Below, piece after piece: positions 1 to 55,390 of a stretch of 55,390 nucleotides of DNA. The translations under genes were made by a program, and so were the position numbers. Source of the DNA: a candidate division WWE3 bacterium (GTDB lineage: Bacteria > Bdellovibrionota > UBA1018 > UBA923); assembly GCA_038231515.1 (NCBI GenBank), contig JBBRLF010000001.1, positions 1 to 55,390 of the forward strand, given 5' to 3'. How positions within the stretch are numbered: position 1 is the first letter of the stretch; every line of letters starts with the position of its first letter. The notes beneath the pieces were generated by a model. The model saw nothing but the letters and a program-made list of their open reading frames with translations. It did not search any database and was not told the origin of the DNA.

Positions 1-961
1 AGCCTTGCTGAGGCGCAGCCTTTTGCTCATTCACCTTTTTAAGCATGTCGATATTGAGCGGCGCGAAGTTGGCGCGATCGCGTACGCCGCCCTCGACGTT
101 ACGTTCTTCGGGAATCTCAGCTGGCTGCGCCTGCGCGGCCTGAGCCTGCTGCTGCTGGTTGATCAGATTTTCGAGACCGCCAATTTCCATTCCGCCGGGA
201 CCGGTTACGTTGGCCGCGCCGGCCTTGCCCGCGCTGGCGTCGATGATACGCGAAACGTTACGCAGCAGCATCTTGGTGGGCTTGGTAAGGTCGCCCGTAA
301 GCAGCACCGTCTCTTTACCTTCAAAGGCAACACCGTGCACGACTTCGGTATGCGTCGTGCGGGCCTGCATCGGCTTGTCTTCTTCGGTAATAGCCGAAAT
401 CTGCATCATATACTGCCCGCTCTTGGCCAGCACATTGCCGCTAACCTTGCCATCCCAGTCAATGGAGACCTGGCCCTTCTTGACATTTGTTTTGTCGAGG
501 TCGCGCACGGTCTCGCCCTTCTCGTTGATGATCGAGATGTGCACCTTGGCCGCGTCCATGGGCAGCTCAAAGTTAAGCGGGGTGTACTTGCCCTCGGTAT
601 GCGTCAGGCGGCTGGAGTCCGCCGTAACGTATTTTCCGATAAGATTGGCCGCGCCCATGTTCTGCAAGGGCTGCTGCGAAGCCGTAAGTTTTTCGAGGTT
701 GTTATTCATGTTCACCATCTGCTCAAGCGAGGTGAACTGCGCCATCTGCGCGGCCATCTGTTCGTTGCTGGCCGGCTTGAGCGGATCCTGCTGCTGAATC
801 TGCGTGATCATGATCTTGAAGAACTCGTCTTTACCGAGCTTCTTTACAGCCTCACGCTGCTTTTCTTCCGGCTTGCCATAGTCACGGTTGATGCGCTCGA
901 GCACGTCGCCGCGCTCGCCCCCATGACCCTGTTCTGCTGCCGGTTTTAAAGTATTGATCAA
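1..961 (-). CDS. flgD: Flagellar hook assembly/capping protein FlgD (partial; C-terminus runs off the left edge)
   Basis: Absent from the ORF track because there is no stop inside the window. Hand translation of the minus strand from TTG at 961 (GGAA-type RBS about 8 nt upstream) stays open to base 1. It reads ...LGKDEFFKIMITQIQQQDPLKPASNEQMAAQMAQFTSLEQMVNM..., the canonical FlgD N-terminal motif, followed by a beta-rich part. It lies directly downstream of fliK. The + ORFs 5..949 and 159..797 are its antisense shadows. Confidence 0.85.
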   Translation of the reverse strand, partial: MINTLKPAAEQGHGGERGDVLERINRDYGKPEEKQREAVKKLGKDEFFKIMITQIQQQDPLKPASNEQMAAQMAQFTSLEQMVNMNNNLEKLTASQQPLQNMGAANLIGKYVTADSSRLTHTEGKYTPLNFELPMDAAKVHISIINEKGETVRDLDKTNVKKGQVSIDWDGKVSGNVLAKSGQYMMQISAITEEDKPMQARTTHTEVVHGVAFEGKETVLLTGDLTKPTKMLLRNVSRIIDASAGKAGAANVTGPGGMEIGGLENLINQQQQAQAAQAQPAEIPEERNVEGGVRDRANFAPLNIDMLKKVNEQKAAPQQG

Positions 962-1037
962 AGTTCAGGTTCCTTTTTTTCAGTGATGTGGCGGCGGACT
1001 CTCCACAAGCCCGCCGCCTCAAAACTGTTTTTACTGC

Positions 1038-2621
1038 CTATGCTTCCAGCTGCTCTTGCTGGTAGCGTCTATAGCCGCTACTCTGTCTATACTGCTGTTG
1101 CTGCTTCGCTTCCTGTCTAGCCTCTTGCTGGGTCCGATAGCGGTCCCAGGCGGAACCGCCTTGCTGATTGTCTTGCTGGCCGCCCTGCCAATCCGAAAAA
1201 GAAGATTGGTTGCTCCATTGCGACATGCCAACTGCGTCACCCGCCTGGCTCATCACTACCTGAGCCGTGCTTGCCGCATGATTGACTTCCAGCGAACCCA
1301 CTTGATAGTGGCTTGCCGTCAGTAGCTGTCTCAGCTCAGGCATGGCGTTGGTCATGGCATCACGAGCCGCGCTGGACGCGGTTTCGATCTGCACGTTGAG
1401 ACGCTGGCCCTCAGTTTTTACACTGATGGTCATCTCGCCAAGGTTCTCGGGAGAGATGCGCACGCGCACCGCTCCGCCGCCCCTTGCCGCCAACGTGGCC
1501 ACTTCATTTGCCAGTGCCATGGTATTGGCGAGCTCGGGCTTGCCATTCTCGCCCACAGTCATCTGCACCGTGCCCGCAACCGGAGTTGCCAACGCGGTAG
1601 CACCGAACTGACCATGCTGATGAGTCAGCTGTGGCATCATCATGCTCAAGCTGCCGTCCTTGGATTTCTCGTTCTGGCTTTCGTCATTGAAACGACCCAG
1701 CCGAGGATCAACCCGATCCACTCCCAACACCGAGCCCTGCCGAATTCCCAGCTGAGCCAGGAAATCCTGCGAAGACGTCAGCTGCGCTTTGGATCCTTTT
1801 TCCATTGAACCCATTGGTGCGCCGCCCATGTCGAAATGATCCAGCTCGCCTTCTTCCACACCCAGCACTTCCACTGGAATGGCCATAGGCACCTGAATCA
1901 CGATCGGTTGAACAACGGTCTGAGACTGAGCCATGCCCTGCTGCATCACCAACTGTGCCGCCTGCTGCGCGGTCACTGCGGCCTGCTGGGCCGCGACGGC
2001 TGCCTGCTGCGCTGCCGTTACGGCAGCCTGGCCACTCAAGCCGCCACCGACGCCCGGCACGCCACCGGTCGCCGAAGTTGCGGATTTCGCAGCCTGCGCA
2101 GCCGTTGGCGCCGGTAAAGCCTTGGGGCCCGCCGCTCCTTGCAGAGCAGCCTGTTCAGCCTCGGACTTCGCCTTTGCCTGTGCCTGCGCCTGCAACATTG
2201 CAGACGTCTGAGCCGCCGTGGGAATTTGCATTCCCAAAGCCTTCGCTCTCGCCTTTTGCTCTTCCTCAGCCGCTTCCTTTGCGCCGTTTTTCAACTGCGC
2301 GCCGGTTTCGCCAGCTTTGCCTTTCTGCTTCGCAAGTGCGGCGGCCGCTTCTTTTTTTGCGGCCTCCGCTGCAGCAGCAGACTTCGTAACTTGCTTTGTC
2401 TCACCCTTGATCTGCGCAGTGGCCAACGCCGCTGCCGCATCCTTTTGGTCCTGAGCCGCTTTCGCAAGCATAGCTATGAAGTCTTCTGGTCCTTGTTTAA
2501 CAGACGCGTCTTTGCCGTCGGCAGCCTTCGTCACAGCATCGGTTGCCTGTGCCGCCGTCTCCTTCTTGCCAAAGACCATATCGAGCAGTCCCTTATCGGG
2601 ACCTATTTGATTACTTGTCAT
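1038..2621 (-). CDS. fliK: Flagellar hook-length control protein FliK
   Basis: C-terminal Flg_hook-type domain (GGGAVRVRISPENLGEMTISVKTEGQRLNVQIETASSAARDAM...LRQLL). Long Ala/Gln/Lys-rich low-complexity N-terminal region. Sits between the fliJ-side genes and flgD. Confidence 0.8.
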   Translation of the reverse strand: MTSNQIGPDKGLLDMVFGKKETAAQATDAVTKAADGKDASVKQGPEDFIAMLAKAAQDQKDAAAALATAQIKGETKQVTKSAAAAEAAKKEAAAALAKQKGKAGETGAQLKNGAKEAAEEEQKARAKALGMQIPTAAQTSAMLQAQAQAKAKSEAEQAALQGAAGPKALPAPTAAQAAKSATSATGGVPGVGGGLSGQAAVTAAQQAAVAAQQAAVTAQQAAQLVMQQGMAQSQTVVQPIVIQVPMAIPVEVLGVEEGELDHFDMGGAPMGSMEKGSKAQLTSSQDFLAQLGIRQGSVLGVDRVDPRLGRFNDESQNEKSKDGSLSMMMPQLTHQHGQFGATALATPVAGTVQMTVGENGKPELANTMALANEVATLAARGGGAVRVRISPENLGEMTISVKTEGQRLNVQIETASSAARDAMTNAMPELRQLLTASHYQVGSLEVNHAASTAQVVMSQAGDAVGMSQWSNQSSFSDWQGGQQDNQQGGSAWDRYRTQQEARQEAKQQQQYRQSSGYRRYQQEQLEA

Positions 2622-3370
2622 TATTTTTCACCTCCCTTCTTATTGGATTTTAGTGGAGCCTGCGAGCTCGCTTGCACCGGTGCCGGAGATACACTCTTCG
2701 GCTGTACGGGTGCCTGCGCTATTGCTTGACCTGCCGCAGTTGGTTTTACACTTGAAACTTTGCGATCGGAATCCAACCGATACGTACCGGTGAGCATCTC
2801 GGAGAGCTTCGCGCTGCGGCTCTTATCCATGATGTTCATAATCTTGGCGACTTTCGTCACGTTCATGCGTTTGAGCACTTCCACGGCCAGGGAGTCGTCA
2901 AGGGTTTCAAACACGCCCGACGAGGCTTTGGGCGTCATCGTCTCGAACACGGCTACCAGCTTGATGACGCGCTCTTCTTTACTCTTGCTCTGGATTTCCA
3001 GGTCCGAGGTCACAACCTCGCGCAGGTGCTCCATCTCTTTGATTTTCTGATCCAGGGCCTTCTCGCGCTCCTTGATGCGTCCTTCGGTCTCTTCGAGCCC
3101 ATGCTCACGCGCCTCTACGGCCAGGCGCCGTGCCTCGAGATCACCGGCCACCGACTCATTGAGTACCGTCTTGGCCTTTGCCTCGGCCGCGCGCGTGGCT
3201 GCCCGCGAAGCCTCGGCCTCTTCGGCGGCTTTTTCCGCGGCGACGTTGGCGGCGCGGTCGCCCGAGGGCGCATCGGCACTGCGAGCGGGCCTAACCCACG
3301 CAATCTCAACTACGGCCAGCACCATTAAGCTGATGCACAACATGCGAAAAAACAGGCGGGCCCCCTTCAT
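2621..3370 (-). CDS. Flagellar-operon protein with MgtE_N-like (MotE/YlxF-type) C-terminal domain; N-terminal membrane anchor and coiled coil
   Basis: N-terminal hydrophobic segment, then a charged coiled coil. The C-terminal segment VAVFETMTPKASSGVFETLDDSLAVEVLKRMNVTKVAKIMNIMDKSRSAKLSEML resembles the MgtE intracellular N domain. Occupies the conserved slot between fliJ and fliK, with 4-nt and 1-nt overlaps with its neighbours. Confidence 0.55.
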   Translation of the reverse strand: MKGARLFFRMLCISLMVLAVVEIAWVRPARSADAPSGDRAANVAAEKAAEEAEASRAATRAAEAKAKTVLNESVAGDLEARRLAVEAREHGLEETEGRIKEREKALDQKIKEMEHLREVVTSDLEIQSKSKEERVIKLVAVFETMTPKASSGVFETLDDSLAVEVLKRMNVTKVAKIMNIMDKSRSAKLSEMLTGTYRLDSDRKVSSVKPTAAGQAIAQAPVQPKSVSPAPVQASSQAPLKSNKKGGEK

Positions 3371-3858
3371 ACTGCGGCCTCCTCTTCAGCATCGCTTTCA
3401 GCGTCGGCACGCCGGCGCGCAGCGCCGCTCATGATATAAATATCGTCGAGAATCTTGAGATCGCGCTTGTGCGCGACGGCCCGGTGCTCGCCCAGGCGGC
3501 GCTCTTTGAGCTTCTCAAGCGCTTCACGTTTTTGGCGGGCCTTCACGTATTCCACCCGTTTTTTATCGGTAAGGCGCGCGCCCCGTTCGATCTCCTGAGT
3601 CTTCCACACGATGCGGGTCTTCTGACCGGCGATGAACTGGTCAACCGCCGCAAACATGCCAATGCCGTCCACGCCAGTGCCGCTGCCAAGCTGGGTGTCT
3701 TTCTTGATCGCATCTTCCAGCCCCGTCTCCAAGGCTGTCAAGATGTCCATCATGCCTTGTAAAATGCGCTTGGCCAGCGTCCACTCTCTAAGACGCAGGT
3801 CTTCGACTCTTTTACGTTCCGCAAGCACGACTTCCAGCTTGAATTTAAATCTCTTCAT
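3367..3858 (-). CDS. fliJ: Flagellar export chaperone FliJ
   Basis: Small (163 aa), all-helical and charged, starting MKRFKFKLEVVLAERKRVEDLRL. Immediately downstream of fliI (adjacent codons), as in flagellar export operons. Confidence 0.7.
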   Translation of the reverse strand: MKRFKFKLEVVLAERKRVEDLRLREWTLAKRILQGMMDILTALETGLEDAIKKDTQLGSGTGVDGIGMFAAVDQFIAGQKTRIVWKTQEIERGARLTDKKRVEYVKARQKREALEKLKERRLGEHRAVAHKRDLKILDDIYIMSGAARRRADAESDAEEEAAV

Positions 3859-5169
3859 TTACCCTTTCACCGATCTGAGAATTCCGTTCATCATGGCCAC
3901 GCACTCACCGATAGGTGCGTTTTCGGTGATGTTCTGCTTCAGAAACCCTTTGAGCCGATCCATAATCGAGATGGCCTGGTCCAGGCGCACATTGCTGCCT
4001 TTGACATAAGCCCCGATATTGATCAGGTCTTCGTGCGCGGCATAAGTGGCCATCAAATCCTTGAGCTCGCCCGCGATTTCGTTATGCCCTTTGTCGATCA
4101 CGGAACGCATCACGCGGCTGACGCTGGCTGCGACATCAATGGCCGGATACTGATTGCGCGCGGCCAGGGCCCGCGAAAGAACGATGTGGCCGTCGAGAAT
4201 CGAACGAGTGGCGTCGGCAATTGGCTCGTCCATGTCGTCGCCTTCAACCAGGACGGTATAGAGGCCCGTGATGCTTCCCTTGCCCTTGCGGGTGCCGGCG
4301 CGCTCGAGCAGCTTGGGCAGGGTGGCAAAAACCGAAGGAGTGTACCCTTTGCTGGCAGGGGGCTCACCCATGCTCAGACCGATCTCGCGCTGGGCCATCG
4401 CAAAGCGGGTTACCGAATCCATCAGCATCAAAACGTCGGCACCCTTGCCGCTGAAATATTCCGCGATGGTCGAAGCGACAAACGCGCAACGCATGCGCAG
4501 TAGCGGCGAGCGATCACTGGTAGCCACCACCACGACCGAGCGGGCCAGCCCCTCGGGGCCCAGGTCACGTTCGATGAACTCACGCACTTCGCGACCGCGC
4601 TCACCAACCAAGGCGATCACGTTGACATTGGCTTTCGTGTAACGCGCCATCATACCCAGCAATACGCTCTTGCCCACGCCCGAGCCAGCCATGATGCCCA
4701 TACGCTGGCCTTTGCCACAGGTAAGCAAGCCGTTGATGGCCCGAATGCCCAGATCCAGGGGCTCGGTGATCACACTGCGTTCAAGCGGGTTTACCGTCGA
4801 GCCGTAGATGCCCCGGCGCTGCACACTTTTAAGACCGGCGCCAATCGGGCCCTTACCGTCCATGGGTTCGCCACGGCCATCGATGACACGACCCAAAAGA
4901 AAGTCGCCCACGGGAATGCTGGCCTCGGATTCGGTCAGAATAATCTTGCTCGTATTGCTCAGGCCGCGGCCTTCTTCGAGCGGCATCAGAATCACGCGCT
5001 TGTCTTTGAAGCCGATCACCTCGGCCTCAACCGAGTTCATCGGATTAATTTCGGTGGCGCCACCGGGAATGATGCGCACAATGCTGCCAACCGCGGCGCC
5101 AGGCAGATAACCCTCGAACGTGAGCCCTACGCTCTTCGAAAGTTTGCCGCGCTCGCGGTACAGAAGCAT
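3859..5169 (-). CDS. fliI: Flagellum-specific ATP synthase FliI
   Basis: Walker A GSGVGKS, Walker B VLMLMDS, and F1/T3SS-ATPase-like sequence throughout. 436 aa. Confidence 0.95.
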   Translation of the reverse strand: MLLYRERGKLSKSVGLTFEGYLPGAAVGSIVRIIPGGATEINPMNSVEAEVIGFKDKRVILMPLEEGRGLSNTSKIILTESEASIPVGDFLLGRVIDGRGEPMDGKGPIGAGLKSVQRRGIYGSTVNPLERSVITEPLDLGIRAINGLLTCGKGQRMGIMAGSGVGKSVLLGMMARYTKANVNVIALVGERGREVREFIERDLGPEGLARSVVVVATSDRSPLLRMRCAFVASTIAEYFSGKGADVLMLMDSVTRFAMAQREIGLSMGEPPASKGYTPSVFATLPKLLERAGTRKGKGSITGLYTVLVEGDDMDEPIADATRSILDGHIVLSRALAARNQYPAIDVAASVSRVMRSVIDKGHNEIAGELKDLMATYAAHEDLINIGAYVKGSNVRLDQAISIMDRLKGFLKQNITENAPIGECVAMMNGILRSVKG

Positions 5170-5228
5170 GCGAGAAAGTTTGTCGTTATAAACCCGTCGA
5201 TCGAGTTCATAGCCGTTTTCGATGTTGG

Positions 5229-6137
5229 TTATAAACCCTCCTGGTTTACACCGAGGCCGTTAGCGATACTCTGCAACTGAACTTCAATTCTTCCATCGAC
5301 TTCGCCGAATTCCGTTTCGACGCGGCAGCCACCAGTCTTGATCGACTGATCCACCTCTATAGCTACATTTTTCAACTGTCCGAGGGTTTGCGCAAGCCCC
5401 TCCTTTAATGCCTCTACGGAACTTTGTTCCTCGGCACCAATGAAGATCTTGATGTTCTCGCGCGTTCCCAGGCGATCCAGGATGTGCAAAGCCAGGCGCC
5501 GGGTGTAGCCGGAATCGTCCTTAAGCTCGCGCAAGATCACGGTTTTCGTGAGCTGATGAACCATATGGATAAAGAACTCTTCATTGGCCTTGAAGATCTC
5601 GCCCTTCATGCCTTCAAAGGCCACCAGCAGGGCTTCGAAGGCTTTAAGCTTGGGCGTCGACTGGGTCAAAACTTCCGTATAGCCATCGGTCTTACCCGAA
5701 TTGAACCCTTCCTGATAGGCATCGGTCGTGGTCTGCGCCCGCAGCTCCTCGATGCGCACCGCCAGCCGGCGCTGCACTTCGGTCTCGATGCGTTCCTCTT
5801 CTTCGGCCTCAACCGAGAGCGGCCCACGAGTGAGTTCGCTGACGCGGAAGCGGGCGTTCTTTTTTATTTTGGCATCTGGAATGCCTCTTTGGACGTTGGA
5901 GTATCTGATGCCGCGTGTGTCGTGAATCTTACCCGGCTCGAACTGCGATACCGTCTGCTCCTTGGGCATGTCGACCGTAACGATGTTCTGGCCGTTGACG
6001 CGGGTAACCTGACCGCCCAGGGGCACGTAGCTCGGATTCAGGTCTTTGGTCTTCGACAGCTCGCGGATCTGCATGTCACTGATCAGATGACTGTGGTCGG
6101 TTTTCTTTTGTGTGTCCTGGTCATCAGACGAGGGCAT
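5229..6137 (-). CDS. fliH: Flagellar assembly protein FliH
   Basis: Central charged helix (EEEERIETEVQRRLAVRIEELRAQ) plus a FliH C-terminal domain (IKIFIGAEE...GGCRVETEFGEVDGRIEVQL). Lies between fliG and fliI, with a 14-nt overlap with the fliG 3' end. The start could be internal. Confidence 0.75.
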   Translation of the reverse strand: MPSSDDQDTQKKTDHSHLISDMQIRELSKTKDLNPSYVPLGGQVTRVNGQNIVTVDMPKEQTVSQFEPGKIHDTRGIRYSNVQRGIPDAKIKKNARFRVSELTRGPLSVEAEEEERIETEVQRRLAVRIEELRAQTTTDAYQEGFNSGKTDGYTEVLTQSTPKLKAFEALLVAFEGMKGEIFKANEEFFIHMVHQLTKTVILRELKDDSGYTRRLALHILDRLGTRENIKIFIGAEEQSSVEALKEGLAQTLGQLKNVAIEVDQSIKTGGCRVETEFGEVDGRIEVQLQSIANGLGVNQEGL

Positions 6138-7152
6138 CCGCTTCGCCTCCGCGGCTTATGATGATCTTGCCTTCGGCCTCAAGCCGCTTGGCCACGTTCA
6201 CGATTTCCTGCTGCGCGGTTTCGACGTCGCTCAGGCGCACTGGACCCAGGGCATCGAGGTCGTCCTTGAGCAGCTGGCCTGCTCGCTTGGACATATTGCG
6301 GAAGATCTTCTCGCGAATCTCTTCGGGCGCGGTCTTGAGCGCGATGACGAGCTTGTCGTTTTGAACATCCTTGAGCAGCTGCTGCATGCCACGGTCGTCG
6401 ATGAAGATGATGTCTTCGAAGACGAACATGAGTTTGCGGATTTCTTCGGCCAGCTGAGGATCTTTCTCCTCGACGCGGGCCATGATGTTCTGCTCGGTTG
6501 TCTTGTCCATGACGTTGAGCATGTCGGCGATGGGCTGCACGCCGCCCAGCTGCTGGGTGTCGATCGACCCCAAGGTCGCCAGCTCCTGCTTGAGCACTTC
6601 GTCGACCTGCGCGATGAGCGTGGGACTGATGAAGTCGAGGTTCGCGATACGCAACACCACTTCGGTCTGGATTGCTTCGGGCAGCCGCTTGAGCACGTCG
6701 GTTTTTTTCGCGGGCTCGAGATGCGCCAGAATAAGGGCGATGGTCTGCGGATGTTCGTTGATCAGGAAGTTGGACAGCGTACGGGCATCGACCAGCTCGA
6801 GGGCTTCCAGAGTTCTGGACCCTTCAAGCACCGAAAGCTGACCCAGCACGGTACGCGCGCGCTCTTCGCCCAGGGTGGCGAGAATGAATTCGCGGCCGCC
6901 GCCTTGGCCGAAGATCATGTCTTCTTCTTCTGAGATCTGCGCATAGAAGTCTTCGAGCACCTGGCGCACGATCGAGATGGGCGCCTTCTGCACGCCGCTC
7001 ATCGAGCTGACGATGCGTTTAATGTCGTTGTCCTTCATCTTCTTGAACACCTGTGCGGTCACCTGGGTACCCAGGATATTCAGCAGCAAGGCTGTCTTGT
7101 CCAGACCGGACATTTCTTCGTATATATATGGAATTTGTGCAACGTCAGCCAT
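6124..7152 (-). CDS. fliG: Flagellar motor switch protein FliG
   Basis: Full-length FliG-like sequence (LDKTALLLNILG..., MFVFEDI, EIVNVAKRLEAEGKI). 342 aa. Confidence 0.95.
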   Translation of the reverse strand: MADVAQIPYIYEEMSGLDKTALLLNILGTQVTAQVFKKMKDNDIKRIVSSMSGVQKAPISIVRQVLEDFYAQISEEEDMIFGQGGGREFILATLGEERARTVLGQLSVLEGSRTLEALELVDARTLSNFLINEHPQTIALILAHLEPAKKTDVLKRLPEAIQTEVVLRIANLDFISPTLIAQVDEVLKQELATLGSIDTQQLGGVQPIADMLNVMDKTTEQNIMARVEEKDPQLAEEIRKLMFVFEDIIFIDDRGMQQLLKDVQNDKLVIALKTAPEEIREKIFRNMSKRAGQLLKDDLDALGPVRLSDVETAQQEIVNVAKRLEAEGKIIISRGGEADALV

Positions 7153-7165
7153 TCAGATTTCCTCG

Positions 7166-8866
7166 TTATGCCGATTTCTTGCCGCCAGGGCCGGGTGCCG
7201 CTGGACCGCCTACGATCTTTTCGGGGCCTACAGGCTTGGGCTTGTGTACCCATTCGTGCAGAATCATCGCCGCCTTCTGCGGATTGCTTTCGATGAGGGT
7301 CACGACCTTTTCCTTGATCATCTCGCCTTCGACCTTTTCCGGGTCGACCTTGTCGACAATGACCGGAATCACGTCCTCGACTGCATCAAGGTCGTCGGTC
7401 TGCATGCGCTCAAGCTCTTCAATGGTCTTGGGCAGAAAGCTTTCCATGTTCTCGACGGTGTTGTCCGTAAGCCATTTGACGAAGGGCCGCACGACGAAGA
7501 AGAAGAACAGCGCAATGACCGCACCGATAACCGCGTACTGGATCAGGTGGTTCATCATCTTACGACGCTCAAAGGCCGCTATGGCGATGTCCGCGTTATC
7601 CATGTCCTCGCGGCGGAACTCCATGCTCTTGATCTCAAGGGAGTCGCCGCGCTTCAGATCCAGGCCCACGGTGCTGGCCACGATCGTCTTGAACTCGGCC
7701 ATCTTGGCGTCGTCCCACTTGGCGAAGGCCGGGGCGCGGTCGGGATTAGCCGGGTCTTTACTATAGACGCCGTCGACCAGCACGGCCACCGACATCTTCT
7801 TGATCGAACCCACCGGCTTGGTTGCCCGAATAACTTTTTCGGGAACCGCGTAGTTGGTGGTTTCGTAGACCTTTTGCGTATTGCTGCGCACCTCGGGCGG
7901 CGCCGAAGCCGGGCCCGGAGTATTAGAGGCCGCACCAGGCGCGCCGCTCATGACCGGACGTGAGCCGTCCATGACATGATTTTCCTTTTGCTGCGACTTA
8001 ACCGCGCTGCCTTCGGAGTCGTACTGCGACTGAGTTTCGCTTTGCTGCGTGAAGTCCAGATCGAGCGCCACTTTAGCCACGACCTTGCCTTCGCCCACGA
8101 CGCGCGTCAGAACTTCCTGTACGCGCTTCTCGTATTCCTGCTCCATCTTCTGCTGGAAGTCGACCATCGTGGCCGTCTGAATGGCCAGCGGGTCGTTGGT
8201 GTTCTTGGACAGCATCTTGCCATTGCCGTCGACAATGGTGACGTCGCCGATTTCCATGCCCTCGATGGCCGAGGCGATCATGTGCGAGATGCCGGTAACC
8301 TGCTTGTCTTGCAGCTGCTGCCCGGGGTCCAGGTCGATCACGACGCTGGCCGTGGGCCGCTTCTGGTCTTCGATGAAGGTGGATTTATTGGGGAGCGCCA
8401 GATGCACACGTGAACGGCGCACACCTTTGAGATTATTGATCGTGCGCATCAGCTCGCCTTCGAGCGCGCGCTTCTGGTTGATCTTCTGCACAAAGCTGGT
8501 CTGACCGAAGCTTTGCTTGTCAAACACCTCGTAGCCGACAACACCCGACTGCGGCATGCCCATCGTGGCCAGCTCGAGTCTCAGATCGTAGACTGCTTCA
8601 GGCGGAATCTTGATCGTCTTGCCGTCGTTTTCGACGCGGAAGGGAATCTTCTTGTCGCGCAATACCCGCATGATGGCGGTGGCGTCTTCCGAAGCCAGGT
8701 TCGTTCCCAAGGTCTGGTAGCCCGTATCGCCCACCCAGAAGAACATCGCGGCCAAACTCGCCATGACGGTAATACCCGTCAGGATCAAACCTACTTTTCG
8801 AGCACCGCTCAGTCCATTAAAAAAGTCCTGCAGCTGCGATGTCGTCTTCTTAAAAAATTCTATCAC
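7166..8866 (-). CDS. fliF: Flagellar M-ring protein FliF
   Basis: N-terminal TM segment, a YscJ/FliF-family periplasmic domain (YEVFDKQSFGQTSFVQKINQKRALEGEL), a second TM segment and a C-terminal FliG-binding tail. 566 aa. Confidence 0.95.
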   Translation of the reverse strand: MIEFFKKTTSQLQDFFNGLSGARKVGLILTGITVMASLAAMFFWVGDTGYQTLGTNLASEDATAIMRVLRDKKIPFRVENDGKTIKIPPEAVYDLRLELATMGMPQSGVVGYEVFDKQSFGQTSFVQKINQKRALEGELMRTINNLKGVRRSRVHLALPNKSTFIEDQKRPTASVVIDLDPGQQLQDKQVTGISHMIASAIEGMEIGDVTIVDGNGKMLSKNTNDPLAIQTATMVDFQQKMEQEYEKRVQEVLTRVVGEGKVVAKVALDLDFTQQSETQSQYDSEGSAVKSQQKENHVMDGSRPVMSGAPGAASNTPGPASAPPEVRSNTQKVYETTNYAVPEKVIRATKPVGSIKKMSVAVLVDGVYSKDPANPDRAPAFAKWDDAKMAEFKTIVASTVGLDLKRGDSLEIKSMEFRREDMDNADIAIAAFERRKMMNHLIQYAVIGAVIALFFFFVVRPFVKWLTDNTVENMESFLPKTIEELERMQTDDLDAVEDVIPVIVDKVDPEKVEGEMIKEKVVTLIESNPQKAAMILHEWVHKPKPVGPEKIVGGPAAPGPGGKKSA

Positions 8867-8922
8867 TAAGCCATTCCCCCGTTAGCTTGGATCAGATCAG
8901 GTAGCCCGCGAACCGCTAAAAC

Positions 8923-9285
8923 TCACACCTGCATGCGCATTACTTCGCGATAGGCATCAATCACCTTGTTGCGAACCTGCATCATGAGCCGAAACGACAT
9001 ATCGGCTTTTTCCATCATCAGCATGGTCTCGTGGATATTTTTGTTGTGGCCGGCGGTCAGCTCTTTTGCGGCGCCATCGGCCTGCATCTGCAGCTCGTTA
9101 ACCTTATCGAGGCTCTGGGTGAGCATCTCGCCAAACGACTTGGGTGCGGCGCCGCCATCAAGGCCGCTGGCACCTGGAATTTCGGGAGCCACCGGCGACG
9201 AGATCTGCTGACCGTGGTCGAGGATACGTTCCATGTTGCCGCTCTGAAAAGCCCCGCCTATGTTTTCAATGGTCATGTTCGACAT
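8923..9285 (-). CDS. fliE: Flagellar hook-basal body complex protein FliE
   Basis: 120 aa. The C-terminal region HETMLMMEKADMSFRLMMQVRNKVIDAYREVMRMQV is typical of FliE. Sits between flgC and fliF. Confidence 0.85.
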   Translation of the reverse strand: MSNMTIENIGGAFQSGNMERILDHGQQISSPVAPEIPGASGLDGGAAPKSFGEMLTQSLDKVNELQMQADGAAKELTAGHNKNIHETMLMMEKADMSFRLMMQVRNKVIDAYREVMRMQV

Positions 9286-9312
9286 GAATCAGCTCCTCGT
9301 GAGAATCTTTTG

Positions 9313-9750
9313 CTATTTACCGATGTCCAGCGCACGCATGGCCATCGACTTGGCGGCATTGAGCGCGGTTACGTTTGCTTCATACGATCTGCTGGCCGAA
9401 ATCATATTGGCCATCTCTTCGACCGGATTGACGTTGGGCATGGCCACATAGCCTTGCGCATTGGCGTCGGGGTGCTTGGGATTGTAGACCATTCGTGGCG
9501 GTTTGGTGTCTTCCTGGATCTCGGTCACCTGCACGCCCTGCGCATGCTCGTCCATCGTACCCGTCAAAATTTCACCGAACGTTTCGCGGTCGGGCTGCGC
9601 CTGAAAAATCGGATCGCGGCGCTTGTAGGGGCCGCCTTCTTCGGTTTCAGTCGTTTCGGCGTTGGCCAGATTGCTTGAAATCGTGTTCATGCGCGTCTGC
9701 TGCGCATTCATACCGGCCGCGCTAATACGCATGCTGCTGAAAAAATCCAT
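9313..9750 (-). CDS. flgC: Flagellar basal-body rod protein FlgC
   Basis: MDFFSSMRISAAGMNAQQTRMNTISSNLANAETT, the rod-protein N-terminal signature. C-terminal SYEANVTALNAAKSMAMRALDIG. Confidence 0.95.
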   Translation of the reverse strand: MDFFSSMRISAAGMNAQQTRMNTISSNLANAETTETEEGGPYKRRDPIFQAQPDRETFGEILTGTMDEHAQGVQVTEIQEDTKPPRMVYNPKHPDANAQGYVAMPNVNPVEEMANMISASRSYEANVTALNAAKSMAMRALDIGK

Positions 9751-10166
9751 TATCTGCTACCTCCGCCGTCGCTGATCGCGTAGCGCAGCAGCGCCAGCTT
9801 GCGTTTAATCATCTCGGCCGCGGCGTCATATTGCATCTGGTTGCCGGCCAGCTCGACCTGCTCGACGTTGCGGTCAACCGTGTTGCCGTCCAGGTGCACG
9901 ACGCCATTAGGGTTGTCATAGATTTCAGGGTCGATGCGGCCCGGATCAGCCTTGGTATAATGTTCGGCGTCGCTGCCTTCCATCTGCAGACGGCCCGAGA
10001 CATTCATCGCGTTTCTCAGGGAGTCTTCGAACTCGACCTTCTGGGCTTTGTAACCTGGCGTATCGGCGTTGGCGATGTTGCTCGAGATCACGTTCTGATT
10101 CATCAAACGGAAGTTCATCGCCGCTTGCAAACCGCCTATTGTCGAATCATAAATCGAATCGGCCAT
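9750..10166 (-). CDS. flgB: Flagellar basal-body rod protein FlgB
   Basis: The track ORF (to 10388) is over-extended. The conserved protein starts at the internal ATG at 10166 (MADSIYDSTIGGLQAAMNFRLMNQNVISSNIANADTPGYKA), which has a GAGGGGA RBS upstream. TAATG overlap with flgC. Confidence 0.9.
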   Translation of the reverse strand: MADSIYDSTIGGLQAAMNFRLMNQNVISSNIANADTPGYKAQKVEFEDSLRNAMNVSGRLQMEGSDAEHYTKADPGRIDPEIYDNPNGVVHLDGNTVDRNVEQVELAGNQMQYDAAAEMIKRKLALLRYAISDGGGSR

Positions 10167-10193
10167 CGCAGAGTCCCCTCTGAGAGTCTTCAA

Positions 10194-10210
10194 AGCAAAC
10201 TTTGGGCCAA
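10194..10210 (-). promoter_or_regulatory. Candidate sigma54 (-24/-12) promoter of the flgB operon
   Basis: The minus strand reads TTGGCCCAAAGTTTGCT. GG and GC sit at the canonical positions of TGGCAC-N5-TTGC (TGGCCC-N5-TTGC). The -12 GC is about 29 nt upstream of the flgB ATG. Confidence 0.45.
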
Positions 10211-10427
10211 CCCCGGTGGGCGACGCCCAGACTCCCGTCGCAAGCGAGTCACACCGCTGCGAACTGGGAAGATTCCTCCGAAACTCGACCCGCTCTGGGA
10301 AATTACGGCCGGGGTCCATGCTTCTCCGTCCTAGGAAAGAACTCCCTATCGCCAATGTCCCAACAGCGAATCCGGTCAACCGCGTCAAACAAACGACGAT
10401 ATACTAAAACCAACAAAGGAAGATCTC

Positions 10428-11084
10428 ATGACCCTATTGCTGAGCTTGTGCCTCGCTGCAACCGCTGCTGCCGCCCCCCCGACGACCCCCATGTCCCCTA
10501 TGTCCATCGCTGAGTACAAGACCGCCCTCAAGCGCCACGTCCATCAGGTCGCCGAGCCCATGCTTGAGATACTGGGAAAAAAGCGAGTCGCGATTCTGAT
10601 TGGGGTCATCGGCAAATGCCGCAAAACGGCAGCCTTCAAAACCTGCATGAAAAAGAACAAGCCAGAGGAATGCATGACCGCGCTGACCTGTCCGTTCACC
10701 TCGCCAGAGGAACAGGCGCTGATCGCCAAAAACAATACAACCTGGGAAGCACGCTACGCGAACGTCAAGCCAAGCTTCAATGACAAGCTTGAAGGTTGGC
10801 GCCGTCGTTTCGCCATTGGCACCCTCAATAAACTGGTCGACCAGCACAATGCCGTAGTGCAGCCGTCGCCACCGTCGCCGGCTGAAATTCAGGCCGTCTT
10901 TACAAAATGCGGCAGCGCCGGCACGACGGCAGACCGCGCGCTGGTGGTGTGCTTTCATGACATGGAAGAGCGGGACTTTGAGGACAAGGCCAAGGATATT
11001 GAAAAGCGCCACGAGGCGCTAAAGACTTTTGTGGACAAGACGCTGATGGAAAGAGTGGACGGCTTCCAGGACGCCAAAAAATGA
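10428..11084 (+). CDS. Hypothetical exported protein (Cys-containing, helical)
   Basis: Good RBS (AAGGAAG). Signal-peptide-like N-terminus MTLLLSLCLAATAAAA. GC3-rich coding signal. No family recognised. Confidence 0.6.
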   Translation: MTLLLSLCLAATAAAAPPTTPMSPMSIAEYKTALKRHVHQVAEPMLEILGKKRVAILIGVIGKCRKTAAFKTCMKKNKPEECMTALTCPFTSPEEQALIAKNNTTWEARYANVKPSFNDKLEGWRRRFAIGTLNKLVDQHNAVVQPSPPSPAEIQAVFTKCGSAGTTADRALVVCFHDMEERDFEDKAKDIEKRHEALKTFVDKTLMERVDGFQDAKK

Positions 11085-11219
11085 AAAGGGCCCTGGATCG
11101 CAGCGCTCAAGCTTGAACGCTACGACTTCCAGAGCCCTAATCTAAGTAATGCGTCAGACGTGGGTAAAAAGCTTTCGGTCGCTTCACGCCGCCGCAAGCG
11201 GCCACTCCGTGAACCCTCA

Positions 11220-11245
11220 GTCCACGTTTGTGGACCCGCTTTTTA
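11220..11245 (+). terminator. Weak intrinsic-terminator-like hairpin inside a nested inverted-repeat region between convergent genes
   Basis: GTCCAC-gttt-GTGGAC followed by ccgcTTTTTa. It is enclosed by the 11-bp inverted repeat GGGTAAAAAGC (11162-11172) / GCTTTTTACCC (11238-11248). A second hairpin, GATTTTGC-gtca-GCAAAATC (11251-11270), abuts the groEL stop. Confidence 0.35.
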
Positions 11246-11270
11246 CCCGAGATTTTGCGTCAGCAAAATC

Positions 11271-13246
<1,976 letters not shown>

Positions 13247-13278
13247 AAGAGCCTCCTATAAAAGGTTGTTACTACTCA

Positions 13279-13312
13279 TTAAAAATGGACGGCAACGGGC
13301 TCGCGCCCTGCC
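13279..13312 (-). promoter_or_regulatory. Hairpin plus T-run in the groES leader (terminator-like; possible attenuator)
   Basis: The minus strand reads GGCAGGGC-gcga-GCCCgtTGCC followed by gtccaTTTTTaa. It ends about 35 nt upstream of the groES ATG and lies downstream of the sigma32-like promoter. Confidence 0.3.
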
Positions 13313-13437
13313 GCCCAATATTTCGCCCCGGCTGGCTCAAACGAGGCCAACCAGCAGGCAGCTGATCAACACATTGGTGTTGAATAGATTGATGTCAAGT
13401 CGCAGACCTAGCATACGACCCACAATTCGTAAGTTTA

Positions 13438-13466
13438 ATATGGGGACGCAGGGACGAATGTCAAAG
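13438..13466 (-). promoter_or_regulatory. Candidate sigma32 (RpoH)-type heat-shock promoter for groESL
   Basis: The minus strand reads CTTTGAC-N14-CCCCATAT, against the consensus CTTGAAA-N13-15-CCCCATNT. The same bases also fit sigma70 (TTGACA-N16-CATATT). It sits about 190 nt upstream of groES. Confidence 0.5.
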
Positions 13467-13479
13467 CCAAGCGATAATG

Positions 13480-13508
13480 TTGACAATTCTAATCGGAATT
13501 GATATGCA
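13480..13508 (+). promoter_or_regulatory. Candidate sigma70 promoter for the 13530 gene
   Basis: TTGACA (13480-13485), a 17-nt spacer, then TATGCA (13503-13508). The predicted transcription start is about 15 nt before the ATG at 13530. Confidence 0.35.
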
Positions 13509-13529
13509 GTGCGTCAAGAGGTGTTATCC

Positions 13530-14405
13530 ATGGGTACTTTTCGAGTAAAATCATTTGGAATCAAGATGTTGGGACTAGCCGCTCCGGCCATGCTGCTAGC
13601 CAGCATTTCGACGAGCGCCTTCGCAGGCATGCAGGTCGTCTACATCGACAGCAAGTCCAAAGACACCAACGCCCATTCGCCGGAAGTATTCCGAGCCACC
13701 GAAGAAGATGGAACTGCGAAGCTCATCCGCGCCAATACCAAGGTCGACGAGCAAAAGCCAGCCGAAGAGTTCATCCAGTCTGAACCCGTCGCAGCAGCCC
13801 CCGCTCCAGTGGCCGCGCCCGCGAAGAAGACCATGGCCGCTCCAGCCAAGTTTTCAGCCCCCGTCGCGACCGTAGCCGCCGAAGCTGCGCCAAGCGCCGC
13901 CGCAATTGATCTGGCCGAACTCAAGAGACACAACCTCGAGCTGCAAAAACGCCTCGAAGTGCTGGAAAACGCCCGCGTCGAACAGAAAGCCGAAGCCAAA
14001 GCCGACGTAACCGAAGAGCAGGCCAATGCTCAGGATGTGGCTCCAGGAGCCAAAGAACAGTCAGAGATGAAATCCGAAGACGTCGTCGAATCAAGCCCGT
14101 CGCCTACCGACACGCTCGACGCGCGCATGAAAGAAAAAGCCGCGGTTACGAAAATTGCGAGAGTCGAACAGGCCCACGAGCTGACCGCCGAGCAGAAACA
14201 AAAAGCCCTGCGCGAAAAAAGCGGAGCTTTCGACCAGGTGCCCGATCAGCACATTAAAGACGTGGCTCAGCGTCTGAAGTACACCAACGAGATCCTCAAG
14301 CGCTTCGGCCGGGCCTATGACTACCGCATAATGACGCTGGCTCAGTTCAAAAAGACACTAAACGAACTCGAACAGTCTGAAGAAAAAACCAAGTCCTCCA
14401 ACTGA
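13530..14405 (+). CDS. Hypothetical exported protein (Ala/Pro-rich linker, coiled coil)
   Basis: I prefer the ATG at 13530 (RBS AAGAGGTG 6 nt upstream) over the GTG at 13509. Signal peptide is MGTFRVKSFGIKMLGLAAPAMLLASISTSAFA. No family recognised. Confidence 0.65.
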   Translation: MGTFRVKSFGIKMLGLAAPAMLLASISTSAFAGMQVVYIDSKSKDTNAHSPEVFRATEEDGTAKLIRANTKVDEQKPAEEFIQSEPVAAAPAPVAAPAKKTMAAPAKFSAPVATVAAEAAPSAAAIDLAELKRHNLELQKRLEVLENARVEQKAEAKADVTEEQANAQDVAPGAKEQSEMKSEDVVESSPSPTDTLDARMKEKAAVTKIARVEQAHELTAEQKQKALREKSGAFDQVPDQHIKDVAQRLKYTNEILKRFGRAYDYRIMTLAQFKKTLNELEQSEEKTKSSN

Positions 14406-14458
14406 GGGTTGCGTTTCCGTAAAAGTGGTGGCAATTCTTTGGGCTCATCACATGGTGT

Positions 14459-14534
14459 GCCCAGATAGCTCAGTCGGTAGAGCAGCGCCCTGAAAAGGCG
14501 CGTGTCGTTGGTTCGATTCCGACTCTGGGCACCA
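14459..14534 (+). tRNA. tRNA-Phe (anticodon GAA), CCA encoded
   Basis: GCCCAGATAGCTCAGTCGGTAGAGCAGCGCCCTGAAAAGGCGCGTGTCGTTGGTTCGATTCCGACTCTGGGCACCA. Folds as a cloverleaf with a 7-bp acceptor stem, anticodon loop CTGAAAA and T-loop TTCGATT. Near-identical in layout to the E. coli tRNA-Phe as I remember it. Confidence 0.97.
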
Positions 14535-14606
14535 CCTTTTACCTTCATCACCAAATAAACAAAAAATTAGAACACCAGGTTCCGCATACCTAAGTCGGAA
14601 TCGAAC

Positions 14607-14692
14607 GGGTTTTTGCGACCTGCGTGGAGTCGCGCTTTGAGCGCGACTGCGCGCAGGGCAGCACGCCAGGAAGGCGTGCTGAGCAAAAACCC
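14607..14692 (+). ncRNA. Candidate structured RNA module, unit 1 (three-way junction)
   Basis: P1 GGGTTTTTGC (14607-16) / GCAAAAACCC (14683-92). P2 outer CCTGCG (14619-24) / CGCAGG (14652-57). P2 inner AGTCGCGC (14628-35) / GCGCGACT (14641-48). P3 CAGCACGCC (14659-67) / GGCGTGCTG (14673-81). No plausible ORF. The strand assignment is tentative. Confidence 0.35.
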
Positions 14693-14695
14693 CCG

Positions 14696-14755
14696 GCCCA
14701 GAGGGAGCAGGCAGGAGCCTGCGACCGTCGGGCTCGATTCCGACTCTGGGCACCA
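14696..14755 (+). ncRNA. tRNA-like minihelix (acceptor stem + T arm + short hairpin, no D arm), CCA encoded
   Basis: GCCCAGA-ggga-GCAGGC-agga-GCCTGC-gacc-GTCGG-gctcgatt-CCGAC-TCTGGGC-ACCA. It has a perfect 7-bp acceptor stem identical to that of tRNA-Phe and a 5-bp T stem. The T loop is 8 nt, which is non-canonical. Confidence 0.3.
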
Positions 14756-14762
14756 CCTTTTA
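14734..14762 (+). repeat. Direct repeat: exact 29-bp copy of the tRNA-Phe 3' end (att-like)
   Basis: tcgattccgactctgggcaccacctttta is identical to 14513-14541. Confidence 0.9.
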
Positions 14763-14828
14763 ACCTTCGACCCCCATTCAAACAAGAATTAGAACACCAG
14801 GTTCCGCAGCCCTAAGTCGGAATCGAAC

Positions 14829-14915
14829 GGGTTTTTGCGTCACGGCGGACTGTCGCGCCATAAGCGCGACTGGGCGCCGTGCGGCAGCGCAGGATGCGCT
14901 GCCTAGCAAAAACCC
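14829..14915 (+). ncRNA. Candidate structured RNA module, unit 2 (paralog of unit 1)
   Basis: P1 is the same sequence as unit 1 (14829-38 / 14906-15). P2 outer CACGGCG (14841-47) / CGCCGTG (14875-81). P2 inner GTCGCGC (14852-58) / GCGCGAC (14864-70). P3 GGCAGCGCA (14883-91) / TGCGCTGCC (14895-903). The junction geometry matches unit 1, while the P2-outer and P3 sequences differ. Confidence 0.35.
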
Positions 14916-15070
14916 CCGGCCCACGCAAGCGCGCCAAAAGCCAACGAAGTTGGGTTTTGGTGTGTTGCGTACGCGAGACGAAGCGAAGCGAAGTCAGTGC
15001 GTCGGCGCGAAAGCGCCGTAACGTCGCAAACTACAAAACATGCGTCGGCAGGAGCCAGAAACCGTCGAGC

Positions 15071-15098
15071 TCGATTCCGGCACTGGGCACCACCTTTA
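15071..15098 (+). repeat. Direct repeat: degenerate third copy of the tRNA-Phe 3' end
   Basis: tcgattccggcactgggcaccaccttta. Relative to 14513-14541 it has 2 substitutions and one T fewer. Its acceptor and T pairing are degraded. Confidence 0.8.
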
Positions 15099-15126
15099 AC
15101 CCACCGCCCTGCAAGTTCAGCTGCAT

Positions 15127-15351
15127 GTGGCAGCGACCACAGACATTTTGTGTCTGCATTGTCGTTGGACGAAATTTTTCCATTTTAGCGATCGCACTGA
15201 CTTCAACAGCACGACCGGCAAGATCGACGCGGACATCAAAAACGTCGAGCCGGAGTTCAAGGACGGTGATTGGGAAAACAAGATCAAGAACATCCTGGGC
15301 AAATGGGACTTCCGCTCATATTCCACACTTGGTGCGCCGGCTATGAAATAG
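15127..15351 (+). CDS. Possible small ORF or 3' gene fragment (unknown)
   Basis: Only the distal two-thirds (GKIDADIKNVEPEFKDGDWENKIKNILGKWDFRSYSTLGAPAMK) has convincing GC3-rich codon usage. There is no ATG and no RBS. The 5' part contains a hairpin (CAGACA-ttttg-TGTCTG). Confidence 0.25.
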   Translation: MAATTDILCLHCRWTKFFHFSDRTDFNSTTGKIDADIKNVEPEFKDGDWENKIKNILGKWDFRSYSTLGAPAMK

Positions 15352-15376
15352 CCCGAATGAATGCTAGGAACTCTCT

Positions 15377-16102
15377 ATGAATAATCTGAAAGCCCTGTTT
15401 TATTCGGTGTTCTGCCTGGGAGCCATGCTCCCCGGATTTTGTCATGCTGAGGTCGCGTCAAAGTGGACACTCACCGCGGTTCAGGATGCCCCCTGCAGGT
15501 CATGGAATCCGAACAACGGAACCTGCCTGAAATGGGATACCTATCTTCAGTATTTCCCGGACTACGACAGCATGCTGTCGGGCTTCCAGCTCTACAGCGA
15601 GATCGTATCCAATCTCGACTCTCGAATCGCGGGGCTCGAAATAAAACTCCGTCCGAACACTCCACCGAACTCCACGACGATTCCGCAATGGTCGATCCAG
15701 TCGGTGGAAGCCTTGCCGTGTCGGATGTGGCGAGGAAAGACCGGGACCTGCCAAACTTGGGACGCCTACGCGCAGCACTTCCCTGACTTCACGACCGCTG
15801 CGACCGTCTTTCAACTCTACGCGGCGGCCATCAATGCGTTGGGAGATCGTGTGGCCTCGCTCGAGCTGATCGTCAATCCGGCGGGAACGCCGAATCCTGG
15901 TCATGTCGCGGATGTCGCATTGGTCGCGGTCGAAACGGCTCCCTGCACGAGTTGGGCGGTCCAAAACGGTCGCTGCGGGAGGGCTTATACCCATTTGCAG
16001 CACTACCCGGGCTATACCAGCGCGGTCGAGGCGTTCAACGCGGGTTCGACGGCGGTGACCGCGATCGACGGACGCGTCAGGACAATCGAAAATCTGCCGT
16101 AG
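15377..16102 (+). CDS. Exported protein built of three ~75-aa tandem repeats, each with a C-x9-C pair (unknown family)
   Basis: Signal peptide MNNLKALFYSVFCLGAMLPGFCHA. Repeats start at about residues 30, 105 and 180, with the shared pattern W-x-[LI]-x-x-V-[EQ]-x-x-PC-x-x-W-x5-G-x-C-x-x-W/A-D/Y-x-Y/H-x-Q-[HY]-[FY]-P-[DG]-[FY]...R-[IV]-x-x-[LI]-E. Confidence 0.75.
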   Translation: MNNLKALFYSVFCLGAMLPGFCHAEVASKWTLTAVQDAPCRSWNPNNGTCLKWDTYLQYFPDYDSMLSGFQLYSEIVSNLDSRIAGLEIKLRPNTPPNSTTIPQWSIQSVEALPCRMWRGKTGTCQTWDAYAQHFPDFTTAATVFQLYAAAINALGDRVASLELIVNPAGTPNPGHVADVALVAVETAPCTSWAVQNGRCGRAYTHLQHYPGYTSAVEAFNAGSTAVTAIDGRVRTIENLP

Positions 16103-16141
16103 ATTGAGAGAATAAGCCGCGTCCTGATCGGTTGAGTCGCG

Positions 16142-17524
16142 TTGACATCTCTCGCTATTGAGATTATGATGCATCGCATCATGAAACCTCTTTATGGCCC
16201 TCGATCGACTGCACTTTTAGTAGCATTATCATTGGCTTGCGCGACCACTTCCTGCGGCCCCACCGACCCCGTGGATCCCATCGACGCCGCAATGACTGCT
16301 ACGCAGACCGAGGCCCTGACAACACTGGCGCAGCTCGCCATCTTTGGCCTCGCCCCAGGATTGGCTGACACGCTGCCGGCGCCCCAGATTTCGACCATAC
16401 CGTCGTTTGGACAAGCTCTGCCCTACACGGCCCCGAAAGCGACTTCTGTTTCGGAGCTCCTCTCCTTTGCGACCCGCAGTATTCAGAACAAGAAAGATCT
16501 CCTGAGTGCGCATCATGCGCTCATTGCAGCAGCCGGTGCGCTCGACCCCGTCCAGGCTCCATTGGGCCTTTCTGCCGTCCATCTCGCTTTGGTCAGTGTC
16601 GCTAGCGACGCCAGCTTGCTACACTGCCTGGCTGAACAAGCCAATTTACCTTCATTCGCGCAATCCGCCGAACAAGGTGTCGCTCGTTGTACGCATGCCG
16701 CGAAAATGGAGTTACTTTCGACCGCGACGGGTCTCCTGACCAAACTTGACGACCAGGTGGCTGTGGAATGCCCACAGGCGGCATCAAACCTGGATTCGGT
16801 GTTCACGTTTATGCTTCAGTTTCAGAAACTATTGAATAATGAAGCACGGGCAGACCGTAGACAAGCTTTGCAAGACGCAAAAGACCAACTCAATGCCAAA
16901 GCGGAAAAGCTCAATCTCGAACTTGAAAAAATTAAGGCCATGAAAGACGAGGCGGCAGAGCATTATGAACATGCGATGGCAGCTGCCACCGATTCCCTGA
17001 TTCTCGGCATACTCGCGGGCTCGGGCAGTCTGGCCGGCGTTTTACTCACGACCGATCCCGGCTACAACTCACAGGGAACGACGGATGGCGGAAAAACCTG
17101 GCAGTCGATCAGCGCGGCCAATACCTTGGCTGCCGCAACCTACATCGAGGGATCAGCGAAGGGGATTGATCCCGCCCATTATATCCCGACTATCAGTACT
17201 TCGAATGGTGACGCGGGTCCGGCTCATCTCGCTGCCTGGGACCAGGCGGCGACTGATCGCGCCGAGTGCGTCGGAATATCGGTGGCCATGCTGAGCGAAC
17301 TGAGTCCGTTCGTGACCAAACTATCGGCCGAAGCCCATAGAAGCGATGCTCTAAACGAGATCAAGGCCGCGGCGACCGCAATCGATGTCGAAATCGCTCA
17401 AGACACGAAAACGGCCAATGAAAATGAAAGTCACGCCAAAGATGCCAGGGACTACTCTCAGCGAGCGAGAGACCTGTTTCGAAAACTCCTACTAAGCCTG
17501 GTGGAGAGCCAAGGATCCCTCTAA
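16142..17524 (+). CDS. Hypothetical exported coiled-coil protein
   Basis: Long ORF with good coding signal. The likely true start is the ATG at 16181 (MKPLYGPRSTALLVALSLACA, signal-like). There is a central coiled coil (KDQLNAKAEKLNLELEKIKAMKDEAAEHYEH). No family recognised. Confidence 0.65.
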   Translation: MTSLAIEIMMHRIMKPLYGPRSTALLVALSLACATTSCGPTDPVDPIDAAMTATQTEALTTLAQLAIFGLAPGLADTLPAPQISTIPSFGQALPYTAPKATSVSELLSFATRSIQNKKDLLSAHHALIAAAGALDPVQAPLGLSAVHLALVSVASDASLLHCLAEQANLPSFAQSAEQGVARCTHAAKMELLSTATGLLTKLDDQVAVECPQAASNLDSVFTFMLQFQKLLNNEARADRRQALQDAKDQLNAKAEKLNLELEKIKAMKDEAAEHYEHAMAAATDSLILGILAGSGSLAGVLLTTDPGYNSQGTTDGGKTWQSISAANTLAAATYIEGSAKGIDPAHYIPTISTSNGDAGPAHLAAWDQAATDRAECVGISVAMLSELSPFVTKLSAEAHRSDALNEIKAAATAIDVEIAQDTKTANENESHAKDARDYSQRARDLFRKLLLSLVESQGSL

Positions 17525-17621
17525 ATACCGTGATTTTGTATTTTCCACAGCCGCGCGAAGAGTAAATCGCGTCCGTCGCACGCCATCGGCCTCGGCCTCG
17601 GCCTGGGAAGTAATCTCCGAT

Positions 17622-18179
17622 CTACTCGTCCTCGCGCACACACCGATACTCGCGATCGGCATTAGCACCCTTGCCAACGTAGCCTTCTTCTTGAAGAACA
17701 CGCAAAGCCAACGCCTTGCCATCTTCGCCAAGCTTCTCAACACGAATAACCATTCGACGCAGCGTCGAAACAGCATAGGGGTTCTCGCGAGCAATACTGA
17801 AGTAAATAGTCTCGAACTCGCCAGCTTTGGAGCAATACGTGCGGGTCAGCACATCGAAGGCGCCTTGAGCTTCGACAACTTCGGCCCGCGGCACGCCGTC
17901 GGGCTTATAGGTTGTCGTATTCAGGTATACGAGCTTGAGCGGACGATCATGTCCCATGAATATATAGTGGCCGTTTTTGAGCGTAATAGTGTGCGCGATG
18001 TACTGATCGACCTCGAACTTAAGGCGGTCGAAACGGCCGTCGTCGACGCCGCCCGCCTCACATCTGTAAAAGCCGTCAAGCGCCGCGCAGTGCTCGATCC
18101 TGCCAAAATTAATATCGGCGCGCGCAGCAAAACCAAAGAGGCTCAATCCCAGGGCCAGCACATAAACTTTATTTTTCAT
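17622..18179 (-). CDS. Hypothetical exported protein
   Basis: Signal peptide MKNKVYVLALGLSLFGFAARA. 185 aa. No family recognised. Confidence 0.6.
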   Translation of the reverse strand: MKNKVYVLALGLSLFGFAARADINFGRIEHCAALDGFYRCEAGGVDDGRFDRLKFEVDQYIAHTITLKNGHYIFMGHDRPLKLVYLNTTTYKPDGVPRAEVVEAQGAFDVLTRTYCSKAGEFETIYFSIARENPYAVSTLRRMVIRVEKLGEDGKALALRVLQEEGYVGKGANADREYRCVREDE

Positions 18180-18396
18180 AGTTCCGGCCGACTATCACTG
18201 GCCTCTGGGGTTGTCCAGCGTGGGCCCGAACGCAACGGTGATCTGCAAGGCGGCTCGTTTGGGCGGAGTAAAGCACGCGTCTTGCACGTTTAAACGCATA
18301 GGACCCCAGGACGTGCGTTAAGGCGGCTCGACCGTTTACCAGGAAAAGTGCGACTCTCAGCCACGATCCTGGGAAACAACTCAGTGAGGTAACATT

Positions 18397-19080
18397 ATGC
18401 TGCTTAATCGCAAAAATTTTTCAAACAAGTACCCGGGCATTATCGAGGGAACAACAGTCTATTGTCGTGACGGAGAAAAGCTGGGCATCATCAGCTCTTT
18501 TGCCGACGACTCGCTTTCGGTGAAAAAAGGCGTCTTTTTTCCGAAAGACTTCACGTTTCGCTATGACGACATTGACGAGATCAGGGACGACGCCGTCTAT
18601 CTGAACCTGACCACCGACGAGCTTAAAGACTGGCAGAATCCGAGCTACTCGGGCTGGGGCAAAGTCACCGACGTCAATACCGAGACGATCAACGTCCCTC
18701 TGTTCGAAGAGGAGCTGGAAGCCAAAAAAGTCTCGCACCAAACAGGTGAGATCCGAGTCAGAAAGATCGTGCACACTGAACTGCGCCACCTGACGGTACC
18801 GCTCGCCCACGAAGAGGTGCGCATCGAACGGGTCAAGATGGAAACCCGGTCGCCGCTGCGGGAAGAGGAATCGCGTGAGGCCTTTACCGATCGTACCGTG
18901 AGCGTAAAGGTCATGGATGAGGAAGTTGAAATATCGAAACATCCCGTAATGAGAGAAGAGCTGCGCATTACCAAGGATCGCCGTATTGAGCAACGAGACG
19001 TCTCCGAGAATATTCGGTCTGAGGACGTCGAGATCGAGAACAACAAGGAGGCGTTCGAGCAAGAGCGAAAAGCGGGTTGA
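18397..19080 (+). CDS. YsnF/AvaK (DUF2382) domain stress-response protein with PRC-barrel-like N-terminus
   Basis: The C-terminal half has the duplicated DUF2382 pattern (EELEAKKVSHQTGEIRVRKIVHTE...VPLAHEEVRIERV...VMDEEVEISKHPVMREELRITKD...EDVEIE). RBS is GTGAGG. Confidence 0.75.
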   Translation: MLLNRKNFSNKYPGIIEGTTVYCRDGEKLGIISSFADDSLSVKKGVFFPKDFTFRYDDIDEIRDDAVYLNLTTDELKDWQNPSYSGWGKVTDVNTETINVPLFEEELEAKKVSHQTGEIRVRKIVHTELRHLTVPLAHEEVRIERVKMETRSPLREEESREAFTDRTVSVKVMDEEVEISKHPVMREELRITKDRRIEQRDVSENIRSEDVEIENNKEAFEQERKAG

Positions 19081-19115
19081 GCGCGTCTTAATAACAACTC
19101 ATAAAGGGAAAACTC

Positions 19116-20333
19116 ATGGCAATAAATGACAGCCTGTTTTCGATCGTGAAGCAGTTCATTACGCCCGACTTCATCGCCAAGGCCGGCGGCCTGCTGGCGG
19201 AGTCACCCGAGCGCGCCAAGCCCGGCCTGCTGGCGGCCATTCCGACGGTGTTGAGCGGAATCATCGCAAAAGGCTCGACCGCGAAAGGGGCGGGCGAGCT
19301 GATTCAGACGGTAAAAGACGATGGCTACGACATGGGGGTTCCGGCAAACTACACGGAACGCCTGAGCAAGACCGAAGGCGATCATTACCTGCACATGGGT
19401 AGCTCGGCCTTGAGTGGAATTTTCGGCGACAAGCTGGGAGCGATCATGAGCGCTTTTTCGGATGCCACCGGGATGAAGTCGTCAAGCACGACAAAGATTC
19501 TCGGATTGGTTGCTCCACTTGTCATGGGTACCCTGGGCTCGAAGGTCAAAGGACTGGACTTCAACCCGGCTGCGCTTATGACAATGCTGAGTCAGGAAAA
19601 ACCATCACTTAAAGGCATGGTGCCTGCTGACGTCGGAAATGCTCTTGGCCTCGCGGACGACATTGAAACACCACCGCTCGAGACCCACGAGGAAAATACC
19701 TATCGCCCGCAGGAACCCCACCTCAAGCCCAATGAAAAAAAACGCACCTCTTCCAATGTGCTGCCGCTGGCGCTCGTCGCCCTTGTGGCGCTTGGTGGCC
19801 TGTGGCTGCTGAATAGATCTGCGAACGAGCCGGTTGCAAAAGTACCAGCCATCGAGGAACCAAGGCGCGAGATTGCCAAAACTCCTGAACCCGAGGCCCC
19901 AGTCGAGGAACAGAAGGGCGCTCAGGAGGTCTTGTCGGAAAAGCTTTCAGGAATTCTCGACGTCAACTCAACCACCACGCTTCCGCATCGCGTGACCATC
20001 GAAGGACTGAACTTCAATGAAGGCACAAGCGAGCTGATCGCGGGCAACGAGCTACCGGGGGTCATCACCGGCATCGCCGACTCGCTCAAGGCACATCCGA
20101 GCAGCGTGGTGCGCATCGAGGGCTATACCGACAGCACTGGCGACACGCGGGCCAACCAGGCGCTTTCGCTGCAACGAGCAGAGGTAATTAAGGAAAAACT
20201 CGTTGCTGCGGGCGTCGACTCGCGGCAGCTGAAAACCGCCGGCATGGGCTCTACCCAACCTATCGCACCAAATGACACGAGCTCGGGAAGGGAGCAAAAT
20301 CGGCGTACCGATATCTTCGTTCTTCAGCGCTAG
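19116..20333 (+). CDS. DUF937 N-terminal domain / TM / OmpA-like C-terminal peptidoglycan-binding domain protein
   Basis: N-terminus SLFSIVKQFITPDFIAKAGGLLAESPERAKPGLLAAIPTVLSGII (DUF937-like). TM segment LPLALVALVALGGLWLL. C-terminus VVRIEGYTDSTGDTRANQALSLQRAEVIKEKLVAAGV...NRRTDIFV (OmpA family). Confidence 0.8.
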   Translation: MAINDSLFSIVKQFITPDFIAKAGGLLAESPERAKPGLLAAIPTVLSGIIAKGSTAKGAGELIQTVKDDGYDMGVPANYTERLSKTEGDHYLHMGSSALSGIFGDKLGAIMSAFSDATGMKSSSTTKILGLVAPLVMGTLGSKVKGLDFNPAALMTMLSQEKPSLKGMVPADVGNALGLADDIETPPLETHEENTYRPQEPHLKPNEKKRTSSNVLPLALVALVALGGLWLLNRSANEPVAKVPAIEEPRREIAKTPEPEAPVEEQKGAQEVLSEKLSGILDVNSTTTLPHRVTIEGLNFNEGTSELIAGNELPGVITGIADSLKAHPSSVVRIEGYTDSTGDTRANQALSLQRAEVIKEKLVAAGVDSRQLKTAGMGSTQPIAPNDTSSGREQNRRTDIFVLQR

Positions 20334-20373
20334 CAAAAGGCGCCAGTAGGCAAGTACCAGGGGCGTCCTGAGC

Positions 20374-21087
20374 TCAAGCAGCCTTAACCGAAGCCAGCGT
20401 TTTCAAGATCCGCTGGGGAATAAAGATAGCTTTGCGCTCGTGATATTCCCCGTCCTGAAAAAGCCCCAGTTTGAGAAATAGAACAGCTCCGCGCACGTCT
20501 TCCGGGCTCTGACCCAGAAACTTATGCACGACCAGAAAAGTCTTCTCACCCTCGGGAAGCTGGGCGACGACGGTGCAAAGCAAAGGGTTGTTCAGGCGCA
20601 GCACGAAGCCGGCCTGGCTGATCGAGGCCGCAGGCAAACTCGTGGGAACCACCTTGGGCAGCAGCAGCACCAGCTGGTCGCGCACACGCTTGTCCCAACG
20701 TCTGGCGGCGGCCCAGGCCAGGCCGGCCAGCGACATCGAAACAACTGCGCCGACGCCGAGAATTCCACCCCCGAAGAGCGCTGCCGTCGAGCCGATCGAA
20801 CGGTGGGCGTGGCTGTCGGTAAACAAACTGAAAAGAAAGAACGACAGGACAAGCCCGACAAACAAAAAACAGTTGCGAAACATCGCGCGCATCATTGCTT
20901 GACCGGTGGCCGGCACCAGGGCACCCAGCAGCGCATCGAGCTGGGGCTGGCCGGTAACGGGTTCAGCACCACGGGTTTCAAAAAAGAAAGCCCGAATAAA
21001 GTAGTAGACGCCCAGGCAAAGGCACGCACCGACCATGAAATATTCGACTTGATCCTGAGTAAAATCAGCGAGGCTCATCAACTCCAC
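20374..21087 (-). CDS. Hypothetical membrane protein
   Basis: Several hydrophobic segments. Lies 44 nt downstream of the CPBP gene on the same strand. No family recognised. Confidence 0.55.
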   Translation of the reverse strand: MELMSLADFTQDQVEYFMVGACLCLGVYYFIRAFFFETRGAEPVTGQPQLDALLGALVPATGQAMMRAMFRNCFLFVGLVLSFFLFSLFTDSHAHRSIGSTAALFGGGILGVGAVVSMSLAGLAWAAARRWDKRVRDQLVLLLPKVVPTSLPAASISQAGFVLRLNNPLLCTVVAQLPEGEKTFLVVHKFLGQSPEDVRGAVLFLKLGLFQDGEYHERKAIFIPQRILKTLASVKAA

Positions 21088-21131
21088 TTATCGGAAAATG
21101 GCGCTCGTCAATTCAGGCCAGCCCAGGCAAA

Positions 21132-24100
21132 TTATGCAGCCTGAGCTAGCCTTTCCACGGGCCGGTTCAGCCTGGCAAACCAAAACCACGACACCAGCGC
21201 CACACCCAGAATCCACAGCACTGCTTTAGGCCCTGCCCCTGGATAAGGTTGCGTGACGAGTGTGCGAACCTCGCCAAGAATCACCTGACCCGCCGTAAGC
21301 GGAATAAGAATGGACACCGAGGTTCGCGCCACCAGCTCGTAAATCAGCCAAAGCACCGCGGTCACTCCCACCGCGGTCACGAGCCACTCGCCAAGAGCGC
21401 TCTCGGTTCTGAACGCCGCCACCGTCAAGCCGACAACGACAAAGAACAGAGTGCGCAGGCGATTACTGGTAAAACGCCGCTCGACGAATAAAAACAGCAG
21501 CAGCAAGAATCCGAGTTTTCCCATGAACGGCACCAGGCCAGCTATCGGGTCGAGCCAGGGAAAATACGAAGAAGCGCCGCCGACTCCGGGCCAGTTCGGA
21601 TGCGCCAGCTGAGTCAGCCGTGCAGTGACCGCGCCCAGGGCCGCGAGGATAAAGCCACCGGCATAGCCAACCCAGGGGTTCAACCCCGTGCGCCAGATCG
21701 AGGAGTCGAGACTCACCGGCACCCGTCCAAGACCCATCGCTAAAAGGGTGGAACCAAGAAGTGTGAAAAGCGTGCCTTTGATCACCAGTGCCAGTACTTG
21801 GGTGGCCCACGGCTGCGCAGTATTGAACTGCGCCAGCTCGGCCCCATAATCATTGAGCTGCAGCAAAATACCGGAAACGATTAGAAGCACAAACGACCGG
21901 ACAAACATTCGCTGATCAAAGCGTCCCAGGGTCCAGTCTCGAAAGGTAAGCACCCATATCCAGATGGCGAGCGCACCCAGCAAAGCGCTGCCTATCATTT
22001 TAATCACGTTCAGCACGGTGGCGCGCGCACGTTCCGCGCGCAGCCAGGTCTCGGGTACAAAAACATAGCCGCGATATCCGACTACCTCGTCGCCGGCAAT
22101 TTTGACGGCAAGACGGGCTTCACCCTGCTTGACTGGGGCGTTGGGATCTTTCCAGACGAAAACCCAGTCACGCCGGGCCGGCAGCTGATCCTGACTGCTC
22201 GAAATTTCCACGAGCTCGGACGCCTTCACGCTGAAGTGCTCGCGCAGCGCGCGCACGGCCAGCACTCGCGCGGCCCGCTCGGAAAGCGCTGGCCCCGGGC
22301 GCGTCTCGGGCAGCTCGTGTCTGACGCGTTCTATCTCACCTGAGCCCAGAATAAAGACCTGGTGCTCCTCGGCTCTTTCTGCAACGTCGCCGTCAAAACG
22401 TACAAACCGCACCAGCCAATGCGGCGGCTCAAGATAACGGCTCAGAATTTTTGCGTAAACCTCGGGGCCCGAGGTGCGCCACACAAACAGATCCTCTTCG
22501 CCTGCCGCGCCCTGAGACACGGCAAGTGCCTGCCAGTCGGCACCGAGGTGCACGCCCTGGGCCGCCAAGGTCGCGCGCGCCAGCGCCACGGCTTGCGGGC
22601 GGTCCAGCTTCAAACCCGGCGCGTCTGTTTTAAATGGAATGAGTACTGCCCAAACCACCAAGGCGACAACACCCGCGCCGATCAGAATTTTTTGACTCAC
22701 TCGAGACAAGGCCGGATAGCCGGGCTGCCTCGCGGTACTCACCGTCGCAGCAGTGATAGCGGTCAACGCCACTGCGGGTTTCCAGCCGCCATTGTAGAGT
22801 GCCGCCGGCAGCTTGCGCCAGGCGCCGGCACGCAGTCTAGCAAGGAGCGTGATCCAAAGCGGCAGGCCACTCAAGGCGACGACGATAACCCGACTTACCG
22901 CTGCCGAGGTGCCCGCCGAAAGAAAAAGCGGCATGGCAAACAAAGTCACGTCGTAAGTATAATGCATCACCATTGCAGGCAGGAGCCCGTACAGCAGAAA
23001 CATTGCACCAAAGAGCGTCGAGGGCACGAGCAGCTCGATCAGCCGCGCATATGAAGGCTGAGTGGGATAGTCGGCATGGGCCGCTCCGAATACCAAAGCC
23101 TGTAAGACAAATGCGCAGGCAATCCAGACTCCACGCTTGCCATAACGATTGCCCAGCAGCGCTGCCGCCGCCAGCGGCACCGCGCGAAAAAGACATTCCT
23201 CCCAGATGCCGGCGTGCAGTGAGTTGGCAATCGAGGTGAGCCAGGGAAAAGTAGTGGCCAGCGCGTCGGGATGAAAGAGCAGCTCAGAGGGATTCCACCA
23301 GCCCAGACGTTGAGAACCCACGATATAAATCCAGGTGGCCCAGGCCAGATGAAAGCCCACCAGCAGATACGCCCCCACGACGCGCCCGGCGATCTGCCGG
23401 GAGGGCGCAGCCTGGCGCGAAAAGACGCGCCACAGCTGAGGATGCCGTGGAAACGCAATGCGGCTCATTGACTCTGCCGCCATCAAAGCAATGACGACGA
23501 TAAAGAAATCGAAAAACGACATCAGCAGCGCATTGGCCGCATGTCCCACCACGAAAGCCTGCGTGGAGATTGCCGTATCGTAGTCCATCCAGTCGAGCGG
23601 CAGCCGATTAAGCGCTTCCAGAAATTGCAGAATGGATATCACGGCCGCAACGGCCACCGGCATGCGCCACAACACCTCGCGGCGCCGTGCCAGATAGAAA
23701 AGTCCAAACCCACAAAATCCGATTCCGTACAGCAACACGACCACCGCGCTGGCCAGGGCCGAGATGCTGCTATTGGCCGAGCGCATCTGGGCGAAGCGGC
23801 GAAAAAAGGCCTCGGGCACTTTGATGAAAGGATTAATTTCGGTGAGTCGACTACCAGTAACACCCAGCGCGAGCCGGTACCGGCCCAGCCCCACGTGCTG
23901 GTCATCGCGTTCATACATGAAGCTGTGATCGATGCGGCCGTTCTTACGCGTTTCGGCCGACTGCTCAATCAGGTGATAAGGCTTGAGGTCAACGCCCCAA
24001 AAACCGCGAGCCTCTTTTTCGGCCAGTGCGCGGGCCTGGGTGGCACTTAGAGCTGCGCCCGGGTCGTCTTCGGATATTTTTTCTGCAAGGCCATAGAAGC

Positions 24101-24491
24101 GACCCTCGGGGGTAAACCGCACTCGCGACTCATTGACCACGCCCTGAGCAAAGTGCCGCACCTCCCACGTGTATGGCGAGTAGATGCCGGCCTTGAGCAC
24201 CTCTTTCAAAGCCCGGGGACCGCCCGCTTCGAGTTCGATGAAGTTTTGCGTTGGCGAATCGACCTGAAAAGCCACCGCCTGCTGATAACCCGCCTGGGGA
24301 GATAAGCCCCGCTGAAGGGCAAACTCGGAGGTCTTGCTCAGTGCGGCTTTGCGGTCCATCTTGATATCAAGATTGATAAACGGAAAGGCGCGGTCGAAAT
24401 TTTTCCAGGCGTAAAAAACGCAGGCGAGAAAAAACAATGCGTTGAGCATCCAGAAAATCGGTTTGCGCGTGAATCCCATGCCGCTCAGCAT
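21132..24491 (-). CDS. Very large polytopic membrane protein containing a CPBP (CAAX/Abi-type) intramembrane metalloprotease core
   Basis: The CPBP motifs EECLFRAVPL, FGAAH and MVMHYTYD lie within residues ~430-530. These are flanked by two ~200-aa soluble (probably periplasmic) regions and many additional TM helices. 1119 aa. Confidence 0.75.
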   Translation of the reverse strand: MLSGMGFTRKPIFWMLNALFFLACVFYAWKNFDRAFPFINLDIKMDRKAALSKTSEFALQRGLSPQAGYQQAVAFQVDSPTQNFIELEAGGPRALKEVLKAGIYSPYTWEVRHFAQGVVNESRVRFTPEGRFYGLAEKISEDDPGAALSATQARALAEKEARGFWGVDLKPYHLIEQSAETRKNGRIDHSFMYERDDQHVGLGRYRLALGVTGSRLTEINPFIKVPEAFFRRFAQMRSANSSISALASAVVVLLYGIGFCGFGLFYLARRREVLWRMPVAVAAVISILQFLEALNRLPLDWMDYDTAISTQAFVVGHAANALLMSFFDFFIVVIALMAAESMSRIAFPRHPQLWRVFSRQAAPSRQIAGRVVGAYLLVGFHLAWATWIYIVGSQRLGWWNPSELLFHPDALATTFPWLTSIANSLHAGIWEECLFRAVPLAAAALLGNRYGKRGVWIACAFVLQALVFGAAHADYPTQPSYARLIELLVPSTLFGAMFLLYGLLPAMVMHYTYDVTLFAMPLFLSAGTSAAVSRVIVVALSGLPLWITLLARLRAGAWRKLPAALYNGGWKPAVALTAITAATVSTARQPGYPALSRVSQKILIGAGVVALVVWAVLIPFKTDAPGLKLDRPQAVALARATLAAQGVHLGADWQALAVSQGAAGEEDLFVWRTSGPEVYAKILSRYLEPPHWLVRFVRFDGDVAERAEEHQVFILGSGEIERVRHELPETRPGPALSERAARVLAVRALREHFSVKASELVEISSSQDQLPARRDWVFVWKDPNAPVKQGEARLAVKIAGDEVVGYRGYVFVPETWLRAERARATVLNVIKMIGSALLGALAIWIWVLTFRDWTLGRFDQRMFVRSFVLLIVSGILLQLNDYGAELAQFNTAQPWATQVLALVIKGTLFTLLGSTLLAMGLGRVPVSLDSSIWRTGLNPWVGYAGGFILAALGAVTARLTQLAHPNWPGVGGASSYFPWLDPIAGLVPFMGKLGFLLLLFLFVERRFTSNRLRTLFFVVVGLTVAAFRTESALGEWLVTAVGVTAVLWLIYELVARTSVSILIPLTAGQVILGEVRTLVTQPYPGAGPKAVLWILGVALVSWFWFARLNRPVERLAQAA

Positions 24492-24539
24492 ACCACGCGA
24501 TTGCGAGAAGTCCTCGTGTGGCGAGTTAAAGCCGACCTG

Positions 24540-25139
24540 TTAATGCGCTTTCTGGGAACCGACTTCTTTGTGGAATTCTTCAATGCCCTTCGCCCTCACG
24601 CCTCGACCCTTGTAATGGGAATAGAGAATACAATTCTGCTGTCTGAGCGAATAGCGCGCTGCCGTCTTCTTCAAGTTACCTTGCGTGAACTCGACGGGCA
24701 CGTCGGCCCGCATGGGCTGCAAGGAATCCGAATCGCCAATCTTGATCAAATTGCAGTCTTTGATTCCTGTTTCGACGAAGATAAAGGTGGCACCCACGGT
24801 GGACAGCTTTTGAAAAGTACCGGGTACCGGCATCTGCACCTCTGTACCGACCGGAAAAACCCCTGCCTTCGGAGTCGTCATCGTGCACTCCTTGCCGCGA
24901 GTCGTAGGATTGTAGTCAGGGCAATCCACCGAGTACGTATAGCAGGTCAGGGCCGAGGTGGCGCGATAGCTGATTTTGGGAATGACCTTGGCCATCTGGC
25001 CATAATTGGGCAGGGTCTCGTAGTGATTGGCCTCGTCGGAATCCGCCGTCTCGCAAACCGCGGGCACTTTCGCCTGCGCCAGGCCCGGCGCCAGCAGCGC
25101 GCAAATGATCATCGTTGAAAACGACAGAAGTTTGGTCAT
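24540..25139 (-). CDS. Hypothetical exported Cys-containing protein
   Basis: Signal peptide MTKLLSFSTMIICALLAPGLAQA. RBS is GGGGGGA. No family recognised. Confidence 0.6.
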   Translation of the reverse strand: MTKLLSFSTMIICALLAPGLAQAKVPAVCETADSDEANHYETLPNYGQMAKVIPKISYRATSALTCYTYSVDCPDYNPTTRGKECTMTTPKAGVFPVGTEVQMPVPGTFQKLSTVGATFIFVETGIKDCNLIKIGDSDSLQPMRADVPVEFTQGNLKKTAARYSLRQQNCILYSHYKGRGVRAKGIEEFHKEVGSQKAH

Positions 25140-25166
25140 GGAATCCCCCCGGAATTTGATGCTTGA

Positions 25167-25175
25167 ATTATATCA
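25167..25175 (-). promoter_or_regulatory. Extended -10 sigma70 promoter candidate (TGaTATAAT) for the 24540-25139 gene
   Basis: The minus strand reads gTGaTATAATtcaagc, a perfect TATAAT with an upstream TG, about 28 nt upstream of the ATG. Confidence 0.45.
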
Positions 25176-25318
25176 CGCTACGAACCTGGTTTTACAGAAA
25201 CCAGAAAAGCCGGGTATTTCCACGACTTCTAGCCTTTCGAACCGTCGGCAAAGCATTGCACATCGGCAGGGTCGAGCGCCTGAAACTTAAGAGCGCCCAG
25301 GTTGAGATACAGCAGAAT

Positions 25319-25864
25319 TTATCGAATGCCGCGCCGAAGTCGCGAACGTACCAGCCAACCCAGCTCCAGGCTGCCCAACCCACCCAGGAGCGAGCCCGCC
25401 ACCCAGGCTACGCCCAGCGTGACCATCATCTCGCCACCCAGGCAGGCAAAAACACCGCTCGATAAGGTGGCCATCACGCCCAGCTGCAAAAGTCTTGAAC
25501 GCCGAATGACCCGAATCTCACCTGGTCTGAGAATCAGACTGCCTAGCAGGCTGCTGGCGCCCAGAAATACCGAGCCGCAGCCCAGCATGCAGGCGGTTTC
25601 GCCATAGCGCATGAAAAGCGTCATTAAACCCATGCCAGGAAAAATGGAAATTCCAAACTGCGGGCACATCGCAAGCACCAACGCGCCAACCAGCAGCTGA
25701 ATAAGCCCAAGCTTGGCAAATACCCACGAAGCCTCGGGGTTAAGATCATGGTGAACGGCGTCGAAGACCTTCGCCGAAACGTGCAATGGTGGAACGCGCT
25801 CTTCGACAGACGCGAAGCATTCAAAATCCCGGGCCCAGTCCTGGACGCTTTGTTTCTTGCTCAT
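25319..25864 (-). CDS. Putative multipass membrane anti-sigma factor (NrsF-like architecture)
   Basis: 4-nt overlap with the ECF sigma gene upstream. A ~45-aa cytoplasmic N-terminus is followed by 4-5 TM helices carrying Cys residues (LAMCPQFG, ETACMLGCGS, FACLGG). The assignment rests on context, not on sequence identity. Confidence 0.5.
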   Translation of the reverse strand: MSKKQSVQDWARDFECFASVEERVPPLHVSAKVFDAVHHDLNPEASWVFAKLGLIQLLVGALVLAMCPQFGISIFPGMGLMTLFMRYGETACMLGCGSVFLGASSLLGSLILRPGEIRVIRRSRLLQLGVMATLSSGVFACLGGEMMVTLGVAWVAGSLLGGLGSLELGWLVRSRLRRGIR

Positions 25865-26385
25865 AATACGGCCCTCAACTTCTTTACGGCACGGCTCACG
25901 AGCTGCCGCGCATTCATGGGTGAGGTCTCAAGCTTTTTGGCGATTTCTTCAAACGAAAGATCCTGCCCGTAACGCAGCTCGATGGCCTTGCGCTGCGCTG
26001 GCTGAAGTCCGGCCAGGCTGGGCATTTCACTCGACTGCTCAGGTTCGTGTTCGGGGGCTACGGCGCCGTCCACGGCCTCGGTATCTAGCTTCTCACGAAT
26101 ACGCCCGGCTTTACGCAGGTGATCAACCATCACGCCGCGCGTGACCGTGAAGAGCCAGGGAATAAACGGAAAGGTCGTATCGTAGCTCAAGCGACTTTTA
26201 TGCAGCTTCATGAAGGTGGCTTGAAAAACGTCATCCGCCATTGCCTTGTCCCTCAGGCTGTTCACCAGAAAGCCATAAACCCGGCTCGAGTGCCGCGCGT
26301 ACAGCTGGGCAAAAGCCGGCTCGTCGTCTTGCTGGTAAAGAGCCATCAGCTCCTCGTCAGATAAGTTATCCATTGACCCATCCAC
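25861..26385 (-). CDS. ECF-type RNA polymerase sigma-70 family factor
   Basis: Region 2 (FAQLYARHSSRVYGFLVNSLRDKAMADDVFQATFMKLHK...PWLFTVTRGVMVDHLRK) and region 4 (LQPAQRKAIELRYGQDLSFEEIAKKLETSPMNARQLVSRAVKKLR). The start is either the GTG at 26385 or the ATG at 26373. Confidence 0.9.
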   Translation of the reverse strand: MDGSMDNLSDEELMALYQQDDEPAFAQLYARHSSRVYGFLVNSLRDKAMADDVFQATFMKLHKSRLSYDTTFPFIPWLFTVTRGVMVDHLRKAGRIREKLDTEAVDGAVAPEHEPEQSSEMPSLAGLQPAQRKAIELRYGQDLSFEEIAKKLETSPMNARQLVSRAVKKLRAVL

Positions 26386-26390
26386 TAGTG

Positions 26391-26419
26391 GTTACGCTCA
26401 ACCCTTAGCATTTGTGACA
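26391..26419 (-). promoter_or_regulatory. ECF-type promoter candidate for the sigma/anti-sigma operon (TGTCACAAA-N14-CGTAAC)
   Basis: The minus strand reads TGTCACAAA tgctaagggttgag CGTAAC, ending about 6 nt before the GTG at 26385. It mirrors the plus-strand motif at 26438-26466. Confidence 0.45.
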
Positions 26420-26437
26420 GAGCCCGTGCGAAGCTTT

Positions 26438-26466
26438 TGTCACAAAGTAGCAGGTAACAGCGTATC
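26438..26466 (+). promoter_or_regulatory. ECF-type promoter candidate for the Cys-rich peptide gene (TGTCACAAA-N14-CGTATC)
   Basis: The plus strand reads TGTCACAAA gtagcaggtaacag CGTATC. A leader of about 17 nt with RBS GGGAGG follows before the ATG at 26490. Confidence 0.45.
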
Positions 26467-26489
26467 CTTATAAAAGGGAGGATCTATCC

Positions 26490-26693
26490 ATGCGTTTTCC
26501 ATTGATTCTAGCGGCGATGGTGGCTCTGGCGAGCCCGATTGCCATGGCCGGTAGCCCTGCCAAGTGCACCTGCACCAAGAAGTGTCAGATCGAGTGTAAA
26601 GCTGGCCACCCCAAGTCTTGCAAGTGCAAGCACTGCGATTGCGCCAAGGGCGGCAAGTGCGATTCCGGCTGCAGCAACGAAGATAAAGCTTAA
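26490..26693 (+). CDS. Small exported Cys/Lys-rich metallothionein-like peptide (67-aa precursor, ~47-aa mature)
   Basis: Strong RBS (GGGAGG). Sec signal MRFPLILAAMVALASPIAMA|G. The mature part is GSPAKCTCTKKCQIECKAGHPKSCKCKHCDCAKGGKCDSGCSNEDKA, with 10 Cys in CxC, CxxxC and CxxCxC spacing. A terminator lies downstream. Confidence 0.7.
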   Translation: MRFPLILAAMVALASPIAMAGSPAKCTCTKKCQIECKAGHPKSCKCKHCDCAKGGKCDSGCSNEDKA

Positions 26694-26753
26694 GCTCCGT
26701 CAGCAACTCCGACAGAAAAGTAATTCACTTTTTTCGAGACTCTGAATTTGAAG

Positions 26754-26795
26754 CGCGGCTCTGGGACACCTCTCAGAGCCGCGTTTTTGCTTTTG
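26754..26795 (+). terminator. Rho-independent terminator after the Cys-rich peptide gene
   Basis: CGCGGCTCTG (26754-63) / CAGAGCCGCG (26774-83), followed by TTTTTGCTTTT. Confidence 0.75.
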
Positions 26796-26856
26796 TTACA
26801 CAAAAAGGCTCCTTTCTTCAGTGTCATTATAGCCGCGCTATGTCATAGACGTATTC

Positions 26857-27498
26857 ATGAATTTAACCGCAATCGTCCTGTCCACGTTCCTGAGCTTGAG
26901 TTCCGCCCACGCCGGCACTGTTCAATACGTCATCCAAAAAGACAGTTTGGCTCCGGACAGAAACGGCAAGTGCGAAAGTCCCGACGTTTGCGGCATTCGC
27001 TTTGACGTTGGATTCTCGCTGGGCCGGCATCAGGGATTTGCCAGCGCCGCAACCGCCGACGCTTCGGCTAAAATTCAGAGCGAGCCCTTTGAAGTAAGCG
27101 CCGCCGAATTCAGCGTACCACTCGCGGCCATGGATACTTGGAATGGGCTGCGCAACAAGCACATGCGCAATGCCTTTGAAGCCGACAAGTTTCCGAACAT
27201 CACTTTCAAATTCAGCTCGGCCGCAGCCACCACCGAACCTCTCTCGGAAACCCCTCTCGCAGTTGAACTCAAGGGCCTCTGGCAGATGCACGGTGTAACC
27301 AGAGAAATCGTGTTGCCCGTCAAACTTGAAAAAGTGCGCGGAACCGACGTCGTTCATGTGCAGGGCGATTTTTTCCTGAGTCTCAAAGATTATAACGTCA
27401 AGGTGCCATCGTTTCTGGGCCTCAAAGTGGAAGACCGAGTCAGCGTTCATCTGAACTTCAACTTGAAGCCGGGTACTCCGAGACTGGCGAATGAATAA
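26857..27498 (+). CDS. YceI-like periplasmic (polyisoprenoid-binding family) protein
   Basis: Signal peptide present. YceI-like pattern NAFEADKFPNITFKFS...LKGLWQMHGVTREIVLPVKLE...VQGDFFLSLKDYNVKVP. Confidence 0.75.
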   Translation: MNLTAIVLSTFLSLSSAHAGTVQYVIQKDSLAPDRNGKCESPDVCGIRFDVGFSLGRHQGFASAATADASAKIQSEPFEVSAAEFSVPLAAMDTWNGLRNKHMRNAFEADKFPNITFKFSSAAATTEPLSETPLAVELKGLWQMHGVTREIVLPVKLEKVRGTDVVHVQGDFFLSLKDYNVKVPSFLGLKVEDRVSVHLNFNLKPGTPRLANE

Positions 27499-28153
27499 GT
27501 TCATCGGCATCTTTTGTTTCATGTCGCTGGTGAGCGGCTGCGCCTTTCGCCACGATAAAAACTCAGACGCCGCCAGTACCCAGACCAGCGGGGTCGATGC
27601 CAGTACGGGGCTACTCGACAACACCTCGGGCTTCAGTCACATCCAGAAAAAGATTCTCAACAATCGCTGCCTGAGCTGCCATGGCGGCAGACAGCAACCT
27701 TACCTGGGTACCTACGCGGCGGTGAAGTCCAACGCCGATGCGATTCGCAACGCGGTTTTTGTCAAAAAAAGCATGCCTAAAAGCTCAAGTCTCAGTCGAG
27801 CCGAGGGCAGACTTCTGCGCATGTGGCTCGACGCTGGCGCTCCCGAGCAGGCGCCGGTCGAGGAACCCATTCCAGATCCTGTGCCCAACTTGCCCGGACA
27901 TCCGGTGCGTTGGAGCGTGCTGGCCGAGCGAGTACTTATTCCCAAATGTCTCGCCTGCCATACGGGTGAAAATCCCAAGGGAAAAGTCGACCTGAGTTCC
28001 CTCCAAAGTGTTCGTCCCTTGTCGGGCGCGCTGCTTTTTACGACGCTCAGTACGATCGACAACGAGATGGTGATGCCGCCGCTGCCCGCCGAACTTACGA
28101 CTGACGAAAAAGAACTCGTCAGCAACTGGGTCATCGACGGAATGCACGACTAG
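27491..28153 (+). CDS. Dihaem c-type cytochrome-like lipoprotein
   Basis: Lipobox LVSGC. Two CxxCH motifs (CLSCH, CLACH), each in a repeated ~90-aa module. 8-nt overlap with the YceI-like gene. Confidence 0.7.
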   Translation: MNKFIGIFCFMSLVSGCAFRHDKNSDAASTQTSGVDASTGLLDNTSGFSHIQKKILNNRCLSCHGGRQQPYLGTYAAVKSNADAIRNAVFVKKSMPKSSSLSRAEGRLLRMWLDAGAPEQAPVEEPIPDPVPNLPGHPVRWSVLAERVLIPKCLACHTGENPKGKVDLSSLQSVRPLSGALLFTTLSTIDNEMVMPPLPAELTTDEKELVSNWVIDGMHD

Positions 28154-28167
28154 TTATTAAACAGTGC

Positions 28168-28851
28168 CTAGAACGGCAGCAAAAATCCAAGACCTACCGC
28201 CTTCGGATTCAGCATCAACGTGACACGCGGCCAGCCACCGCCACTACTTCTCGAGGTAAGATCACCATCGTGATAACGCCGCAGGGATTCGCTCGCATGG
28301 TCTGACCCCGTGCGAATCATGAGCTCAGTGGCCACAAGCCCAAAGCCAATCGTCACGCCAGCCGGCACCCAGTGGTGATAGTTCAAACCCAGAAACAATC
28401 CCAGTCCCGTACTGAATAGCACGCCACCGGCACGCGCCAGCCAACCGTGCCGCAACCGTTCGTCAGCTGCCGTGCTTTCGAGGGCGGCTTCGGTGGCCGC
28501 CAGCGAATCACAGGAATCGTCGGTACGCGCTGCAAGATCTTCGTAGGACAGCGAGCGTGGCCTCACGATAAACGTTGGCAATAGACCGGCTGCTGATCCT
28601 ACGGCGCCCACATAAAGGTCTTTGCGTTTATCTTGCGAAGTCACGAACGCGCTTGCGCCCAGCTGCACCGCCGCAAGTGAAGCCCACCCCAGACTCCATT
28701 TCGTCGCCCAGTCGCGATCAGTCTGAATCGTTTCTTTCAAAGCGCTGCGCAGAAACCGCAACTGGGTTGCGCAGGGCGCCGAAAAAGCAACGCGCGGCGC
28801 GCTCACCGATATTAATGCTGAAAGCAGGATTCCCATCATTACCGTATTCAC
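28168..28851 (-). CDS. Hypothetical exported/membrane protein
   Basis: Signal-like N-terminus and hydrophobic C-terminal half ending LLPF. No family recognised. Confidence 0.5.
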   Translation of the reverse strand: MNTVMMGILLSALISVSAPRVAFSAPCATQLRFLRSALKETIQTDRDWATKWSLGWASLAAVQLGASAFVTSQDKRKDLYVGAVGSAAGLLPTFIVRPRSLSYEDLAARTDDSCDSLAATEAALESTAADERLRHGWLARAGGVLFSTGLGLFLGLNYHHWVPAGVTIGFGLVATELMIRTGSDHASESLRRYHDGDLTSRSSGGGWPRVTLMLNPKAVGLGFLLPF

Positions 28852-28974
28852 GGTTATTATTGAAACGTGAGGAACCCACTCTGTATATAAAGTTTTTGGG
28901 GTTACCTCAACCGCTAACGCAGAGCGTGACTCCGCAGTCCTAACAAGGAATCCAGCTAGCTATCTGTCGCCCGC

Positions 28975-30426
28975 TTGGCTAGGCTTAAACTAATGCACCA
29001 TTGCCATTCGAGGCCTCTTTTCCCAGCGAAACAACTGTTTTTCGTCGTCTCGTTTTTTTTGTGCGTAACGTTTGCCACTGATGGCACGTTTGCCAACGAA
29101 TCGGTCGCTTTGCTCGATAACGTGCAGCCAAAACCGAGCTCACCGAACTCGCTTAGTCTTTCCCTCTACAATGAAACTTATCGCGTAAATGCGGGCAACC
29201 AGTACCCTGCACTGATGCTCGGCGGAAAAGCCTCGAGCAAAAGCGAGCGCTGGGAAACTTACGGCGATGCCGAAGGCTACCTCAACGTCCACGACACGAC
29301 CGCACGCTATCTGAACGTACGCGAAGCTTACGGCGGCCTGAATGGCGACACCACACCGGTGCGCGCGCTTTTTGGCCGCAAGCTCGAAGACTGGAGCACG
29401 CTCGACACTTACTGGCAGCTCGGGCTGTGGCAGCCGCGGTTTCGTTGGAACTACCTGAACCCGGACGCCGTCGGGCTAACCGGCTTTTTCTTCTCAAAGG
29501 AAACGGCCAATGTGCAGGCCAGTGTTTTTGCCTCACCCATTTATATTCCCGAGCTGGGCGCGCAGCCCAATCTTAACGATGGCGTATTCACCTCGTCGAA
29601 TCGCTTCGTGGCGCTGCCGCCACGCCAGATCGCACTTTTTGGCACCTCGCTGCCAGCGAAATACGCGCTGGATACGCCACCGATCAGCGACATTGTATTT
29701 AATCCCAGCGTCTCGGCTCTGGTGCGCATCGGCGGCAGGCAGGGCGCCTGGAGCAAGGCTTCTTACGCCTACGAGCCGGTGAATCGCATCATGCTGGCGT
29801 ACGAAGGCTATCTTTACGTGGCCAATCAGGACATCGAGATCACGCTGCACCCGCGCATCGTCTACCACCACGTGGCTGCGCTCGAAGGTGGCTACACGGG
29901 CAAGCGCTGGAGTGCGTGGGTTTCGGTCATGGGCGAGCACCCCGAGCCCGACTCGACGCCGGGCTTCTGGACCCGCGAAACGATCACGCCCGCCCTTATG
30001 GCCAGCACCGCGGTTGACTTCGAAGCGTTTGGCCAGGGCGTGCAGGCTTCGCATTTCAGCATGAGCTACATTTTTAGCGCGGGCGGCGCCAGCCCCGACC
30101 AGGGGCCGCTGTCGTCGCCCACACGTTCAATTTTTGAATCACGCTACCCGTTTCGCAGCGCCGCCAGCCTGCGCACCCGCATCCCGCTGCTGAACCGGGG
30201 CACGAAGAGCTTCGAGCTCGCAACCAAATCCGTTTATGAGTTCACGGTAAGCGGCGTGCTGCTGTCGCTTGACCTGACCTACAAGTTCGACGAGCACTGG
30301 GATGTGGGCCTGGGTGGCGATGCCTTGGGCAACGCCGGCGAACAAGCCACCAATGGTGGCGCTGATTTTACGTATCTCAATCGGGCCGATGACCGAATTC
30401 GAGGGAAGGTGAGCTATTTCTTCTAA
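28975..30426 (+). CDS. Putative outer-membrane beta-barrel protein (unknown family)
   Basis: Signal peptide (start at the TTG at 28975 or the ATG at 28993). Alternating beta-strand-like pattern. C-terminal ...GKVSYFF, an aromatic terminal residue typical of OMPs. Confidence 0.6.
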   Translation: MARLKLMHHCHSRPLFPAKQLFFVVSFFLCVTFATDGTFANESVALLDNVQPKPSSPNSLSLSLYNETYRVNAGNQYPALMLGGKASSKSERWETYGDAEGYLNVHDTTARYLNVREAYGGLNGDTTPVRALFGRKLEDWSTLDTYWQLGLWQPRFRWNYLNPDAVGLTGFFFSKETANVQASVFASPIYIPELGAQPNLNDGVFTSSNRFVALPPRQIALFGTSLPAKYALDTPPISDIVFNPSVSALVRIGGRQGAWSKASYAYEPVNRIMLAYEGYLYVANQDIEITLHPRIVYHHVAALEGGYTGKRWSAWVSVMGEHPEPDSTPGFWTRETITPALMASTAVDFEAFGQGVQASHFSMSYIFSAGGASPDQGPLSSPTRSIFESRYPFRSAASLRTRIPLLNRGTKSFELATKSVYEFTVSGVLLSLDLTYKFDEHWDVGLGGDALGNAGEQATNGGADFTYLNRADDRIRGKVSYFF

Positions 30427-30442
30427 AAGCACGCTGGGTTTA

Positions 30443-33400
30443 GTGGTTAGCGTCCTGTCATTGGCCGTGTCGAGCGCGGGCTGCCTGTTTGGCAACTCGC
30501 CGCCGCCAGCGCTGGCTCTGGGTGGAACGATTGGCGGGTTTCAAAGCCAATGCGTTCAGGAAATTCCACAGACCGCCCGAGACTTCTTCACCGGCCAGCA
30601 GCAAGACGATGCCAAGATTGCCGGCATGTGGGACTGCGGCATTTCGGCGCTCGTCGAGTTCAAGACGTTGGTGCGCGGCAGTCAGCCCGATCTGATTGCG
30701 GGCCGGGATCTGGTTTTATTTCTCAATCGTTTTTTGAAGGAGGGCGACCGCGTCAGCGACGCGCTTCGCGTGCAGGCGATGAAGCTGAAAGTCGCAGTCG
30801 TCGGTGGCGATAGCGAAAACATTACGCCCGCCCAGCTGGACCAGACCGTTGAGCTGCTTAATATTTTGAAAGCCAACTCGCTTGCGCTCAAAAAACTACT
30901 GCCGATGAATCCGGCGCACCTGGGCGCTCTGCCCGAAGGCGAACTCCAGCCGCTGCTCGCCGGTCTGGCCTCGTTTGGAGAGGAGCTGGGCGGTTTCATA
31001 TCTCAAAGAGGCGGCAGCCTTTCCTTTGACGATGCGACGGCGTTTCTGGTTGAGTTTGAAAAAACCTACGTTGGCGCCAACTCGCCGGGTAATGCCATTA
31101 CCTGGCTGCGCGCCGAGATGCCCGCACTGCGTGTGCTGAAGTCGATCGTGGCGGGCGGCACGGCCGATGCCGTTGCGCAGTCAGAATGGCGCTCAACGCT
31201 CGCGATCGCCACCAAGCTCTTCGGCACATTTTTGTACTTCGAAAATCAAAACGCCAGCCAGGGCGCCGACTGGTTTACGACAAAGGGATTTGAGGCGCTG
31301 GCCAGAATCGCGAGCCGCGGCGTGGACAATCTCAAAGACGTTGGTGTCAATCACCCGGGCGGCATCGTGCCCGCCGAAAAAGTGCAGCAGCTGATTGCCA
31401 CTCTCAAAGATCTTAAAGGCCATCCCGATCCCGATGCCACGGTAGCCGCTTCAACCGCCCAGCTCGCCGACATCGTAGCCAAGGTGCTGCTCGCAAAGCA
31501 GGCCATTCTGGGCGGCGCTATCTATGAGCTGGATTTGAATCGCGCTGCCGCCATCAAGACCTTCATCGACCAGATTCACGCGCCGGCCCTGGCACTCTAC
31601 CAGGTTCTGGCCAAGGATGACCTCGAGCGCGCCACCGACACGCAGTTTAACGCCTGGATTGCCGAGTACGACGCCGCAGCCGGGCCCGCCATTGCTGCCC
31701 TGACCGCGCTTCGTGCCGGTGCCTCGGCTGAAAAGTTCGCAAACTTTTCGGCGCTGACTCAGGCTACGGCTCCGCTTTTTCTGATCGATTCATTCACGAA
31801 GTCAGTGGAAGACACCATTGCCGAGGCTCGTGGTGCGCGGGCCGTGCTGCTTGGCCCGCCCTACGACGGCCTGGCGGCCACTGAATGGCAACCCTTGCTG
31901 GAACAAGCCGTCGCGACGGCGCGCCTTTATCTGCAGTCTCGTCACCGGCCAGCGACCCCGCTTGATGGCTCGGTTACGCCTGGCCAGCTGACCTACTGGT
32001 GGACCTTACTCAACGGCGGAGCCTCCGTGCTTGACCGCGCGCTACAGGCACGCCAGCCAACCGCTACGCCCGAGCCAGGCGCCGTGCTGGCCTCAGAGGT
32101 GCTACTCTTGCTCAACGCCCTTCCAGAAAACTTCGCGCACAAGGCCGAGCTCGTGGGCCTGGTGCCGGATGCGCTGGCCATTAAGGCAACACTTTTCGGT
32201 GGCGACAGCACACGTGTGACTCCAACCGACCTCGCACATCTGCGCAGATTTTTGGCCGCCGCCGAAGCTCAGTCTTATCTGCTGCGCCGTTATCTTCCAC
32301 TCGATCTGACCCAGCTCGAAACGTGGAGTAACGAGCGGGTCGACGAGCTGGCCACCACACTTCAGACGGCGCTCAGCAGCCTTGCCGGTGCAATCGGCTC
32401 GGGCGGCACCGCGATCTATCCCCTCGCCTCGCTTGACGCTCTGGTAAGTAAACTCGCAGGCTTCGTCAATAACCCCAGCCTCATCGCAGATATGCGCGAC
32501 GCAATTCCGGTGCTGGGCGGCTTCAAAAGCGTGGCCGTCAGCGAGCCCTTCGATTCAATCGCGGGTCCGCAGTGGAACACGCTGCTGGGCGCCACTGGAA
32601 TCTGGGCCGCGCTGGGCCTGCGTCTTTATCATTACACCAAACAGGCGCCCGACATTTACTCAGGCGCACCTCTGGAACGTCTCAACACGCTTGCGGACGC
32701 TGCCCTGGTCCAGCTTCGCGTCTCGGCCGCCAGCCGCACTCCGAGTGAGATTAACTTTCTTGATTTTGATCATCTGCTTGATGCCGTCTATGCACTTGCC
32801 GCCAAGCACGGCACCTCGCCCACCATGCGCGTCACCACGCTCGAAGCCTTTCTGCGACCCGCCATTCGCAGACTTGCGGGCGGCGCAAATTTCGGTGCTA
32901 CCGGCCGCAAGTCCAATGGTTTTTCGGCGGTCACGATTGACCTCACGCGCGCTCGCCTGAGCCGCTGGGTACGCAATCAGCGCATTTTCGAGCAAGCTTT
33001 TGTCGACCTGGGCCAGGACGAGGCCGCCCTGCGCGGAATTGGTTTTGAGCGCGAGCTGCTGCTGAATAAACTCAAAGAGACCAAGGGCTCTGAGGACGAT
33101 GTGGCGTTGCTACAGGCTTTTCGTCCGCTTTTTCTAAATCAAGACCCGAGCTTCACTTTTCTTTACGATGACGCGCGTGCGCTTCGATACTCGTTTAACG
33201 ACCTGTCGAAGAAGAATCTCTACTTCATCATGAACAAGGCCTTTCTCGAAGGGTATGCCGAAGACCAGGCGCGCGCCAACGCTGGCATGCAGGTTACCGA
33301 GCCCGAGATGCAGCGACTAGTGGTCGATGTACACGACGTAATCACCGACATGCGCTTCGGGCCGCAAGATCAGCCTGACGCCGCTCTGGCCCAGCAGCGC

Positions 33401-34210
33401 TTTCTGGAGGCCAATACGTTTACGTCAGTCGCCAACGGCGACGGCTTCTACGACCTTTACGAAGGCCTGGAGTACGTGGGCTTTCTGGGCTCGAGCAAAG
33501 CGCTGGCCCGCCAAAGCTTTGCCGACGCCCTTGCGCTGTGCCCGCACAGCGGCAGCGACGTCTATGGCCGCAACAACATCGCCGCGCAGTGCTTTCGAGA
33601 CCGATTCTTTGACACCGCGTTGATGCGCCAATATCTGGGCAAGGCCATGCCGGCGCTGGTTGCGGCTTTCGAACAGCTGACCCCGGCAGGCCAAAAAGAC
33701 TTCAAGATCAATCTTGAAACCGCCGCACGCCACGGCGTCTACAGCGAAGAGCCGATCAGCGAGTTCGAAGGCGAAAACTTTGTCACTCTGCTGAGCTATA
33801 TCGAGTCACTCTTCAAGCGCTTCGACGTCGACGGCCACGGCCAGCTCACCATGCCGCAGGCCCGCGCCGTTTTTCCGATCGTCTGCCAAAAGCTAAAAGA
33901 CGTCAGCAAACTTCCTGGCACCTGCATCCCACGCTGGGGCATGTTGGAATCGCTCTTCGGCCATCTGCTGGTTTACGGCGCGCCACCTGCGAAAGCCGGT
34001 CCGACAATCGGCGACAAGATCGTCGCAGCCGTTTCCTTCCTGGGCTGGATGTTCAAATGGGCCACCATCCGCGACTGTCACCACTGCAGCTACCGTGTCG
34101 ACCGCAGCCGCGTACTTCAAATCGTGGAGTCCCTGGCCAGCCCAGCAAACGCGGGCGCCCTGAGCTTCGCAGACGAACGAGGCCTCTGGGGAGAACTAGG
34201 CACCGAATGA
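30443..34210 (+). CDS. Large (1255 aa) helical lipoprotein with internal ~465-aa duplication and EF-hand-like loop (unknown family)
   Basis: GTG start. Lipobox LAVSSAGC. Duplicated modules begin near 30800 and 32200 (GGDSENITPAQL... and GGDSTRVTPTDL...). DVDGHGQLTMPQ at 33824-33859. Lies 16 nt after the OMP gene. Confidence 0.7.
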   Translation: MVSVLSLAVSSAGCLFGNSPPPALALGGTIGGFQSQCVQEIPQTARDFFTGQQQDDAKIAGMWDCGISALVEFKTLVRGSQPDLIAGRDLVLFLNRFLKEGDRVSDALRVQAMKLKVAVVGGDSENITPAQLDQTVELLNILKANSLALKKLLPMNPAHLGALPEGELQPLLAGLASFGEELGGFISQRGGSLSFDDATAFLVEFEKTYVGANSPGNAITWLRAEMPALRVLKSIVAGGTADAVAQSEWRSTLAIATKLFGTFLYFENQNASQGADWFTTKGFEALARIASRGVDNLKDVGVNHPGGIVPAEKVQQLIATLKDLKGHPDPDATVAASTAQLADIVAKVLLAKQAILGGAIYELDLNRAAAIKTFIDQIHAPALALYQVLAKDDLERATDTQFNAWIAEYDAAAGPAIAALTALRAGASAEKFANFSALTQATAPLFLIDSFTKSVEDTIAEARGARAVLLGPPYDGLAATEWQPLLEQAVATARLYLQSRHRPATPLDGSVTPGQLTYWWTLLNGGASVLDRALQARQPTATPEPGAVLASEVLLLLNALPENFAHKAELVGLVPDALAIKATLFGGDSTRVTPTDLAHLRRFLAAAEAQSYLLRRYLPLDLTQLETWSNERVDELATTLQTALSSLAGAIGSGGTAIYPLASLDALVSKLAGFVNNPSLIADMRDAIPVLGGFKSVAVSEPFDSIAGPQWNTLLGATGIWAALGLRLYHYTKQAPDIYSGAPLERLNTLADAALVQLRVSAASRTPSEINFLDFDHLLDAVYALAAKHGTSPTMRVTTLEAFLRPAIRRLAGGANFGATGRKSNGFSAVTIDLTRARLSRWVRNQRIFEQAFVDLGQDEAALRGIGFERELLLNKLKETKGSEDDVALLQAFRPLFLNQDPSFTFLYDDARALRYSFNDLSKKNLYFIMNKAFLEGYAEDQARANAGMQVTEPEMQRLVVDVHDVITDMRFGPQDQPDAALAQQRFLEANTFTSVANGDGFYDLYEGLEYVGFLGSSKALARQSFADALALCPHSGSDVYGRNNIAAQCFRDRFFDTALMRQYLGKAMPALVAAFEQLTPAGQKDFKINLETAARHGVYSEEPISEFEGENFVTLLSYIESLFKRFDVDGHGQLTMPQARAVFPIVCQKLKDVSKLPGTCIPRWGMLESLFGHLLVYGAPPAKAGPTIGDKIVAAVSFLGWMFKWATIRDCHHCSYRVDRSRVLQIVESLASPANAGALSFADERGLWGELGTE

Positions 34211-35397
34211 GTCCCCGACATCTACAACCCGCGCTTATTGCCTTCGGAATGCTGCTGGCGTCGACAGCCACGGCAGCCTTCATCGATCTGCATGCCCACC
34301 CGTTCATGGATGACGGCCTGGGCACGCTGTTTCACGGCAAGTTCGAAGGCGAGCTGCGGGCCACCGACTGGCGCGCGAATCTCTATTCCCAGATCAATAT
34401 CGAATCGCTGGAAAAATCCAACCTGGGACTCGTCGTTGTTTCGCTCTACGCCCATCCCATCGCGTCCAACGGACGGCGCGACTCGATTCGTCGGCAGCTC
34501 GCACGGGCCCACGCGTTCGTCAAAACCCATCCCCACTGGATCATCGCCACCAGCCCGCTTGAAGCCCGGCGCGCGCGCGCCAATGGAAAAGGAGTACTGG
34601 TGCTGGCGCTCGAAGGAGCCTCGGGCATTCTTGAGACTGAAGAAGACCTGCGCGAATTTGTCGACGAGCAGGGCCTGCGCATTGTCACCTTTCTGCACCT
34701 GACCGACGATCATCTGGGTGGGGCCGCATTTTTTCGCTCGTTTCGCGGCTTTATCATGTCGCCGATTTCGTGGTTTCTGCAGATGTTTTCGCCGACCGTG
34801 GACGAGTACGACGCCAAACTCAATCGCAATGGGCTGACCGCCGATGGAGCCGACCTTGCGCGCCGGCTCATCAAACGGAAAGTGTGGCTCGATCTGGCGC
34901 ATGCCTCGGATAAAGCGCAGGCGGGACTACTACCCCTGCTCGCGGGGCATCAGCCCCTGCTGTACACGCACACGGTGTTGCGCAAATACCTGCACTCCGA
35001 GCGCGGCATTACCGAGGCGCAGCTTGAGCAGGTTAAAAAAACTTCTGGAATCGTGGGCCTGATGCCCAGCGAAGAAATGCTCGAAGGCACCCCCGCAAGC
35101 TGTGCCGACGGAATTCACGAGCTGGCAGCGCAGTTCGCGATAGTAGCGCAGCACATTGGCGCTGCCTCAACCCAGATTGGGAGCGACTTCAATGGTGGCA
35201 TCAATCATCTCATGCCGCCCAAGTGCGCCACGGGCACCGCGCTGGACGCGCAAGGCCTTTGGAATATCGGACAAAGCGGGCAGCTGTGGCTGACGCTCAA
35301 GGCGCTGGGCGTACCCTGGCCCCAAGCGACCACCGCAGCCGACGACGAGTTTATTGCCACCTTTCTGGCGGCCTGGTCAAAGGTTACTGGGACTTGA
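34207..35397 (+). CDS. Exported membrane-dipeptidase (peptidase M19)-like metallohydrolase
   Basis: The track ORF (34057) is over-extended. The ATG at 34207 forms an ATGA overlap with the upstream stop and gives the signal peptide MSPRHLQPALIAFGMLLASTATAA. M19-like landmarks are IDLHAHP, LALEGASG, DLAHASD, LYTHT and IGSDFNGG. Confidence 0.65.
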   Translation: MSPRHLQPALIAFGMLLASTATAAFIDLHAHPFMDDGLGTLFHGKFEGELRATDWRANLYSQINIESLEKSNLGLVVVSLYAHPIASNGRRDSIRRQLARAHAFVKTHPHWIIATSPLEARRARANGKGVLVLALEGASGILETEEDLREFVDEQGLRIVTFLHLTDDHLGGAAFFRSFRGFIMSPISWFLQMFSPTVDEYDAKLNRNGLTADGADLARRLIKRKVWLDLAHASDKAQAGLLPLLAGHQPLLYTHTVLRKYLHSERGITEAQLEQVKKTSGIVGLMPSEEMLEGTPASCADGIHELAAQFAIVAQHIGAASTQIGSDFNGGINHLMPPKCATGTALDAQGLWNIGQSGQLWLTLKALGVPWPQATTAADDEFIATFLAAWSKVTGT

Positions 35398-36712
35398 GCG
35401 TTTCGTAGAAGTAGCGAAAATCCTTGCCCGGCATTCCCACCAGGTCGGCATCTTTGTACTTGCGCCCCTGAAACCGATTTCCACTCTGGGTCATACGCGC
35501 AAACTCATTTGATTTCACGAAATGGTTGCTCTTGGTTTCGGGCACCGTGCGCACCGGCGAGACAATCGGAATATCGTTTTTAACCGCCTGATAGATCTCG
35601 GTGTAGATCCCCTTCGAGCGGAACTCCGCATGCGTCTTGAGCCACGCAATGGCATGCGCCTGATCCCAGATGCGGCCCGAGGTAAGCGGATAGTGGTACT
35701 GCCAGATCTCTTCGACCATCTTGCGCTTGTCGAACAGCTCCAGGCCCCGGGTGCCAAACAGCAGCTCGGGCCAGGCCATACCGATCATGGTGGAGTCGGG
35801 CAAGCTCGTCTGATCGGGATGCTGACCCAGCCAGTTGGCGGCCTTCTGGCCCACTCCCATCAGCGGCAGCGCGCGATCAAAATAGATTTTCGGATACCAG
35901 AAGCTGATCTTGAGCGACTCTGATACTTCTTTGGGAACGATACCCGCGGTATTGAGCGCGTAAAAAACAAAGTCACCGCAGTTGTAGCCGTTCACGAGCT
36001 GCGCGTTGGCCGGGTCATAGGGAAGGTTAGGACGCTCGGCGCCCGTGCGCATGAACGAATATCCCTCTGTCGTTCCTTTATAGCTGTGGAACGAGGTCAG
36101 AATTTTTTCAGCCTGGTCGGTATTCATATACCAGCCGCCCTCGTAATCGGCATCACCCAGGGGCACGATGTCTTTGACGAAGTTTTGATAGTTACCCTGC
36201 AGCTTGCCGTTGGCATCGCGGATGGGCTCGGCCAGCCCGCGCACGCCCTTCGTAAGAAACGCCGAGATATTCACGCTGCCCGACCAGGCGGTGAAAATGT
36301 CGGTTTTGCGGCCAGCAAAGGCGAACATATAAGGATCAACCTGCTTGTCGATTTCGGGATGATGACTGATGAAGTCATCTGAGAGATGAATCCAGATCAG
36401 GTAGTGACCCATGTCGGTGCGTTCGCCCAGCTTGCCCACGTTAAAGCCCAAGGTGCGCGCCAGACCGCGAAACGCTTTTCGTTTCTGAAAAAGCTGATTG
36501 ATGATTTCAATCGAAGCTTCCGTTTCTGGAAACGTCTGCTCGCCGGTCATCGGATAAACAGAGTCGAACACATGCACGGCAACCCAGCTTTTGTCGTTGG
36601 GAGGCTGCACCGGTTTCGGTTGCGGCCGCGCAGGTGCAAGTGCCTGCGCCGAGGTGCTCAGTAAAATCAGCAGCACCGCAACGGCATTCTTCCTTGAATG
36701 GCTGTTCATCAT
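35384..36712 (-). CDS. Hypothetical exported protein
   Basis: Signal peptide MMNSHSRKNAVAVLLILLSTSAQALA. 442 aa. 14-bp 3' overlap with the convergent M19-like gene. No family recognised. Confidence 0.6.
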   Translation of the reverse strand: MMNSHSRKNAVAVLLILLSTSAQALAPARPQPKPVQPPNDKSWVAVHVFDSVYPMTGEQTFPETEASIEIINQLFQKRKAFRGLARTLGFNVGKLGERTDMGHYLIWIHLSDDFISHHPEIDKQVDPYMFAFAGRKTDIFTAWSGSVNISAFLTKGVRGLAEPIRDANGKLQGNYQNFVKDIVPLGDADYEGGWYMNTDQAEKILTSFHSYKGTTEGYSFMRTGAERPNLPYDPANAQLVNGYNCGDFVFYALNTAGIVPKEVSESLKISFWYPKIYFDRALPLMGVGQKAANWLGQHPDQTSLPDSTMIGMAWPELLFGTRGLELFDKRKMVEEIWQYHYPLTSGRIWDQAHAIAWLKTHAEFRSKGIYTEIYQAVKNDIPIVSPVRTVPETKSNHFVKSNEFARMTQSGNRFQGRKYKDADLVGMPGKDFRYFYETLKSQ

Positions 36713-36782
36713 TCCCCCGAAATTTTAATGGTTACTCATTCGCGCTTGCCCCAGTTTAAGCGACACCGCTCGGCGGTACTAC

Positions 36783-37991
36783 TTATTTGTTTAGGGGCGC
36801 ACGGAGTGACGGATGAGTCTCGCGCAGGAAATTGGCTAGTAATGCGGTAACGCAAAGCACTATCGCCAGCAGATGAACCGCGGGAAGAAATCCGGTTTGC
36901 GCGCTCTTAACCCATTGCATCGAAATAATGATGGCCACGCCACCGACGTTGCCTGCGAGCATCAGAATGCCAGTGGCGGCACCTGCTTTATCGGGGCCTG
37001 CAAGCTCGGCGCAGATTTGCAGCATGAGCGAGTAGGCGGGCAGAAAGAAAAACCCAAGCGCAGTGGCAAGCCCGATCACCGCGGATAGATTTGCGCTCCT
37101 GGTCAAGGGATAGATGGCGGCCAGAGCCGCCACGGTGCTGCCGATTAAGAATGGCTTGCGACGATGCATTCGATCAGAAAACCCGGGAATCACCGCAGCT
37201 CCAAAAATTCCACCCACGATCAGACAGCCGCCCACGATGCCCGCGTTTACCGCGTCAATTCCGTTCTGCGCCAAAATGGGCTCAAGCCAGGTTGTGAGGC
37301 CGTTGAAAAAGCCCATGCCCAAAAACGCCAACGTGAAGATGAGCGCCAAGGAGGGGTCCGAGCAAAGCGCGCCAAGCTGCTGCAGCAGCGGAAGCTGCGC
37401 CGGCTCGGCGATCTTGTTGACGTGCGCTGGATTGGACGGATTAGGATGCACGACAAGAAAAAACAAGGCAGTGACCGCCAGTGAGATCGCCGCAAAGATC
37501 ACCATCGTCATTTGAAAGCCGCACCACTGCACCAGCGTGGGTGTGGCCACCATACCTGCGGCCATTCCGACAAACATCCCAACTGTACCAATTCCTGTGG
37601 CAATCGCCTCTTCTTCTTTGCCAAACCAATCCAGTACCAGCTTGGTGATGCCATTCACGACCAGCGGCTGGCCCAGCGAGATGCCCGCCTGCGCGGCCAA
37701 AAGCCACCCAAATCCAGGAGCAAATACTCTGACGCACGCAAAGCCCGCCATGAGCAGCAAGCCCAGGCCAATACCAAAGCGGTAGCCACGCCGGTCAATC
37801 AGCGAGCCAGCCGGAATCGAGATCAGAATATAGGTCAGCGGAAACACCATCAGCAGCAGTCCGGCGCGATCTTCCGAGACTCCATAGGTCTTCTCGATAA
37901 ACGAGACCAGCGGGGCGAAGCTCAGCCATAAAAACTGACTCAGTCCCGCCGCCAACGCGAAACACCCCAGTACCAGCCACTTTTTCTTCAT
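36783..37991 (-). CDS. MFS transporter
   Basis: 12-TM profile. Motif GSLIDRRGYR in loop 2-3. 402 aa. Confidence 0.85.
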   Translation of the reverse strand: MKKKWLVLGCFALAAGLSQFLWLSFAPLVSFIEKTYGVSEDRAGLLLMVFPLTYILISIPAGSLIDRRGYRFGIGLGLLLMAGFACVRVFAPGFGWLLAAQAGISLGQPLVVNGITKLVLDWFGKEEEAIATGIGTVGMFVGMAAGMVATPTLVQWCGFQMTMVIFAAISLAVTALFFLVVHPNPSNPAHVNKIAEPAQLPLLQQLGALCSDPSLALIFTLAFLGMGFFNGLTTWLEPILAQNGIDAVNAGIVGGCLIVGGIFGAAVIPGFSDRMHRRKPFLIGSTVAALAAIYPLTRSANLSAVIGLATALGFFFLPAYSLMLQICAELAGPDKAGAATGILMLAGNVGGVAIIISMQWVKSAQTGFLPAVHLLAIVLCVTALLANFLRETHPSLRAPLNK

Positions 37992-38048
37992 GCCAAAATG
38001 GTAGCATGCCGCAGTTCAGGCGGGCTTTGGATTTGCCGATAAGTAGAC

Positions 38049-38519
38049 ATGTCCGAGTCTGCAACAGAAGCCCTCATTCGCCACTGGGCAAATGCTGCCC
38101 CCCACGCCTGGCTGAAAGAAAATCCACCCTGGGTTGAGCTTTTCGCCGATCTGCTCGCACGCATGCCTGGCGTGGCGCTCCAAAAACTATTGGGCTCGGC
38201 TCGCCCCCTGCTCGTGCTGCCACCCGTTTATTTTGGTCGGGTCGTACGCCTGACTGCCGCGCTGCCTGCCGGTGCCAACATTCTACAGCTCGATGAGCGC
38301 CTGCTGGAACGTCCACGGGAAGAGGCCGTAGGCATACTGGCCCATGAGCTGGCTCACCTGTGCGTGCCCACGCCCCCCCATGCCGATGAGCTTAAAAACG
38401 ATCTCGAGGCCGACCAGCTTGCAGTGTCTTGGGGGTTTCGCTCTGAGTTAGTCCAGGCGTTGTGTCGCGATCTTGAAGAAGATCATCCTCGAATTCTTGC
38501 CGTTCAGAACGCTGCCTGA
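38049..38519 (+). CDS. Small HExxH-motif protein (putative zinc metallopeptidase-like)
   Basis: ILAHELAHLCVP in a 156-aa soluble protein. No signal peptide seen. Confidence 0.5.
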   Translation: MSESATEALIRHWANAAPHAWLKENPPWVELFADLLARMPGVALQKLLGSARPLLVLPPVYFGRVVRLTAALPAGANILQLDERLLERPREEAVGILAHELAHLCVPTPPHADELKNDLEADQLAVSWGFRSELVQALCRDLEEDHPRILAVQNAA

Positions 38520-38533
38520 TAAAACTTGGTATC

Positions 38534-39778
38534 GTGAACCAACTCCGAACTCTCATTGCGCTTTCCACATTGCTCTTGCTCGTAAGCTTTACGAACGCGT
38601 CCGCCGACGCCCTTCCACCCGTCGGGCCAGCGAGCTCAGAAAACCTAAGTGAGCAGCTGCGCACGACCACGACAAAAATCATTCCGCTGCCCATCTATTC
38701 CACGGTCCCTAACGAAGGCAGCACCTACGGCTTCATGCCCGTGTTTCTGGTGGTCGAAGGAAAATCGCAACACACCGACGCCATCATGGCGCCCAGCATT
38801 TCGTGGAACCGGATCATCCGCTTTACCGCGACTTATCGCCTCTACTACTATCCGGCCGAAGACGAAACTTTCACCGCCATTCCCAGCATCAGCTCGAACG
38901 TCAATCGCAACATCACGCTCGAGTATGGCAAGCGGCCCCAGGGTGCGGGCAAGTTTTCAAAGGAAGCTTCCTTTCATGCCCGGCGCAGCATCTTTTACAG
39001 ATTCTTTGGCGTTGGACCGCAAACCAACGCTGGCAGCGAGACGAGCTACACCCGCGTGGGTGGCGACCTGAATGCACGTCTCGGCTACAACCTCACCCCC
39101 TACTTCAACGTGGGCGGGCGAGTATCGTTGTTCCGCGATCTGGTCGAGCGCAAGAATGTCGATTTCCTGCCGCTGACAACCGACGTGTTTCCAGGCACGC
39201 CCGGCCTGGGTGGAGCAACCACGCTTTTCGAAGGCCTGAGCCTGCGCTACGACACCCGCCCCGACCGCGAATACTCGAACTCCGGCGTGGCCACCGAGCT
39301 GCTCGCGGGTTTGAACCAGGGCTTGCAGGGTGCCAGCACTTTTGGCCGCCTGCAGTTTGAAACGAAATATCTTTGGGAAGAGTTCTCGTTTCTCAATGGG
39401 GGCGCGCGCGCCTTCTGGAGCTACACGCCCGGGGCAAATATTCCATTTTATGATCAGAGCTCGCTGGGCGGCTCCTTTCGCCTGCGCGGCTTTACCGAAG
39501 ACCGCTTCATCGACAAGGGAGCCTGGGAAATCGAGCTCGAGCAACGCATCGTACTTTTTTCGACTCACATTTACGGAGTCGTCGCCGACTGGCGCCTTGA
39601 CCCCTTCGTGGCCGTAGGCCAGGTTTATCACGACGCAGCCGAGATGTTTCATTACGCCAAAGTTAGCGGCGGTCTGGGATTTCGGGCCTATGTGCGGCCC
39701 AATGTATTGGGCCGCGTTGATGTTGCGGAGGGCGGCGAGGGCCTGAAAGTTTATGTTGAGCTGGGATTGCCATTTTAG
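38534..39778 (+). CDS. Omp85/BamA-family beta-barrel (bacterial surface antigen domain) without obvious POTRA repeats
   Basis: Signal peptide present. C-terminal pattern LGGSFRLRGFTEDRF...GLGFRAYVRPNVLGRVDVAEG...VELGLPF. Confidence 0.6.
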   Translation: MNQLRTLIALSTLLLLVSFTNASADALPPVGPASSENLSEQLRTTTTKIIPLPIYSTVPNEGSTYGFMPVFLVVEGKSQHTDAIMAPSISWNRIIRFTATYRLYYYPAEDETFTAIPSISSNVNRNITLEYGKRPQGAGKFSKEASFHARRSIFYRFFGVGPQTNAGSETSYTRVGGDLNARLGYNLTPYFNVGGRVSLFRDLVERKNVDFLPLTTDVFPGTPGLGGATTLFEGLSLRYDTRPDREYSNSGVATELLAGLNQGLQGASTFGRLQFETKYLWEEFSFLNGGARAFWSYTPGANIPFYDQSSLGGSFRLRGFTEDRFIDKGAWEIELEQRIVLFSTHIYGVVADWRLDPFVAVGQVYHDAAEMFHYAKVSGGLGFRAYVRPNVLGRVDVAEGGEGLKVYVELGLPF

Positions 39779-39846
39779 TTTGTACGCATGGGGCGTGCGT
39801 GCGTGAACTTGCCTCAGGTCTTCTGACACCTGCCCCAAGCATTCCG

Positions 39847-40806
39847 CTACCGGTGTCGCCAAACCCAAAAACTGCGCTTTAGCCGAGCCAAAACCCCATT
39901 AACCGCCGCCCCGAATAGCGTAATCATCGCCAATCCGGCAGCCTTTAGGCGAAGAGCAAGGCCAGCCTCCGAATCCCAAACCGTCTCCCAGCAAACGCGC
40001 CGCACCTCCACCAGCTGCATGGCCTGATAAAGCTCACTGGCGTAGTCGTAGCGTCGGCGCGCCAGCGCGCAGCCAATCGCAGCGCGGTGTTCGGAATAAG
40101 CTTCGTCAGTCAGCAAGCGTTGGCACAGCTCGACTAGCTCCGCCTTGCCCTTAAGCGCAAGCTTGGTGCCCAGATTGCCGCCGTGGTTTCGCCACGCTGC
40201 TACGACCTCGGGCACTGCTGCCAGCTCCCAGTCGCGGGCAATTTTGAGCCAAAGCGGATACTCGCCTATGGTTTTAAATACCGGGTCAAAGCGCAGCCCG
40301 CGCTCGACGCATTGACGCCGAAAAAGGGTGGCTCCAGCGCAGATGAAGTTGTCGGCGACGAGGTCGCCAAAAACGCGACCAGCCGGGCGATGCAGCGACG
40401 CCAGGGGCAGGGCCTGGGCGCCCGCTTCGCGTAAAAAATCAGCCTGCCCATAGGCCAGCCCCACGCGATGATCTTCGAAGCAGGGCACGAGCAGCTCAAG
40501 CTTGCGCGGATAATAAATATCATCAGAGTCGAGCAGACAGATCAGCTCGCCCGTGGCCACTTCCAGCGCGGCATTGCGCGTACGCTCCTGTCCACGATTG
40601 ACGCCCTGGGGATGGGTGAAGATCTTGATTTTGTCCGGGTGTTTCTCCGCATACTTCCGGGCAATCTGCAGACTCCAGTCCGTCGAGCCATCGTCCCAGA
40701 TCAGGTGCTCAAAATCGCCATAAGTCTGAGCCAGCACCGACTCGATAGCAGCAGCTATAAAGTGTTCGTGATTATACAGCGCGGTGATGACCGAGACTCT
40801 TGCCAT
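39847..40806 (-). CDS. Family 2 glycosyltransferase
   Basis: VSVITALYNHEHFIAAAIESVLAQTY, DDGSTD and LDSDD motifs. Confidence 0.85.
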   Translation of the reverse strand: MARVSVITALYNHEHFIAAAIESVLAQTYGDFEHLIWDDGSTDWSLQIARKYAEKHPDKIKIFTHPQGVNRGQERTRNAALEVATGELICLLDSDDIYYPRKLELLVPCFEDHRVGLAYGQADFLREAGAQALPLASLHRPAGRVFGDLVADNFICAGATLFRRQCVERGLRFDPVFKTIGEYPLWLKIARDWELAAVPEVVAAWRNHGGNLGTKLALKGKAELVELCQRLLTDEAYSEHRAAIGCALARRRYDYASELYQAMQLVEVRRVCWETVWDSEAGLALRLKAAGLAMITLFGAAVNGVLARLKRSFWVWRHR

Positions 40807-40842
40807 AACCCTAGCCTAGAATAGTCCGAAGGCTTCGTCATT

Positions 40843-40872
40843 GAGACTCGGAGAGACTCGGAGAGAGTCGGA
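40843..40872. repeat. Three tandem 10-bp direct repeats in a divergent promoter region
   Basis: GAGACTCGGA GAGACTCGGA GAGAGTCGGA. Confidence 0.9.
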
Positions 40873-40948
40873 TGCCCTTGCTAAGGCAATGCGTCGCGTC
40901 ATCAGGCTTTTCCCATCGCGTTAACCCGCACAATGTTATCCTATCCAG

Positions 40949-41557
40949 GTGCTTGTCATACTGTCGTATCTCTACCTCTCTTTTGTAGCGCTGACCTCAC
41001 GCATCCGCGTGACGTCAGCCAGTGAAGAATCCATCGTCACGCTGCGCGAACGCCGCCCGGCGGTGTATACCTTTTGGTTTCAGCATATTGTATTTCTGCT
41101 TTATTACTTCGGCACCCGCCGGATGCCCATTCTCATGACCCCGCAAGCCAAGACCGATCGGCTAACCCGACTTTCGGAATGGATGGGGCTGCGTGTGGCC
41201 AAGGGCTCACTCGAGGGCGGCGGGCGCCACGCCTTGGTGACGCTACTCGAGCAGCTTAAAGCAGGAACCGCAGTAACGATGCCAGCCGACGGAAGCCGTG
41301 GCCCTGAACGAAAATGCAAAGCTGGCTGCTTTATATTAGCGCAGGAAACCGGGTCGCCCATTATTCCCACCACCTGGCACGCGATGTTTCGAATCAAGAT
41401 TCCGGGCAAGTATGGGCCGCTTTATATTCCACTGCCCTTCAACTCGATTGAAATCAGGCTGGGTGCGCCGGTCATCATCAATCGGCACTATCAATTTGCC
41501 GAGCTCGAAGGCATTCGCACGCAGCTCACCAACCAGCTCGATCGGCTGGCAGAGTAA
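40949..41557 (+). CDS. DUF374-type (lysophospholipid acyltransferase-like) protein
   Basis: LSEWMGLRVAKGSLEGGGRHALVTLLEQLKAGTAVTMPADGSRGPERKCKAGCFILAQETGSPIIP resembles DUF374. The GTG start is uncertain. Confidence 0.6.
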   Translation: MLVILSYLYLSFVALTSRIRVTSASEESIVTLRERRPAVYTFWFQHIVFLLYYFGTRRMPILMTPQAKTDRLTRLSEWMGLRVAKGSLEGGGRHALVTLLEQLKAGTAVTMPADGSRGPERKCKAGCFILAQETGSPIIPTTWHAMFRIKIPGKYGPLYIPLPFNSIEIRLGAPVIINRHYQFAELEGIRTQLTNQLDRLAE

Positions 41558-41579
41558 ACCTCGCAATTAAAAAACCGAA

Positions 41580-42017
41580 TCAGAGACCAGAGCCTTCTGC
41601 TGGCGCGTTGCCCGGCTTGATCTCCCAGCGCTTGAACTCGTCATTCATCTGGGCATCGACGATCATATTGCGCTTTACCAGCTCGTCGGCCTGACGCATG
41701 CGATCGGCGATGCTGCGAATCAGAACCAGCAGCCAGCTCGGCAGCTTCTTGATTTCCTTGTCGAGCTTGGCAGGATCAAGCTTGATCACCTTGATGTCCG
41801 TGGCCGCTTCAGCCGTAGCCGAGCGTGGCTTGCCGTCGAAAAAAGAAAGCTCACCAATGAACTGTCCCGCATGCACCATGGCAATCGGCAGCCGCGTGCC
41901 GCCCGATTCCTTATAGATCTTCACGATCCCGTTTTGGATGATGAAAAGATCCTTGGTGGCGTCATTCTCTTTGAATAAAATCTCACCTTTTTTGAACTCG
42001 AGTGTGTGCTCTTCCAT
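41580..42017 (-). CDS. Stand-alone cyclic-nucleotide-binding domain protein
   Basis: CAP-effector fold pattern FKKGEILFKENDATKDLFIIQNGIVKIY...GQFIGELSFFDGKPRSATAEA. 145 aa with no output domain. Confidence 0.8.
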   Translation of the reverse strand: MEEHTLEFKKGEILFKENDATKDLFIIQNGIVKIYKESGGTRLPIAMVHAGQFIGELSFFDGKPRSATAEAATDIKVIKLDPAKLDKEIKKLPSWLLVLIRSIADRMRQADELVKRNMIVDAQMNDEFKRWEIKPGNAPAEGSGL

Positions 42018-42022
42018 GGTGA

Positions 42023-43330
42023 TTACTTCGCGTCAGTAACCTTCACCTGGCTCATCACGTAATCAATCGTGCGGTCTTCTTTGATTCGATAACGCAGCTG
42101 GCGAATGGCATTTTCGTCTTTTTCGTAAAGCTGACGAACCTGTTCTGGCGGCAGATTCAGGCGTTCGGACAGCTTGGTGTATTCCAGCTCCATATCCTTG
42201 CCTTCAATCTTGATCTTCTGCTCTTCGGCGATCTTATCGAGAATCAACGACGTCCGTACCTGCTCTTCGGCACGCTTCTGCAGCGACTCCGTGTTCTTGT
42301 CCAGATAATCGCGGATCATCTTTTCGGTGAAGCCCTGACGTTTGAGATGCTCCATGTTCTCTTTAATCAGATATTCGACCTGTGAGCGGATCAGCCCGCT
42401 CGGAACTTCAAACTTGTGCATGCCGCAGATTTCGTTCAGTACGCTCTCTTTGAGCTTTTCGCGCGACTCGCGGGCGCGATCTTCTGTCAGGGTTTCGACA
42501 ACCTTCTTGCGCAGCTCTGCCGACGTTTCCATCTTGAAGCGCTTGGCGAACTCGTCATCGAGCTCGGGCAGCTGCTTTTTCTTGAACTCGTGCAACGTCA
42601 CCGTGAACTCCGCGGTCTTGCCTGCGAGCTTGGGTTCGGAAAATTCGGCCGGAAAAGGAATTGGAAAGGTCTTCGTCTCACCCTTCTTCATGCCGATGAG
42701 CGCGTCTTCGAACTCCTCCATGAAGCTCTTCGAGCCAAGCTGAATCTGGCGATTTTCGCCCTGCAACTCAGGCAGCGCCTCGCCGCCCACATGGCCGCTG
42801 AAAGAAATTTCGCAGATGTCATCCGTCTTGGCCGGACCGCTGTAGCTCTCATTGGGCACAACTTCCGCATGCGACTCGCGAATGTTGTTGATGCTCTTTT
42901 CGATATCGGCATCGGTTACATCTGGATTCTGGCGGGTGACCTTTACCTTGGCGATGTCTTTTACTTCGATGTCTGGAAAGATTTCGATCTTGGCGGTAAA
43001 CGTCAATGACTCGCCGTCTTTAAGGTCGGCGCCGGATTTCGTTTCAATCTCGGGCATGCCGACGGCAAAAATTTTGTTGGCTTCGAGCGCCTGCACGTAG
43101 CTGTCGCGGATAACCTTGGAGTAAACATCCGACTTCACATCCTGCATGTAATACTGCTTGATGATCTGCAGCGGCACATGACCTTCGCGAAAGCCTTTGA
43201 TCTTGTCCGTCTTGCGCAGCTTATTGAGCTGCTTGGAGATGTATTCCTGAATGGAGTCCGGGTTCACGGAAATCGTGAGCTCGCGGACGATGGGACCCTT
43301 GGTTTCGACCTTACATTCGTAGTTCAACAT
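42023..43330 (-). CDS. tig: Trigger factor
   Basis: N-terminal ribosome-binding motif GFREGHVP, a PPIase-like middle domain and a C-terminal arm. 435 aa. Confidence 0.93.
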   Translation of the reverse strand: MLNYECKVETKGPIVRELTISVNPDSIQEYISKQLNKLRKTDKIKGFREGHVPLQIIKQYYMQDVKSDVYSKVIRDSYVQALEANKIFAVGMPEIETKSGADLKDGESLTFTAKIEIFPDIEVKDIAKVKVTRQNPDVTDADIEKSINNIRESHAEVVPNESYSGPAKTDDICEISFSGHVGGEALPELQGENRQIQLGSKSFMEEFEDALIGMKKGETKTFPIPFPAEFSEPKLAGKTAEFTVTLHEFKKKQLPELDDEFAKRFKMETSAELRKKVVETLTEDRARESREKLKESVLNEICGMHKFEVPSGLIRSQVEYLIKENMEHLKRQGFTEKMIRDYLDKNTESLQKRAEEQVRTSLILDKIAEEQKIKIEGKDMELEYTKLSERLNLPPEQVRQLYEKDENAIRQLRYRIKEDRTIDYVMSQVKVTDAK

Positions 43331-43365
43331 ATGGACGAGTTTTTACGCAAATACGAGGGGTTCCG

Positions 43366-43411
43366 TCAACTACAAATGAGCGGTCAACGGCGCCGGGCGC
43401 CTGCCGCTCAA
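43366..43411 (-). repeat. Intergenic palindromic element, copy A (hairpin beginning at the truA stop codon)
   Basis: The minus strand reads TGAGCGG-ca-GGCGC-ccg-GCGCC-gttga-CCGCTC-ATTTGTAGTTGA. It shares its ends with copy B at 51678-51732. Confidence 0.7.
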
Positions 43412-44211
43412 GTTTTTTTATACAGAACGTCCCATAGCCACAGCCCGCACGCCGGGGCAGTGGGCCCTACTCCGGCCCGGTTTGGGGTCTCGAGCAGCTG
43501 CGCTACCCGCTCAGGGGGTGCCCGACGATTTCCGATAAAAACGAGGGTACCGGCAACACTCCGCACCATTCCTCGCAAAAAGCCACTGCCCGTCAGCCGC
43601 AGCACGCGCAGCTCGGTGGTGTGGCTGATGCCACGCCATTTGAAAGTGCCCCAGTAGGCCTCAAAAAGGGTCCGGGTGGTCGTCTTCACACTCGACCCTG
43701 CCGCGCAAAACGACTTGAAATCATGGCGTCCGGCCAGGGCTTTGGTCGCTTTTTCGACGGCTTTCCAGTCGAGCGGCATACGCAGGTGCCACGCATGGTC
43801 GCGCAGCTCGGGCAGCTGAACAGGGCTGGGATCAATGAAATAGAGATAAGTTTTTTTATCGATTTGGCGTAGCGCATGAAAATCCGGGGCCACCTGCTCG
43901 ATCCTCAGCACGCGAATGTCGCGTGGAAGCAGGCTATTGAGGCCCTGCACCAGCCTGGATTCGCCCAGAATAGGCGAGGGATTCTCGAGCAGGCGCAGCA
44001 CGGTATCAGGCACCGTGGCGTGCGCGACCTGAATACGCGCATGCACGCCGGCGTCGGTGCGGCCCGACGACATGATCGAGACTCGTGCGTTCGACATGAT
44101 CGAAAGTTTGGTTTCCAGAATTTCCTGGATCGTCTTGGGCGTGTTGAGCTGGCGCTGCCAGCCATGATAAAAGGTTCCGTCGTAGGTAAGATAGATTTTA
44201 AGACGGGCCAA
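43408..44211 (-). CDS. truA: tRNA pseudouridine(38-40) synthase TruA
   Basis: YDGTFYHGWQRQ and GRTDAGVHA motifs. 267 aa. Confidence 0.93.
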   Translation of the reverse strand: MARLKIYLTYDGTFYHGWQRQLNTPKTIQEILETKLSIMSNARVSIMSSGRTDAGVHARIQVAHATVPDTVLRLLENPSPILGESRLVQGLNSLLPRDIRVLRIEQVAPDFHALRQIDKKTYLYFIDPSPVQLPELRDHAWHLRMPLDWKAVEKATKALAGRHDFKSFCAAGSSVKTTTRTLFEAYWGTFKWRGISHTTELRVLRLTGSGFLRGMVRSVAGTLVFIGNRRAPPERVAQLLETPNRAGVGPTAPACGLWLWDVLYKKT

Positions 44212-45165
44212 TTAAAACTCGAACATCAGGCCGATGTAAGTGCCGTTGTAGGCGAAGTCGACGGGGCCCGAAATAGTGCGCAGAAACTCGAGCTGCGCCA
44301 TCAGATAGGTGTGCAGCACGCTATTGTCTTCGTACTGCGCCCAGGCATCTTTGCGCGTAATCCAATCCAGGTTAAAGGCCAGACCGCCCGTGACGTTATA
44401 ACCCCGCGACATACCGCGCCGACTGGGATGGTCGTCATTGCGGGTTTCGATAAAAGGAACACCCACCGCAGAAAGTGAGATGAACGGATCAATGAACCGG
44501 AGCTGTAAAAACCGGTACGAGGCGCCAATGCTGACGGGAAACGCCATAAAACGGAACGTCGTATCAGGACTCGAGGCACCCGATTTTGTGAAGACCCCCT
44601 TGCCTTGAATCGTAATGACGTTGAGGTGCCCCACAATGCCAAAGGCGCCCACGTAACGGTTGCGATAAAGCTGCCGTTCGACGAACAAGTCTGCACTGGG
44701 TGCGTATTTGGAATCAGGAGAGTAAACAGCTTCAAAGCTATTGGCCTGAACTTTGGACGAGGTGAGTTTGAATTGGTTTGAGGCCACAAACGAGAAACCC
44801 GCCGCCATATTCACGGTGCCCTTGAATTTAGGCTCAAGCTCAGGATTTTTTTTAATTGACTCGATGTAGGGCTGGGCACCATCGGGCCTGCCTGCACCAT
44901 CTTGCCGCAGCAGACGCTCGATATAGGGCTGCACGACACTGGGATCGCTCAAAACCGGCTTGCTCTCGATGCTTTCGGCCGGCGCTACCTTGGGCTCGGC
45001 AGCGCGTGGCGCCTCGGTCAGAGGCCGCGGCTTGATATCGTATTTTTGTTTGAGCGTCTCGATATAGGGCTGCACCTGATCGCTGTTTGAATAGTCCGGC
45101 TCGGCTGCCAGCACCGGGCCTAGCGAAATGCCAAACAACACGAGCGCTGAAACATAGCGAATCAT
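44212..45165 (-). CDS. Putative outer-membrane beta-barrel protein with three N-terminal QPYIE motifs (unknown family)
   Basis: I prefer the ATG at 45165 (MIRYVSALVLFGISLGPVLAA, signal peptide), which gives a 4-nt overlap with the upstream gene. The track start at 45249 lacks a signal peptide. The C-terminus is ...YIGLMFEF. Confidence 0.6.
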   Translation of the reverse strand: MIRYVSALVLFGISLGPVLAAEPDYSNSDQVQPYIETLKQKYDIKPRPLTEAPRAAEPKVAPAESIESKPVLSDPSVVQPYIERLLRQDGAGRPDGAQPYIESIKKNPELEPKFKGTVNMAAGFSFVASNQFKLTSSKVQANSFEAVYSPDSKYAPSADLFVERQLYRNRYVGAFGIVGHLNVITIQGKGVFTKSGASSPDTTFRFMAFPVSIGASYRFLQLRFIDPFISLSAVGVPFIETRNDDHPSRRGMSRGYNVTGGLAFNLDWITRKDAWAQYEDNSVLHTYLMAQLEFLRTISGPVDFAYNGTYIGLMFEF

Positions 45166-46652
45166 GTCGTCCTCCGCCGCATCGTCACGGCCATGGCCGT
45201 TCCCAGCAGCAACATCACGCCAAAAACCCACATATTGGCTCTGATCCAAAGAGACACACGCGCCATCTCAACTGTGGGCATGAGCAGCACACGGACAAAG
45301 GTCCGGTAGCTGGGGTTCTCAATCAGCCAGTGGGCGGCGGACGGGCTCCACGAATAATACCAATCGGTAAATGCGCGTCCCGCGGCGAAGTGATCCAGGA
45401 TCTGATCGCGAAACTGGCGCAAAGTTTCCAGCCGCGGATCCCACTCTTCACCGTAAGCGGCGCTGGCGATAAAACACGTCGAACGATTCAGAAAGCCATC
45501 GATTTGCGAAGGTGTTGCGCACTGATCTGGACTTGGCCGTTGAAGTTGTGAGGTCCAGTTGGCGTCGGTACTCACCCACCCTGCCGCGTTGATATAGCCG
45601 AGCGAAAAGCAGTACTGGATGTCGTTCACCAAACCATCAATCGTATAGACACCGCCCCCTACCGACGTATTCACTCGCTGAATGGTCCCATTCAGGCTGA
45701 CCGGATATTGGGTATTGCCCTCGACCACGACGCCAGTCACCGGCACGACGCTATCCGAGAGGGGCACGGTATTATTGACAAGCTTGATGCGCTGATCGCC
45801 TGTAACGAGTGAGAAGTTCAAAGTCGGCTTCAGAAACGTCTTAGGGGGTCCAACCACTGCGTTGGCGCCGGCAGGACAGTCTGAAAAGACGATCGATATC
45901 GGCAGATTGCTTTTCACATTCGTATCCGCATTAGACCCGGCATCAAGAAGGTGAAATGCCGAGCCCGCCGCAATAAGGCCAAAAGTAAGCGTAATTGGCC
46001 GGGGGTTTGTTCCCCCTGGCGGATTGCAGAAGGCCAGTGCCGCGGCAGCGTCAGCATGGGTGTTCGAAAGCAAAGCACATAAGCCATCGGAAAACGTCGT
46101 TACGGCGGCGCCACCTGCTACGGTGTCACCCACACGAAGGTCGCGCAAAGCAACGCCAAAGGTCACGGCCTCGCCCTCGTTGTTCCCATAGGCGATTTCG
46201 GTATTATCCACGCCATTGTAGATATGAGAATCCAACACCACGAGTGGCACCGCCACTCCGCTTGCCCCGCTGCCTCCGGTTGCCGTCTCGACACGAATCG
46301 ACACATCCGTTCCGCCCGCGCCAAGCGGAGTATGACCCGCGATAGTGGTCAGTGAGCCGACTGCGCTGGTGATCGTAAATGTCATCACCGAATTCAACAA
46401 GGTTCCGACGGCTGCCGTATTGTCCGTATTGATTGCCGCAGGCGGCGTTCGCGCCGGATCAATTGAAACCAGCGAAGTTTGTGGAGTACAGGTACCGTTA
46501 CCGGGGGTCGTCGGAAAATAATAAGTGGTCGTATTGGACGCGGCGATGACCCCGCCGTAGTTCACGGCTTGCACATTGAGCGCCTGCGCGGAAAACGGCA
46601 GCGCCAGCCAAGCCAAGCCCACAATTCCGAGTTGAAAAACGTACCGCGACAC
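45162..46652 (-). CDS. Exported Thr/Gly/Val-rich surface-protein-like ORF with a conserved-looking Cys-led C-terminal module, TM helix and RRR tail
   Basis: Signal peptide MSRYVFQLGIVGLAWLALPFSAQA. A beta-rich body with an FN3-like segment (YTIDGLVNDIQYCFSLGYINAAGWVS). C-terminal CFIASAAYGEEWDPRLETLRQFRDQIL...MWVFGVMLLLGTAMAVTMRRRTT. Confidence 0.65.
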   Translation of the reverse strand: MSRYVFQLGIVGLAWLALPFSAQALNVQAVNYGGVIAASNTTTYYFPTTPGNGTCTPQTSLVSIDPARTPPAAINTDNTAAVGTLLNSVMTFTITSAVGSLTTIAGHTPLGAGGTDVSIRVETATGGSGASGVAVPLVVLDSHIYNGVDNTEIAYGNNEGEAVTFGVALRDLRVGDTVAGGAAVTTFSDGLCALLSNTHADAAAALAFCNPPGGTNPRPITLTFGLIAAGSAFHLLDAGSNADTNVKSNLPISIVFSDCPAGANAVVGPPKTFLKPTLNFSLVTGDQRIKLVNNTVPLSDSVVPVTGVVVEGNTQYPVSLNGTIQRVNTSVGGGVYTIDGLVNDIQYCFSLGYINAAGWVSTDANWTSQLQRPSPDQCATPSQIDGFLNRSTCFIASAAYGEEWDPRLETLRQFRDQILDHFAAGRAFTDWYYSWSPSAAHWLIENPSYRTFVRVLLMPTVEMARVSLWIRANMWVFGVMLLLGTAMAVTMRRRTT

Positions 46653-46725
46653 GACGCCTACCCCTTTGAAATAACTGCCACCACGCTAAATTCATCACGG
46701 TCCATCTGGCAAGAAACAGTTTCAA

Positions 46726-47760
46726 CTATTTGATCAAACCGCGGGCAATAGCGGCTTCGGCGATCTGAACTGCGTTGAGCGCCGCGCCCTTTCTGAGATT
46801 GTCGCCCACGACCCAAAAAGTAAGCCCGTGCTGGCCTTCGCCCAGGGACGGATCCTTGCGAATACGCCCCACGTAAACGTCATCTTTACCCGAAACGTCC
46901 AGCGCCAGCGGATAGGTATTCGTCGCCGGATCATCGAAAACCTTAACCCCTGCCATCGCTCCAAGCGCTGCCCGGGCCTGTTCTGGCGTAACCGGTTTTT
47001 CGGTTTCGATCGTCACCGACTCGGAGTGGCAATTCAGAACCGGCACGCGCACACAGGTGGCGACCACGCGAATCGACGAGTCGCCCAGAATCTTGCGGGT
47101 TTCCTCCATCACTTTATGTTCTTCGCCGGTAAACCCGTCATCGCGAAAAGTATCGATGTGCGGCAGACAGTTAAAGGCGATTGGATGAGGAAAGGCCTCG
47201 ACCGTAAGCTTCTTGCCATCGACGTGCTCGCGAATCTGGCGCTTGAACTCGTCGATGCCTTTTTGCCCTTTGCCGGATACCGCCTGGTAGCTGGCCAGAA
47301 TTACGCGTTTGACGCGAAAGCGGTCATGCAATGGCTTGAGCGCCATAACCAGCTGGGCCGTGGTGCAGTTGGGGTTGGCCACAACGCGAGTTTCGCGTGC
47401 GCCATCAAGTGCCGCTCCGTTCACTTCGGGCACGACCAGCGGTACGTCGGCACGCATGCGAAAGATACTGGCGTTGTCGATAACCATGGCCCCGGCCGCG
47501 GCGGCGCGAAAGGCATGCTGCTCGCTGACACTGCTGCCCGAGGTGAAAAAAACAATATCCAGACCCGCGAAAGACTCATTGTCACCCAGCGCTTCGAGCG
47601 CCGTCTTGTGCTGACCGACTGTAACCTTCTGGCCCGCGCTGCGCTGGGACGAAAACAGGCGCAGCGACGAGAACGGAAACGAGCGCTGCGCAAGCGTGGC
47701 CAGAACTTCGCGGCCCACGGCACCACTGGCTCCGACGACGGCGACGCTGAACTTTTTCAT
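46726..47760 (-). CDS. asd: Aspartate-semialdehyde dehydrogenase
   Basis: VGASGAVG N-terminus, active-site region NPNCTT, 344 aa. Confidence 0.95.
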   Translation of the reverse strand: MKKFSVAVVGASGAVGREVLATLAQRSFPFSSLRLFSSQRSAGQKVTVGQHKTALEALGDNESFAGLDIVFFTSGSSVSEQHAFRAAAAGAMVIDNASIFRMRADVPLVVPEVNGAALDGARETRVVANPNCTTAQLVMALKPLHDRFRVKRVILASYQAVSGKGQKGIDEFKRQIREHVDGKKLTVEAFPHPIAFNCLPHIDTFRDDGFTGEEHKVMEETRKILGDSSIRVVATCVRVPVLNCHSESVTIETEKPVTPEQARAALGAMAGVKVFDDPATNTYPLALDVSGKDDVYVGRIRKDPSLGEGQHGLTFWVVGDNLRKGAALNAVQIAEAAIARGLIK

Positions 47761-47773
47761 GGCTCTTTACTCC

Positions 47774-48517
47774 TCAGTGTTCCGCTTTTGAAGCCGGAGC
47801 CGCCACGGCATCCTTACGGCGAAAGGCGACGCGATAAGCATCCATGATCAAACCTACGACCGTGAACAGGACGCAGATCACGAAAAGCGTGACTTCTGGC
47901 TTCACGGCAATCAGCACCAAGGTCAGAATACCCACGGCCAGCACACCAAACGAGTTTTCGCGGCTGACCTTGAAATCCTTGAAGGACGGAAAGCGAATCG
48001 TGCTGATCATCAGCGAACCCAGCGCCATGACCGTTACAGGAATGAACCAGTCCTTGGTATTGGGGCCGGGCTTAAGCCCGATCTCATTGTAAAAAATAAT
48101 GGAAGTCGCGATAGTTGCGGCGGCCAGCGGGCTGGGTAGCCCCTGAAAATATTTCTTGGGTACGGTATTCACCATGACGTTGAAACGCGCCAGGCGCAGT
48201 GCCGCGCAAACGACAAACAAAAACGAGGCCAGCCAGCCCAGGCGGCCCCAAGGCTCCAGCGCCCAGAGATAGGCGGTCAGGCCCGGCGCCATGCCAAACG
48301 AGATCAGGTCGGAAAGGGAATCGTACTGCACGCCAAACTCGCTGGTTGCGCGAGTCAGCCGCGCCACTCGGCCGTCCATCGTGTCAAAAATCATCGCGAC
48401 CAGAATCGACCAGCCCGCAGTAAGAAAGTTGCCATGAATGGCGGCAACAATCGCATAGAATCCGCAAAACATGTTCGCTGTCGTGAAGAGATTCGGCAGT
48501 ACGTAGATCTTTTTCAT
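47774..48517 (-). CDS. pssA: CDP-diacylglycerol--serine O-phosphatidyltransferase
   Basis: CDP-alcohol phosphatidyltransferase motif DTMDGRVARLTRATSEFGVQYDSLSD. Confidence 0.9.
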   Translation of the reverse strand: MKKIYVLPNLFTTANMFCGFYAIVAAIHGNFLTAGWSILVAMIFDTMDGRVARLTRATSEFGVQYDSLSDLISFGMAPGLTAYLWALEPWGRLGWLASFLFVVCAALRLARFNVMVNTVPKKYFQGLPSPLAAATIATSIIFYNEIGLKPGPNTKDWFIPVTVMALGSLMISTIRFPSFKDFKVSRENSFGVLAVGILTLVLIAVKPEVTLFVICVLFTVVGLIMDAYRVAFRRKDAVAAPASKAEH

Positions 48518-48521
48518 TGGT

Positions 48522-49229
48522 CTACTTTCCGGTCGTAATGTTGAGCCGGGCCAGCTTGGTTACACCTGCCACGGTTCGTTCTCCAACTTTAACCAGTATA
48601 TCAGAGGACGCGGGGACTACGACTTCCATCCTCGAACCGAACCGAATCATGCCATAACGCTCGCCGCGCACCAGCCGCTCGCCTGGCGCCACATAGCAGA
48701 CAATACGACGAGCAATAAAGCCGGCGATCTGAACAAACGCGACTTTGGGCCCCAGGTCAGACTTCATCACCACCCAGTTGTGCTCATTTTCTTCAGACGC
48801 CTTGTCCAGGTCGGCCTTAAAGAACTTGCCCTTATGGTACTGCACGGCTTCGATCATGCCCGCAACCGGCGCACGGTTGACGTGAACATCAACTGGCGAC
48901 ATGAAGATGCTGACCTTTTTTGCCGACTTCTCACCAATTTTGGTGCCGGAAACTTCCTTTACGCTCAAAACCCGCCCACACGCTGGCGAAACCACCGCCT
49001 GCACGTCGTCGGTCGGCGTCTGCACCTCGGGACACCGGTAAAACCAAACCGAGAATGCCGTGAAAAATCCGGCAAGACCGGCCAGCCCGCCAAAAATCCA
49101 AAGCAAGGCGCCGTCATGTTCGACCAGTAATATAACTCCGCTCGCGATCGTCAGAAGCAGCCCGCCAAAAATATACGGGAAGCCTTCGATCTGAACCGGC
49201 AATGTGTGTTCTTTTAGCTTACGATTCAT
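48522..49229 (-). CDS. psd: Phosphatidylserine decarboxylase proenzyme (short type)
   Basis: Two N-terminal TM segments. FGSR self-cleavage site near the C-terminus. Adjacent to pssA. Confidence 0.85.
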   Translation of the reverse strand: MNRKLKEHTLPVQIEGFPYIFGGLLLTIASGVILLVEHDGALLWIFGGLAGLAGFFTAFSVWFYRCPEVQTPTDDVQAVVSPACGRVLSVKEVSGTKIGEKSAKKVSIFMSPVDVHVNRAPVAGMIEAVQYHKGKFFKADLDKASEENEHNWVVMKSDLGPKVAFVQIAGFIARRIVCYVAPGERLVRGERYGMIRFGSRMEVVVPASSDILVKVGERTVAGVTKLARLNITTGK

Positions 49230-49264
49230 AGTTGATTTAGTAGTGGACCGTATCAGGCGTGTTT

Positions 49265-49933
49265 CTACTTCGCAAGGGAAACCCCTAGCTTTACCTCGGC
49301 TTGCGACGGGCGCAGGTAGTTTGCAGCCAACTCACCATAGCGCATCGCGGCTACTCCTTCCAGCGCGCCCAGAATGCCCTTGGGCGACACCTGGGTCACG
49401 CCACTAAACCGCGCACCCTCGAGCTGTTCGAGTTCCGCACGATAGAGCTCGGCGCCACTGCCACTGAAAATCAGCGGTGCGTTTTTGGAAAGTGCAGCAC
49501 CAACCGTTTCCCGCCAAACGGCAGCGGTCATCGCGTCTTCCACCCATGAGCCGTCCTGCCACCAGCCGACGAAGACCTGTCCCTGATACGCATTGACGAC
49601 GGCCACCGTATTCTGGCCGGCGTCTGCGGAACAGGCGGTCGCCCGCAGCGAGGAAAAAGGCAGTACGGGCTTGCTCAGCACCTGGGCCAGCGCCTTCACC
49701 GTCGCGCAGCCAATTCGAATTCCCGTAAACGACCCCGGGCCCACGCCTGCCGCAAACGCGTCAATTTCGTCCAGCCGCAGCCCGCTCAGCCGCAGCAGCT
49801 CGTGCAGATGCGGCAGCAGGGATTCGCTGTGAGCAACATCCACAGAGCCGGCCCGCTCTTTAAGAATCGCCCCGTCCACAATCGTGCACAGCGCGGCCTG
49901 AATCTGCGAGGTATCCAGCGCCAGAACGCGCAT
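49265..49933 (-). CDS. tsaB: tRNA t6A biosynthesis protein TsaB
   Basis: MRVLALDTS..., GPGSFTGIRIG motif. Confidence 0.88.
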   Translation of the reverse strand: MRVLALDTSQIQAALCTIVDGAILKERAGSVDVAHSESLLPHLHELLRLSGLRLDEIDAFAAGVGPGSFTGIRIGCATVKALAQVLSKPVLPFSSLRATACSADAGQNTVAVVNAYQGQVFVGWWQDGSWVEDAMTAAVWRETVGAALSKNAPLIFSGSGAELYRAELEQLEGARFSGVTQVSPKGILGALEGVAAMRYGELAANYLRPSQAEVKLGVSLAK

Positions 49934-51642
49934 TACTGAAAAAATTGCTTCAGGCTGGGCAAGGCCACGCGCGAAATGTCATTGAACAACACCACCACGA
50001 GCAGCAGTACGATCAGCGACAAACCTACTTGTTGAACAACTTCCGTCTGACGCAGGCTGATCGGCTTGCCACGCACCACCTCGACGAGCAGCAAGAAGAT
50101 ATGACCGCCATCCAGAATCGGCACCGGAAGAATATTAAAAATCGCCAGACTGATACTGATCAGCGCCATGACTCTCAGAAAAGAAGAAAGTCCGCGCGCC
50201 ATCGAATCGCCCGCGAGCTTGCCGATAAGAATCGGGCCACCCAGCGTGCCCACCGACACCTGCCGAAAGAAAAGTTTTTTGATCGAAACCAGCGTCTTTC
50301 CTGAAAGGTCAAGCGCGCGTGACCAGGCTTCAATCGTCAGAGTGAACGGATTGAAAATGCGCTCGACGAACATCTCGGGCTCGCTCTGCACAAACAGGGG
50401 ATACACCCCCATGAGAAACTGCTTGGTTTCGTGGCCGGCCGGGTCGTGCCCGACTTCGACGATTGGCGTGATGTGCTTCTTGAGCATCTTGCCCTTGCGT
50501 TCAACCACCAGGTCAAACGAGCCGGTGCTTTCGCCCGCCTTTTGCACGAGATCTTTCAAATCTTGAAACGACGGCACCGGCGTGCCATCAAGCGACACGA
50601 GCCGATCGCCAATCTCGATGCCCGCCGTCAGGGCGGGCGAGCCATCTTTTAGATTGGCAACAAACAACTCGGTCGAAAACAGTCCCAGCTGATCAAACGG
50701 ACGCGCCGGCAGCGAGGCCTGCGCGGATGGCTTGAGCGACGGCTGAGGCCGGCTATCGGGAGTCCAGTAGCTGGCGTCGTGCGGTGCAAAACCAAACGAG
50801 AACGTGCTGTCGTTCTTCGTCATCGCCAACTTGGCCTCGCTCTGAATCGTTTCCCAGTTTTTCACGGCAGCGCCGTTAAAAACCAGAATCTCGTCGCCAG
50901 TTTTGAAGCCCGCCTTTGCTGCGGCCGACGCGGGATTCGAAACCCCCACCGTGGTGTAGCGGCCAATGTTGAAAAGCCCTTCGATCGAACCGACCTCAAC
51001 ATTTTCGCCATAGACGCTTAAGCCGGGTACCGGCTGTGGCTCGGCTTTGATTTCGCGCACTGTAACTTTGGGTGCCGCCGCGGCCTTCAAGGATGGCAAA
51101 GTGCGCTTGATGCGAAAGGTAAGCTGCTTGCCCGGTGACTCGGAAATCACGCGCGCGACTTCTTCAAACTTCGTCACGATCTGACGATCAACCGCGGTAA
51201 TCACGTCACCGCTGCGAAAACCGGTAATATAGGCCTGGCTACCGGGCACAACCCGTTCCACCACCGGTGCCATATGCGGCTCGCCGATAACCAGCATCAT
51301 GGCGAAGACGAAAATCGCGAATAAAAAGTTGAAGAGTGGACCGGCTACGAAAACCAGAAAGCGTTTCCAGGCGTCCAGATTGTTAAGCGCGCGATTACGA
51401 AACTGCGGCTCAATGGCTTCGGTTGGATCCTGGCCGTAAAGCTTGACGTATCCGCCCAGCGGCACAATGGAGAGGCAGTATTCCGTCTCGCCCCACTTTT
51501 TCTTGAGAAACTTCGGACCAAACCCCATTGAAAAGGTGTCGACGCGCACATTGAACAGCTTCGCGAAAATGAAGTGTCCGAACTCATGCACGAAAACCAG
51601 GGGACCCAGCAGCAAGATAAAGGACGCGACGTAGAGGAACAT
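49933..51642 (-). CDS. rseP: RIP (site-2) zinc metalloprotease RseP with extended PDZ region
   Basis: HEFGHF motif in TM1, multiple PDZ-like segments, C-terminal NILPVPILDGG. 569 aa. Confidence 0.93.
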   Translation of the reverse strand: MFLYVASFILLLGPLVFVHEFGHFIFAKLFNVRVDTFSMGFGPKFLKKKWGETEYCLSIVPLGGYVKLYGQDPTEAIEPQFRNRALNNLDAWKRFLVFVAGPLFNFLFAIFVFAMMLVIGEPHMAPVVERVVPGSQAYITGFRSGDVITAVDRQIVTKFEEVARVISESPGKQLTFRIKRTLPSLKAAAAPKVTVREIKAEPQPVPGLSVYGENVEVGSIEGLFNIGRYTTVGVSNPASAAAKAGFKTGDEILVFNGAAVKNWETIQSEAKLAMTKNDSTFSFGFAPHDASYWTPDSRPQPSLKPSAQASLPARPFDQLGLFSTELFVANLKDGSPALTAGIEIGDRLVSLDGTPVPSFQDLKDLVQKAGESTGSFDLVVERKGKMLKKHITPIVEVGHDPAGHETKQFLMGVYPLFVQSEPEMFVERIFNPFTLTIEAWSRALDLSGKTLVSIKKLFFRQVSVGTLGGPILIGKLAGDSMARGLSSFLRVMALISISLAIFNILPVPILDGGHIFLLLVEVVRGKPISLRQTEVVQQVGLSLIVLLLVVVLFNDISRVALPSLKQFFQ

Positions 51643-51677
51643 TGTGCTTGGATGCTATCTTGTGAGCTAGCGCCTTA

Positions 51678-51732
51678 TCAACAACAAATGAGCGGTCAAC
51701 GCCGCCCCGTTCCGGGGTCGGCTGCCGCTCAA
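51678..51732 (-). repeat. Intergenic palindromic element, copy B (hairpin beginning at the cdsA stop codon)
   Basis: The minus strand reads TGAGCGG-ca-GCCGaCCCCG-gaa-CGGGGCGGC-gttga-CCGCTC-ATTTGTTGTTGA. Confidence 0.7.
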
Positions 51733-52586
51733 CTGAAGATTTTCACGCAGAAGTACATAATTGGCAGACTGAAGAGCACCCCGTCAAAGCGGTCGAGAAT
51801 TCCACCATGACCCGGCAAAATTTTACTGGAATCCTTGATTTTGTAGGCCCGCTTGAAAAAGGATTCACACAGATCGCCGATCTGTGAGCTGACTCCGACG
51901 ACCAACGCGGTTGCCACCGCGCCAAACCAACTCAAGGCGCTAAAGGCGACCAGCTTGAAGATCAGCGTCAGCGCGATACTCGAAAGCAAGCCGCCGCCCG
52001 CTCCCTCGACCGACTTACCGGGACTGATGAGCGGGTACAGCTTGGTCTTGCCCCACTTGCGCCCGACAAAGTAGGCCCCGGTATCCCCGGCCCACACGAT
52101 GAACAGAAAAAGCAGCAGCCACTTGATGCCGTTGGCGCCATCCCGGATCAGCGGTAAAAAAGCCACGAACGTGACGACATAAACCAGCACGAAGACGGTG
52201 AAAACCAGCTCGTCAAAATGCTTGCGCAGATCGTTGGGATGGCGCTCGGCCACCGCCAAAAAGTAAGTGAAGAGCCCCATGAAAGAGACGATCAGGCATT
52301 CGAGCATCGACTTCGGAAACAGCATGTTCGCGAAAATCGTCAACCAGGAAATTCCCACCAGCGCGATCAGCTTTTCGCGATGGTCCGACAGCGAATAAAA
52401 CGCGTTGCTCAGCTCCCAGCACATCAGCCCACCCAGAATTGCCGAGGCAAACGAAACACCCAGATGTCCGCCGATCAGAAAAAGCGCGAGCATAAAGCCG
52501 CCGCCCACGACGCCCGTGATAACCCGTGTTCTCGTTTCCTTGCCCCTATCTGCCGCCTTTTTCGGATCCGTCGTGGATACCGACAC
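51729..52586 (-). CDS. cdsA: Phosphatidate cytidylyltransferase
   Basis: Signature SQIGDLCESFFKRAYKIKDSSKILPGHGGILDRFD. Confidence 0.93.
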   Translation of the reverse strand: MSVSTTDPKKAADRGKETRTRVITGVVGGGFMLALFLIGGHLGVSFASAILGGLMCWELSNAFYSLSDHREKLIALVGISWLTIFANMLFPKSMLECLIVSFMGLFTYFLAVAERHPNDLRKHFDELVFTVFVLVYVVTFVAFLPLIRDGANGIKWLLLFLFIVWAGDTGAYFVGRKWGKTKLYPLISPGKSVEGAGGGLLSSIALTLIFKLVAFSALSWFGAVATALVVGVSSQIGDLCESFFKRAYKIKDSSKILPGHGGILDRFDGVLFSLPIMYFCVKIFS

Positions 52587-53326
52587 TAAACCCGAGCCTC
52601 GTCAGCCTGCCGGGCGGTCAAACCAAACCGTCGCTGACGTCGGGTAAAGCTGTCGATGGCCATGCGCAGGTCGCTTGGCTTGAAGTCCGGCCACATCGTG
52701 TCCGTAAAATAGAGCTCAGTATAGGCCACCTGCCAAAGCAGGAAATTCGAAATACGTTGTTCGCCACTGGTTCGAATCAGCAGATCCGGATCGCCCACGG
52801 CTGACGTTGAAAGCTCGTCGCTGAAATGCTGTTCGGTGATTTCGTCGGCGGCCAGCTCACCGGCCGCTACTCGATGGGCCAGCCGCTGCGCCACCTGCGT
52901 CAGCTCATCGCGCCCACTGTAGGAAACCGCCAGGGTAAGCTGCAGGCCCGTATTTTCCTTCGACATCTCGATGGATTCGCCCAGCATCCTGCGCACCGAC
53001 TCCGGAAGCCGTTCCAGCGCCCCAACGGCACGCAGACGGATATTCTTGTCCATCATCTCGCGCCGCTCGCGAATCAGCCATTTGTACAGCAGCCGCATCA
53101 GCACGCTGACTTCGACCGAGGGACGACCCCAGTTTTCGCTCGAAAAAGCGTAGAGCGTCAGCGCTTTCACACCTTGCTTGTCGGCTTCACGGATAATATC
53201 GCGCACGCGCGCACAGCCGCGCACATGTCCAAAGATACGCGGGCGCCCGCGGCGTTCAGCCCAGCGCCCGTTCCCGTCCATGATGATGGCGATGTGTTTT
53301 GGTATATCGGTGAACCCTGACATCAA
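52586..53326 (-). CDS. uppS: Di-trans,poly-cis-undecaprenyl-diphosphate synthase
   Basis: HIAIIMDGNGRWA, FSSENWGRP, ERRFG-type C-terminus. Confidence 0.95.
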   Translation of the reverse strand: MMSGFTDIPKHIAIIMDGNGRWAERRGRPRIFGHVRGCARVRDIIREADKQGVKALTLYAFSSENWGRPSVEVSVLMRLLYKWLIRERREMMDKNIRLRAVGALERLPESVRRMLGESIEMSKENTGLQLTLAVSYSGRDELTQVAQRLAHRVAAGELAADEITEQHFSDELSTSAVGDPDLLIRTSGEQRISNFLLWQVAYTELYFTDTMWPDFKPSDLRMAIDSFTRRQRRFGLTARQADEARV

Positions 53327-53880
53327 ACGCTCATGATCTCTTTTTCTTTGCCCGTCAGCACCTTGTCCACTTCGGCGACGAACTCATCGGTCTTTTTCTG
53401 CACCAGGTCGCCGGCCTTTTTGGCGTCGTCCTGGGTGAGCACTTTGTCTTTTTCGAGTTTCTTTACTTCTTCGTTGGCGTCACGGCGCTCATTGCGCAAT
53501 GCGATCTTGCACTCTTCGCCCATCTTCTTGATCTGTTTAACCAGATCTTTACGACGCTCTTCGGTCAGCATCGGCAGGGGCACGCGAATGAGCTTGCCGT
53601 CGTTCTGGGGGTTGAGCCCCAGATCAGCGATCAAAATGGCTTTCTCGATCGCGGGCAGCATATTGGCTTCCCAGGGCTGGATGACGATTTGCCGCGGCTC
53701 GGGCGCGCTGATCGAGGCCACCTGGCTGATCGGCATATCTGTTCCGTAATAATCCACTTTTACGCCATCAAGCAGCGCGGGTGAGGCGCGGCCAGTGCGC
53801 ACTTTCGTGAGCTCAGTCTTGAAACTCGCGAGCGTCTTGGTCATCTTCTGACCGAGAGAATCCAAAACTTCTTTAGTCAT
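53323..53880 (-). CDS. frr: Ribosome recycling factor
   Basis: 185 aa with an RRF-like sequence ([20 protein letters not shown]...[11 protein letters not shown]). Confidence 0.95.
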
Positions 53881-54619
53881 TTTTTTCCCCCTTACCCCTC
53901 GTGACCAGCGTGCCGATAGGATGACCCATCACGACATCGCGCACCCAATGGGGCCTATTGAGATTAAATACGATAATCGGAAGATCGTTATCCATGCAAA
54001 GCGAGATGGCGGTGGAGTCCATGACTTTCAAATTCTTCTGCAGCACTTCGATGTAAGTCAGCTCGCGGAAAAGTTTGGCATTCGGAAACTTCACCGGATC
54101 GGCATCATAAACACCGTCAACCTTGGTCGCCTTCATGATGACCTCGGCGCCCATTTCCATGGCGCGCAGGCTGGCCGCGGTGTCCGTGCTGAAGTACGGA
54201 TTGCCCGTGCCCCCGGCAAAGATGACCACGCGTTTTTTCTCGAGATGTCGCACGGCGCGCCGTCGAATATAAGGCTCGGCCAGCTCCTGAATCTCGATGG
54301 CTGACTGCACACGCGTAAAAACGCCGATGCGTTCCAGAGCGTCTTGCAGCGCCAAGCTGTTCATTACGGTAGCCAGCATTCCCATGTAATCAGCCTGGGA
54401 ACGGTCCATGCCATGTGCGGCAGCCGCCAGACCGCGGAAGATATTCCCGCCGCCCAGTACGATGCAGATTTCTACGCCAAGTTCACGAATCTCTTTAACC
54501 TCTTCGGCGATGGCGTGCAGGATATCGGTATCGATTCCATAACCAGCCTTGCCGGCCAGCGCCTCACCCGAGAGCTTAAGCAGTATTCGTGTATACTTCG
54601 GTTTTTCCGAAGCCATCAT
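53873..54619 (-). CDS. pyrH: UMP kinase
   Basis: [21 protein letters not shown], amino-acid kinase fold. Confidence 0.95.
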
Positions 54620-54646
54620 TGATCTCGCTTTGTTGGTGTTACTAAC

Positions 54647-55279
54647 TTACGTGGGCTGAGCCGGGCTCGCGATTCCTTCACCCAACGTGAAACGGGCGAA
54701 ACGGCGAATATTGATATTCTCGCCGATTTTCGCGACCATCTCGGTCGTGAGCTGGGAAATCGTCTTGTCCGAATCCTTTACGAAAGCCTGATTCACCAGA
54801 CACGATTCGTCAAAGAACTTCTTGATCTTGCCTTCGATGATCTTTTCCATCACTGGTGCCGGCTTGCTCGCGTTTTTTGGATCTGCCTTGGCCTGAGCCA
54901 GGAGAATTTCCTTCTCCTTCTCGACTACGGCCGCTGGAACGTCTTCCGGACGGACGTACAAGGGGTTGGCCGCCGCGATGTGCATCGCGACGTCGCGGAC
55001 GAAACCTTGAAACAGGTCGTTACGGGCCACAAAGTCGGTCTCACAGTTGATCTCGACGAGAACACCGATCTTGCCGCCTGCGTGAATGTAGCTCGTGACT
55101 GCGCCTTCTTTAGCCATGCGGTCGGATTTCTTCGCGGCAGCCGACAAACCCTTCTTGCGAAGATAATCAATGGCCTTTTCAAGATCGCCCGCCGATTCGA
55201 CGAGAGCCTTTTTGCAATCCATCATGCCGGCTCCGGTTTTATCGCGGAGGTCCTTCACCATCTCTGATTTGATTTCCAT
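54647..55279 (-). CDS. tsf: Elongation factor Ts (short form)
   Basis: N-terminal UBA-like VKDLRDKTGAGMMDCKKAL and EINCETDFVARN. 210 aa. Confidence 0.93.
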   Translation of the reverse strand: MEIKSEMVKDLRDKTGAGMMDCKKALVESAGDLEKAIDYLRKKGLSAAAKKSDRMAKEGAVTSYIHAGGKIGVLVEINCETDFVARNDLFQGFVRDVAMHIAAANPLYVRPEDVPAAVVEKEKEILLAQAKADPKNASKPAPVMEKIIEGKIKKFFDESCLVNQAFVKDSDKTISQLTTEMVAKIGENINIRRFARFTLGEGIASPAQPT

Positions 55280-55280
55280 A

Positions 55281-55390
55281 TTAATGCTTCGTGGCTTTCT
55301 TTGGAGCAGCCTTTACTGCGGCCTTCACTACAGCAGCAACAGTTGCGGTTGCAGGAGCTGCAGGAGTCTTGCCGGCAGCAGCGGCAACAG
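55281..55390 (-). CDS. rpsB: Probable 30S ribosomal protein S2, C-terminal Ala/Lys-rich tail only (partial)
   Basis: The minus-strand frame is open from the window edge to the TAA at 55281-55283 (...AAAGKTPAAPATATVAAVVKAAVKAAPKKATKH*). It sits directly upstream of tsf, as in the conserved rpsB-tsf-pyrH-frr arrangement. The assignment rests on synteny only. Confidence 0.55.
   Translation of the reverse strand, partial: VAAAAGKTPAAPATATVAAVVKAAVKAAPKKATKH

Follow-up and report, generated by a model that had tools for sequence, protein, structure and literature searches.

The window, i.e. the whole stretch of 55,390 nucleotides that was analysed, contains a tRNA-Phe gene (GAA; 14459..14534, + strand; called by ARAGORN and matching the Rfam tRNA model with 70.5 bits), and 3' of it a small non-coding element stands twice in tandem. 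An earlier note, made from the letters alone, had pointed to tandem units with shared terminal blocks in this region, and these were recovered: each block is found exactly twice in the 55-kb window, where ~0 occurrences are expected by chance. The 5' block was tested by a 20-nt stretch, which matches at 14567-14586 and 14789-14808; the 3' block of 19 nt lies at 14682-14700 and 14905-14923. The absence of a credible open reading frame was likewise borne out, as the frames that cross the region are short, overlapping and found on both strands, and none is convincing. The blocks are thus real, but the units proved larger than proposed and are bounded by repeats of the 3' end of tRNA-Phe. The copied segment is the 3' part of the tRNA from the T-loop on (14513-14536, TCGATTCCGACTCTGGGCACCACC); an identical copy lies at 14734-14757 and one with 2 mismatches at 15071-15094, and the true units therefore extend over ~14535-14757 and ~14758-15094. 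Unit 1 and unit 2 measure 223 and 337 nt, respectively (elsewhere typically 140-230 nt), and both the shared-block searches and a covariance model returned only these two adjacent copies within the window.

Each unit starts directly at the preceding tRNA 3' end and contains, in this order: a spacer; an inverted copy of part of the tRNA, [T']; a three-way junction closed by helix P1 and bearing hairpins A and B; a domain made of helix P3 and hairpin C; and [T], the direct copy of the tRNA 3' end at which the unit stops. All features lie on the + strand. In unit 1, the spacer (14535..14586) carries the motif AAAAATTAGAACACCAGG, which is common to unit 2 and to the related locus L150 and has a similar but shorter version in L028 (AAACAAAATCAGAAC). 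The [T'] segment (14587..14606) inverts the T-loop and the 3' strand of the T-stem and, imperfectly, the acceptor 3' strand; its exact core AGTCGGAATCGAAC (14593-14606) is over 14 nt 100% complementary to 14511-14524, and it can pair also with the distal [T] (14734-14745). The three-way junction (14607..14692), supported by the fold and by covariation within the family, consists of P1 (14607-14616/14683-14692), hairpin A (14619-14657) and hairpin B (14659-14681, loop AGGAA). The P3 domain (14696..14733) was recognised from the fold of 14693-14733, from covariation and from its conserved GGA loop, and combines the helix GCCC/GGGC, flanked by tandem GA, with hairpin C (GCAGGC AGGA GCCTGC); in the family, P3 shows a U-A to C-G exchange. 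The distal [T] (14734..14757) repeats the 3' end of tRNA-Phe directly and without a mismatch, from T-loop to CCA plus CC.

Unit 2 repeats this organization. Its spacer (14758..14808; 85% identity to 14537-14617) is followed by [T'] (14809..14828, GCCCTAAGTCGGAATCGAAC), in which 18 of the 20 nt are complementary to tRNA positions 53-72, and by the three-way junction (14829..14915), which was identified by its fold and by a covariance-model match (14814-14966, E 3.7e-5) and comprises P1 (14829-14838/14906-14915), hairpin A (~14841-14882) and hairpin B (~14883-14903, loop CAGGAUG). A hairpin-rich insertion of 123 nt (14924..15046; z -4.7 for the fold of 14916-15060) lies inside the P3 domain, a place where insertions are also found in L008-Arg, L016 unit 2 and L098. 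A reduced hairpin C (GGC AGGA GCC) with the 3' strand of P3 (15047..15070; 83% identity to 14710-14772) and a tRNA-Phe 3'-end copy with 2 mismatches, the distal [T] (15071..15094), close the array.

The P1 pairing GGGTTTTTGC/GCAAAAACCC and the inner helices that the earlier note had described were found as claimed in an inverted-repeat search, and both P1 domains fold into the same three-way junction (unit 1: -65.5 kcal/mol, z = -10.3; unit 2: -59.3 kcal/mol, z = -7.1). Its 53-nt 5' block is indeed conserved, but includes the inverted copy of the tRNA T-arm (14593-14606 and 14809-14828), which had been missed, as had the second conserved domain (P3 and hairpin C) 3' of the single P1 domain that had been recognised. 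The P1/A/B junction leaves only 1-2 nucleotides unpaired per strand. A hammerhead or other self-cleaving ribozyme was considered and rejected, the junctions being too small and an Rfam ribozyme match being absent. A tRNA-like minihelix in unit 1, GCCCAGAG (14696-14703)/CTCTGGGC, was set aside because its pairing is not conserved (it is absent from L020 and from the spirochaete units), and its GCCC forms the 5' strand of P3.

Pattern scans and the covariance model together yielded more than 50 relatives. Two syntenic "Deltaproteobacteria" MAGs carry them, as do many contigs of termite-gut Spirochaetia, Treponema and Fibrobacteria; as the members were fished with the P1 sequence, both the invariance of P1 and this taxonomic spread are biased. 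The "Deltaproteobacteria" carriers are from groundwater. Pattern-scan matches in Chloroflexota palindromes, in a soil 85-nt element and in coding regions were set aside as not belonging to the family. The units adjoin tRNAs of 12 identities, those of the Spirochaetes and Fibrobacteria being found next to tRNA-His, Arg, Trp, Gln, Met, Lys and Ser. Wherever the upstream sequence suffices, the relatives are located directly 3' of a tRNA or tRNA pseudogene and in the same orientation. After the metagenome scan, 40 of 47 units had a called tRNA no more than 1.2 kb upstream and on their own strand, with the first unit of the array within ~130 nt of it; three of the remaining seven lie beside truncated tRNAs and the other four start at most 90 nt from a contig end. 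The same core of 140-150 nt recurs beside the 12 tRNA identities, with an integrase nearby in none of them, and truncated and decayed copies occur as well.

The structure of the modules is real. The earlier note had argued for selection on pairing, and among the relatives from other genomes and metagenomes compensatory changes were observed in every helix; the syntenic relative L020, which has a single unit, already displays them. RNAalifold reported compensatory changes in 31 of 47 pairs. In the 55 covariance-model matches, 42 of the 47 pairs change on both sides and 95.4% of cells are paired, versus 75.1% in shuffles and 33-54% in slid controls; these pairing counts are somewhat inflated, since the covariance model aligns the sequences to the structure itself. 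Outside P0 (the closing helix discussed below), G·U/U·G pairs number 57 versus 9 for A·C/C·A, and the folding strand is therefore the tRNA-sense strand. Building a covariance model and searching with it, as the note had proposed, hence gave homologs with strong covariation.

The family also matches nothing that has been catalogued, in line with what the note had claimed. In Rfam 15 only the tRNA was found in the region, other matches reaching at most 23 bits, far under gathering, and the same held for L016, L020, L025 and L039. A match to the end of a known integrative element was likewise not found. Full-text searches (including P1 sequence strings) returned no description of the units, nor did a check of terms in Weinberg 2010. 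The units form a widespread, uncatalogued non-coding family that is found only directly 3' of tRNA genes, and the weight of this result lies in a well-supported structured family being absent from Rfam. The note's proposal of a structured family stands but was incomplete: the units look like tRNA-gene-targeted insertions rather than free-standing paralogous RNA genes, because direct repeats of the tRNA 3' end bound the modules and an inverted T-arm copy lies inside them.

Both tRNA-derived segments follow the neighbouring tRNA. With the cognate tRNA, [T'] shares a longest exact match of 12.4 nt on average versus 5.4 nt with non-cognate ones, and for [T] these means are 15.4 and 5.6 nt. Complementarity of [T'] to the tRNA is seen at positions 54-64 in at least 95% of 37 units and at positions 66-72 in 35-54%, with background levels past 72; in a subset it covers the whole acceptor 3' strand. 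The [T] segment is a direct copy that begins at T-loop position 56, T54 and T55 being absent, and the direct duplication amounts to 17-26 nt or longer. Where the distal [T] has decayed (L112, L020), [T'] still matches the upstream tRNA. A complement to an added CCA in [T'], which would indicate an RNA template, was sought and rejected, as it occurs in L066 only, where it is probably due to chance, and is absent from the Ser and L082 units. In the unit RNA, [T'] and [T] would pair as a closing helix, P0, resembling an acceptor/T-arm minihelix that ends in an unpaired 3' tail. The family shows that tRNA genes can bear very small non-coding passengers with ends adapted to each tRNA, which raises the testable question of how this matching arises.

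Various observations suggest that the element has moved. Cores that are 83-89% identical adjoin different tRNAs; the tRNA-Arg gene carries a unit in L008 that is absent in L025 and L078; and the tRNA-His gene is followed by three units in L025 versus one in L008. At the syntenic tRNA-Phe locus there are two units in the window and one each in L020 and L150, and the flanking protein is only 47-71% identical among these three genomes, yet the unit persists. The element would then be mobile, now or formerly, with the tRNA-gene segment from the T-loop to the 3' end as its target, a segment that insertion would leave duplicated as in the case of T-loop-class integrative elements. It would be gene-less and have moved without a protein gene of its own: an integrase domain was not found in the 10 largest open reading frames tested within ~10 kb, nor a reverse transcriptase domain in the neighbouring frames that were tested, and clustering of 363 neighbouring frames gave locus-specific synteny only, with no recurrently linked protein gene. 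An origin from phages or plasmids was also rejected, as scans of viral contigs gave one unrelated match and BLAST searches against phages and plasmids none.

The unit may be transcribed from the tRNA promoter. In the window, no strong terminator was found to separate the units from the tRNA (the insertion of unit 2 contains one weak terminator-like match), and in many loci a terminator hairpin follows the distal [T]. A promoter of its own was discarded, since a profile of 42 regions showed no conserved -35/-10 upstream of [T'] and a scan of the window found none. In several loci (L053, L066, L071, L082, L112 and L124) the core is separated from the tRNA by an intrinsic terminator, and transcription there would need read-through.

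The conserved loops give a hint of what such an RNA might do. Loops B and C share a near-invariant CA(N)GGA(N)G, with 49-51 of the 51 B loops and 46-50 of the 50 C loops containing GGA, that is, at least 92% of the units; the two GGA hairpins of a unit are ~45-60 nt apart, and GGA occurs also on both sides of the P3 internal loop. The CsrB repeat reads CAGGA(U/C/A)G and the selected CsrA consensus RUACARGGAUGU. Going by the resemblance of these motifs, the unit RNA probably binds a CsrA-type protein; its two hairpins could accommodate a dimer of a CsrA/RsmA-type protein, and the unit might act as a small sponge for it, driven by the tRNA operon. A csrA gene was not seen in the window, and the Rfam Csr/Rsm and TwoAYGGAY models gave no match in the region at E <= 10, nor in L016, L020, L025 and L039 at E <= 1. 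To our knowledge, no CsrB-type sponge is known in spirochaetes, and the protein FliW is the only CsrA antagonist known there. If the GGA hairpins bind CsrA, the units would be the first candidate for an RNA antagonist of CsrA in spirochaetes, and its expression would be tied to the output of tRNA operons.

Our preferred reading, to which we assign a probability of roughly 0.5, is that the element is a mobile non-coding module that targets tRNA 3' ends and is transcribed with the tRNA, its RNA binding the dimer of a CsrA-type protein as a sponge. More tentatively, and with the odds against it, it may represent a new kind of mobile element, in which a gene-less module of ~150 nt hops between tRNA identities, acquires at every new site an inverted as well as a direct copy of the local T-loop-to-3' segment, which implies templated or guide-like (RNA- or hairpin-directed) targeting, and brings along a tRNA-capped RNA cargo that titrates a CsrA-like regulator; if true, the targeting mechanism would be one that is known among neither transposons nor integrative elements.

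Alternatively, what folds in the core could be DNA and not RNA. In that case a DNA hairpin made of the tRNA 3' end, the spacer and [T'] would mimic the duplex target, and the units would be cassettes of a folded single-stranded recombination module, inserted and amplified by a recombinase acting in trans. Single-strand integration of a hairpin-bearing circle would be expected to produce the layout [T]-spacer-[T']-core-[T], the units form tandem arrays, some of which close with a lone [T]-spacer-[T'], and the fidelity of [T'] to the upstream tRNA in L112 and L020 fits as well; moreover, the spacer terminators in some loci speak against simple co-transcription, and the G·T bias would suit top-strand DNA equally with RNA. 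We nevertheless consider this unlikely: integron-type R/L boxes were not seen by eye and a linked recombinase was not found, replication-less circles of ~150-230 nt would be unprecedented, two hairpin loops with an almost invariant GGA point, as is typical, to recognition of an RNA by a protein, and viral, phage and plasmid collections held nothing similar.

Quite unlikely, too, is a cis-acting device in which [T'] pairs with the T-arm of the upstream tRNA and controls its folding, 3' processing or termination (a hairpin, then GGGUUUUU), while the core senses a protein or ligand. That [T'] covers T54 and T55, which are missing from the distal [T], and that it stays matched to the tRNA after decay of that [T] would agree with it, as would some units in which the tRNA and [T'] form a hairpin of 19 bp without a mismatch, with a loop of 9-11 nt and a U5 run 4-5 nt further on. 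Spacers of up to ~110 nt, however, make poor hairpin loops, the second and third units of an array lack a tRNA on which they could act, pseudogenes occur among the linked tRNAs, and movement of units between tRNA types would be left unexplained.

Very unlikely in our view is a non-autonomous SINE-like retroelement. A reverse transcriptase acting in trans would make cDNA from the unit RNA, which ends like a tRNA, and this tRNA-hybrid cDNA would recombine into tRNA genes. Variants of the Neurospora Mauriceville retroplasmid, for which tRNA-hybrid cDNA and its recombination are reported, offer a parallel, and the retroelement reading would account for ends that follow the structural boundaries of the tRNA (T-loop 54/56, acceptor end 72) rather than arbitrary DNA positions and for both copies being re-derived at each new tRNA; against this, a linked reverse transcriptase was not found, [T'] lacks a consistent complement to the CCA end, and poly-A or other marks of retro-insertion were not seen. 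Functionless, dead attL/attR scars, left by repeated integration and deletion of islands or prophages at tRNA genes, would explain the decayed copies and the direct repeats that begin in the T-loop, reportedly the signature of T-loop-class tyrosine integrases, but are hardly credible, being largely refuted by compensatory changes in five helices across phyla, with G·U exceeding A·C and conserved loop motifs, and further contradicted by the constancy of the integrase-free core beside so many tRNA identities, by the lack of matches in viral contigs, phages and plasmids, and by the retention of a unit at the syntenic tRNA-Phe in three diverged genomes.

Taken as a mobile, tRNA-targeting module, the element shares traits with several known systems. 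With T-loop-class integrative elements it has in common the insertion at tRNA 3' ends, the flanking direct repeats from the T-loop to the end, the tandem arrays and a presence that varies among related genomes; gene-less derivatives of integrative elements, the cis-mobilizable elements (CIMEs), have reportedly been described. The units differ from both by their size (~150-340 nt), by the absence of an integrase in cis or nearby, by the extra inverted copy of the target, and by an interior with covarying single-strand structure instead of protein-binding arm sites; an autonomous relative with the same att region was not found in viral contigs, phages and plasmids. The CsrB/CsrC/RsmX-Y-Z and TwoAYGGAY RNAs similarly have GGA in hairpin loops (fitting the CsrB repeat) in tandem repetition, whereas the units sit inside tRNA operons of Spirochaetia, Fibrobacteria and "Deltaproteobacteria" rather than behind a GacA/UvrY-type promoter. 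Integron attC sites and the CTX phage attP(+) resemble them in an imperfect inverted repeat that can fold into a target-mimicking hairpin, in cassette-like tandem arrays and in a clear strand bias; the units, in contrast, target a tRNA gene and not attI or dif, have no recognised R/L boxes (reading the [T]/[T'] arms by eye, no GTTRRRY-type boxes were noticed) and no link to IntI or Xer, and possess a large conserved structured core with GGA loops.

Of the non-coding RNAs that lie downstream of a stable RNA in the same transcription unit, the leuZ 3' external transcribed spacer and rrA/rrB/rrF are comparable, but these are fixed in one operon, unrepeated and immobile, and they have no stable-RNA copies on their flanks; the rr RNAs that follow rRNA operons are reported to bind CsrA and Hfq in vitro (PMC8144298). 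The units are distinguished from MITEs by an inverted repeat that is derived from the target and varies with the tRNA, by the length of the target duplication, and by the two adjacent copies in the window where many dispersed ones would be expected. P0 resembles the a1/a2 repeats of the retron msr/msd, from which the units differ in that a reverse transcriptase domain is absent in the tested frames. The tRNA-like RNAs (tmRNA, bacterial YrlA and mascRNA) are approached most closely at the 3' end, where a unit has the 3' strands of the tRNA T-stem and acceptor with the discriminator, and CCA if this is gene-encoded, and where [T'] in a subset of units rebuilds the full acceptor/T-stem helix; in the units, however, the core takes the place of the T-loop, which is paired, the D and anticodon arms are absent, and the tRNA-like part varies with the neighbouring tRNA. 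Neither ARAGORN, which called tRNA-Phe only, nor Rfam found a tRNA or tmRNA in the units. The sequence GGAAUCGAACGGGUUUUUGCG resembles the 5' region of tmRNA, but was rejected as such since ARAGORN and Rfam reported no tmRNA; its GAAUCGAAC part is the inverted T-loop.

The only tRNA gene of the window, tRNA-Phe(GAA) (14459-14534, + strand), is followed on the same strand by two tandem units of a non-coding element (unit 1, 14535-14757; unit 2, 14758-15094). The 24 nt that end the tRNA region, TCGATTCCGACTCTGGGCACCACC (14513-14536), have an exact second copy at 14734-14757 and a third one, with 2 mismatches, at 15071-15094, and immediately 5' of the helix P1 both units carry an inverted copy of the T arm (T'; unit 1, AGTCGGAATCGAAC, 14593-14606; unit 2, GCCCTAAGTCGGAATCGAAC, 14809-14828); together these repeats define the array as tRNA-Phe/unit 1/unit 2. 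The T' of unit 2 is complementary to tRNA positions 53-72 at 18 of its 20 nt. The GTCGG of the window T' complements the T-stem 3' strand CCGAC exactly and differs from the GTTGG of the tRNA 5' strand, and it is therefore a true inverted copy. From 5' to 3' a unit consists of a spacer, T', a three-way junction that P1 closes around hairpins A and B, another domain made of helix P3 and hairpin C, and a direct copy of the tRNA 3' end (T).

The earlier note had proposed two structured modules here, and both the modules and their helices, as it described them, are real, while P3 and the T' and T copies had been overlooked. Both sequence blocks said to be shared have exactly two occurrences in the 55 kb (~0 expected by chance), the P1 domains fold at very low energy into the same three-way junction (unit 1, -65.5 kcal/mol, z -10.3; unit 2, -59.3 kcal/mol, z -7.1), no ORF of the region is convincing, all being short and overlapping, and Rfam 15 returned only the tRNA, even at E ≤ 10. 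The entire unit 1 folds with z = -9.7. Within P3, unit 2 holds an extra 123 nt (14924-15046), a stretch that is hairpin-rich itself (fold of 14916-15060, z -4.7). Unrelated insertions occur at the same position in three units from other loci (the Arg unit of L008, the second unit of L016, and L098), and the point looks like a variable cargo site.

Relatives were first sought by scanning GTDB genomes with the P1 pattern. A 'Deltaproteobacteria' MAG (L020) shares a flanking gene with the window and carries tRNA-Phe followed by one unit, whose hairpins A, B and C show compensatory changes. Further matches came from termite-gut Spirochaetia, Treponema and Fibrobacteria MAGs, all directly 3' of a tRNA (His, Arg, Trp, Gln, Met, Lys or Ser) and some in tandem, for instance three after tRNA-His with a 167-nt period in L025. 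A metagenome scan enlarged the set to 47 units. The covariance-model search suggested in the earlier note, trained on 36 distinct units, gave 55 hits with E < 1e-5 among the collected loci, including units of differing P1 sequence; the scores at the looser E ≤ 1 included 86 bits for window unit 1, 28 bits (E 3.7e-5) for window unit 2 and 33 bits for the unit of L150, a locus of the closest relative, which was reached via the flanking protein. The family is broader than the search pattern, since a unit from a different environment adjoins tRNA-Gly (L053) and the units of L098 and L135 have a different P1.

Of the 47 pairs that RNAalifold predicted, 31 show compensatory changes. In the alignment of the 55 hits 95.4% of the cells were paired (75.1% in shuffles, 33-54% in slid controls), the covariation score was 0.51 versus 0.16, and two-sided change was seen at 42 of the 47 pairs, so that the selection on pairing argued from the two window units extends to the family. 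This alignment was fitted to the covariance model and thus favours structure; an independent MAFFT alignment agrees. The P3 pairing GGCCY/RGGC shows clean switches between U-A and C-G, and P1, without variation in the pattern-selected set, covaries at 8 of 10 pairs once variants are added. Outside P0, the proposed pairing of T' with T, the count is 57 for G·U/U·G and 9 for A·C/C·A pairs; it follows that the tRNA-sense strand folds, whether in the form of RNA or of top-strand DNA. The stems vary and the loops are conserved (loop B, C-A-N-G-G-A-N-G; loop C, C-A-G-G-A-N-G); at least 92% of units have the loop GGA, and the internal loop of P3 likewise has GGA on each of its sides. We put the probability that the structured family is real at about 95%.

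The units are linked to tRNA genes. For 40 of the 47 units a tRNA was called at most 1.2 kb upstream, on the same strand, and a truncated tRNA precedes 3 more; the other 4 begin <90 nt from a contig end and are uninformative in this respect. The first unit of each array lies within ~130 nt of the tRNA. Twelve tRNA identities are represented (Phe, His, Arg, Lys, Met, Trp, Gln, Ser, Thr, Tyr, Asn and, in L053, Gly), apart from which three further covariance-model hits in L016 adjoin tRNA-Ala, by adjacency only. The longest exact match to the cognate tRNA averages 12.4 nt for T' and 15.4 nt for T, versus 5.4 and 5.6 nt, respectively, to other tRNAs. Among 37 units, T' is complementary to tRNA positions 54-64 in at least 95%; in a subset the match extends over the acceptor 3' strand (35-54% at each of positions 66-72), and past position 72 it is at background level. 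T begins at T-loop position 56, and its end usually coincides with the 3' end of the tRNA. Pseudogene tRNAs adjoin the units of L078 (- strand, 7202-7353), L103 (954-1094) and L135 (3286-3428), namely a tRNA-His without D arm and a tRNA-Thr and tRNA-Met reduced to about the 3' half; in L046 a near-identical unit stands beside an intact tRNA-Met. In L026 (950-1800) two units, the second without its 3' end, separate tRNA-Trp from a putative secE, apparently within the conserved rpmG-tRNA-Trp-secE-nusG cluster.

Units also turn over between tRNA genes. Cores that are 83-89% identical stand beside unlike tRNAs (Ser/Met, Tyr/Met, Asn/Met, Lys/His), and each of three hairpin-A subtypes is common to several tRNA identities. 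In the His-Arg-Lys-Gly tRNA cluster three units follow His in L025 and one in L008, and the Arg unit of L008 is absent from L025 and L078; the syntenic tRNA-Phe locus has two units in the window, one in L020, and one plus a spacer remnant in L150. Truncated or decayed units occur inside arrays, some of which end in a lone T-spacer-T'. No protein gene recurs beside the units, the 10 largest ORFs tested within ~10 kb in the window contain no integrase-like domain, and no similar sequence turned up in viral contigs, phage records or plasmid records. We consider it likely that the element is, or once was, mobile and tRNA-targeted.

Insertion would occur at the T-loop-to-3'-end segment of a tRNA gene and leave that segment duplicated, as T-loop-class integrative elements reportedly do. 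The unit would be transcribed together with the tRNA, as suggested by the lack of a strong terminator from tRNA to units and of a promoter-like site in the window, and by a terminator hairpin 3' of the distal T in many loci. T' and T would then pair as P0 and close the RNA; in a subset P0 would remake an acceptor/T-stem helix, leaving a tRNA-like 3' tail free, and could borrow tRNA end-processing. Simple co-transcription is weakened at six loci (L053, L066, L071, L082, L112 and L124) by terminators within the spacer, together with the absence of a promoter motif common to the units, and the same observations keep alive the alternative that the units are folded single-stranded DNA rather than RNA. 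How T' comes to match a new tRNA may be explained by guide-like targeting, by templated quasi-palindrome correction with the adjacent tRNA gene or by an RNA-templated step. In L112 and L020 the distal T has decayed and T' still matches the tRNA, and T' includes the complement of T54 and T55, both missing from the distal T; there may thus be a role for pairing between T' and the tRNA copy upstream.

High-affinity CsrA/RsmE sites are typified by the CsrB repeat CAGGA(U/C/A)G and the SELEX consensus RUACARGGAUGU. Since both CA(N)GGA(N)G hairpins of a unit match these sequences, one CsrA dimer could be held per unit, and arrays might serve as sponges coupled to the output of the tRNA operon; we propose CsrA binding tentatively, from the likeness of the loops.

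Among known systems, a T-loop-class integrative element or CIME has flanking repeats that behave likewise, but the unit is tiny and geneless, with an inverted target copy and a covarying interior. A Csr/Rsm sponge has similar loops, yet no Csr/Rsm model of Rfam matches the unit, and despite its tRNA-like 3' end neither ARAGORN nor Rfam calls it a tRNA or tmRNA. Full-text literature searches, including by sequence strings, gave no description of the family, nor did a look-up of terms in Weinberg 2010. We file the element with known kinds, as a tRNA-targeted insertion that bears a structured small RNA; the mechanism of its mobility stands a real chance of being new.

Two other elements were met in the scans. 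Palindromic GGGGTTTTTGC...GCAAAAACCCC elements of the Chloroflexota MAG JPAS_maxbin.107 (L007, L011, L015, L022, L024) matched the search pattern on both strands, scored weakly with the covariance model (14-26 bits) and are probably a genome-specific repeat family. A conserved ~85-nt element, GGTTTTTGCGGGAT...CGAGCAAAAACC preceded by AAATTCGATTTGGTTCCGTCGTAGC, is unrelated to the tRNA-linked family and occurs on several metagenome contigs, twice in L054 (9710-9794 and 10223-10307) and also in L057, L063, L068, L102, L106 and L133. In the window, a 298-aa Ala/Pro/Glu-rich protein without Pfam domain is encoded between groES-groEL and tRNA-Phe (13509-14405, +); it has only 7 homologs among 5.8 billion proteins, and all those with visible context show the order groESL - gene (- tRNA-Phe). 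On the contig of a more distant relative (P0005) the gap after this gene, at just 166 nt, could not accommodate a unit and may be an empty site. Downstream of the array (15377-16102, +) lies the gene for a 241-aa protein without Pfam match, encoded on just one other contig of the collection, with a signal-peptide-like start and three ~70-aa internal repeats in which Cys/Trp positions are conserved.

Follow-up and report, generated by a model that had tools for sequence, protein, structure and literature searches.

The window analysed here is a stretch of 55,390 nucleotides from a bacterium that GTDB places in the Bdellovibrionota. On its minus strand lies a gene for an ECF sigma factor, followed by a gene for a 181-aa membrane protein whose ATG overlaps the sigma stop codon (ATGA); facing away from this pair is a gene for a small secreted Cys-rich peptide (Table 1). 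The closest relatives come from MAGs and from two isolates of Bdellovibrionota. Named isolates with the locus are Bdellovibrionota bacterium FG-1 and FG-2 (L005, L009 and L016).

The region between the divergent genes carries a perfect 9-bp inverted repeat, formed by TTTGTGACA at 26411-26419 and TGTCACAAA at 26438-26446 with an 18-nt spacer between them. Read outward, each arm is followed after 14 nt by a CGT-type hexamer, CGTAAC on the minus strand and CGTATC on the plus strand. The repeat, which a repeat search with seed 6 missed, was read directly and confirmed by a script. The same two checks found the repeat, spacer and -10 coordinates of a preliminary description of this DNA to be exact throughout, and the gene orientations are also as given there. 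What the two sites have in common extends slightly beyond that description, and according to the script can be written as TGTCACAAA-N12-AGCGTA.

Table 1. Position and strand of the features at the sigma/peptide locus (window coordinates).
Feature	Position	Strand	Remark
-35 of the sigma-operon promoter (TGTCACAAA on the minus strand)	26411..26419	-	TGTCACAA upstream of orthologous sigma genes
-10 of the sigma promoter, CGTAAC	26391..26396	-	14 nt after the 9-mer, 16 nt after TGTCACA
-35 of the peptide promoter, TGTCACAAA	26438..26446	+	motif upstream in 8/8 peptide-homologue loci
-10 of the peptide promoter, CGTATC	26461..26466	+	direct read
Shine-Dalgarno sequence GGGAGG of the peptide gene	26476..26481	+	8 nt before the ATG at 26490
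Gene for the 67-aa secreted Cys-rich (metallothionein-like) peptide	26490..26693	+	Sec signal peptide, then 10 Cys
Intrinsic terminator	26750..26787	+	17-bp stem, then T run; closes the single-gene peptide unit
ECF sigma factor gene (sigma2 + sigma4)	25861..26385	-	start GTG 26385 or ATG 26373
Gene for the 181-aa membrane protein, presumed anti-sigma	25319..25864	-	downstream of the sigma gene

The composite motif in the window and in related loci

Taken by itself, the 9-bp inverted repeat is statistically unremarkable: perfect inverted repeats of this length with a spacer of at most 30 nt number 12 in the window, for a mean of 9.1 in Markov-1 simulations. The improbable part is the composite motif. 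With up to one mismatch, TGTCACA-N16-CGTA is found in 55 kb at just these two sites, for an expectation of 0.35 from shuffles, and the heptamer TGTCACA has no further copy on either strand of the window, where base composition predicts 5.5. The extended form TGTCACAA-N15-CGTA occurs twice in 55 kb, both times in this one intergenic region, with 0.005 copies expected per window. Relaxed patterns (N15-17, CGT[ACT], one mismatch) retrieve two weak further matches, at 17950 and 47580, both with an imperfect -35, which we regard as chance. A promoter of the same type ahead of the YceI gene (26857) was likewise discarded on inspection by eye: the sequence CGTATT lies 3 nt before the ATG there, with no -35 at the right distance. 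A scan for sigma-70-like promoters returned none in the sigma/peptide intergenic region, and no Rfam family scored above threshold in the stretch from 25000 to 28000.

An alignment of 11 homologues of the membrane protein (alignment A1) was used to fetch 45 related loci, 27 from species-representative genomes and 18 from metagenomes. Across the fetched loci and the initial homologues, the membrane protein is 26-74% identical to the window copy, and nearly all loci with enough upstream sequence have a sigma gene directly upstream of it, L021 being the clear exception. An unbiased count of 8-mers, taken over the 150 nt that lie upstream of the conserved N-terminus of the sigma, puts TGTCACAA in first place, with occurrences in 31 of 35 loci; elsewhere in the remaining flanks, on both strands, it appears in just 10 loci. 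In 31 of 35 loci, again, the motif before the orthologous sigma gene points the right way and keeps a fixed, short distance to the start of the gene. The absence of the motif from this position, which the preliminary description had named as an observation that would speak against its proposal, is thus not what the related loci display.

The spacing of the motif, N16 to CGT[AT], is fixed in 28 orthologous loci. When these 28 sites are aligned, the -35 and -10 blocks stand out as conserved and the spacer between them holds almost no information. The -10 reads CGTA in 26 of the 28. Position 8 is an A in every one of them and a T follows two nt after CGTA in 21, although both positions lie outside the search pattern. 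A strict search for TGTCACAA-N15-CGT[AT] yields 47 matches in 278 kb of loci as opposed to 0.04 in Markov simulations, and 43 of these matches fall outside long ORFs, which cover 78% of the bases. There are variants: the spacer is two nt shorter in L009, the -35 is degenerate in L038, and in L045 the promoter precedes the peptide gene, which itself precedes the sigma gene. No motif was found in L017 and L021 despite enough upstream sequence.

Genes downstream of the motif

Every copy of the motif faces a gene start located 7-106 nt downstream. The 67-aa peptide matches no family in Pfam or NCBIfam and a homology search with it found only 2 proteins; tblastn on the fetched loci was what revealed its homologues, which occur in 8 distinct loci. 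All eight have the motif 21-48 nt before the start of the peptide gene, irrespective of where this gene lies or how it is oriented relative to the sigma operon: it is divergent to the operon in the window, L001, L004 and L007, downstream of the presumed anti-sigma gene in L028 and L038, on the far side in L014 and upstream on the same strand in L045. This arrangement argues for the earlier prediction that the peptide is a direct member of the regulon. In an alignment of 8 homologues (alignment A2), nine Cys residues after the signal peptide are invariant. If the secreted peptide is truly metallothionein-like, it would represent a class of periplasmic metal buffer for which we found no description.

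In the related loci the motif faces other genes as well. In 8 loci the target is a TolC-type outer-membrane factor that opens an OMF-MFP-RND operon with the Cus gene order, and in L006 the RND pump itself is the direct target (835.9 bits with the CusA/CzcA heavy-metal model, cut-off 701). A multicopper oxidase with a Met/His-rich insert, for which copper_res_A is the nearest model, follows the motif in L028 and L038, and an exported protein of about 210 aa with the motif HPVAYQG...MTWNQ does so in L029, L034, L040 and L043. Targets found in single loci are a DUF3347 protein and a few further exported proteins. With Cys-rich peptides, Cus-type efflux and copper oxidases as targets, the regulon reads as a periplasmic or envelope detoxification set of the copper/silver type, and the sigma system of these Bdellovibrio-like bacteria is probably copper/silver-responsive. 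The secreted Cys-rich peptide, the efflux of Cus type and the CopA-type oxidase would in this way link the sigma family to copper/silver detoxification, and the consensus TGTCACAA-N15-CGTA(T) serves to trace which genes belong to the regulon of this uncharacterised family of ECF sigmas in Bdellovibrio-like bacteria.

Probable promoters of the adjacent sigma factor and alternative readings

The sigma factor encoded beside the palindrome has the makeup of an ECF (group 4) factor, that is, sigma2 and sigma4 only in about 170-200 aa. It matches Pfam Sigma70_r2 (4e-15), Sigma70_r4 and r4_2, scores 90.2 bits with the NCBIfam model TIGR02937 sigma70-ECF (cut-off 42.9), and at 170 aa it ends with sigma4. 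The sites in turn have the sequence layout of ECF promoters: they are bipartite, with a -35 and a -10 separated by a spacer of about 16 nt, the -10 is of the CGT type, and they are conserved upstream of the sigma gene. We therefore favour, with a probability of roughly 0.85, the reading that the palindrome consists of two divergent promoters served by the adjacent ECF sigma, one autoregulatory and one for the Cys-rich peptide. The dependence of both promoters on this sigma is suggested by the autoregulatory position and by co-occurrence. The proposal that the repeat resolves into two divergent ECF-like promoters, first made from the window alone, is supported on comparative grounds by the conservation of the motif, its geometry and the content of the regulon.

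In the circuit that we propose, each promoter would be made up of a -35 TGTCACAA(A) and a -10 CGTA(T/A) placed 16 nt after the heptamer TGTCACA. The leftward promoter would transcribe the sigma gene together with the translationally coupled gene for the membrane anti-sigma, providing positive autoregulation, and the rightward promoter would transcribe a single-gene unit for the secreted Cys-rich peptide, with its strong Shine-Dalgarno sequence and intrinsic terminator. In the resting state, the two short N-terminal helices of the protein with four membrane helices would hold the sigma at the membrane. The most probable signal is Cu(I)/Ag(I), or else a thiophilic metal akin to them; a conserved cluster of Cys and Met residues, on the periplasmic side of the membrane helices, would sense it, the sigma would be released, and RNA polymerase carrying it would fire both promoters. 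In the relatives, the same sigma would drive a CopA-type multicopper oxidase, efflux pumps of the CusCBA type and further exported proteins. As an architecture, the pairing of a divergent target with an autoregulated ECF operon is textbook. What is added here is a promoter consensus, a probable Cu/Ag regulon, a candidate anti-sigma family, a metallothionein-like peptide and the use of this -35 outside ECF41, and an anonymous intergenic palindrome thereby becomes a defined regulatory circuit that can be tested.

It is possible to accept the sites as real ECF promoters and yet to assign them to another sigma that is encoded elsewhere, for example a genuine ECF41-type factor, rather than to the adjacent one. 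Wecke et al. (2012; PMC3426412) mapped transcription starts, derived the ECF41 signature TGTCACA-n16-CGTC and described the -35 TGTCACA as "specific for group ECF41". In the literature that we searched for this -35 in connection with ECF, anti-sigma or copper, the work on ECF41 was the only relevant match found, and the main text of Casas-Pastor et al. (2021) makes no mention of Bdellovibrio or of the TGTCACAA-type motif. The ECF41 systems (M. tuberculosis SigJ, B. licheniformis Ecf41, R. sphaeroides RSP_0607 and S. meliloti RpoE9) indeed have the same -35, the same 16-nt spacing and the same position beside the sigma gene. However, the motif travels with the sigma/anti-sigma pair in 31 of 35 loci, where it sits directly before the sigma gene in the classic autoregulatory position, and the -10 is CGTA(T) in this family, with CGTA in 26 of 28 sites, rather than the CGTC of the ECF41 consensus. 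The targets differ as well, being metal-resistance genes and not the neighbouring carboxymuconolactone decarboxylase, oxidoreductase or epimerase gene that is the only known target of ECF41 factors. We consider a foreign sigma improbable for these reasons, and a further point against it is that the adjacent sigma offers a plausible reason of its own for the shared -35 in its sigma4 recognition helix.

The proteins themselves are also dissimilar. ECF41 factors carry a SnoaL-like C-terminal extension of about 100 aa and have no anti-sigma, whereas the window sigma lacks such an extension and is co-transcribed and translationally coupled with a membrane anti-sigma candidate. None of the 120 best sigma homologues (160-213 aa) has an extra Pfam domain or a C-terminal extension. 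The window sigma is not an ECF41 protein, despite the near-identical promoter signature. SigJ matches the full-length window sigma weakly (E 5e-4) and does not come within 1e-5 of the family profile, which is about equally distant from AlgU, SigK, RpoE and SigW (1e-17 to 1e-14). When sigma4 alone serves as the query, the best match in the PDB is SigJ, a weak one (E 0.0019), followed by RpoD and FliA and not by other ECFs. Within the sigma family, the recognition helix (N-x-R-Q-x-x-S-R) hardly varies and aligns with ARQLASRA of SigJ, and it is plausible that this SigJ-like helix explains the shared specificity for an ECF41-type -35. On the favoured reading, the "ECF41-specific" -35 is used by an unrelated, anti-sigma-controlled ECF family, and such sharing matters for the prediction of ECF promoters and for the choice of orthogonal ECF/promoter pairs in synthetic biology.

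Less probable still is an operator function of the inverted repeat, with the divergent genes controlled by a dimeric factor that binds both half-sites, such as a repressor responding to metal or a protein like CRP/FNR or Rex; a dimeric repressor operator was the alternative that the preliminary description had kept beside its main proposal. Dimeric repressors often control metal-resistance genes, the two arms do make up a perfect palindrome of 9 bp, two relatives (L001 and L004) share the 18-nt gap, and the abutting arms of L006 and L007 read TGTGA-N6-TCACA, which is the CRP consensus. Yet the gap between the arms is 18 nt in only 3 loci (the window, L001 and L004), 1-2 nt in 7 loci and 76-235 nt in another 7, and in 15 loci no other arm lies within 400 nt, a range that no dimer can accommodate. 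Half-site spacing is not conserved across orthologous loci, and neither is the CRP-like spacing of L006 and L007. Moreover, each arm keeps a fixed 16 nt to CGTA and a fixed orientation towards its gene, neither of which an operator would need, 9-bp palindromes occur in the window at chance frequency, and no candidate regulator gene is conserved beside the site. Since the gap between the arms varies, while every arm has its CGTA at a constant distance across loci and also has its own gene, the palindrome appears to be a by-product of two identical promoters placed back to back.

That the whole motif is a functionless coincidence is effectively refuted: the palindrome alone is within expectation, but the composite motif, for which 0.005 copies are expected per window, is seen twice within 50 bp and is both enriched more than 1000-fold and conserved in position in the related loci.

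The candidate anti-sigma, comparable systems and predicted transcript starts

The promoters of the adjacent sigma would be held in check by the 181-aa protein, which we presume to be the anti-sigma on the basis of synteny, translational coupling and predicted topology. It matches no Pfam family at E <= 0.01 (DUF1109 included) and no NCBIfam family. Its AF2 model, with a mean pLDDT of 75.7, has two short N-terminal helices (7-19 and 27-41) that are predicted to be cytoplasmic, and four membrane helices (45-66, 79-111, 124-140 and 146-180); a Foldseek search of the PDB with this model gave no matching fold (best E 0.8). Invariant in alignment A1 are C67 (within CPQF), C92, C96 and the GMGLM motif. 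C67 and the near-invariant C141 are placed at predicted periplasmic ends of membrane helices, and C92-x3-C96 and the methionines of GMGLM...FM lie in or near the second membrane helix. These conserved Cys and Met residues, together with the regulon, point to a putative thiophilic-metal sensing site in the anti-sigma itself. The 181-aa proteins are presumably a new, candidate anti-sigma family. A more encompassing scenario is an uncharacterised ECF module, which we encountered in no group other than Bdellovibrionota and related MAGs. In it the four-helix anti-sigma would itself be the Cu(I)/Ag(I) sensor by means of its invariant Cys and Met residues embedded in the membrane, the sigma would have gained or kept, via a sigma70/SigJ-like R-Q-x-x-S-R helix, a -35 specificity so far regarded as unique to ECF41, and a secreted metallothionein-like peptide would belong to the regulon. 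We put this combination forward tentatively, at somewhat less than even odds.

Viewed as an analogy of function, the nearest known system is CnrYXH of Cupriavidus metallidurans (ECF20). There, a membrane anti-sigma holds the sigma with a two-helix cytoplasmic domain of about 45 residues (class II, a type that wraps around sigma2 and sigma4), and CnrH fires two promoters, one belonging to its own operon and the other to an RND heavy-metal efflux operon (PMC6851896). The predicted helices 7-19 and 27-41 of the window candidate, located before the first membrane helix, would fit a CnrY-like domain in length and helix count, although no match to a CnrY-type (class II) anti-sigma domain was found for the 181-aa protein by sequence or by fold. 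There are clear differences: the window system has no separate periplasmic sensor corresponding to CnrX, the Cnr anti-sigma has one membrane helix as opposed to four with conserved Cys and Met in the window candidate, and CnrH is a distant match to the profile of the window sigma family (E 1e-7 vs 1e-17 for AlgU and SigK). Finally, Cnr responds to Ni/Co, whereas the regulon of the window family, with its Cus-type pump and CopA-type oxidase, points to Cu/Ag.

Copper-linked ECF signalling of the kind proposed here exists in Myxococcus xanthus in the form of CarQ/CarR and CorE. CarR is a multi-pass inner-membrane anti-sigma that is seemingly inactivated directly by copper. Sigmas of the CorE type (ECF44) do without an anti-sigma and carry a Cys-rich C-terminal domain as well as a CxC motif located between sigma2 and sigma4, whereas the window sigma, which contains no cysteine at all, has neither this domain nor this motif. 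A pairing of an ECF sigma with a multi-pass membrane anti-sigma is also seen in SigF/NrsF (ECF16, DUF1109), in which conserved Cys residues are implicated in metal sensing. The SigF promoter motif is different from that of the window, and NrsF/DUF1109 has six membrane helices, whereas four are predicted for the 181-aa protein, which does not match DUF1109.

The ECF41 systems also provide an indication of where the transcripts may begin, since the start of the S. meliloti RpoE9 operon lies 9 nt after the ECF41 motif (PMC3616915). ECF-dependent promoters in general have their start about 6-10 nt beyond the -10. With an ECF41-like start about 8-9 nt beyond CGTA, the first nucleotide of the peptide mRNA would be near 26472-26473, and its leader of about 17-18 nt would contain only the Shine-Dalgarno sequence. 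At an ECF41-like distance, transcription of the sigma gene would start at about 26385, where an in-frame GTG, located exactly 7 nt after CGTA, has its G; with ATG 26373 as the alternative sigma start, the mRNA would have a 12-nt leader. An in-frame ATG, GTG or TTG exactly 7 nt after CGTA is present in 10 loci, the window included, and for L008, L010, L019 and L033 at least, no other sigma start is possible. Given these starts, part of the family probably produces leaderless sigma mRNAs.

The exported peptide family

The 67-aa peptide encoded beside the ECF sigma gene belongs to a family with members in the window and in seven of the related loci (L001-L045) that were fetched via homologues of the co-transcribed membrane protein. 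These peptides are 55-82 aa long, carry a Sec signal peptide and share nine invariant cysteines in the alignment, with a pattern of roughly C-x-C-x3-C-x3-C-x7-C-x-C-x2-C-x-C-x5-C-x3-C. From their sequences they look like metallothioneins, yet they are predicted to be exported. Searching Pfam and NCBIfam with the peptide gave no family match, and a homology search of a large protein database retrieved just two sequences. In L045 the sigma gene is preceded, in the same orientation, by the peptide gene, and the locus has a single copy of the sigma promoter motif (TGTCACA-N16-CGTA), ahead of the peptide gene; this arrangement suggests a peptide-sigma-anti-sigma operon.

Coordinates of the features discussed (window, or related locus by its L number)
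Feature	Location	Strand	Remark
Presumed anti-sigma factor gene	window 25319-25864	-	
Sigma4 region of the ECF sigma gene	window 25864-26061	-	
Sigma promoter CGTA to start-codon region	window 26373-26396	-	
Cys-rich peptide gene	window 26490-26693	+	family also in L001, L004, L007, L014, L028, L038, L045
Peptide gene upstream of sigma gene	L045:3202-3500		
YceI-like gene and overlapping c-type cytochrome lipoprotein gene	window 26857-28153	+	Pfam
Relaxed-pattern match	window 17950-17975	+	TGTCCCA-N15-CGTT
Relaxed-pattern match	window 47580-47605	+	TGTCACC-N15-CGTC
Looser matches within sigma coding region	L017:3778, L029:889, L034:1042, L038:719		
Exported protein of ~210 aa, example	L043:4545-5230		
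Abutting -35 elements	L006:3405-3425, L007:3400-3421		

The sigma factor and its presumed antagonist

The sigma4 recognition helix, N-x-R-Q-x-x-S-R, is nearly invariant across the sigma family. SigJ of the ECF41 group and region 4.2 of sigma-70/FliA resemble this helix more closely than typical ECF sigma4 helices do, and a PDB search with sigma4 alone placed SigJ, RpoD and FliA on top. At 10 loci, including the window, the CGTA of the sigma promoter is followed after exactly 7 nt by an ATG, GTG or TTG codon in the sigma reading frame. This codon is the sole possible sigma start in L008, L010, L019 and L033. Its position implies that sigma mRNAs would be leaderless in part of the family. Other loci have a sigma leader of 20-25 nt with an AAGGAG Shine-Dalgarno sequence.

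The presumed anti-sigma factor is a member of an unannotated family with an invariant Cys67 (CPQF), an equally invariant Cys92-x3-Cys96 pair and a GMGLM..FM methionine cluster, the conserved Cys and Met residues lying in or near membrane helices. Its AF2 model predicts two cytoplasmic and four membrane helices, and comparison of the model with solved folds gave no match.

Other motif-like sites and neighboring genes

In the window, relaxed patterns yielded only two additional matches, both with an imperfect -35 and probably due to chance. The peptide terminator is directly followed by the YceI-like gene (Pfam YceI), which overlaps one encoding a c-type cytochrome lipoprotein with two domains (Pfam Cytochrome_CBB3, PSCyt1); no promoter motif of the sigma type precedes this pair.

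Looser matches, with a spacer 1 nt longer and CGTT (L017, L029, L034) or CGTA (L038), occur within the sigma gene ~220 nt upstream of its stop; of these four loci, three are close relatives of each other. Chance or inherited sequence probably accounts for the matches; otherwise they may serve as a promoter from which the anti-sigma gene is transcribed internally.

In L029, L034, L040 and L043, a recurrent motif-preceded operon neighbor encodes an unannotated exported protein with an N-terminal HPVAYQGAxGVMTWNQSF motif and a C-terminal aromatic residue. It matches nothing in Pfam or NCBIfam and may be a small outer-membrane protein.

Finally, in L006 and L007 two -35 elements abut with a gap of 2 nt and read TGTGA-N6-TCACA, identical to the CRP-site consensus, a likeness that could mislead motif scanners.

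Follow-up and report, generated by a model that had tools for sequence, protein, structure and literature searches.

A family of small, Sec-exported, cysteine-rich peptides linked to an ECF sigma factor in Bdellovibrionota-type bacteria: candidate periplasmic metallothionein-like buffers

What might a bacterium gain from exporting a peptide of 47 residues, ten of them cysteines, and why should its gene lie back to back with that of an extracytoplasmic function (ECF) sigma factor? Bacterial metallothioneins are, to our knowledge, rare and so far cytoplasmic, and the periplasmic copper-buffering peptides that we know of, the bufferins and oxazolins, need dedicated iron enzymes that turn Cys residues into heterocycles. 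The original prediction for this locus, made from sequence alone, was of an exported metallothionein-like peptide under ECF control. We analysed the gene, its neighbours and their relatives computationally, starting from a stretch of 55,390 nucleotides, here called the window. The features of the locus are collected in Table 1.

Table 1. Features of the peptide locus, in window coordinates
Feature	Coordinates	Strand	Details
Precursor gene of the Cys-rich peptide	26490..26693	+	ORF from ATG to TAA, 67 aa plus stop; orthologues, family, dN/dS
Sec-type signal peptide MRFPLILAAMVALASPIAMA, residues 1-20	26490..26549	+	Cleavage between AMA and G; n/h/c layout read from sequence
Mature peptide GSPAKCTCTKKCQIECKAGHPKSCKCKHCDCAKGGKCDSGCSNEDKA, 47 aa, 10 Cys, 10 Lys, 2 His	26550..26690	+	Translation, residue counts
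Ribosome-binding site GGGAGG	26476..26481	+	8 nt upstream of ATG
Intrinsic terminator of the peptide gene	26750..26797	+	Hairpin at 26750-26787 with a stem of 17 bp and a 4-nt loop, followed by a T-run
Predicted ECF-type promoter of the peptide gene, TGTCACAAA-N14-CGTA	26438..26464	+	-35 at 26438-26446, -10 at 26461-26464
Predicted ECF-type promoter of the sigma/anti-sigma operon, same motif	26393..26419	-	Auto-regulation proposed
ECF sigma factor, 174 aa as listed	25861..26385	-	GTG start 26385; Pfam and NCBIfam matches
Putative anti-sigma factor/sensor, 181 aa	25319..25864	-	4-bp overlap of its start with the end of the sigma gene
Secreted 199-aa protein with 7 Cys	24540..25139	-	180-bp gap downstream of anti-sigma gene

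The gene for the exported Cys-rich peptide is confirmed as genuine. Its dN/dS of 0.05–0.26 (50 codons, six pairwise comparisons) indicates a real coding sequence, orthologues at 62–70% identity keep all ten Cys, and the ribosome-binding region GGAGGATCTATCCATG recurs unchanged at L001, an orthologous locus. The strong ribosome-binding site and dedicated terminator that had been predicted both hold up, with the terminator-containing segment from 26694 to 26800 folding at -39 kcal/mol (z = -5.0 relative to shuffled sequences). A sigma-70 consensus scan found no meaningful promoter. The precursor reads MRFPLILAAMVALASPIAMA followed by GSPAKCTCTKKCQIECKAGHPKSCKCKHCDCAKGGKCDSGCSNEDKA, the junction being the predicted signal peptidase cut. 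What had been called a textbook signal peptide is of the Sec type, with n, h and c regions and an AxA site kept in all family members and the Ala at -1 more than 90% conserved in an alignment of 49 members. Readings of the precursor as a lipoprotein and as a Tat substrate were rejected, as it lacks a lipobox and a twin-arginine motif, respectively. An ORF of 88 aa on the opposite strand (26440-26706) was dismissed as an artefact.

The Cys residues of the window peptide follow the framework C-x-C-x3-C-x3-C-x7-C-x-C-x2-C-x-C-x5-C-x3-C (spacings 1-3-3-7-1-2-1-5-3). The predicted length and Cys and His counts of the mature part were correct, and the Lys count, given as 9, is 10. Cys makes up 21% of the mature peptide, which carries a net charge of +5. 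Hydrophobic and aromatic residues (FWYLIV) amount to ~4% of the mature part across the family and, judged by composition, the mature peptide is devoid of a hydrophobic core. As originally proposed, the peptide is metallothionein-like, and its composition suits the operational description of a metallothionein: low mass, more than 15% Cys, CxC and CxxC motifs, and a scarcity of hydrophobic and aromatic residues.

The family came to light when 1.84 billion representative proteins were scanned exhaustively with HMMER, which added 46 small proteins that have a signal peptide and share the Cys framework; a word-indexed protein search returned only two proteins with the single peptide as query and 11 with the family profile. 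Two HMMER matches, P0005 (2886 aa) and P0044 (647 aa), were dropped as unrelated repeat proteins. The original prediction had made conservation in relatives a test of the ORF, and the result is a family of ~55 members, seen only in Bdellovibrionota-type metagenome-assembled genomes and metagenomes, that share a near-invariant spacing of 1-3-3-7-1-2-1-5-4. Five Cys (C1, C2, C4, C5 and C6) are present in 49/49 aligned members, C3, C7, C8 and C9 in 48/49, and C10 in 42/49. Members carry between one and nine His, and HGKC-x-HH tails are frequent. Where they are labelled at all they are labelled “hypothetical”, and often they are not called as genes. Our search for family loci used a 12-member subset and a single pattern, C[KE]CK[EHA]CDC, which led to three genome and three metagenome loci, so the family is under-sampled. 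The window peptide has no match in Pfam or NCBIfam at E <= 1 and none in the plasmid search. With no Pfam, NCBIfam or PDB relative detected, the family is unannotated at the sequence level, in keeping with the prediction of an undescribed peptide.

So many Cys residues in a secreted product raise the question of disulfides. The peptide might be a disulfide-knotted mini-protein with a role unrelated to metals, for example a cationic peptide with antimicrobial activity or directed at prey, an inhibitor of proteases, or a structural cross-linker in the envelope of a predatory bacterium, its ECF linkage then reflecting envelope stress. Bdellovibrionota are predators, and secreted effectors are plausible in them. 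The even count of ten Cys in 80% of members and the cationic charge of the window peptide are compatible with this, as are the only PDB matches of the family profile, the disulfide-rich inhibitors haemadin and locust serine protease inhibitor (non-significant, E 0.4–0.9), and weak compositional matches of 10/49 members to the Cys-rich exosporium protein CdeC. However, 11 of 55 members have nine Cys, an odd number, through single losses at C3, C7, C8, C9 or C10, a pattern at odds with a fold that requires every Cys to be in a disulfide. Net charge ranges from -5 to +6 across the family, so cationicity is not conserved. Despite an input of 49 sequences AF2 gave no confident fold, only one short helix in an otherwise coiled, almost structureless model (pLDDT 62), as would be expected of an apo-metallothionein. 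Immunity or export genes linked to the peptide were absent, and neither the His-rich tails nor the copper genes found near relatives (below) suit such a role, which we regard as improbable.

The divergent neighbour of the peptide gene lies across a gap of 104 bp, measured to the GTG at 26385. ORFs and Pfam domains bear out both this predicted distance and the identity of the neighbour as an ECF sigma operon with a membrane partner. With the predicted -10 element of the sigma promoter ending at 26393, translation of the sigma factor more probably begins at an ATG located at 26373. The protein matches Sigma70_r2 (E = 4.5e-15), Sigma70_r4 (1.9e-13) and Sigma70_ECF (3.3e-5), with hits to PF04542, PF04545, PF08281 and PF07638 and to TIGR02937 (1.1e-25). 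It consists of sigma-70 regions 2 and 4 only, with a membrane-partner gene downstream, which is the definition of an ECF sigma factor. Its best matches among annotated plasmids, Rhizobium ECFs with 32% identity that are paired with VWA-domain proteins, were uninformative as to its ECF group.

The membrane partner is predicted to have two N-terminal cytoplasmic helices and four transmembrane (TM) helices (topology prediction, AF2 pLDDT 87). The periplasmic side is predicted to carry a conserved Met-rich loop as well as three invariant Cys, which follow the pattern CPQFG ... GE-x2-C-x3-CG (C67-P-Q-F-G, C92 and C96-G). Its 83 homologues are all hypothetical proteins without a Pfam domain; in a Pfam scan of 42 of them nothing matched, including PF06532 (NrsF/DUF1109) in 0/42 at E <= 1, and PDB sequence and fold searches with the protein gave no relative. 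NrsF/DUF1109 proteins have six TM helices, in contrast to the four here, and NrsF senses through two conserved Cys (PMC3511200). Judged on these searches the putative membrane sensor is a new family with an invariant Cys triad, not NrsF/DUF1109, and its position and topology suggest an anti-sigma factor.

The original prediction had proposed asking whether homologues recur beside this ECF group, and they do: wherever the flanks of a non-redundant locus could be read (11/11), the peptide gene is next to the same sigma gene, and the membrane protein is also present if the contig reaches far enough. These loci range from 36% to 57% GC and show three arrangements, namely divergent genes, a single peptide-sigma-antisigma operon (L017) and a sigma-antisigma-peptide order in which the peptide has its own motif (L007). 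This linkage, obligate as seen from the peptide, would also be expected if the peptide were part of the switch, a periplasmic co-sensor that binds metal, contacts the membrane protein and triggers release of the sigma factor. Periplasmic metal sensors that act on ECF anti-sigma factors are known, for example CnrX in the CnrYXH system of Cupriavidus, and the L017 operon begins with the peptide gene. Yet the peptide is missing from three of six sigma/anti-sigma modules fetched independently of it (L010, L012 and L014), implying that the switch works without it, and in most loci it has its own predicted sigma-dependent promoter and a terminator, as is typical of a regulon output. A CnrX-like role thus has, in our estimation, a low probability.

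Comparative alignment of the related loci yielded a promoter motif, (T)GTCACAAA-N14-CGTA(T), with 23 instances located before sigma operons and peptide genes and with unconserved spacers. The window contains two sites against 0.10 expected, a count reached in 0/100 shuffles. Together the two promoters form an inverted repeat, TTTGTGACA...TGTCACAAA; this was considered as a repressor operator and rejected, since each half has its own correctly spaced CGTA on its own strand and the distance between the halves varies from locus to locus. Peptide gene and sigma operon carry the same motif in all lineages, which places ECF control on firmer ground than adjacency alone. The predicted ECF control of the peptide is thus well supported by comparative sequence evidence. 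The Caulobacter sigmaF promoter, GTAACC-N16-CGAA (PMC3511200), and the motif here, written as GTCACA-N16-CGTA, have identical spacing and agree at 4/6 positions of the -35 and 3/4 of the -10 element, a suggestive resemblance in promoter architecture. Linkage and motif, like the gene, its family and its export signal, were established in silico.

In relatives whose module lacks the peptide, genes in the same operon or behind the same motif encode an exported HMA protein (NCBIfam CopZ 4.9e-9, MerP 1.2e-4), a multicopper oxidase and a CopM/DUF305 protein (1.2e-11), and an ArsR/SmtB gene is a neighbour. At L015 a nine-Cys family member lies between a multicopper oxidase and the sigma gene. This copper context, itself an in silico observation, lends the metal link independent support. 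No copper gene stands beside the module in the window, and the relatives that give the metal link share 37–46% sigma identity.

The original prediction had left metal buffering and redox buffering both possible, and the peptide may instead be a sacrificial periplasmic thiol that the ECF factor induces as a sink for oxidants such as hypochlorite, other reactive species of oxygen or chlorine, or oxidation catalysed by copper. Its Cys would then be oxidised and essential envelope proteins spared. Cys is the residue most reactive to HOCl, and the invariant Cys triad of the sensor could equally be a redox switch. A precedent is MrpX of the Azospira suillum SigF/NrsF regulon, a periplasmic Met-rich peptide that is poorly conserved and natively unfolded (PMC4436054). 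In both systems an ECF sigma/anti-sigma pair adjoins a gene for a small Sec-exported peptide in which charged residues and one oxidisable sulfur amino acid predominate, a single intergenic region contains divergent promoters that depend on the sigma factor (predicted here), and the logic is that of a protective sink. The systems also differ. MrpX responds to reactive chlorine and is recycled by the co-regulated YedYZ reductase, whereas no linked reductase of YedY, Msr or DsbD-like type was found in any locus of our module. In contrast to the poorly conserved, unfolded MrpX, the Cys-rich family retains its near-invariant Cys framework across deep divergence, suggesting that it forms a specific cluster or fold and does not simply supply thiols in bulk. 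The accessory genes of relatives encode copper and soft-metal proteins, not oxidant defence, and a scavenging role leaves the His-rich tails unexplained. We consider it an unlikely function for this family.

Copper, an ECF factor and an exported Cys peptide are also the elements of the bufferin systems, in which copper-induced, SigF/NrsF-controlled peptides are exported by Sec (PMC11626156). The background on sigmaF/NrsF and bufferins given in the original prediction agrees with the published work (PMC11626156, PMC3511200). Bufferins (BufA1/DUF2282 and BufA2/BUF_6/12Cys), which occur in Caulobacter and many other bacteria (PMC11626156, PMC12452194), and the window peptide are both small, Cys-containing and equipped with a Sec signal. 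In both cases an ECF sigma gene and that of a multi-TM, Cys-bearing anti-sigma factor (putative here) adjoin the peptide gene, and buffering of excess copper is the proposed role. Bufferins accumulate in the periplasm, where the window peptide is predicted to reside. The two nonetheless differ: bufferins have four Cys in 60–100 residues as against ten in ~36 for the family, and the ligands of bufferins are thiooxazoles, whereas those of the window peptide would be plain thiolates. As originally stated, no MNIO or DUF2063 gene is adjacent. MNIO, DUF2063 and DoxX were absent from the 48 ORFs of at least 145 aa scanned in the window and, by precomputed Pfam annotation, from the flanks of related loci, and DUF2282 from the window and every related locus; from the absence of MNIO, DUF2063 and DUF2282 we conclude that the peptide is not a bufferin. 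The bufferin-family HMM searches that had been suggested agree, with 0/49 members matching DUF2282 or BufA models (Pfam/NCBIfam, E <= 1). This lack of modifying enzymes nearby is again an in silico result.

Oxazolins offer another comparison. The oxazolin HvfA/Buf_EGKCG (PMC11252979, PMC12452194) and our family share a Sec signal and Gly-Lys-Cys motifs; x-GKC-x occurs in 29/49 members, and many end in TGKCEHGKCEH, where the GKC units are spaced as GKC-x2-GKC, just as they are in AEGKCGEGKCG, the oxazolin repeat that MNIO modifies. Copper binding has been measured for the oxazolin and is proposed for the window peptide. However, the exact EGKCG motif is found in 0/49 members, the 17-residue repeats are absent, and the window peptide has a single GKC, in GGKCDSGCS. 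The N-terminal eight-Cys block of the family (CxC-x3-C-x3-C...CxCxxCxC) has no counterpart in HvfA, the NCBIfam HvfA model NF050188 finds one weak match among 49 members (E = 9.6e-4), and family loci have no linked MNIO or partner gene.

These likenesses bear on whether the peptide could be a RiPP precursor, a distant, unrecognised cousin of bufferins and oxazolins, some of whose Cys are converted into thiooxazoles (or oxazolone/thioamide groups) before Sec export by an MNIO enzyme and partner encoded at another locus. For an appreciable fraction of bufferin precursors the gene has no MNIO gene beside it (PMC12452194), bufferins and oxazolins are likewise Sec-signal Cys peptides, with bufferins linked to ECF factors and copper, and the GKC motifs and the single HvfA match would fit. 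The model and motif searches above speak against such an origin, as does the absence of MNIO, DUF2063 and DoxX from the scanned window ORFs and the flanks of related loci. The conserved partner is a sigma module rather than an enzyme, and most of the conserved Cys form CxC and CxxC clusters that resemble no known MNIO substrate. Modification by enzymes from elsewhere in the genome accordingly strikes us as having only a small chance of being correct.

Among unmodified systems, the bacterial metallothioneins SmtA/BmtA and MymT resemble the window peptide in low mass, very high Cys content and the absence of an aromatic core. Both would be expected to fold only around metal ions, with His as an auxiliary ligand, and SmtA and the window peptide have a CxCxxCxC block in common. 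In SmtA this block reads CACEPCLC, in the window peptide CKCKHCDC. However, the known bacterial metallothioneins are cytoplasmic and the family here has a conserved, cleavable Sec signal, and metallothioneins are regulated by SmtB/ArsR-type or other cytoplasmic metal sensors rather than by an ECF sigma factor, as predicted here. Neither the window peptide nor any of the 49 members matched PF02069, and the family profile found neither SmtA (1JJD) nor any other metallothionein chain in the PDB at E <= 1. Sub-threshold, compositional matches to the eukaryotic metallothionein PF12749 occurred in 4/49 members. A literature search for the phrase “periplasmic metallothionein” found no use of it, and nothing relevant turned up on metallothionein in Bdellovibrionota or on copper and ECF sigma factors in Bdellovibrio.

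That thiolate-Cu(I) clusters are possible outside the cytoplasm follows from Csp1, an exported Cys-thiolate Cu(I) store built as a four-helix bundle (PMC7558416). Csp1 and, as we propose, the window peptide would hold Cu(I) on many Cys thiolates after export. The two otherwise differ: Csp1 is a pre-folded bundle of ~120 aa, assembles into tetramers and leaves the cytoplasm through Tat, whereas the window peptide has 47 aa, is predicted to be essentially unstructured and carries a Sec signal without a twin arginine. No Csp1-type protein was found among PDB sequence matches to the peptide profile.

Those parts of the original prediction that sequence analysis can address held up, save for the Lys count. 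Taken together, we hypothesize that the ECF factor induces the peptide, which would act unmodified in the periplasm as a metallothionein-like buffer for soft metals, probably copper, a reading that we regard as about evenly balanced between right and wrong. In this reading the locus is a three-gene stress module of a Bdellovibrionota-type bacterium, made up of ECF sigma factor, 4-TM anti-sigma/sensor and divergent gene for a Sec-exported, Cys/Lys-rich peptide. At rest, the two cytoplasmic helices at the N terminus of the membrane protein would keep the sigma factor bound. The signal would be thiophilic, with a soft metal the likeliest (Cu(I)/Cu(II), or another such as Ag, Cd or Hg) and a thiol oxidant a possibility; arriving at the periplasmic face, it would act on the invariant Cys triad and the Met-rich loop and set the sigma factor free. 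This would then transcribe from the two back-to-back promoters, (T)GTCACAAA-N14-CGTA, both its own operon, giving positive feedback, and the peptide gene. After Sec export and cleavage behind AMA, the 47-aa product would fold around metal ions through its ten thiolates (plus His in many relatives), lowering free periplasmic metal and damping the signal. The parts of this scheme that we infer are metal binding by the peptide, the anti-sigma function of the membrane protein, the nature of the signal and the state of the peptide's thiols once it is in the periplasm.

Several observations count against a buffer of this kind. The periplasm is oxidising, and DsbA would tend to turn ten thiols into disulfides, with which the predominantly even Cys count is compatible. 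The metal link comes from relatives rather than from the window itself, the membrane protein matches no known anti-sigma family, homology to metallothionein families was not detected beyond the sub-threshold PF12749 matches, and many tails share their GKC spacing with a repeat that is modified by MNIO. A bolder version of the hypothesis, to which we give somewhat less than an even chance, is that the peptide is the founding member of the first unmodified, Sec-exported, periplasmic metallothionein family, controlled by an undescribed ECF pair whose 4-TM anti-sigma factor senses soft metals directly through an invariant Cys3/Met site turned towards the periplasm, and that the system is an answer to copper stress in the envelope that is specific to Bdellovibrionota, parallel to and independent of the enzyme-dependent bufferins.

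If true, a plain ribosomal, Sec-exported metallothionein would mean that unmodified thiolate clusters are usable in an oxidising compartment, and would raise the question of how periplasmic thiols stay reduced or metal-loaded. For Bdellovibrionota, which live inside the periplasm of their prey, it would indicate an unexplored layer of metal defence. The peptides form a small, secreted, extremely Cys-rich family, previously unnamed and, with no Pfam or NCBIfam model, invisible to current annotation, and on present sequence evidence they are a good candidate for an unmodified periplasmic metal “sponge”. The circuit is compact, with one sigma factor, one small putative sensor of a new family with a Cys triad, and a two-promoter regulon with a clear motif, and could easily be rebuilt as a metal biosensor. 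The 47-aa peptide could also find use in engineered bacteria, capturing metal in their periplasm.

The secreted 199-aa protein encoded downstream of the anti-sigma gene matched no Pfam or NCBIfam family, and the gene at its position in L001 encodes an unrelated protein of 170 aa; its membership of the module is doubtful. The genes beside the module in the window also include those for a dihaem cytochrome c and a YceI-like protein.

The peptide gene encodes the 67-residue exported precursor described in the original prediction. Residues 1-20 show the n-, h- and c-region layout of a Sec signal peptide with cleavage between AMA and G, and the 47-residue mature part is Cys-dense (spacing 1-3-3-7-1-2-1-5-3) with a net charge of +5. 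The composition given earlier held for 10 Cys and 2 His, but there are 10 Lys rather than 9. The gene does have its own RBS and terminator: an RBS-like GGGAGG lies 8 nt upstream of the ATG, and the 107-nt region 3' of the gene (26694-26800), which includes the 17-bp hairpin, folds at -39 kcal/mol (z = -5.0). By prediction, it is monocistronic with a strong terminator. The divergent ECF sigma gene was also found at its expected distance, measured from the listed start, although the ATG at 26373 is the more probable start codon; at the other end, the stop codon shares 4 bp with the beginning of the gene for a 181-aa membrane protein. The earlier interpretation was supported in every testable respect, and its functional core is a prediction.

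Features of the peptide gene, its sigma-linked neighbours and the predicted layout of the membrane protein
Feature	Position	Strand	Details
Peptide ORF	26490-26693	+	ATG to TAA, 67 aa, MRFPLILAAMVALASPIAMAGSPAKCTCTKKCQIECKAGHPKSCKCKHCDCAKGGKCDSGCSNEDKA
Terminator of peptide gene	26750-26797	+	17-bp hairpin then T-run
ECF sigma gene	104 bp from peptide gene as listed	-	174 aa; Sigma70_r2, r4, ECF domains
Predicted ECF promoter of peptide gene	26438-26464	+	conserved motif
Predicted ECF promoter of sigma gene	26419-26393	-	same motif
Membrane protein, N-terminal cytoplasmic helices	residues 7-19, 27-41		predicted
Membrane protein, TM1	residues 45-66		predicted
Membrane protein, loop with short helix	residues 80-85		after TM1, predicted
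Membrane protein, TM2	residues 89-111		basic cytoplasmic loop after it, predicted
Membrane protein, TM3	residues 124-142		predicted
Membrane protein, TM4	residues 147-180		predicted

A word-indexed search with the peptide returned only itself and one relative (70% identity, all 10 Cys kept). Scanning 1.84 billion representatives exhaustively with a profile added 46 small proteins of 58-101 aa with a signal peptide in common, and counting loci from DNA scans the family has 55 members. Its framework is C-x-C-x3-C-x3-C-x7/8-C-x-C-x2-C-x-C-(A/K)K-x2/3-C-x3/4-C, to which many members add a His-rich tail, e.g. HGKCEHHEHD. Ten Cys are present in 44/55 members and nine in 11/55; columns C1, C2, C4, C5 and C6 are occupied in 49/49 sequences, C3, C7, C8 and C9 in 48/49, and C10 in 42/49. 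Across the 55 members there are 1-9 His each, hydrophobic or aromatic residues make up only ~4% of the mature part, and net charge ranges from -5 to +6. The dN/dS ratio is 0.18-0.26 for the window gene against orthologues and 0.05-0.15 among the orthologues themselves. Members carry no Pfam domain and no name other than 'hypothetical protein'. The peptide very probably belongs to a real family of exported peptides. Organism labels of peptide loci and membrane-protein homologues are Bdellovibrionota, Bacteriovoracaceae or Bdellovibrionales MAGs, or the older 'Deltaproteobacteria'.

The suggestion to look for small Cys-rich signal-peptide ORFs beside this type of ECF gene was borne out by a survey of homologous loci. 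A homologous ECF sigma gene adjoins the peptide gene at every non-redundant locus with readable flanks (the window and the related genomic or metagenomic loci L001, L003/6, L004, L005, L007, L008, L009, L015, L017/18 and L019), and the homologous membrane protein is present wherever the contig extends far enough. These loci span a genomic GC of 36% to 57% and include, at L019, the most divergent peptide, which lies at the family's E-value limit. The peptide and sigma genes are divergent at eight loci; L017 has peptide-sigma-antisigma in a single operon, L007 has the order sigma-antisigma-peptide, and neighbours outside the module vary. As judged from gene order, the conserved unit is a three-gene module of sigma factor, membrane protein and peptide, and the peptide is shown by its neighbourhood to be obligately linked to an ECF sigma factor and a predicted 4-TM protein bearing three Cys. 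Modules fetched through the anti-sigma protein contain the peptide in 3/6 cases. These bear on a role for the peptide as a CnrX-like co-sensor, which its linkage to the sigma module would suit and the three modules without it would not; we find this role highly doubtful.

ECF promoters are marked by an AAC/CAC-type -35 and a CGT-type -10 element. Alignment of the intergenic region with that of L001 revealed blocks of conservation, between which the spacers have diverged or been deleted, and each strand carries TGTCACAAA, 14 unconserved bases and CGTA. Within the 55-kb window TGTCAC-N16-18-CGTA occurs only at these two sites (0.10 expected; two or more in 0/100 shuffles), and allowing one mismatch yields no extra site. 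The motif lies upstream of both transcription units in all related loci; the 23 instances compiled give the consensus (T)GTCACAAA-N14-CGTA(T). Variants of it precede the peptide gene of L019 and, in a form whose spacer is shorter, the sigma gene of L010. The intergenic inverted repeat is readily read as two back-to-back -35 elements. ECF control of the peptide gene appears well supported because an auto-regulated sigma operon and one adjacent gene share a motif, a classic sign of a direct regulon member, and the gene is likely a direct target of the adjacent sigma factor. The experimentally defined Caulobacter sigmaF motif, GTAACC-N16-CGAA (PMC3511200), resembles GTCACA-N16-CGTA here in architecture and spacing.

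The 181-aa membrane protein has 83 homologues (38-74% identity), none of them annotated or assigned a Pfam domain; at E <= 1, 0/42 homologues matched NrsF/DUF1109 or another Pfam family, and the PDB contained no relative either by sequence or by fold (best Foldseek E 0.9). Position, operon structure and topology point to a putative anti-sigma factor. Invariant in the 42-sequence alignment are F17, C67-P-Q-F-G71, G79, G88, C92, C96-G97, W154 and G157, with a conserved Met-rich stretch, GMGLM..FM, between C67 and C92. Hydropathy, the positive-inside rule and the AF2 model (pLDDT 87, pTM 0.73) all agree on the tabulated layout, which would put all three invariant Cys, together with the Met-rich loop, at the points where TM1 and TM2 meet the periplasm. 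NrsF is likewise a Cys-bearing partner of an ECF sigma factor, and its two conserved Cys are needed for keeping sigmaF inactive (PMC3511200).

Bufferins and oxazolins, Cys peptides modified by MNIO enzymes, are ruled out: 0/49 members match DUF2282 or BufA, EGKCG is present in 0/49, and no MNIO, DUF2063 or DoxX gene was detected among scanned window ORFs or in any related locus, in keeping with the earlier remark that no MNIO or DUF2063 gene is adjacent. The SmtA/BmtA metallothionein family was rejected (no PF02069 match, no SmtA match in the PDB, and the peptide is exported), as was a Csp1-like storage protein (no Tat motif, no helical bundle in AF2). There is some likeness to oxazolins: x-GKC-x motifs occur in 29/49 members, many members end in TGKCEHGKCEH, where the GKC-x2-GKC spacing equals that in the oxazolin repeat AEGKCGEGKCG (PMC11252979), and one member matched the HvfA model (E = 9.6e-4); the window peptide holds just GGKCDSGCS. 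Possible explanations of this resemblance are convergence on a motif that binds copper, a remote common ancestor or, for some members, modification by an enzyme encoded elsewhere. That the peptide is a RiPP precursor modified elsewhere, for which the GKC motifs speak and the lack of nearby MNIO genes does not, seems unlikely.

The peptide's CxC and CxxC clusters, auxiliary His and lack of a hydrophobic core would fit folding around metal ions, as in metallothioneins (PMC7558416). So would its AF2 model, essentially structureless even with 49 sequences (pLDDT 62), and the loss of single Cys at different positions, which leaves 20% of members with an odd number of Cys. A disulfide-knotted effector or inhibitor would suit the members with ten Cys and sits poorly with odd counts; we consider it very unlikely.

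Gene context in relatives also points to metals. In L012/13 and L014 the operon runs on past the anti-sigma gene to genes for a 200-220-aa exported protein and, after it, an HMA protein that is also exported (GMVCAFCA; NCBIfam CopZ model 4.9e-9, MerP model 1.2e-4). The three further genes span L012:3504-4842 and L014:3543-4862; the first product is conserved (HPV..GVMSWNQ...NFMFHF), and the third gene encodes a membrane protein of 120 aa that has LLCCALP in TM1 and a C-x8/9-C pair. Neither matched a family model, but the CC motif of the latter is reminiscent of MerT, and the trio looks like a MerP/MerT-like soft-metal handling set under ECF control. Next in L014 is a multicopper oxidase, and a divergent motif copy there drives an operon ending in a CopM/DUF305 protein (1.2e-11). 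Behind that motif copy (L014:1077-2239(-)) and ahead of the CopM/DUF305 gene are two exported proteins without family match, one of 245 aa with 8 His and one of 138 aa with 9 His that ends in GGHAHH, possibly further periplasmic metal-binding outputs of the sigma factor. L012 is flanked by ArsR/SmtB, ArsC-like and MIP genes, and in L015 a 9-Cys family member has a multicopper oxidase on one side and the sigma gene on the other. Since relatives retrieved without reference to the peptide have copper genes in this operon frame, the peptide and the copper proteins seem to be alternative outputs of a common sensor-sigma chassis. Mobile-element genes adjoin the module in L015 (3699-6528, TraG/TrwB-type coupling protein and MqsA antitoxin) and L012 (5092-6280, recombinase and DUF6908 gene), so in some lineages integrative or conjugative elements may carry the module, whether or not it includes the peptide.

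We hypothesize that the membrane protein sequesters the sigma factor until its periplasmic Cys/Met site is hit by soft metals (most probably copper) or by thiol oxidants. The freed sigma factor would induce its own operon and the peptide gene, and the peptide would bind metal via thiolates in the periplasm, lowering the signal as negative feedback. We are evenly divided on this full model of an unmodified metal buffer, to which the oxidising periplasm is the main physical objection. Csp1 is a precedent for an exported thiolate-Cu(I) protein, but it is exported via Tat as a pre-folded bundle (PMC7558416) rather than as a Sec peptide. A sacrificial redox sink like MrpX, the Met-rich peptide of the Azospira SigF/NrsF regulon (PMC4436054), would sit well with the invariant Cys of the sensor and less well with the copper genes of relatives, and is improbable.

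An ECF-controlled periplasmic metal-buffering peptide is a concept known from bufferins, Cys peptides exported by Sec that belong to the sigmaF regulon, which copper induces, and act as periplasmic copper chelators (PMC11626156), and metallothioneins are already known. Our literature search found no paper with the phrase 'periplasmic metallothionein' and no description of this peptide family or the sensor. What appears new is a metallothionein-like family that is Sec-exported, seemingly unmodified and linked to a new putative anti-sigma family.

A secreted protein of 199 aa, with 7 Cys and without a family match (24540-25139(-)), is encoded on the same strand 180 bp downstream of the anti-sigma gene; the closest relative, L001, has an unrelated 170-aa protein at that position, so this gene probably falls outside the conserved module. 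Just beyond it, 21132-24491(-) encodes a very large polytopic membrane protein (1119 aa); an Rce1-like/CPBP intramembrane protease domain in its centre (PF02517, 1e-10) is the one domain recognised in it. Directly past the peptide terminator (26857-28153(+)) come two genes with an 8-bp overlap of their coding regions: one for a secreted YceI-like protein (PF04264, 5e-20), the other for a protein that has two CxxCH haem motifs and the domains Cytochrome_CBB3 and PSCyt1. Given the overlap they probably form one operon, and it is probably not in the ECF regulon because no ECF motif lies upstream. An RseP-type site-2 protease (Peptidase_M50, two PDZ domains; 49933-51642(-)) lies 24 kb from the module in a housekeeping cluster with uppS and cdsA; proteases of this type are the usual candidates for cutting ECF anti-sigma factors within the membrane, and it would be the candidate here if proteolysis controls the putative anti-sigma factor. 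The first 10 kb hold a flagellar cluster (1038-10388; fliK, fliJ, fliI, fliH, fliG, fliF and a rod protein), followed further on by trigger factor, asd, pssA/psd and tsaB genes; these genes show the window to be ordinary chromosome rather than an island or plasmid. A tRNA-Phe gene is at 14459-14534. Long runs of large ORFs at 11160-17524 and 30443-36712 (up to 1255 aa at 30443-34210) had no Pfam match at 1e-5, as is typical of poorly charted Bdellovibrionota proteomes.
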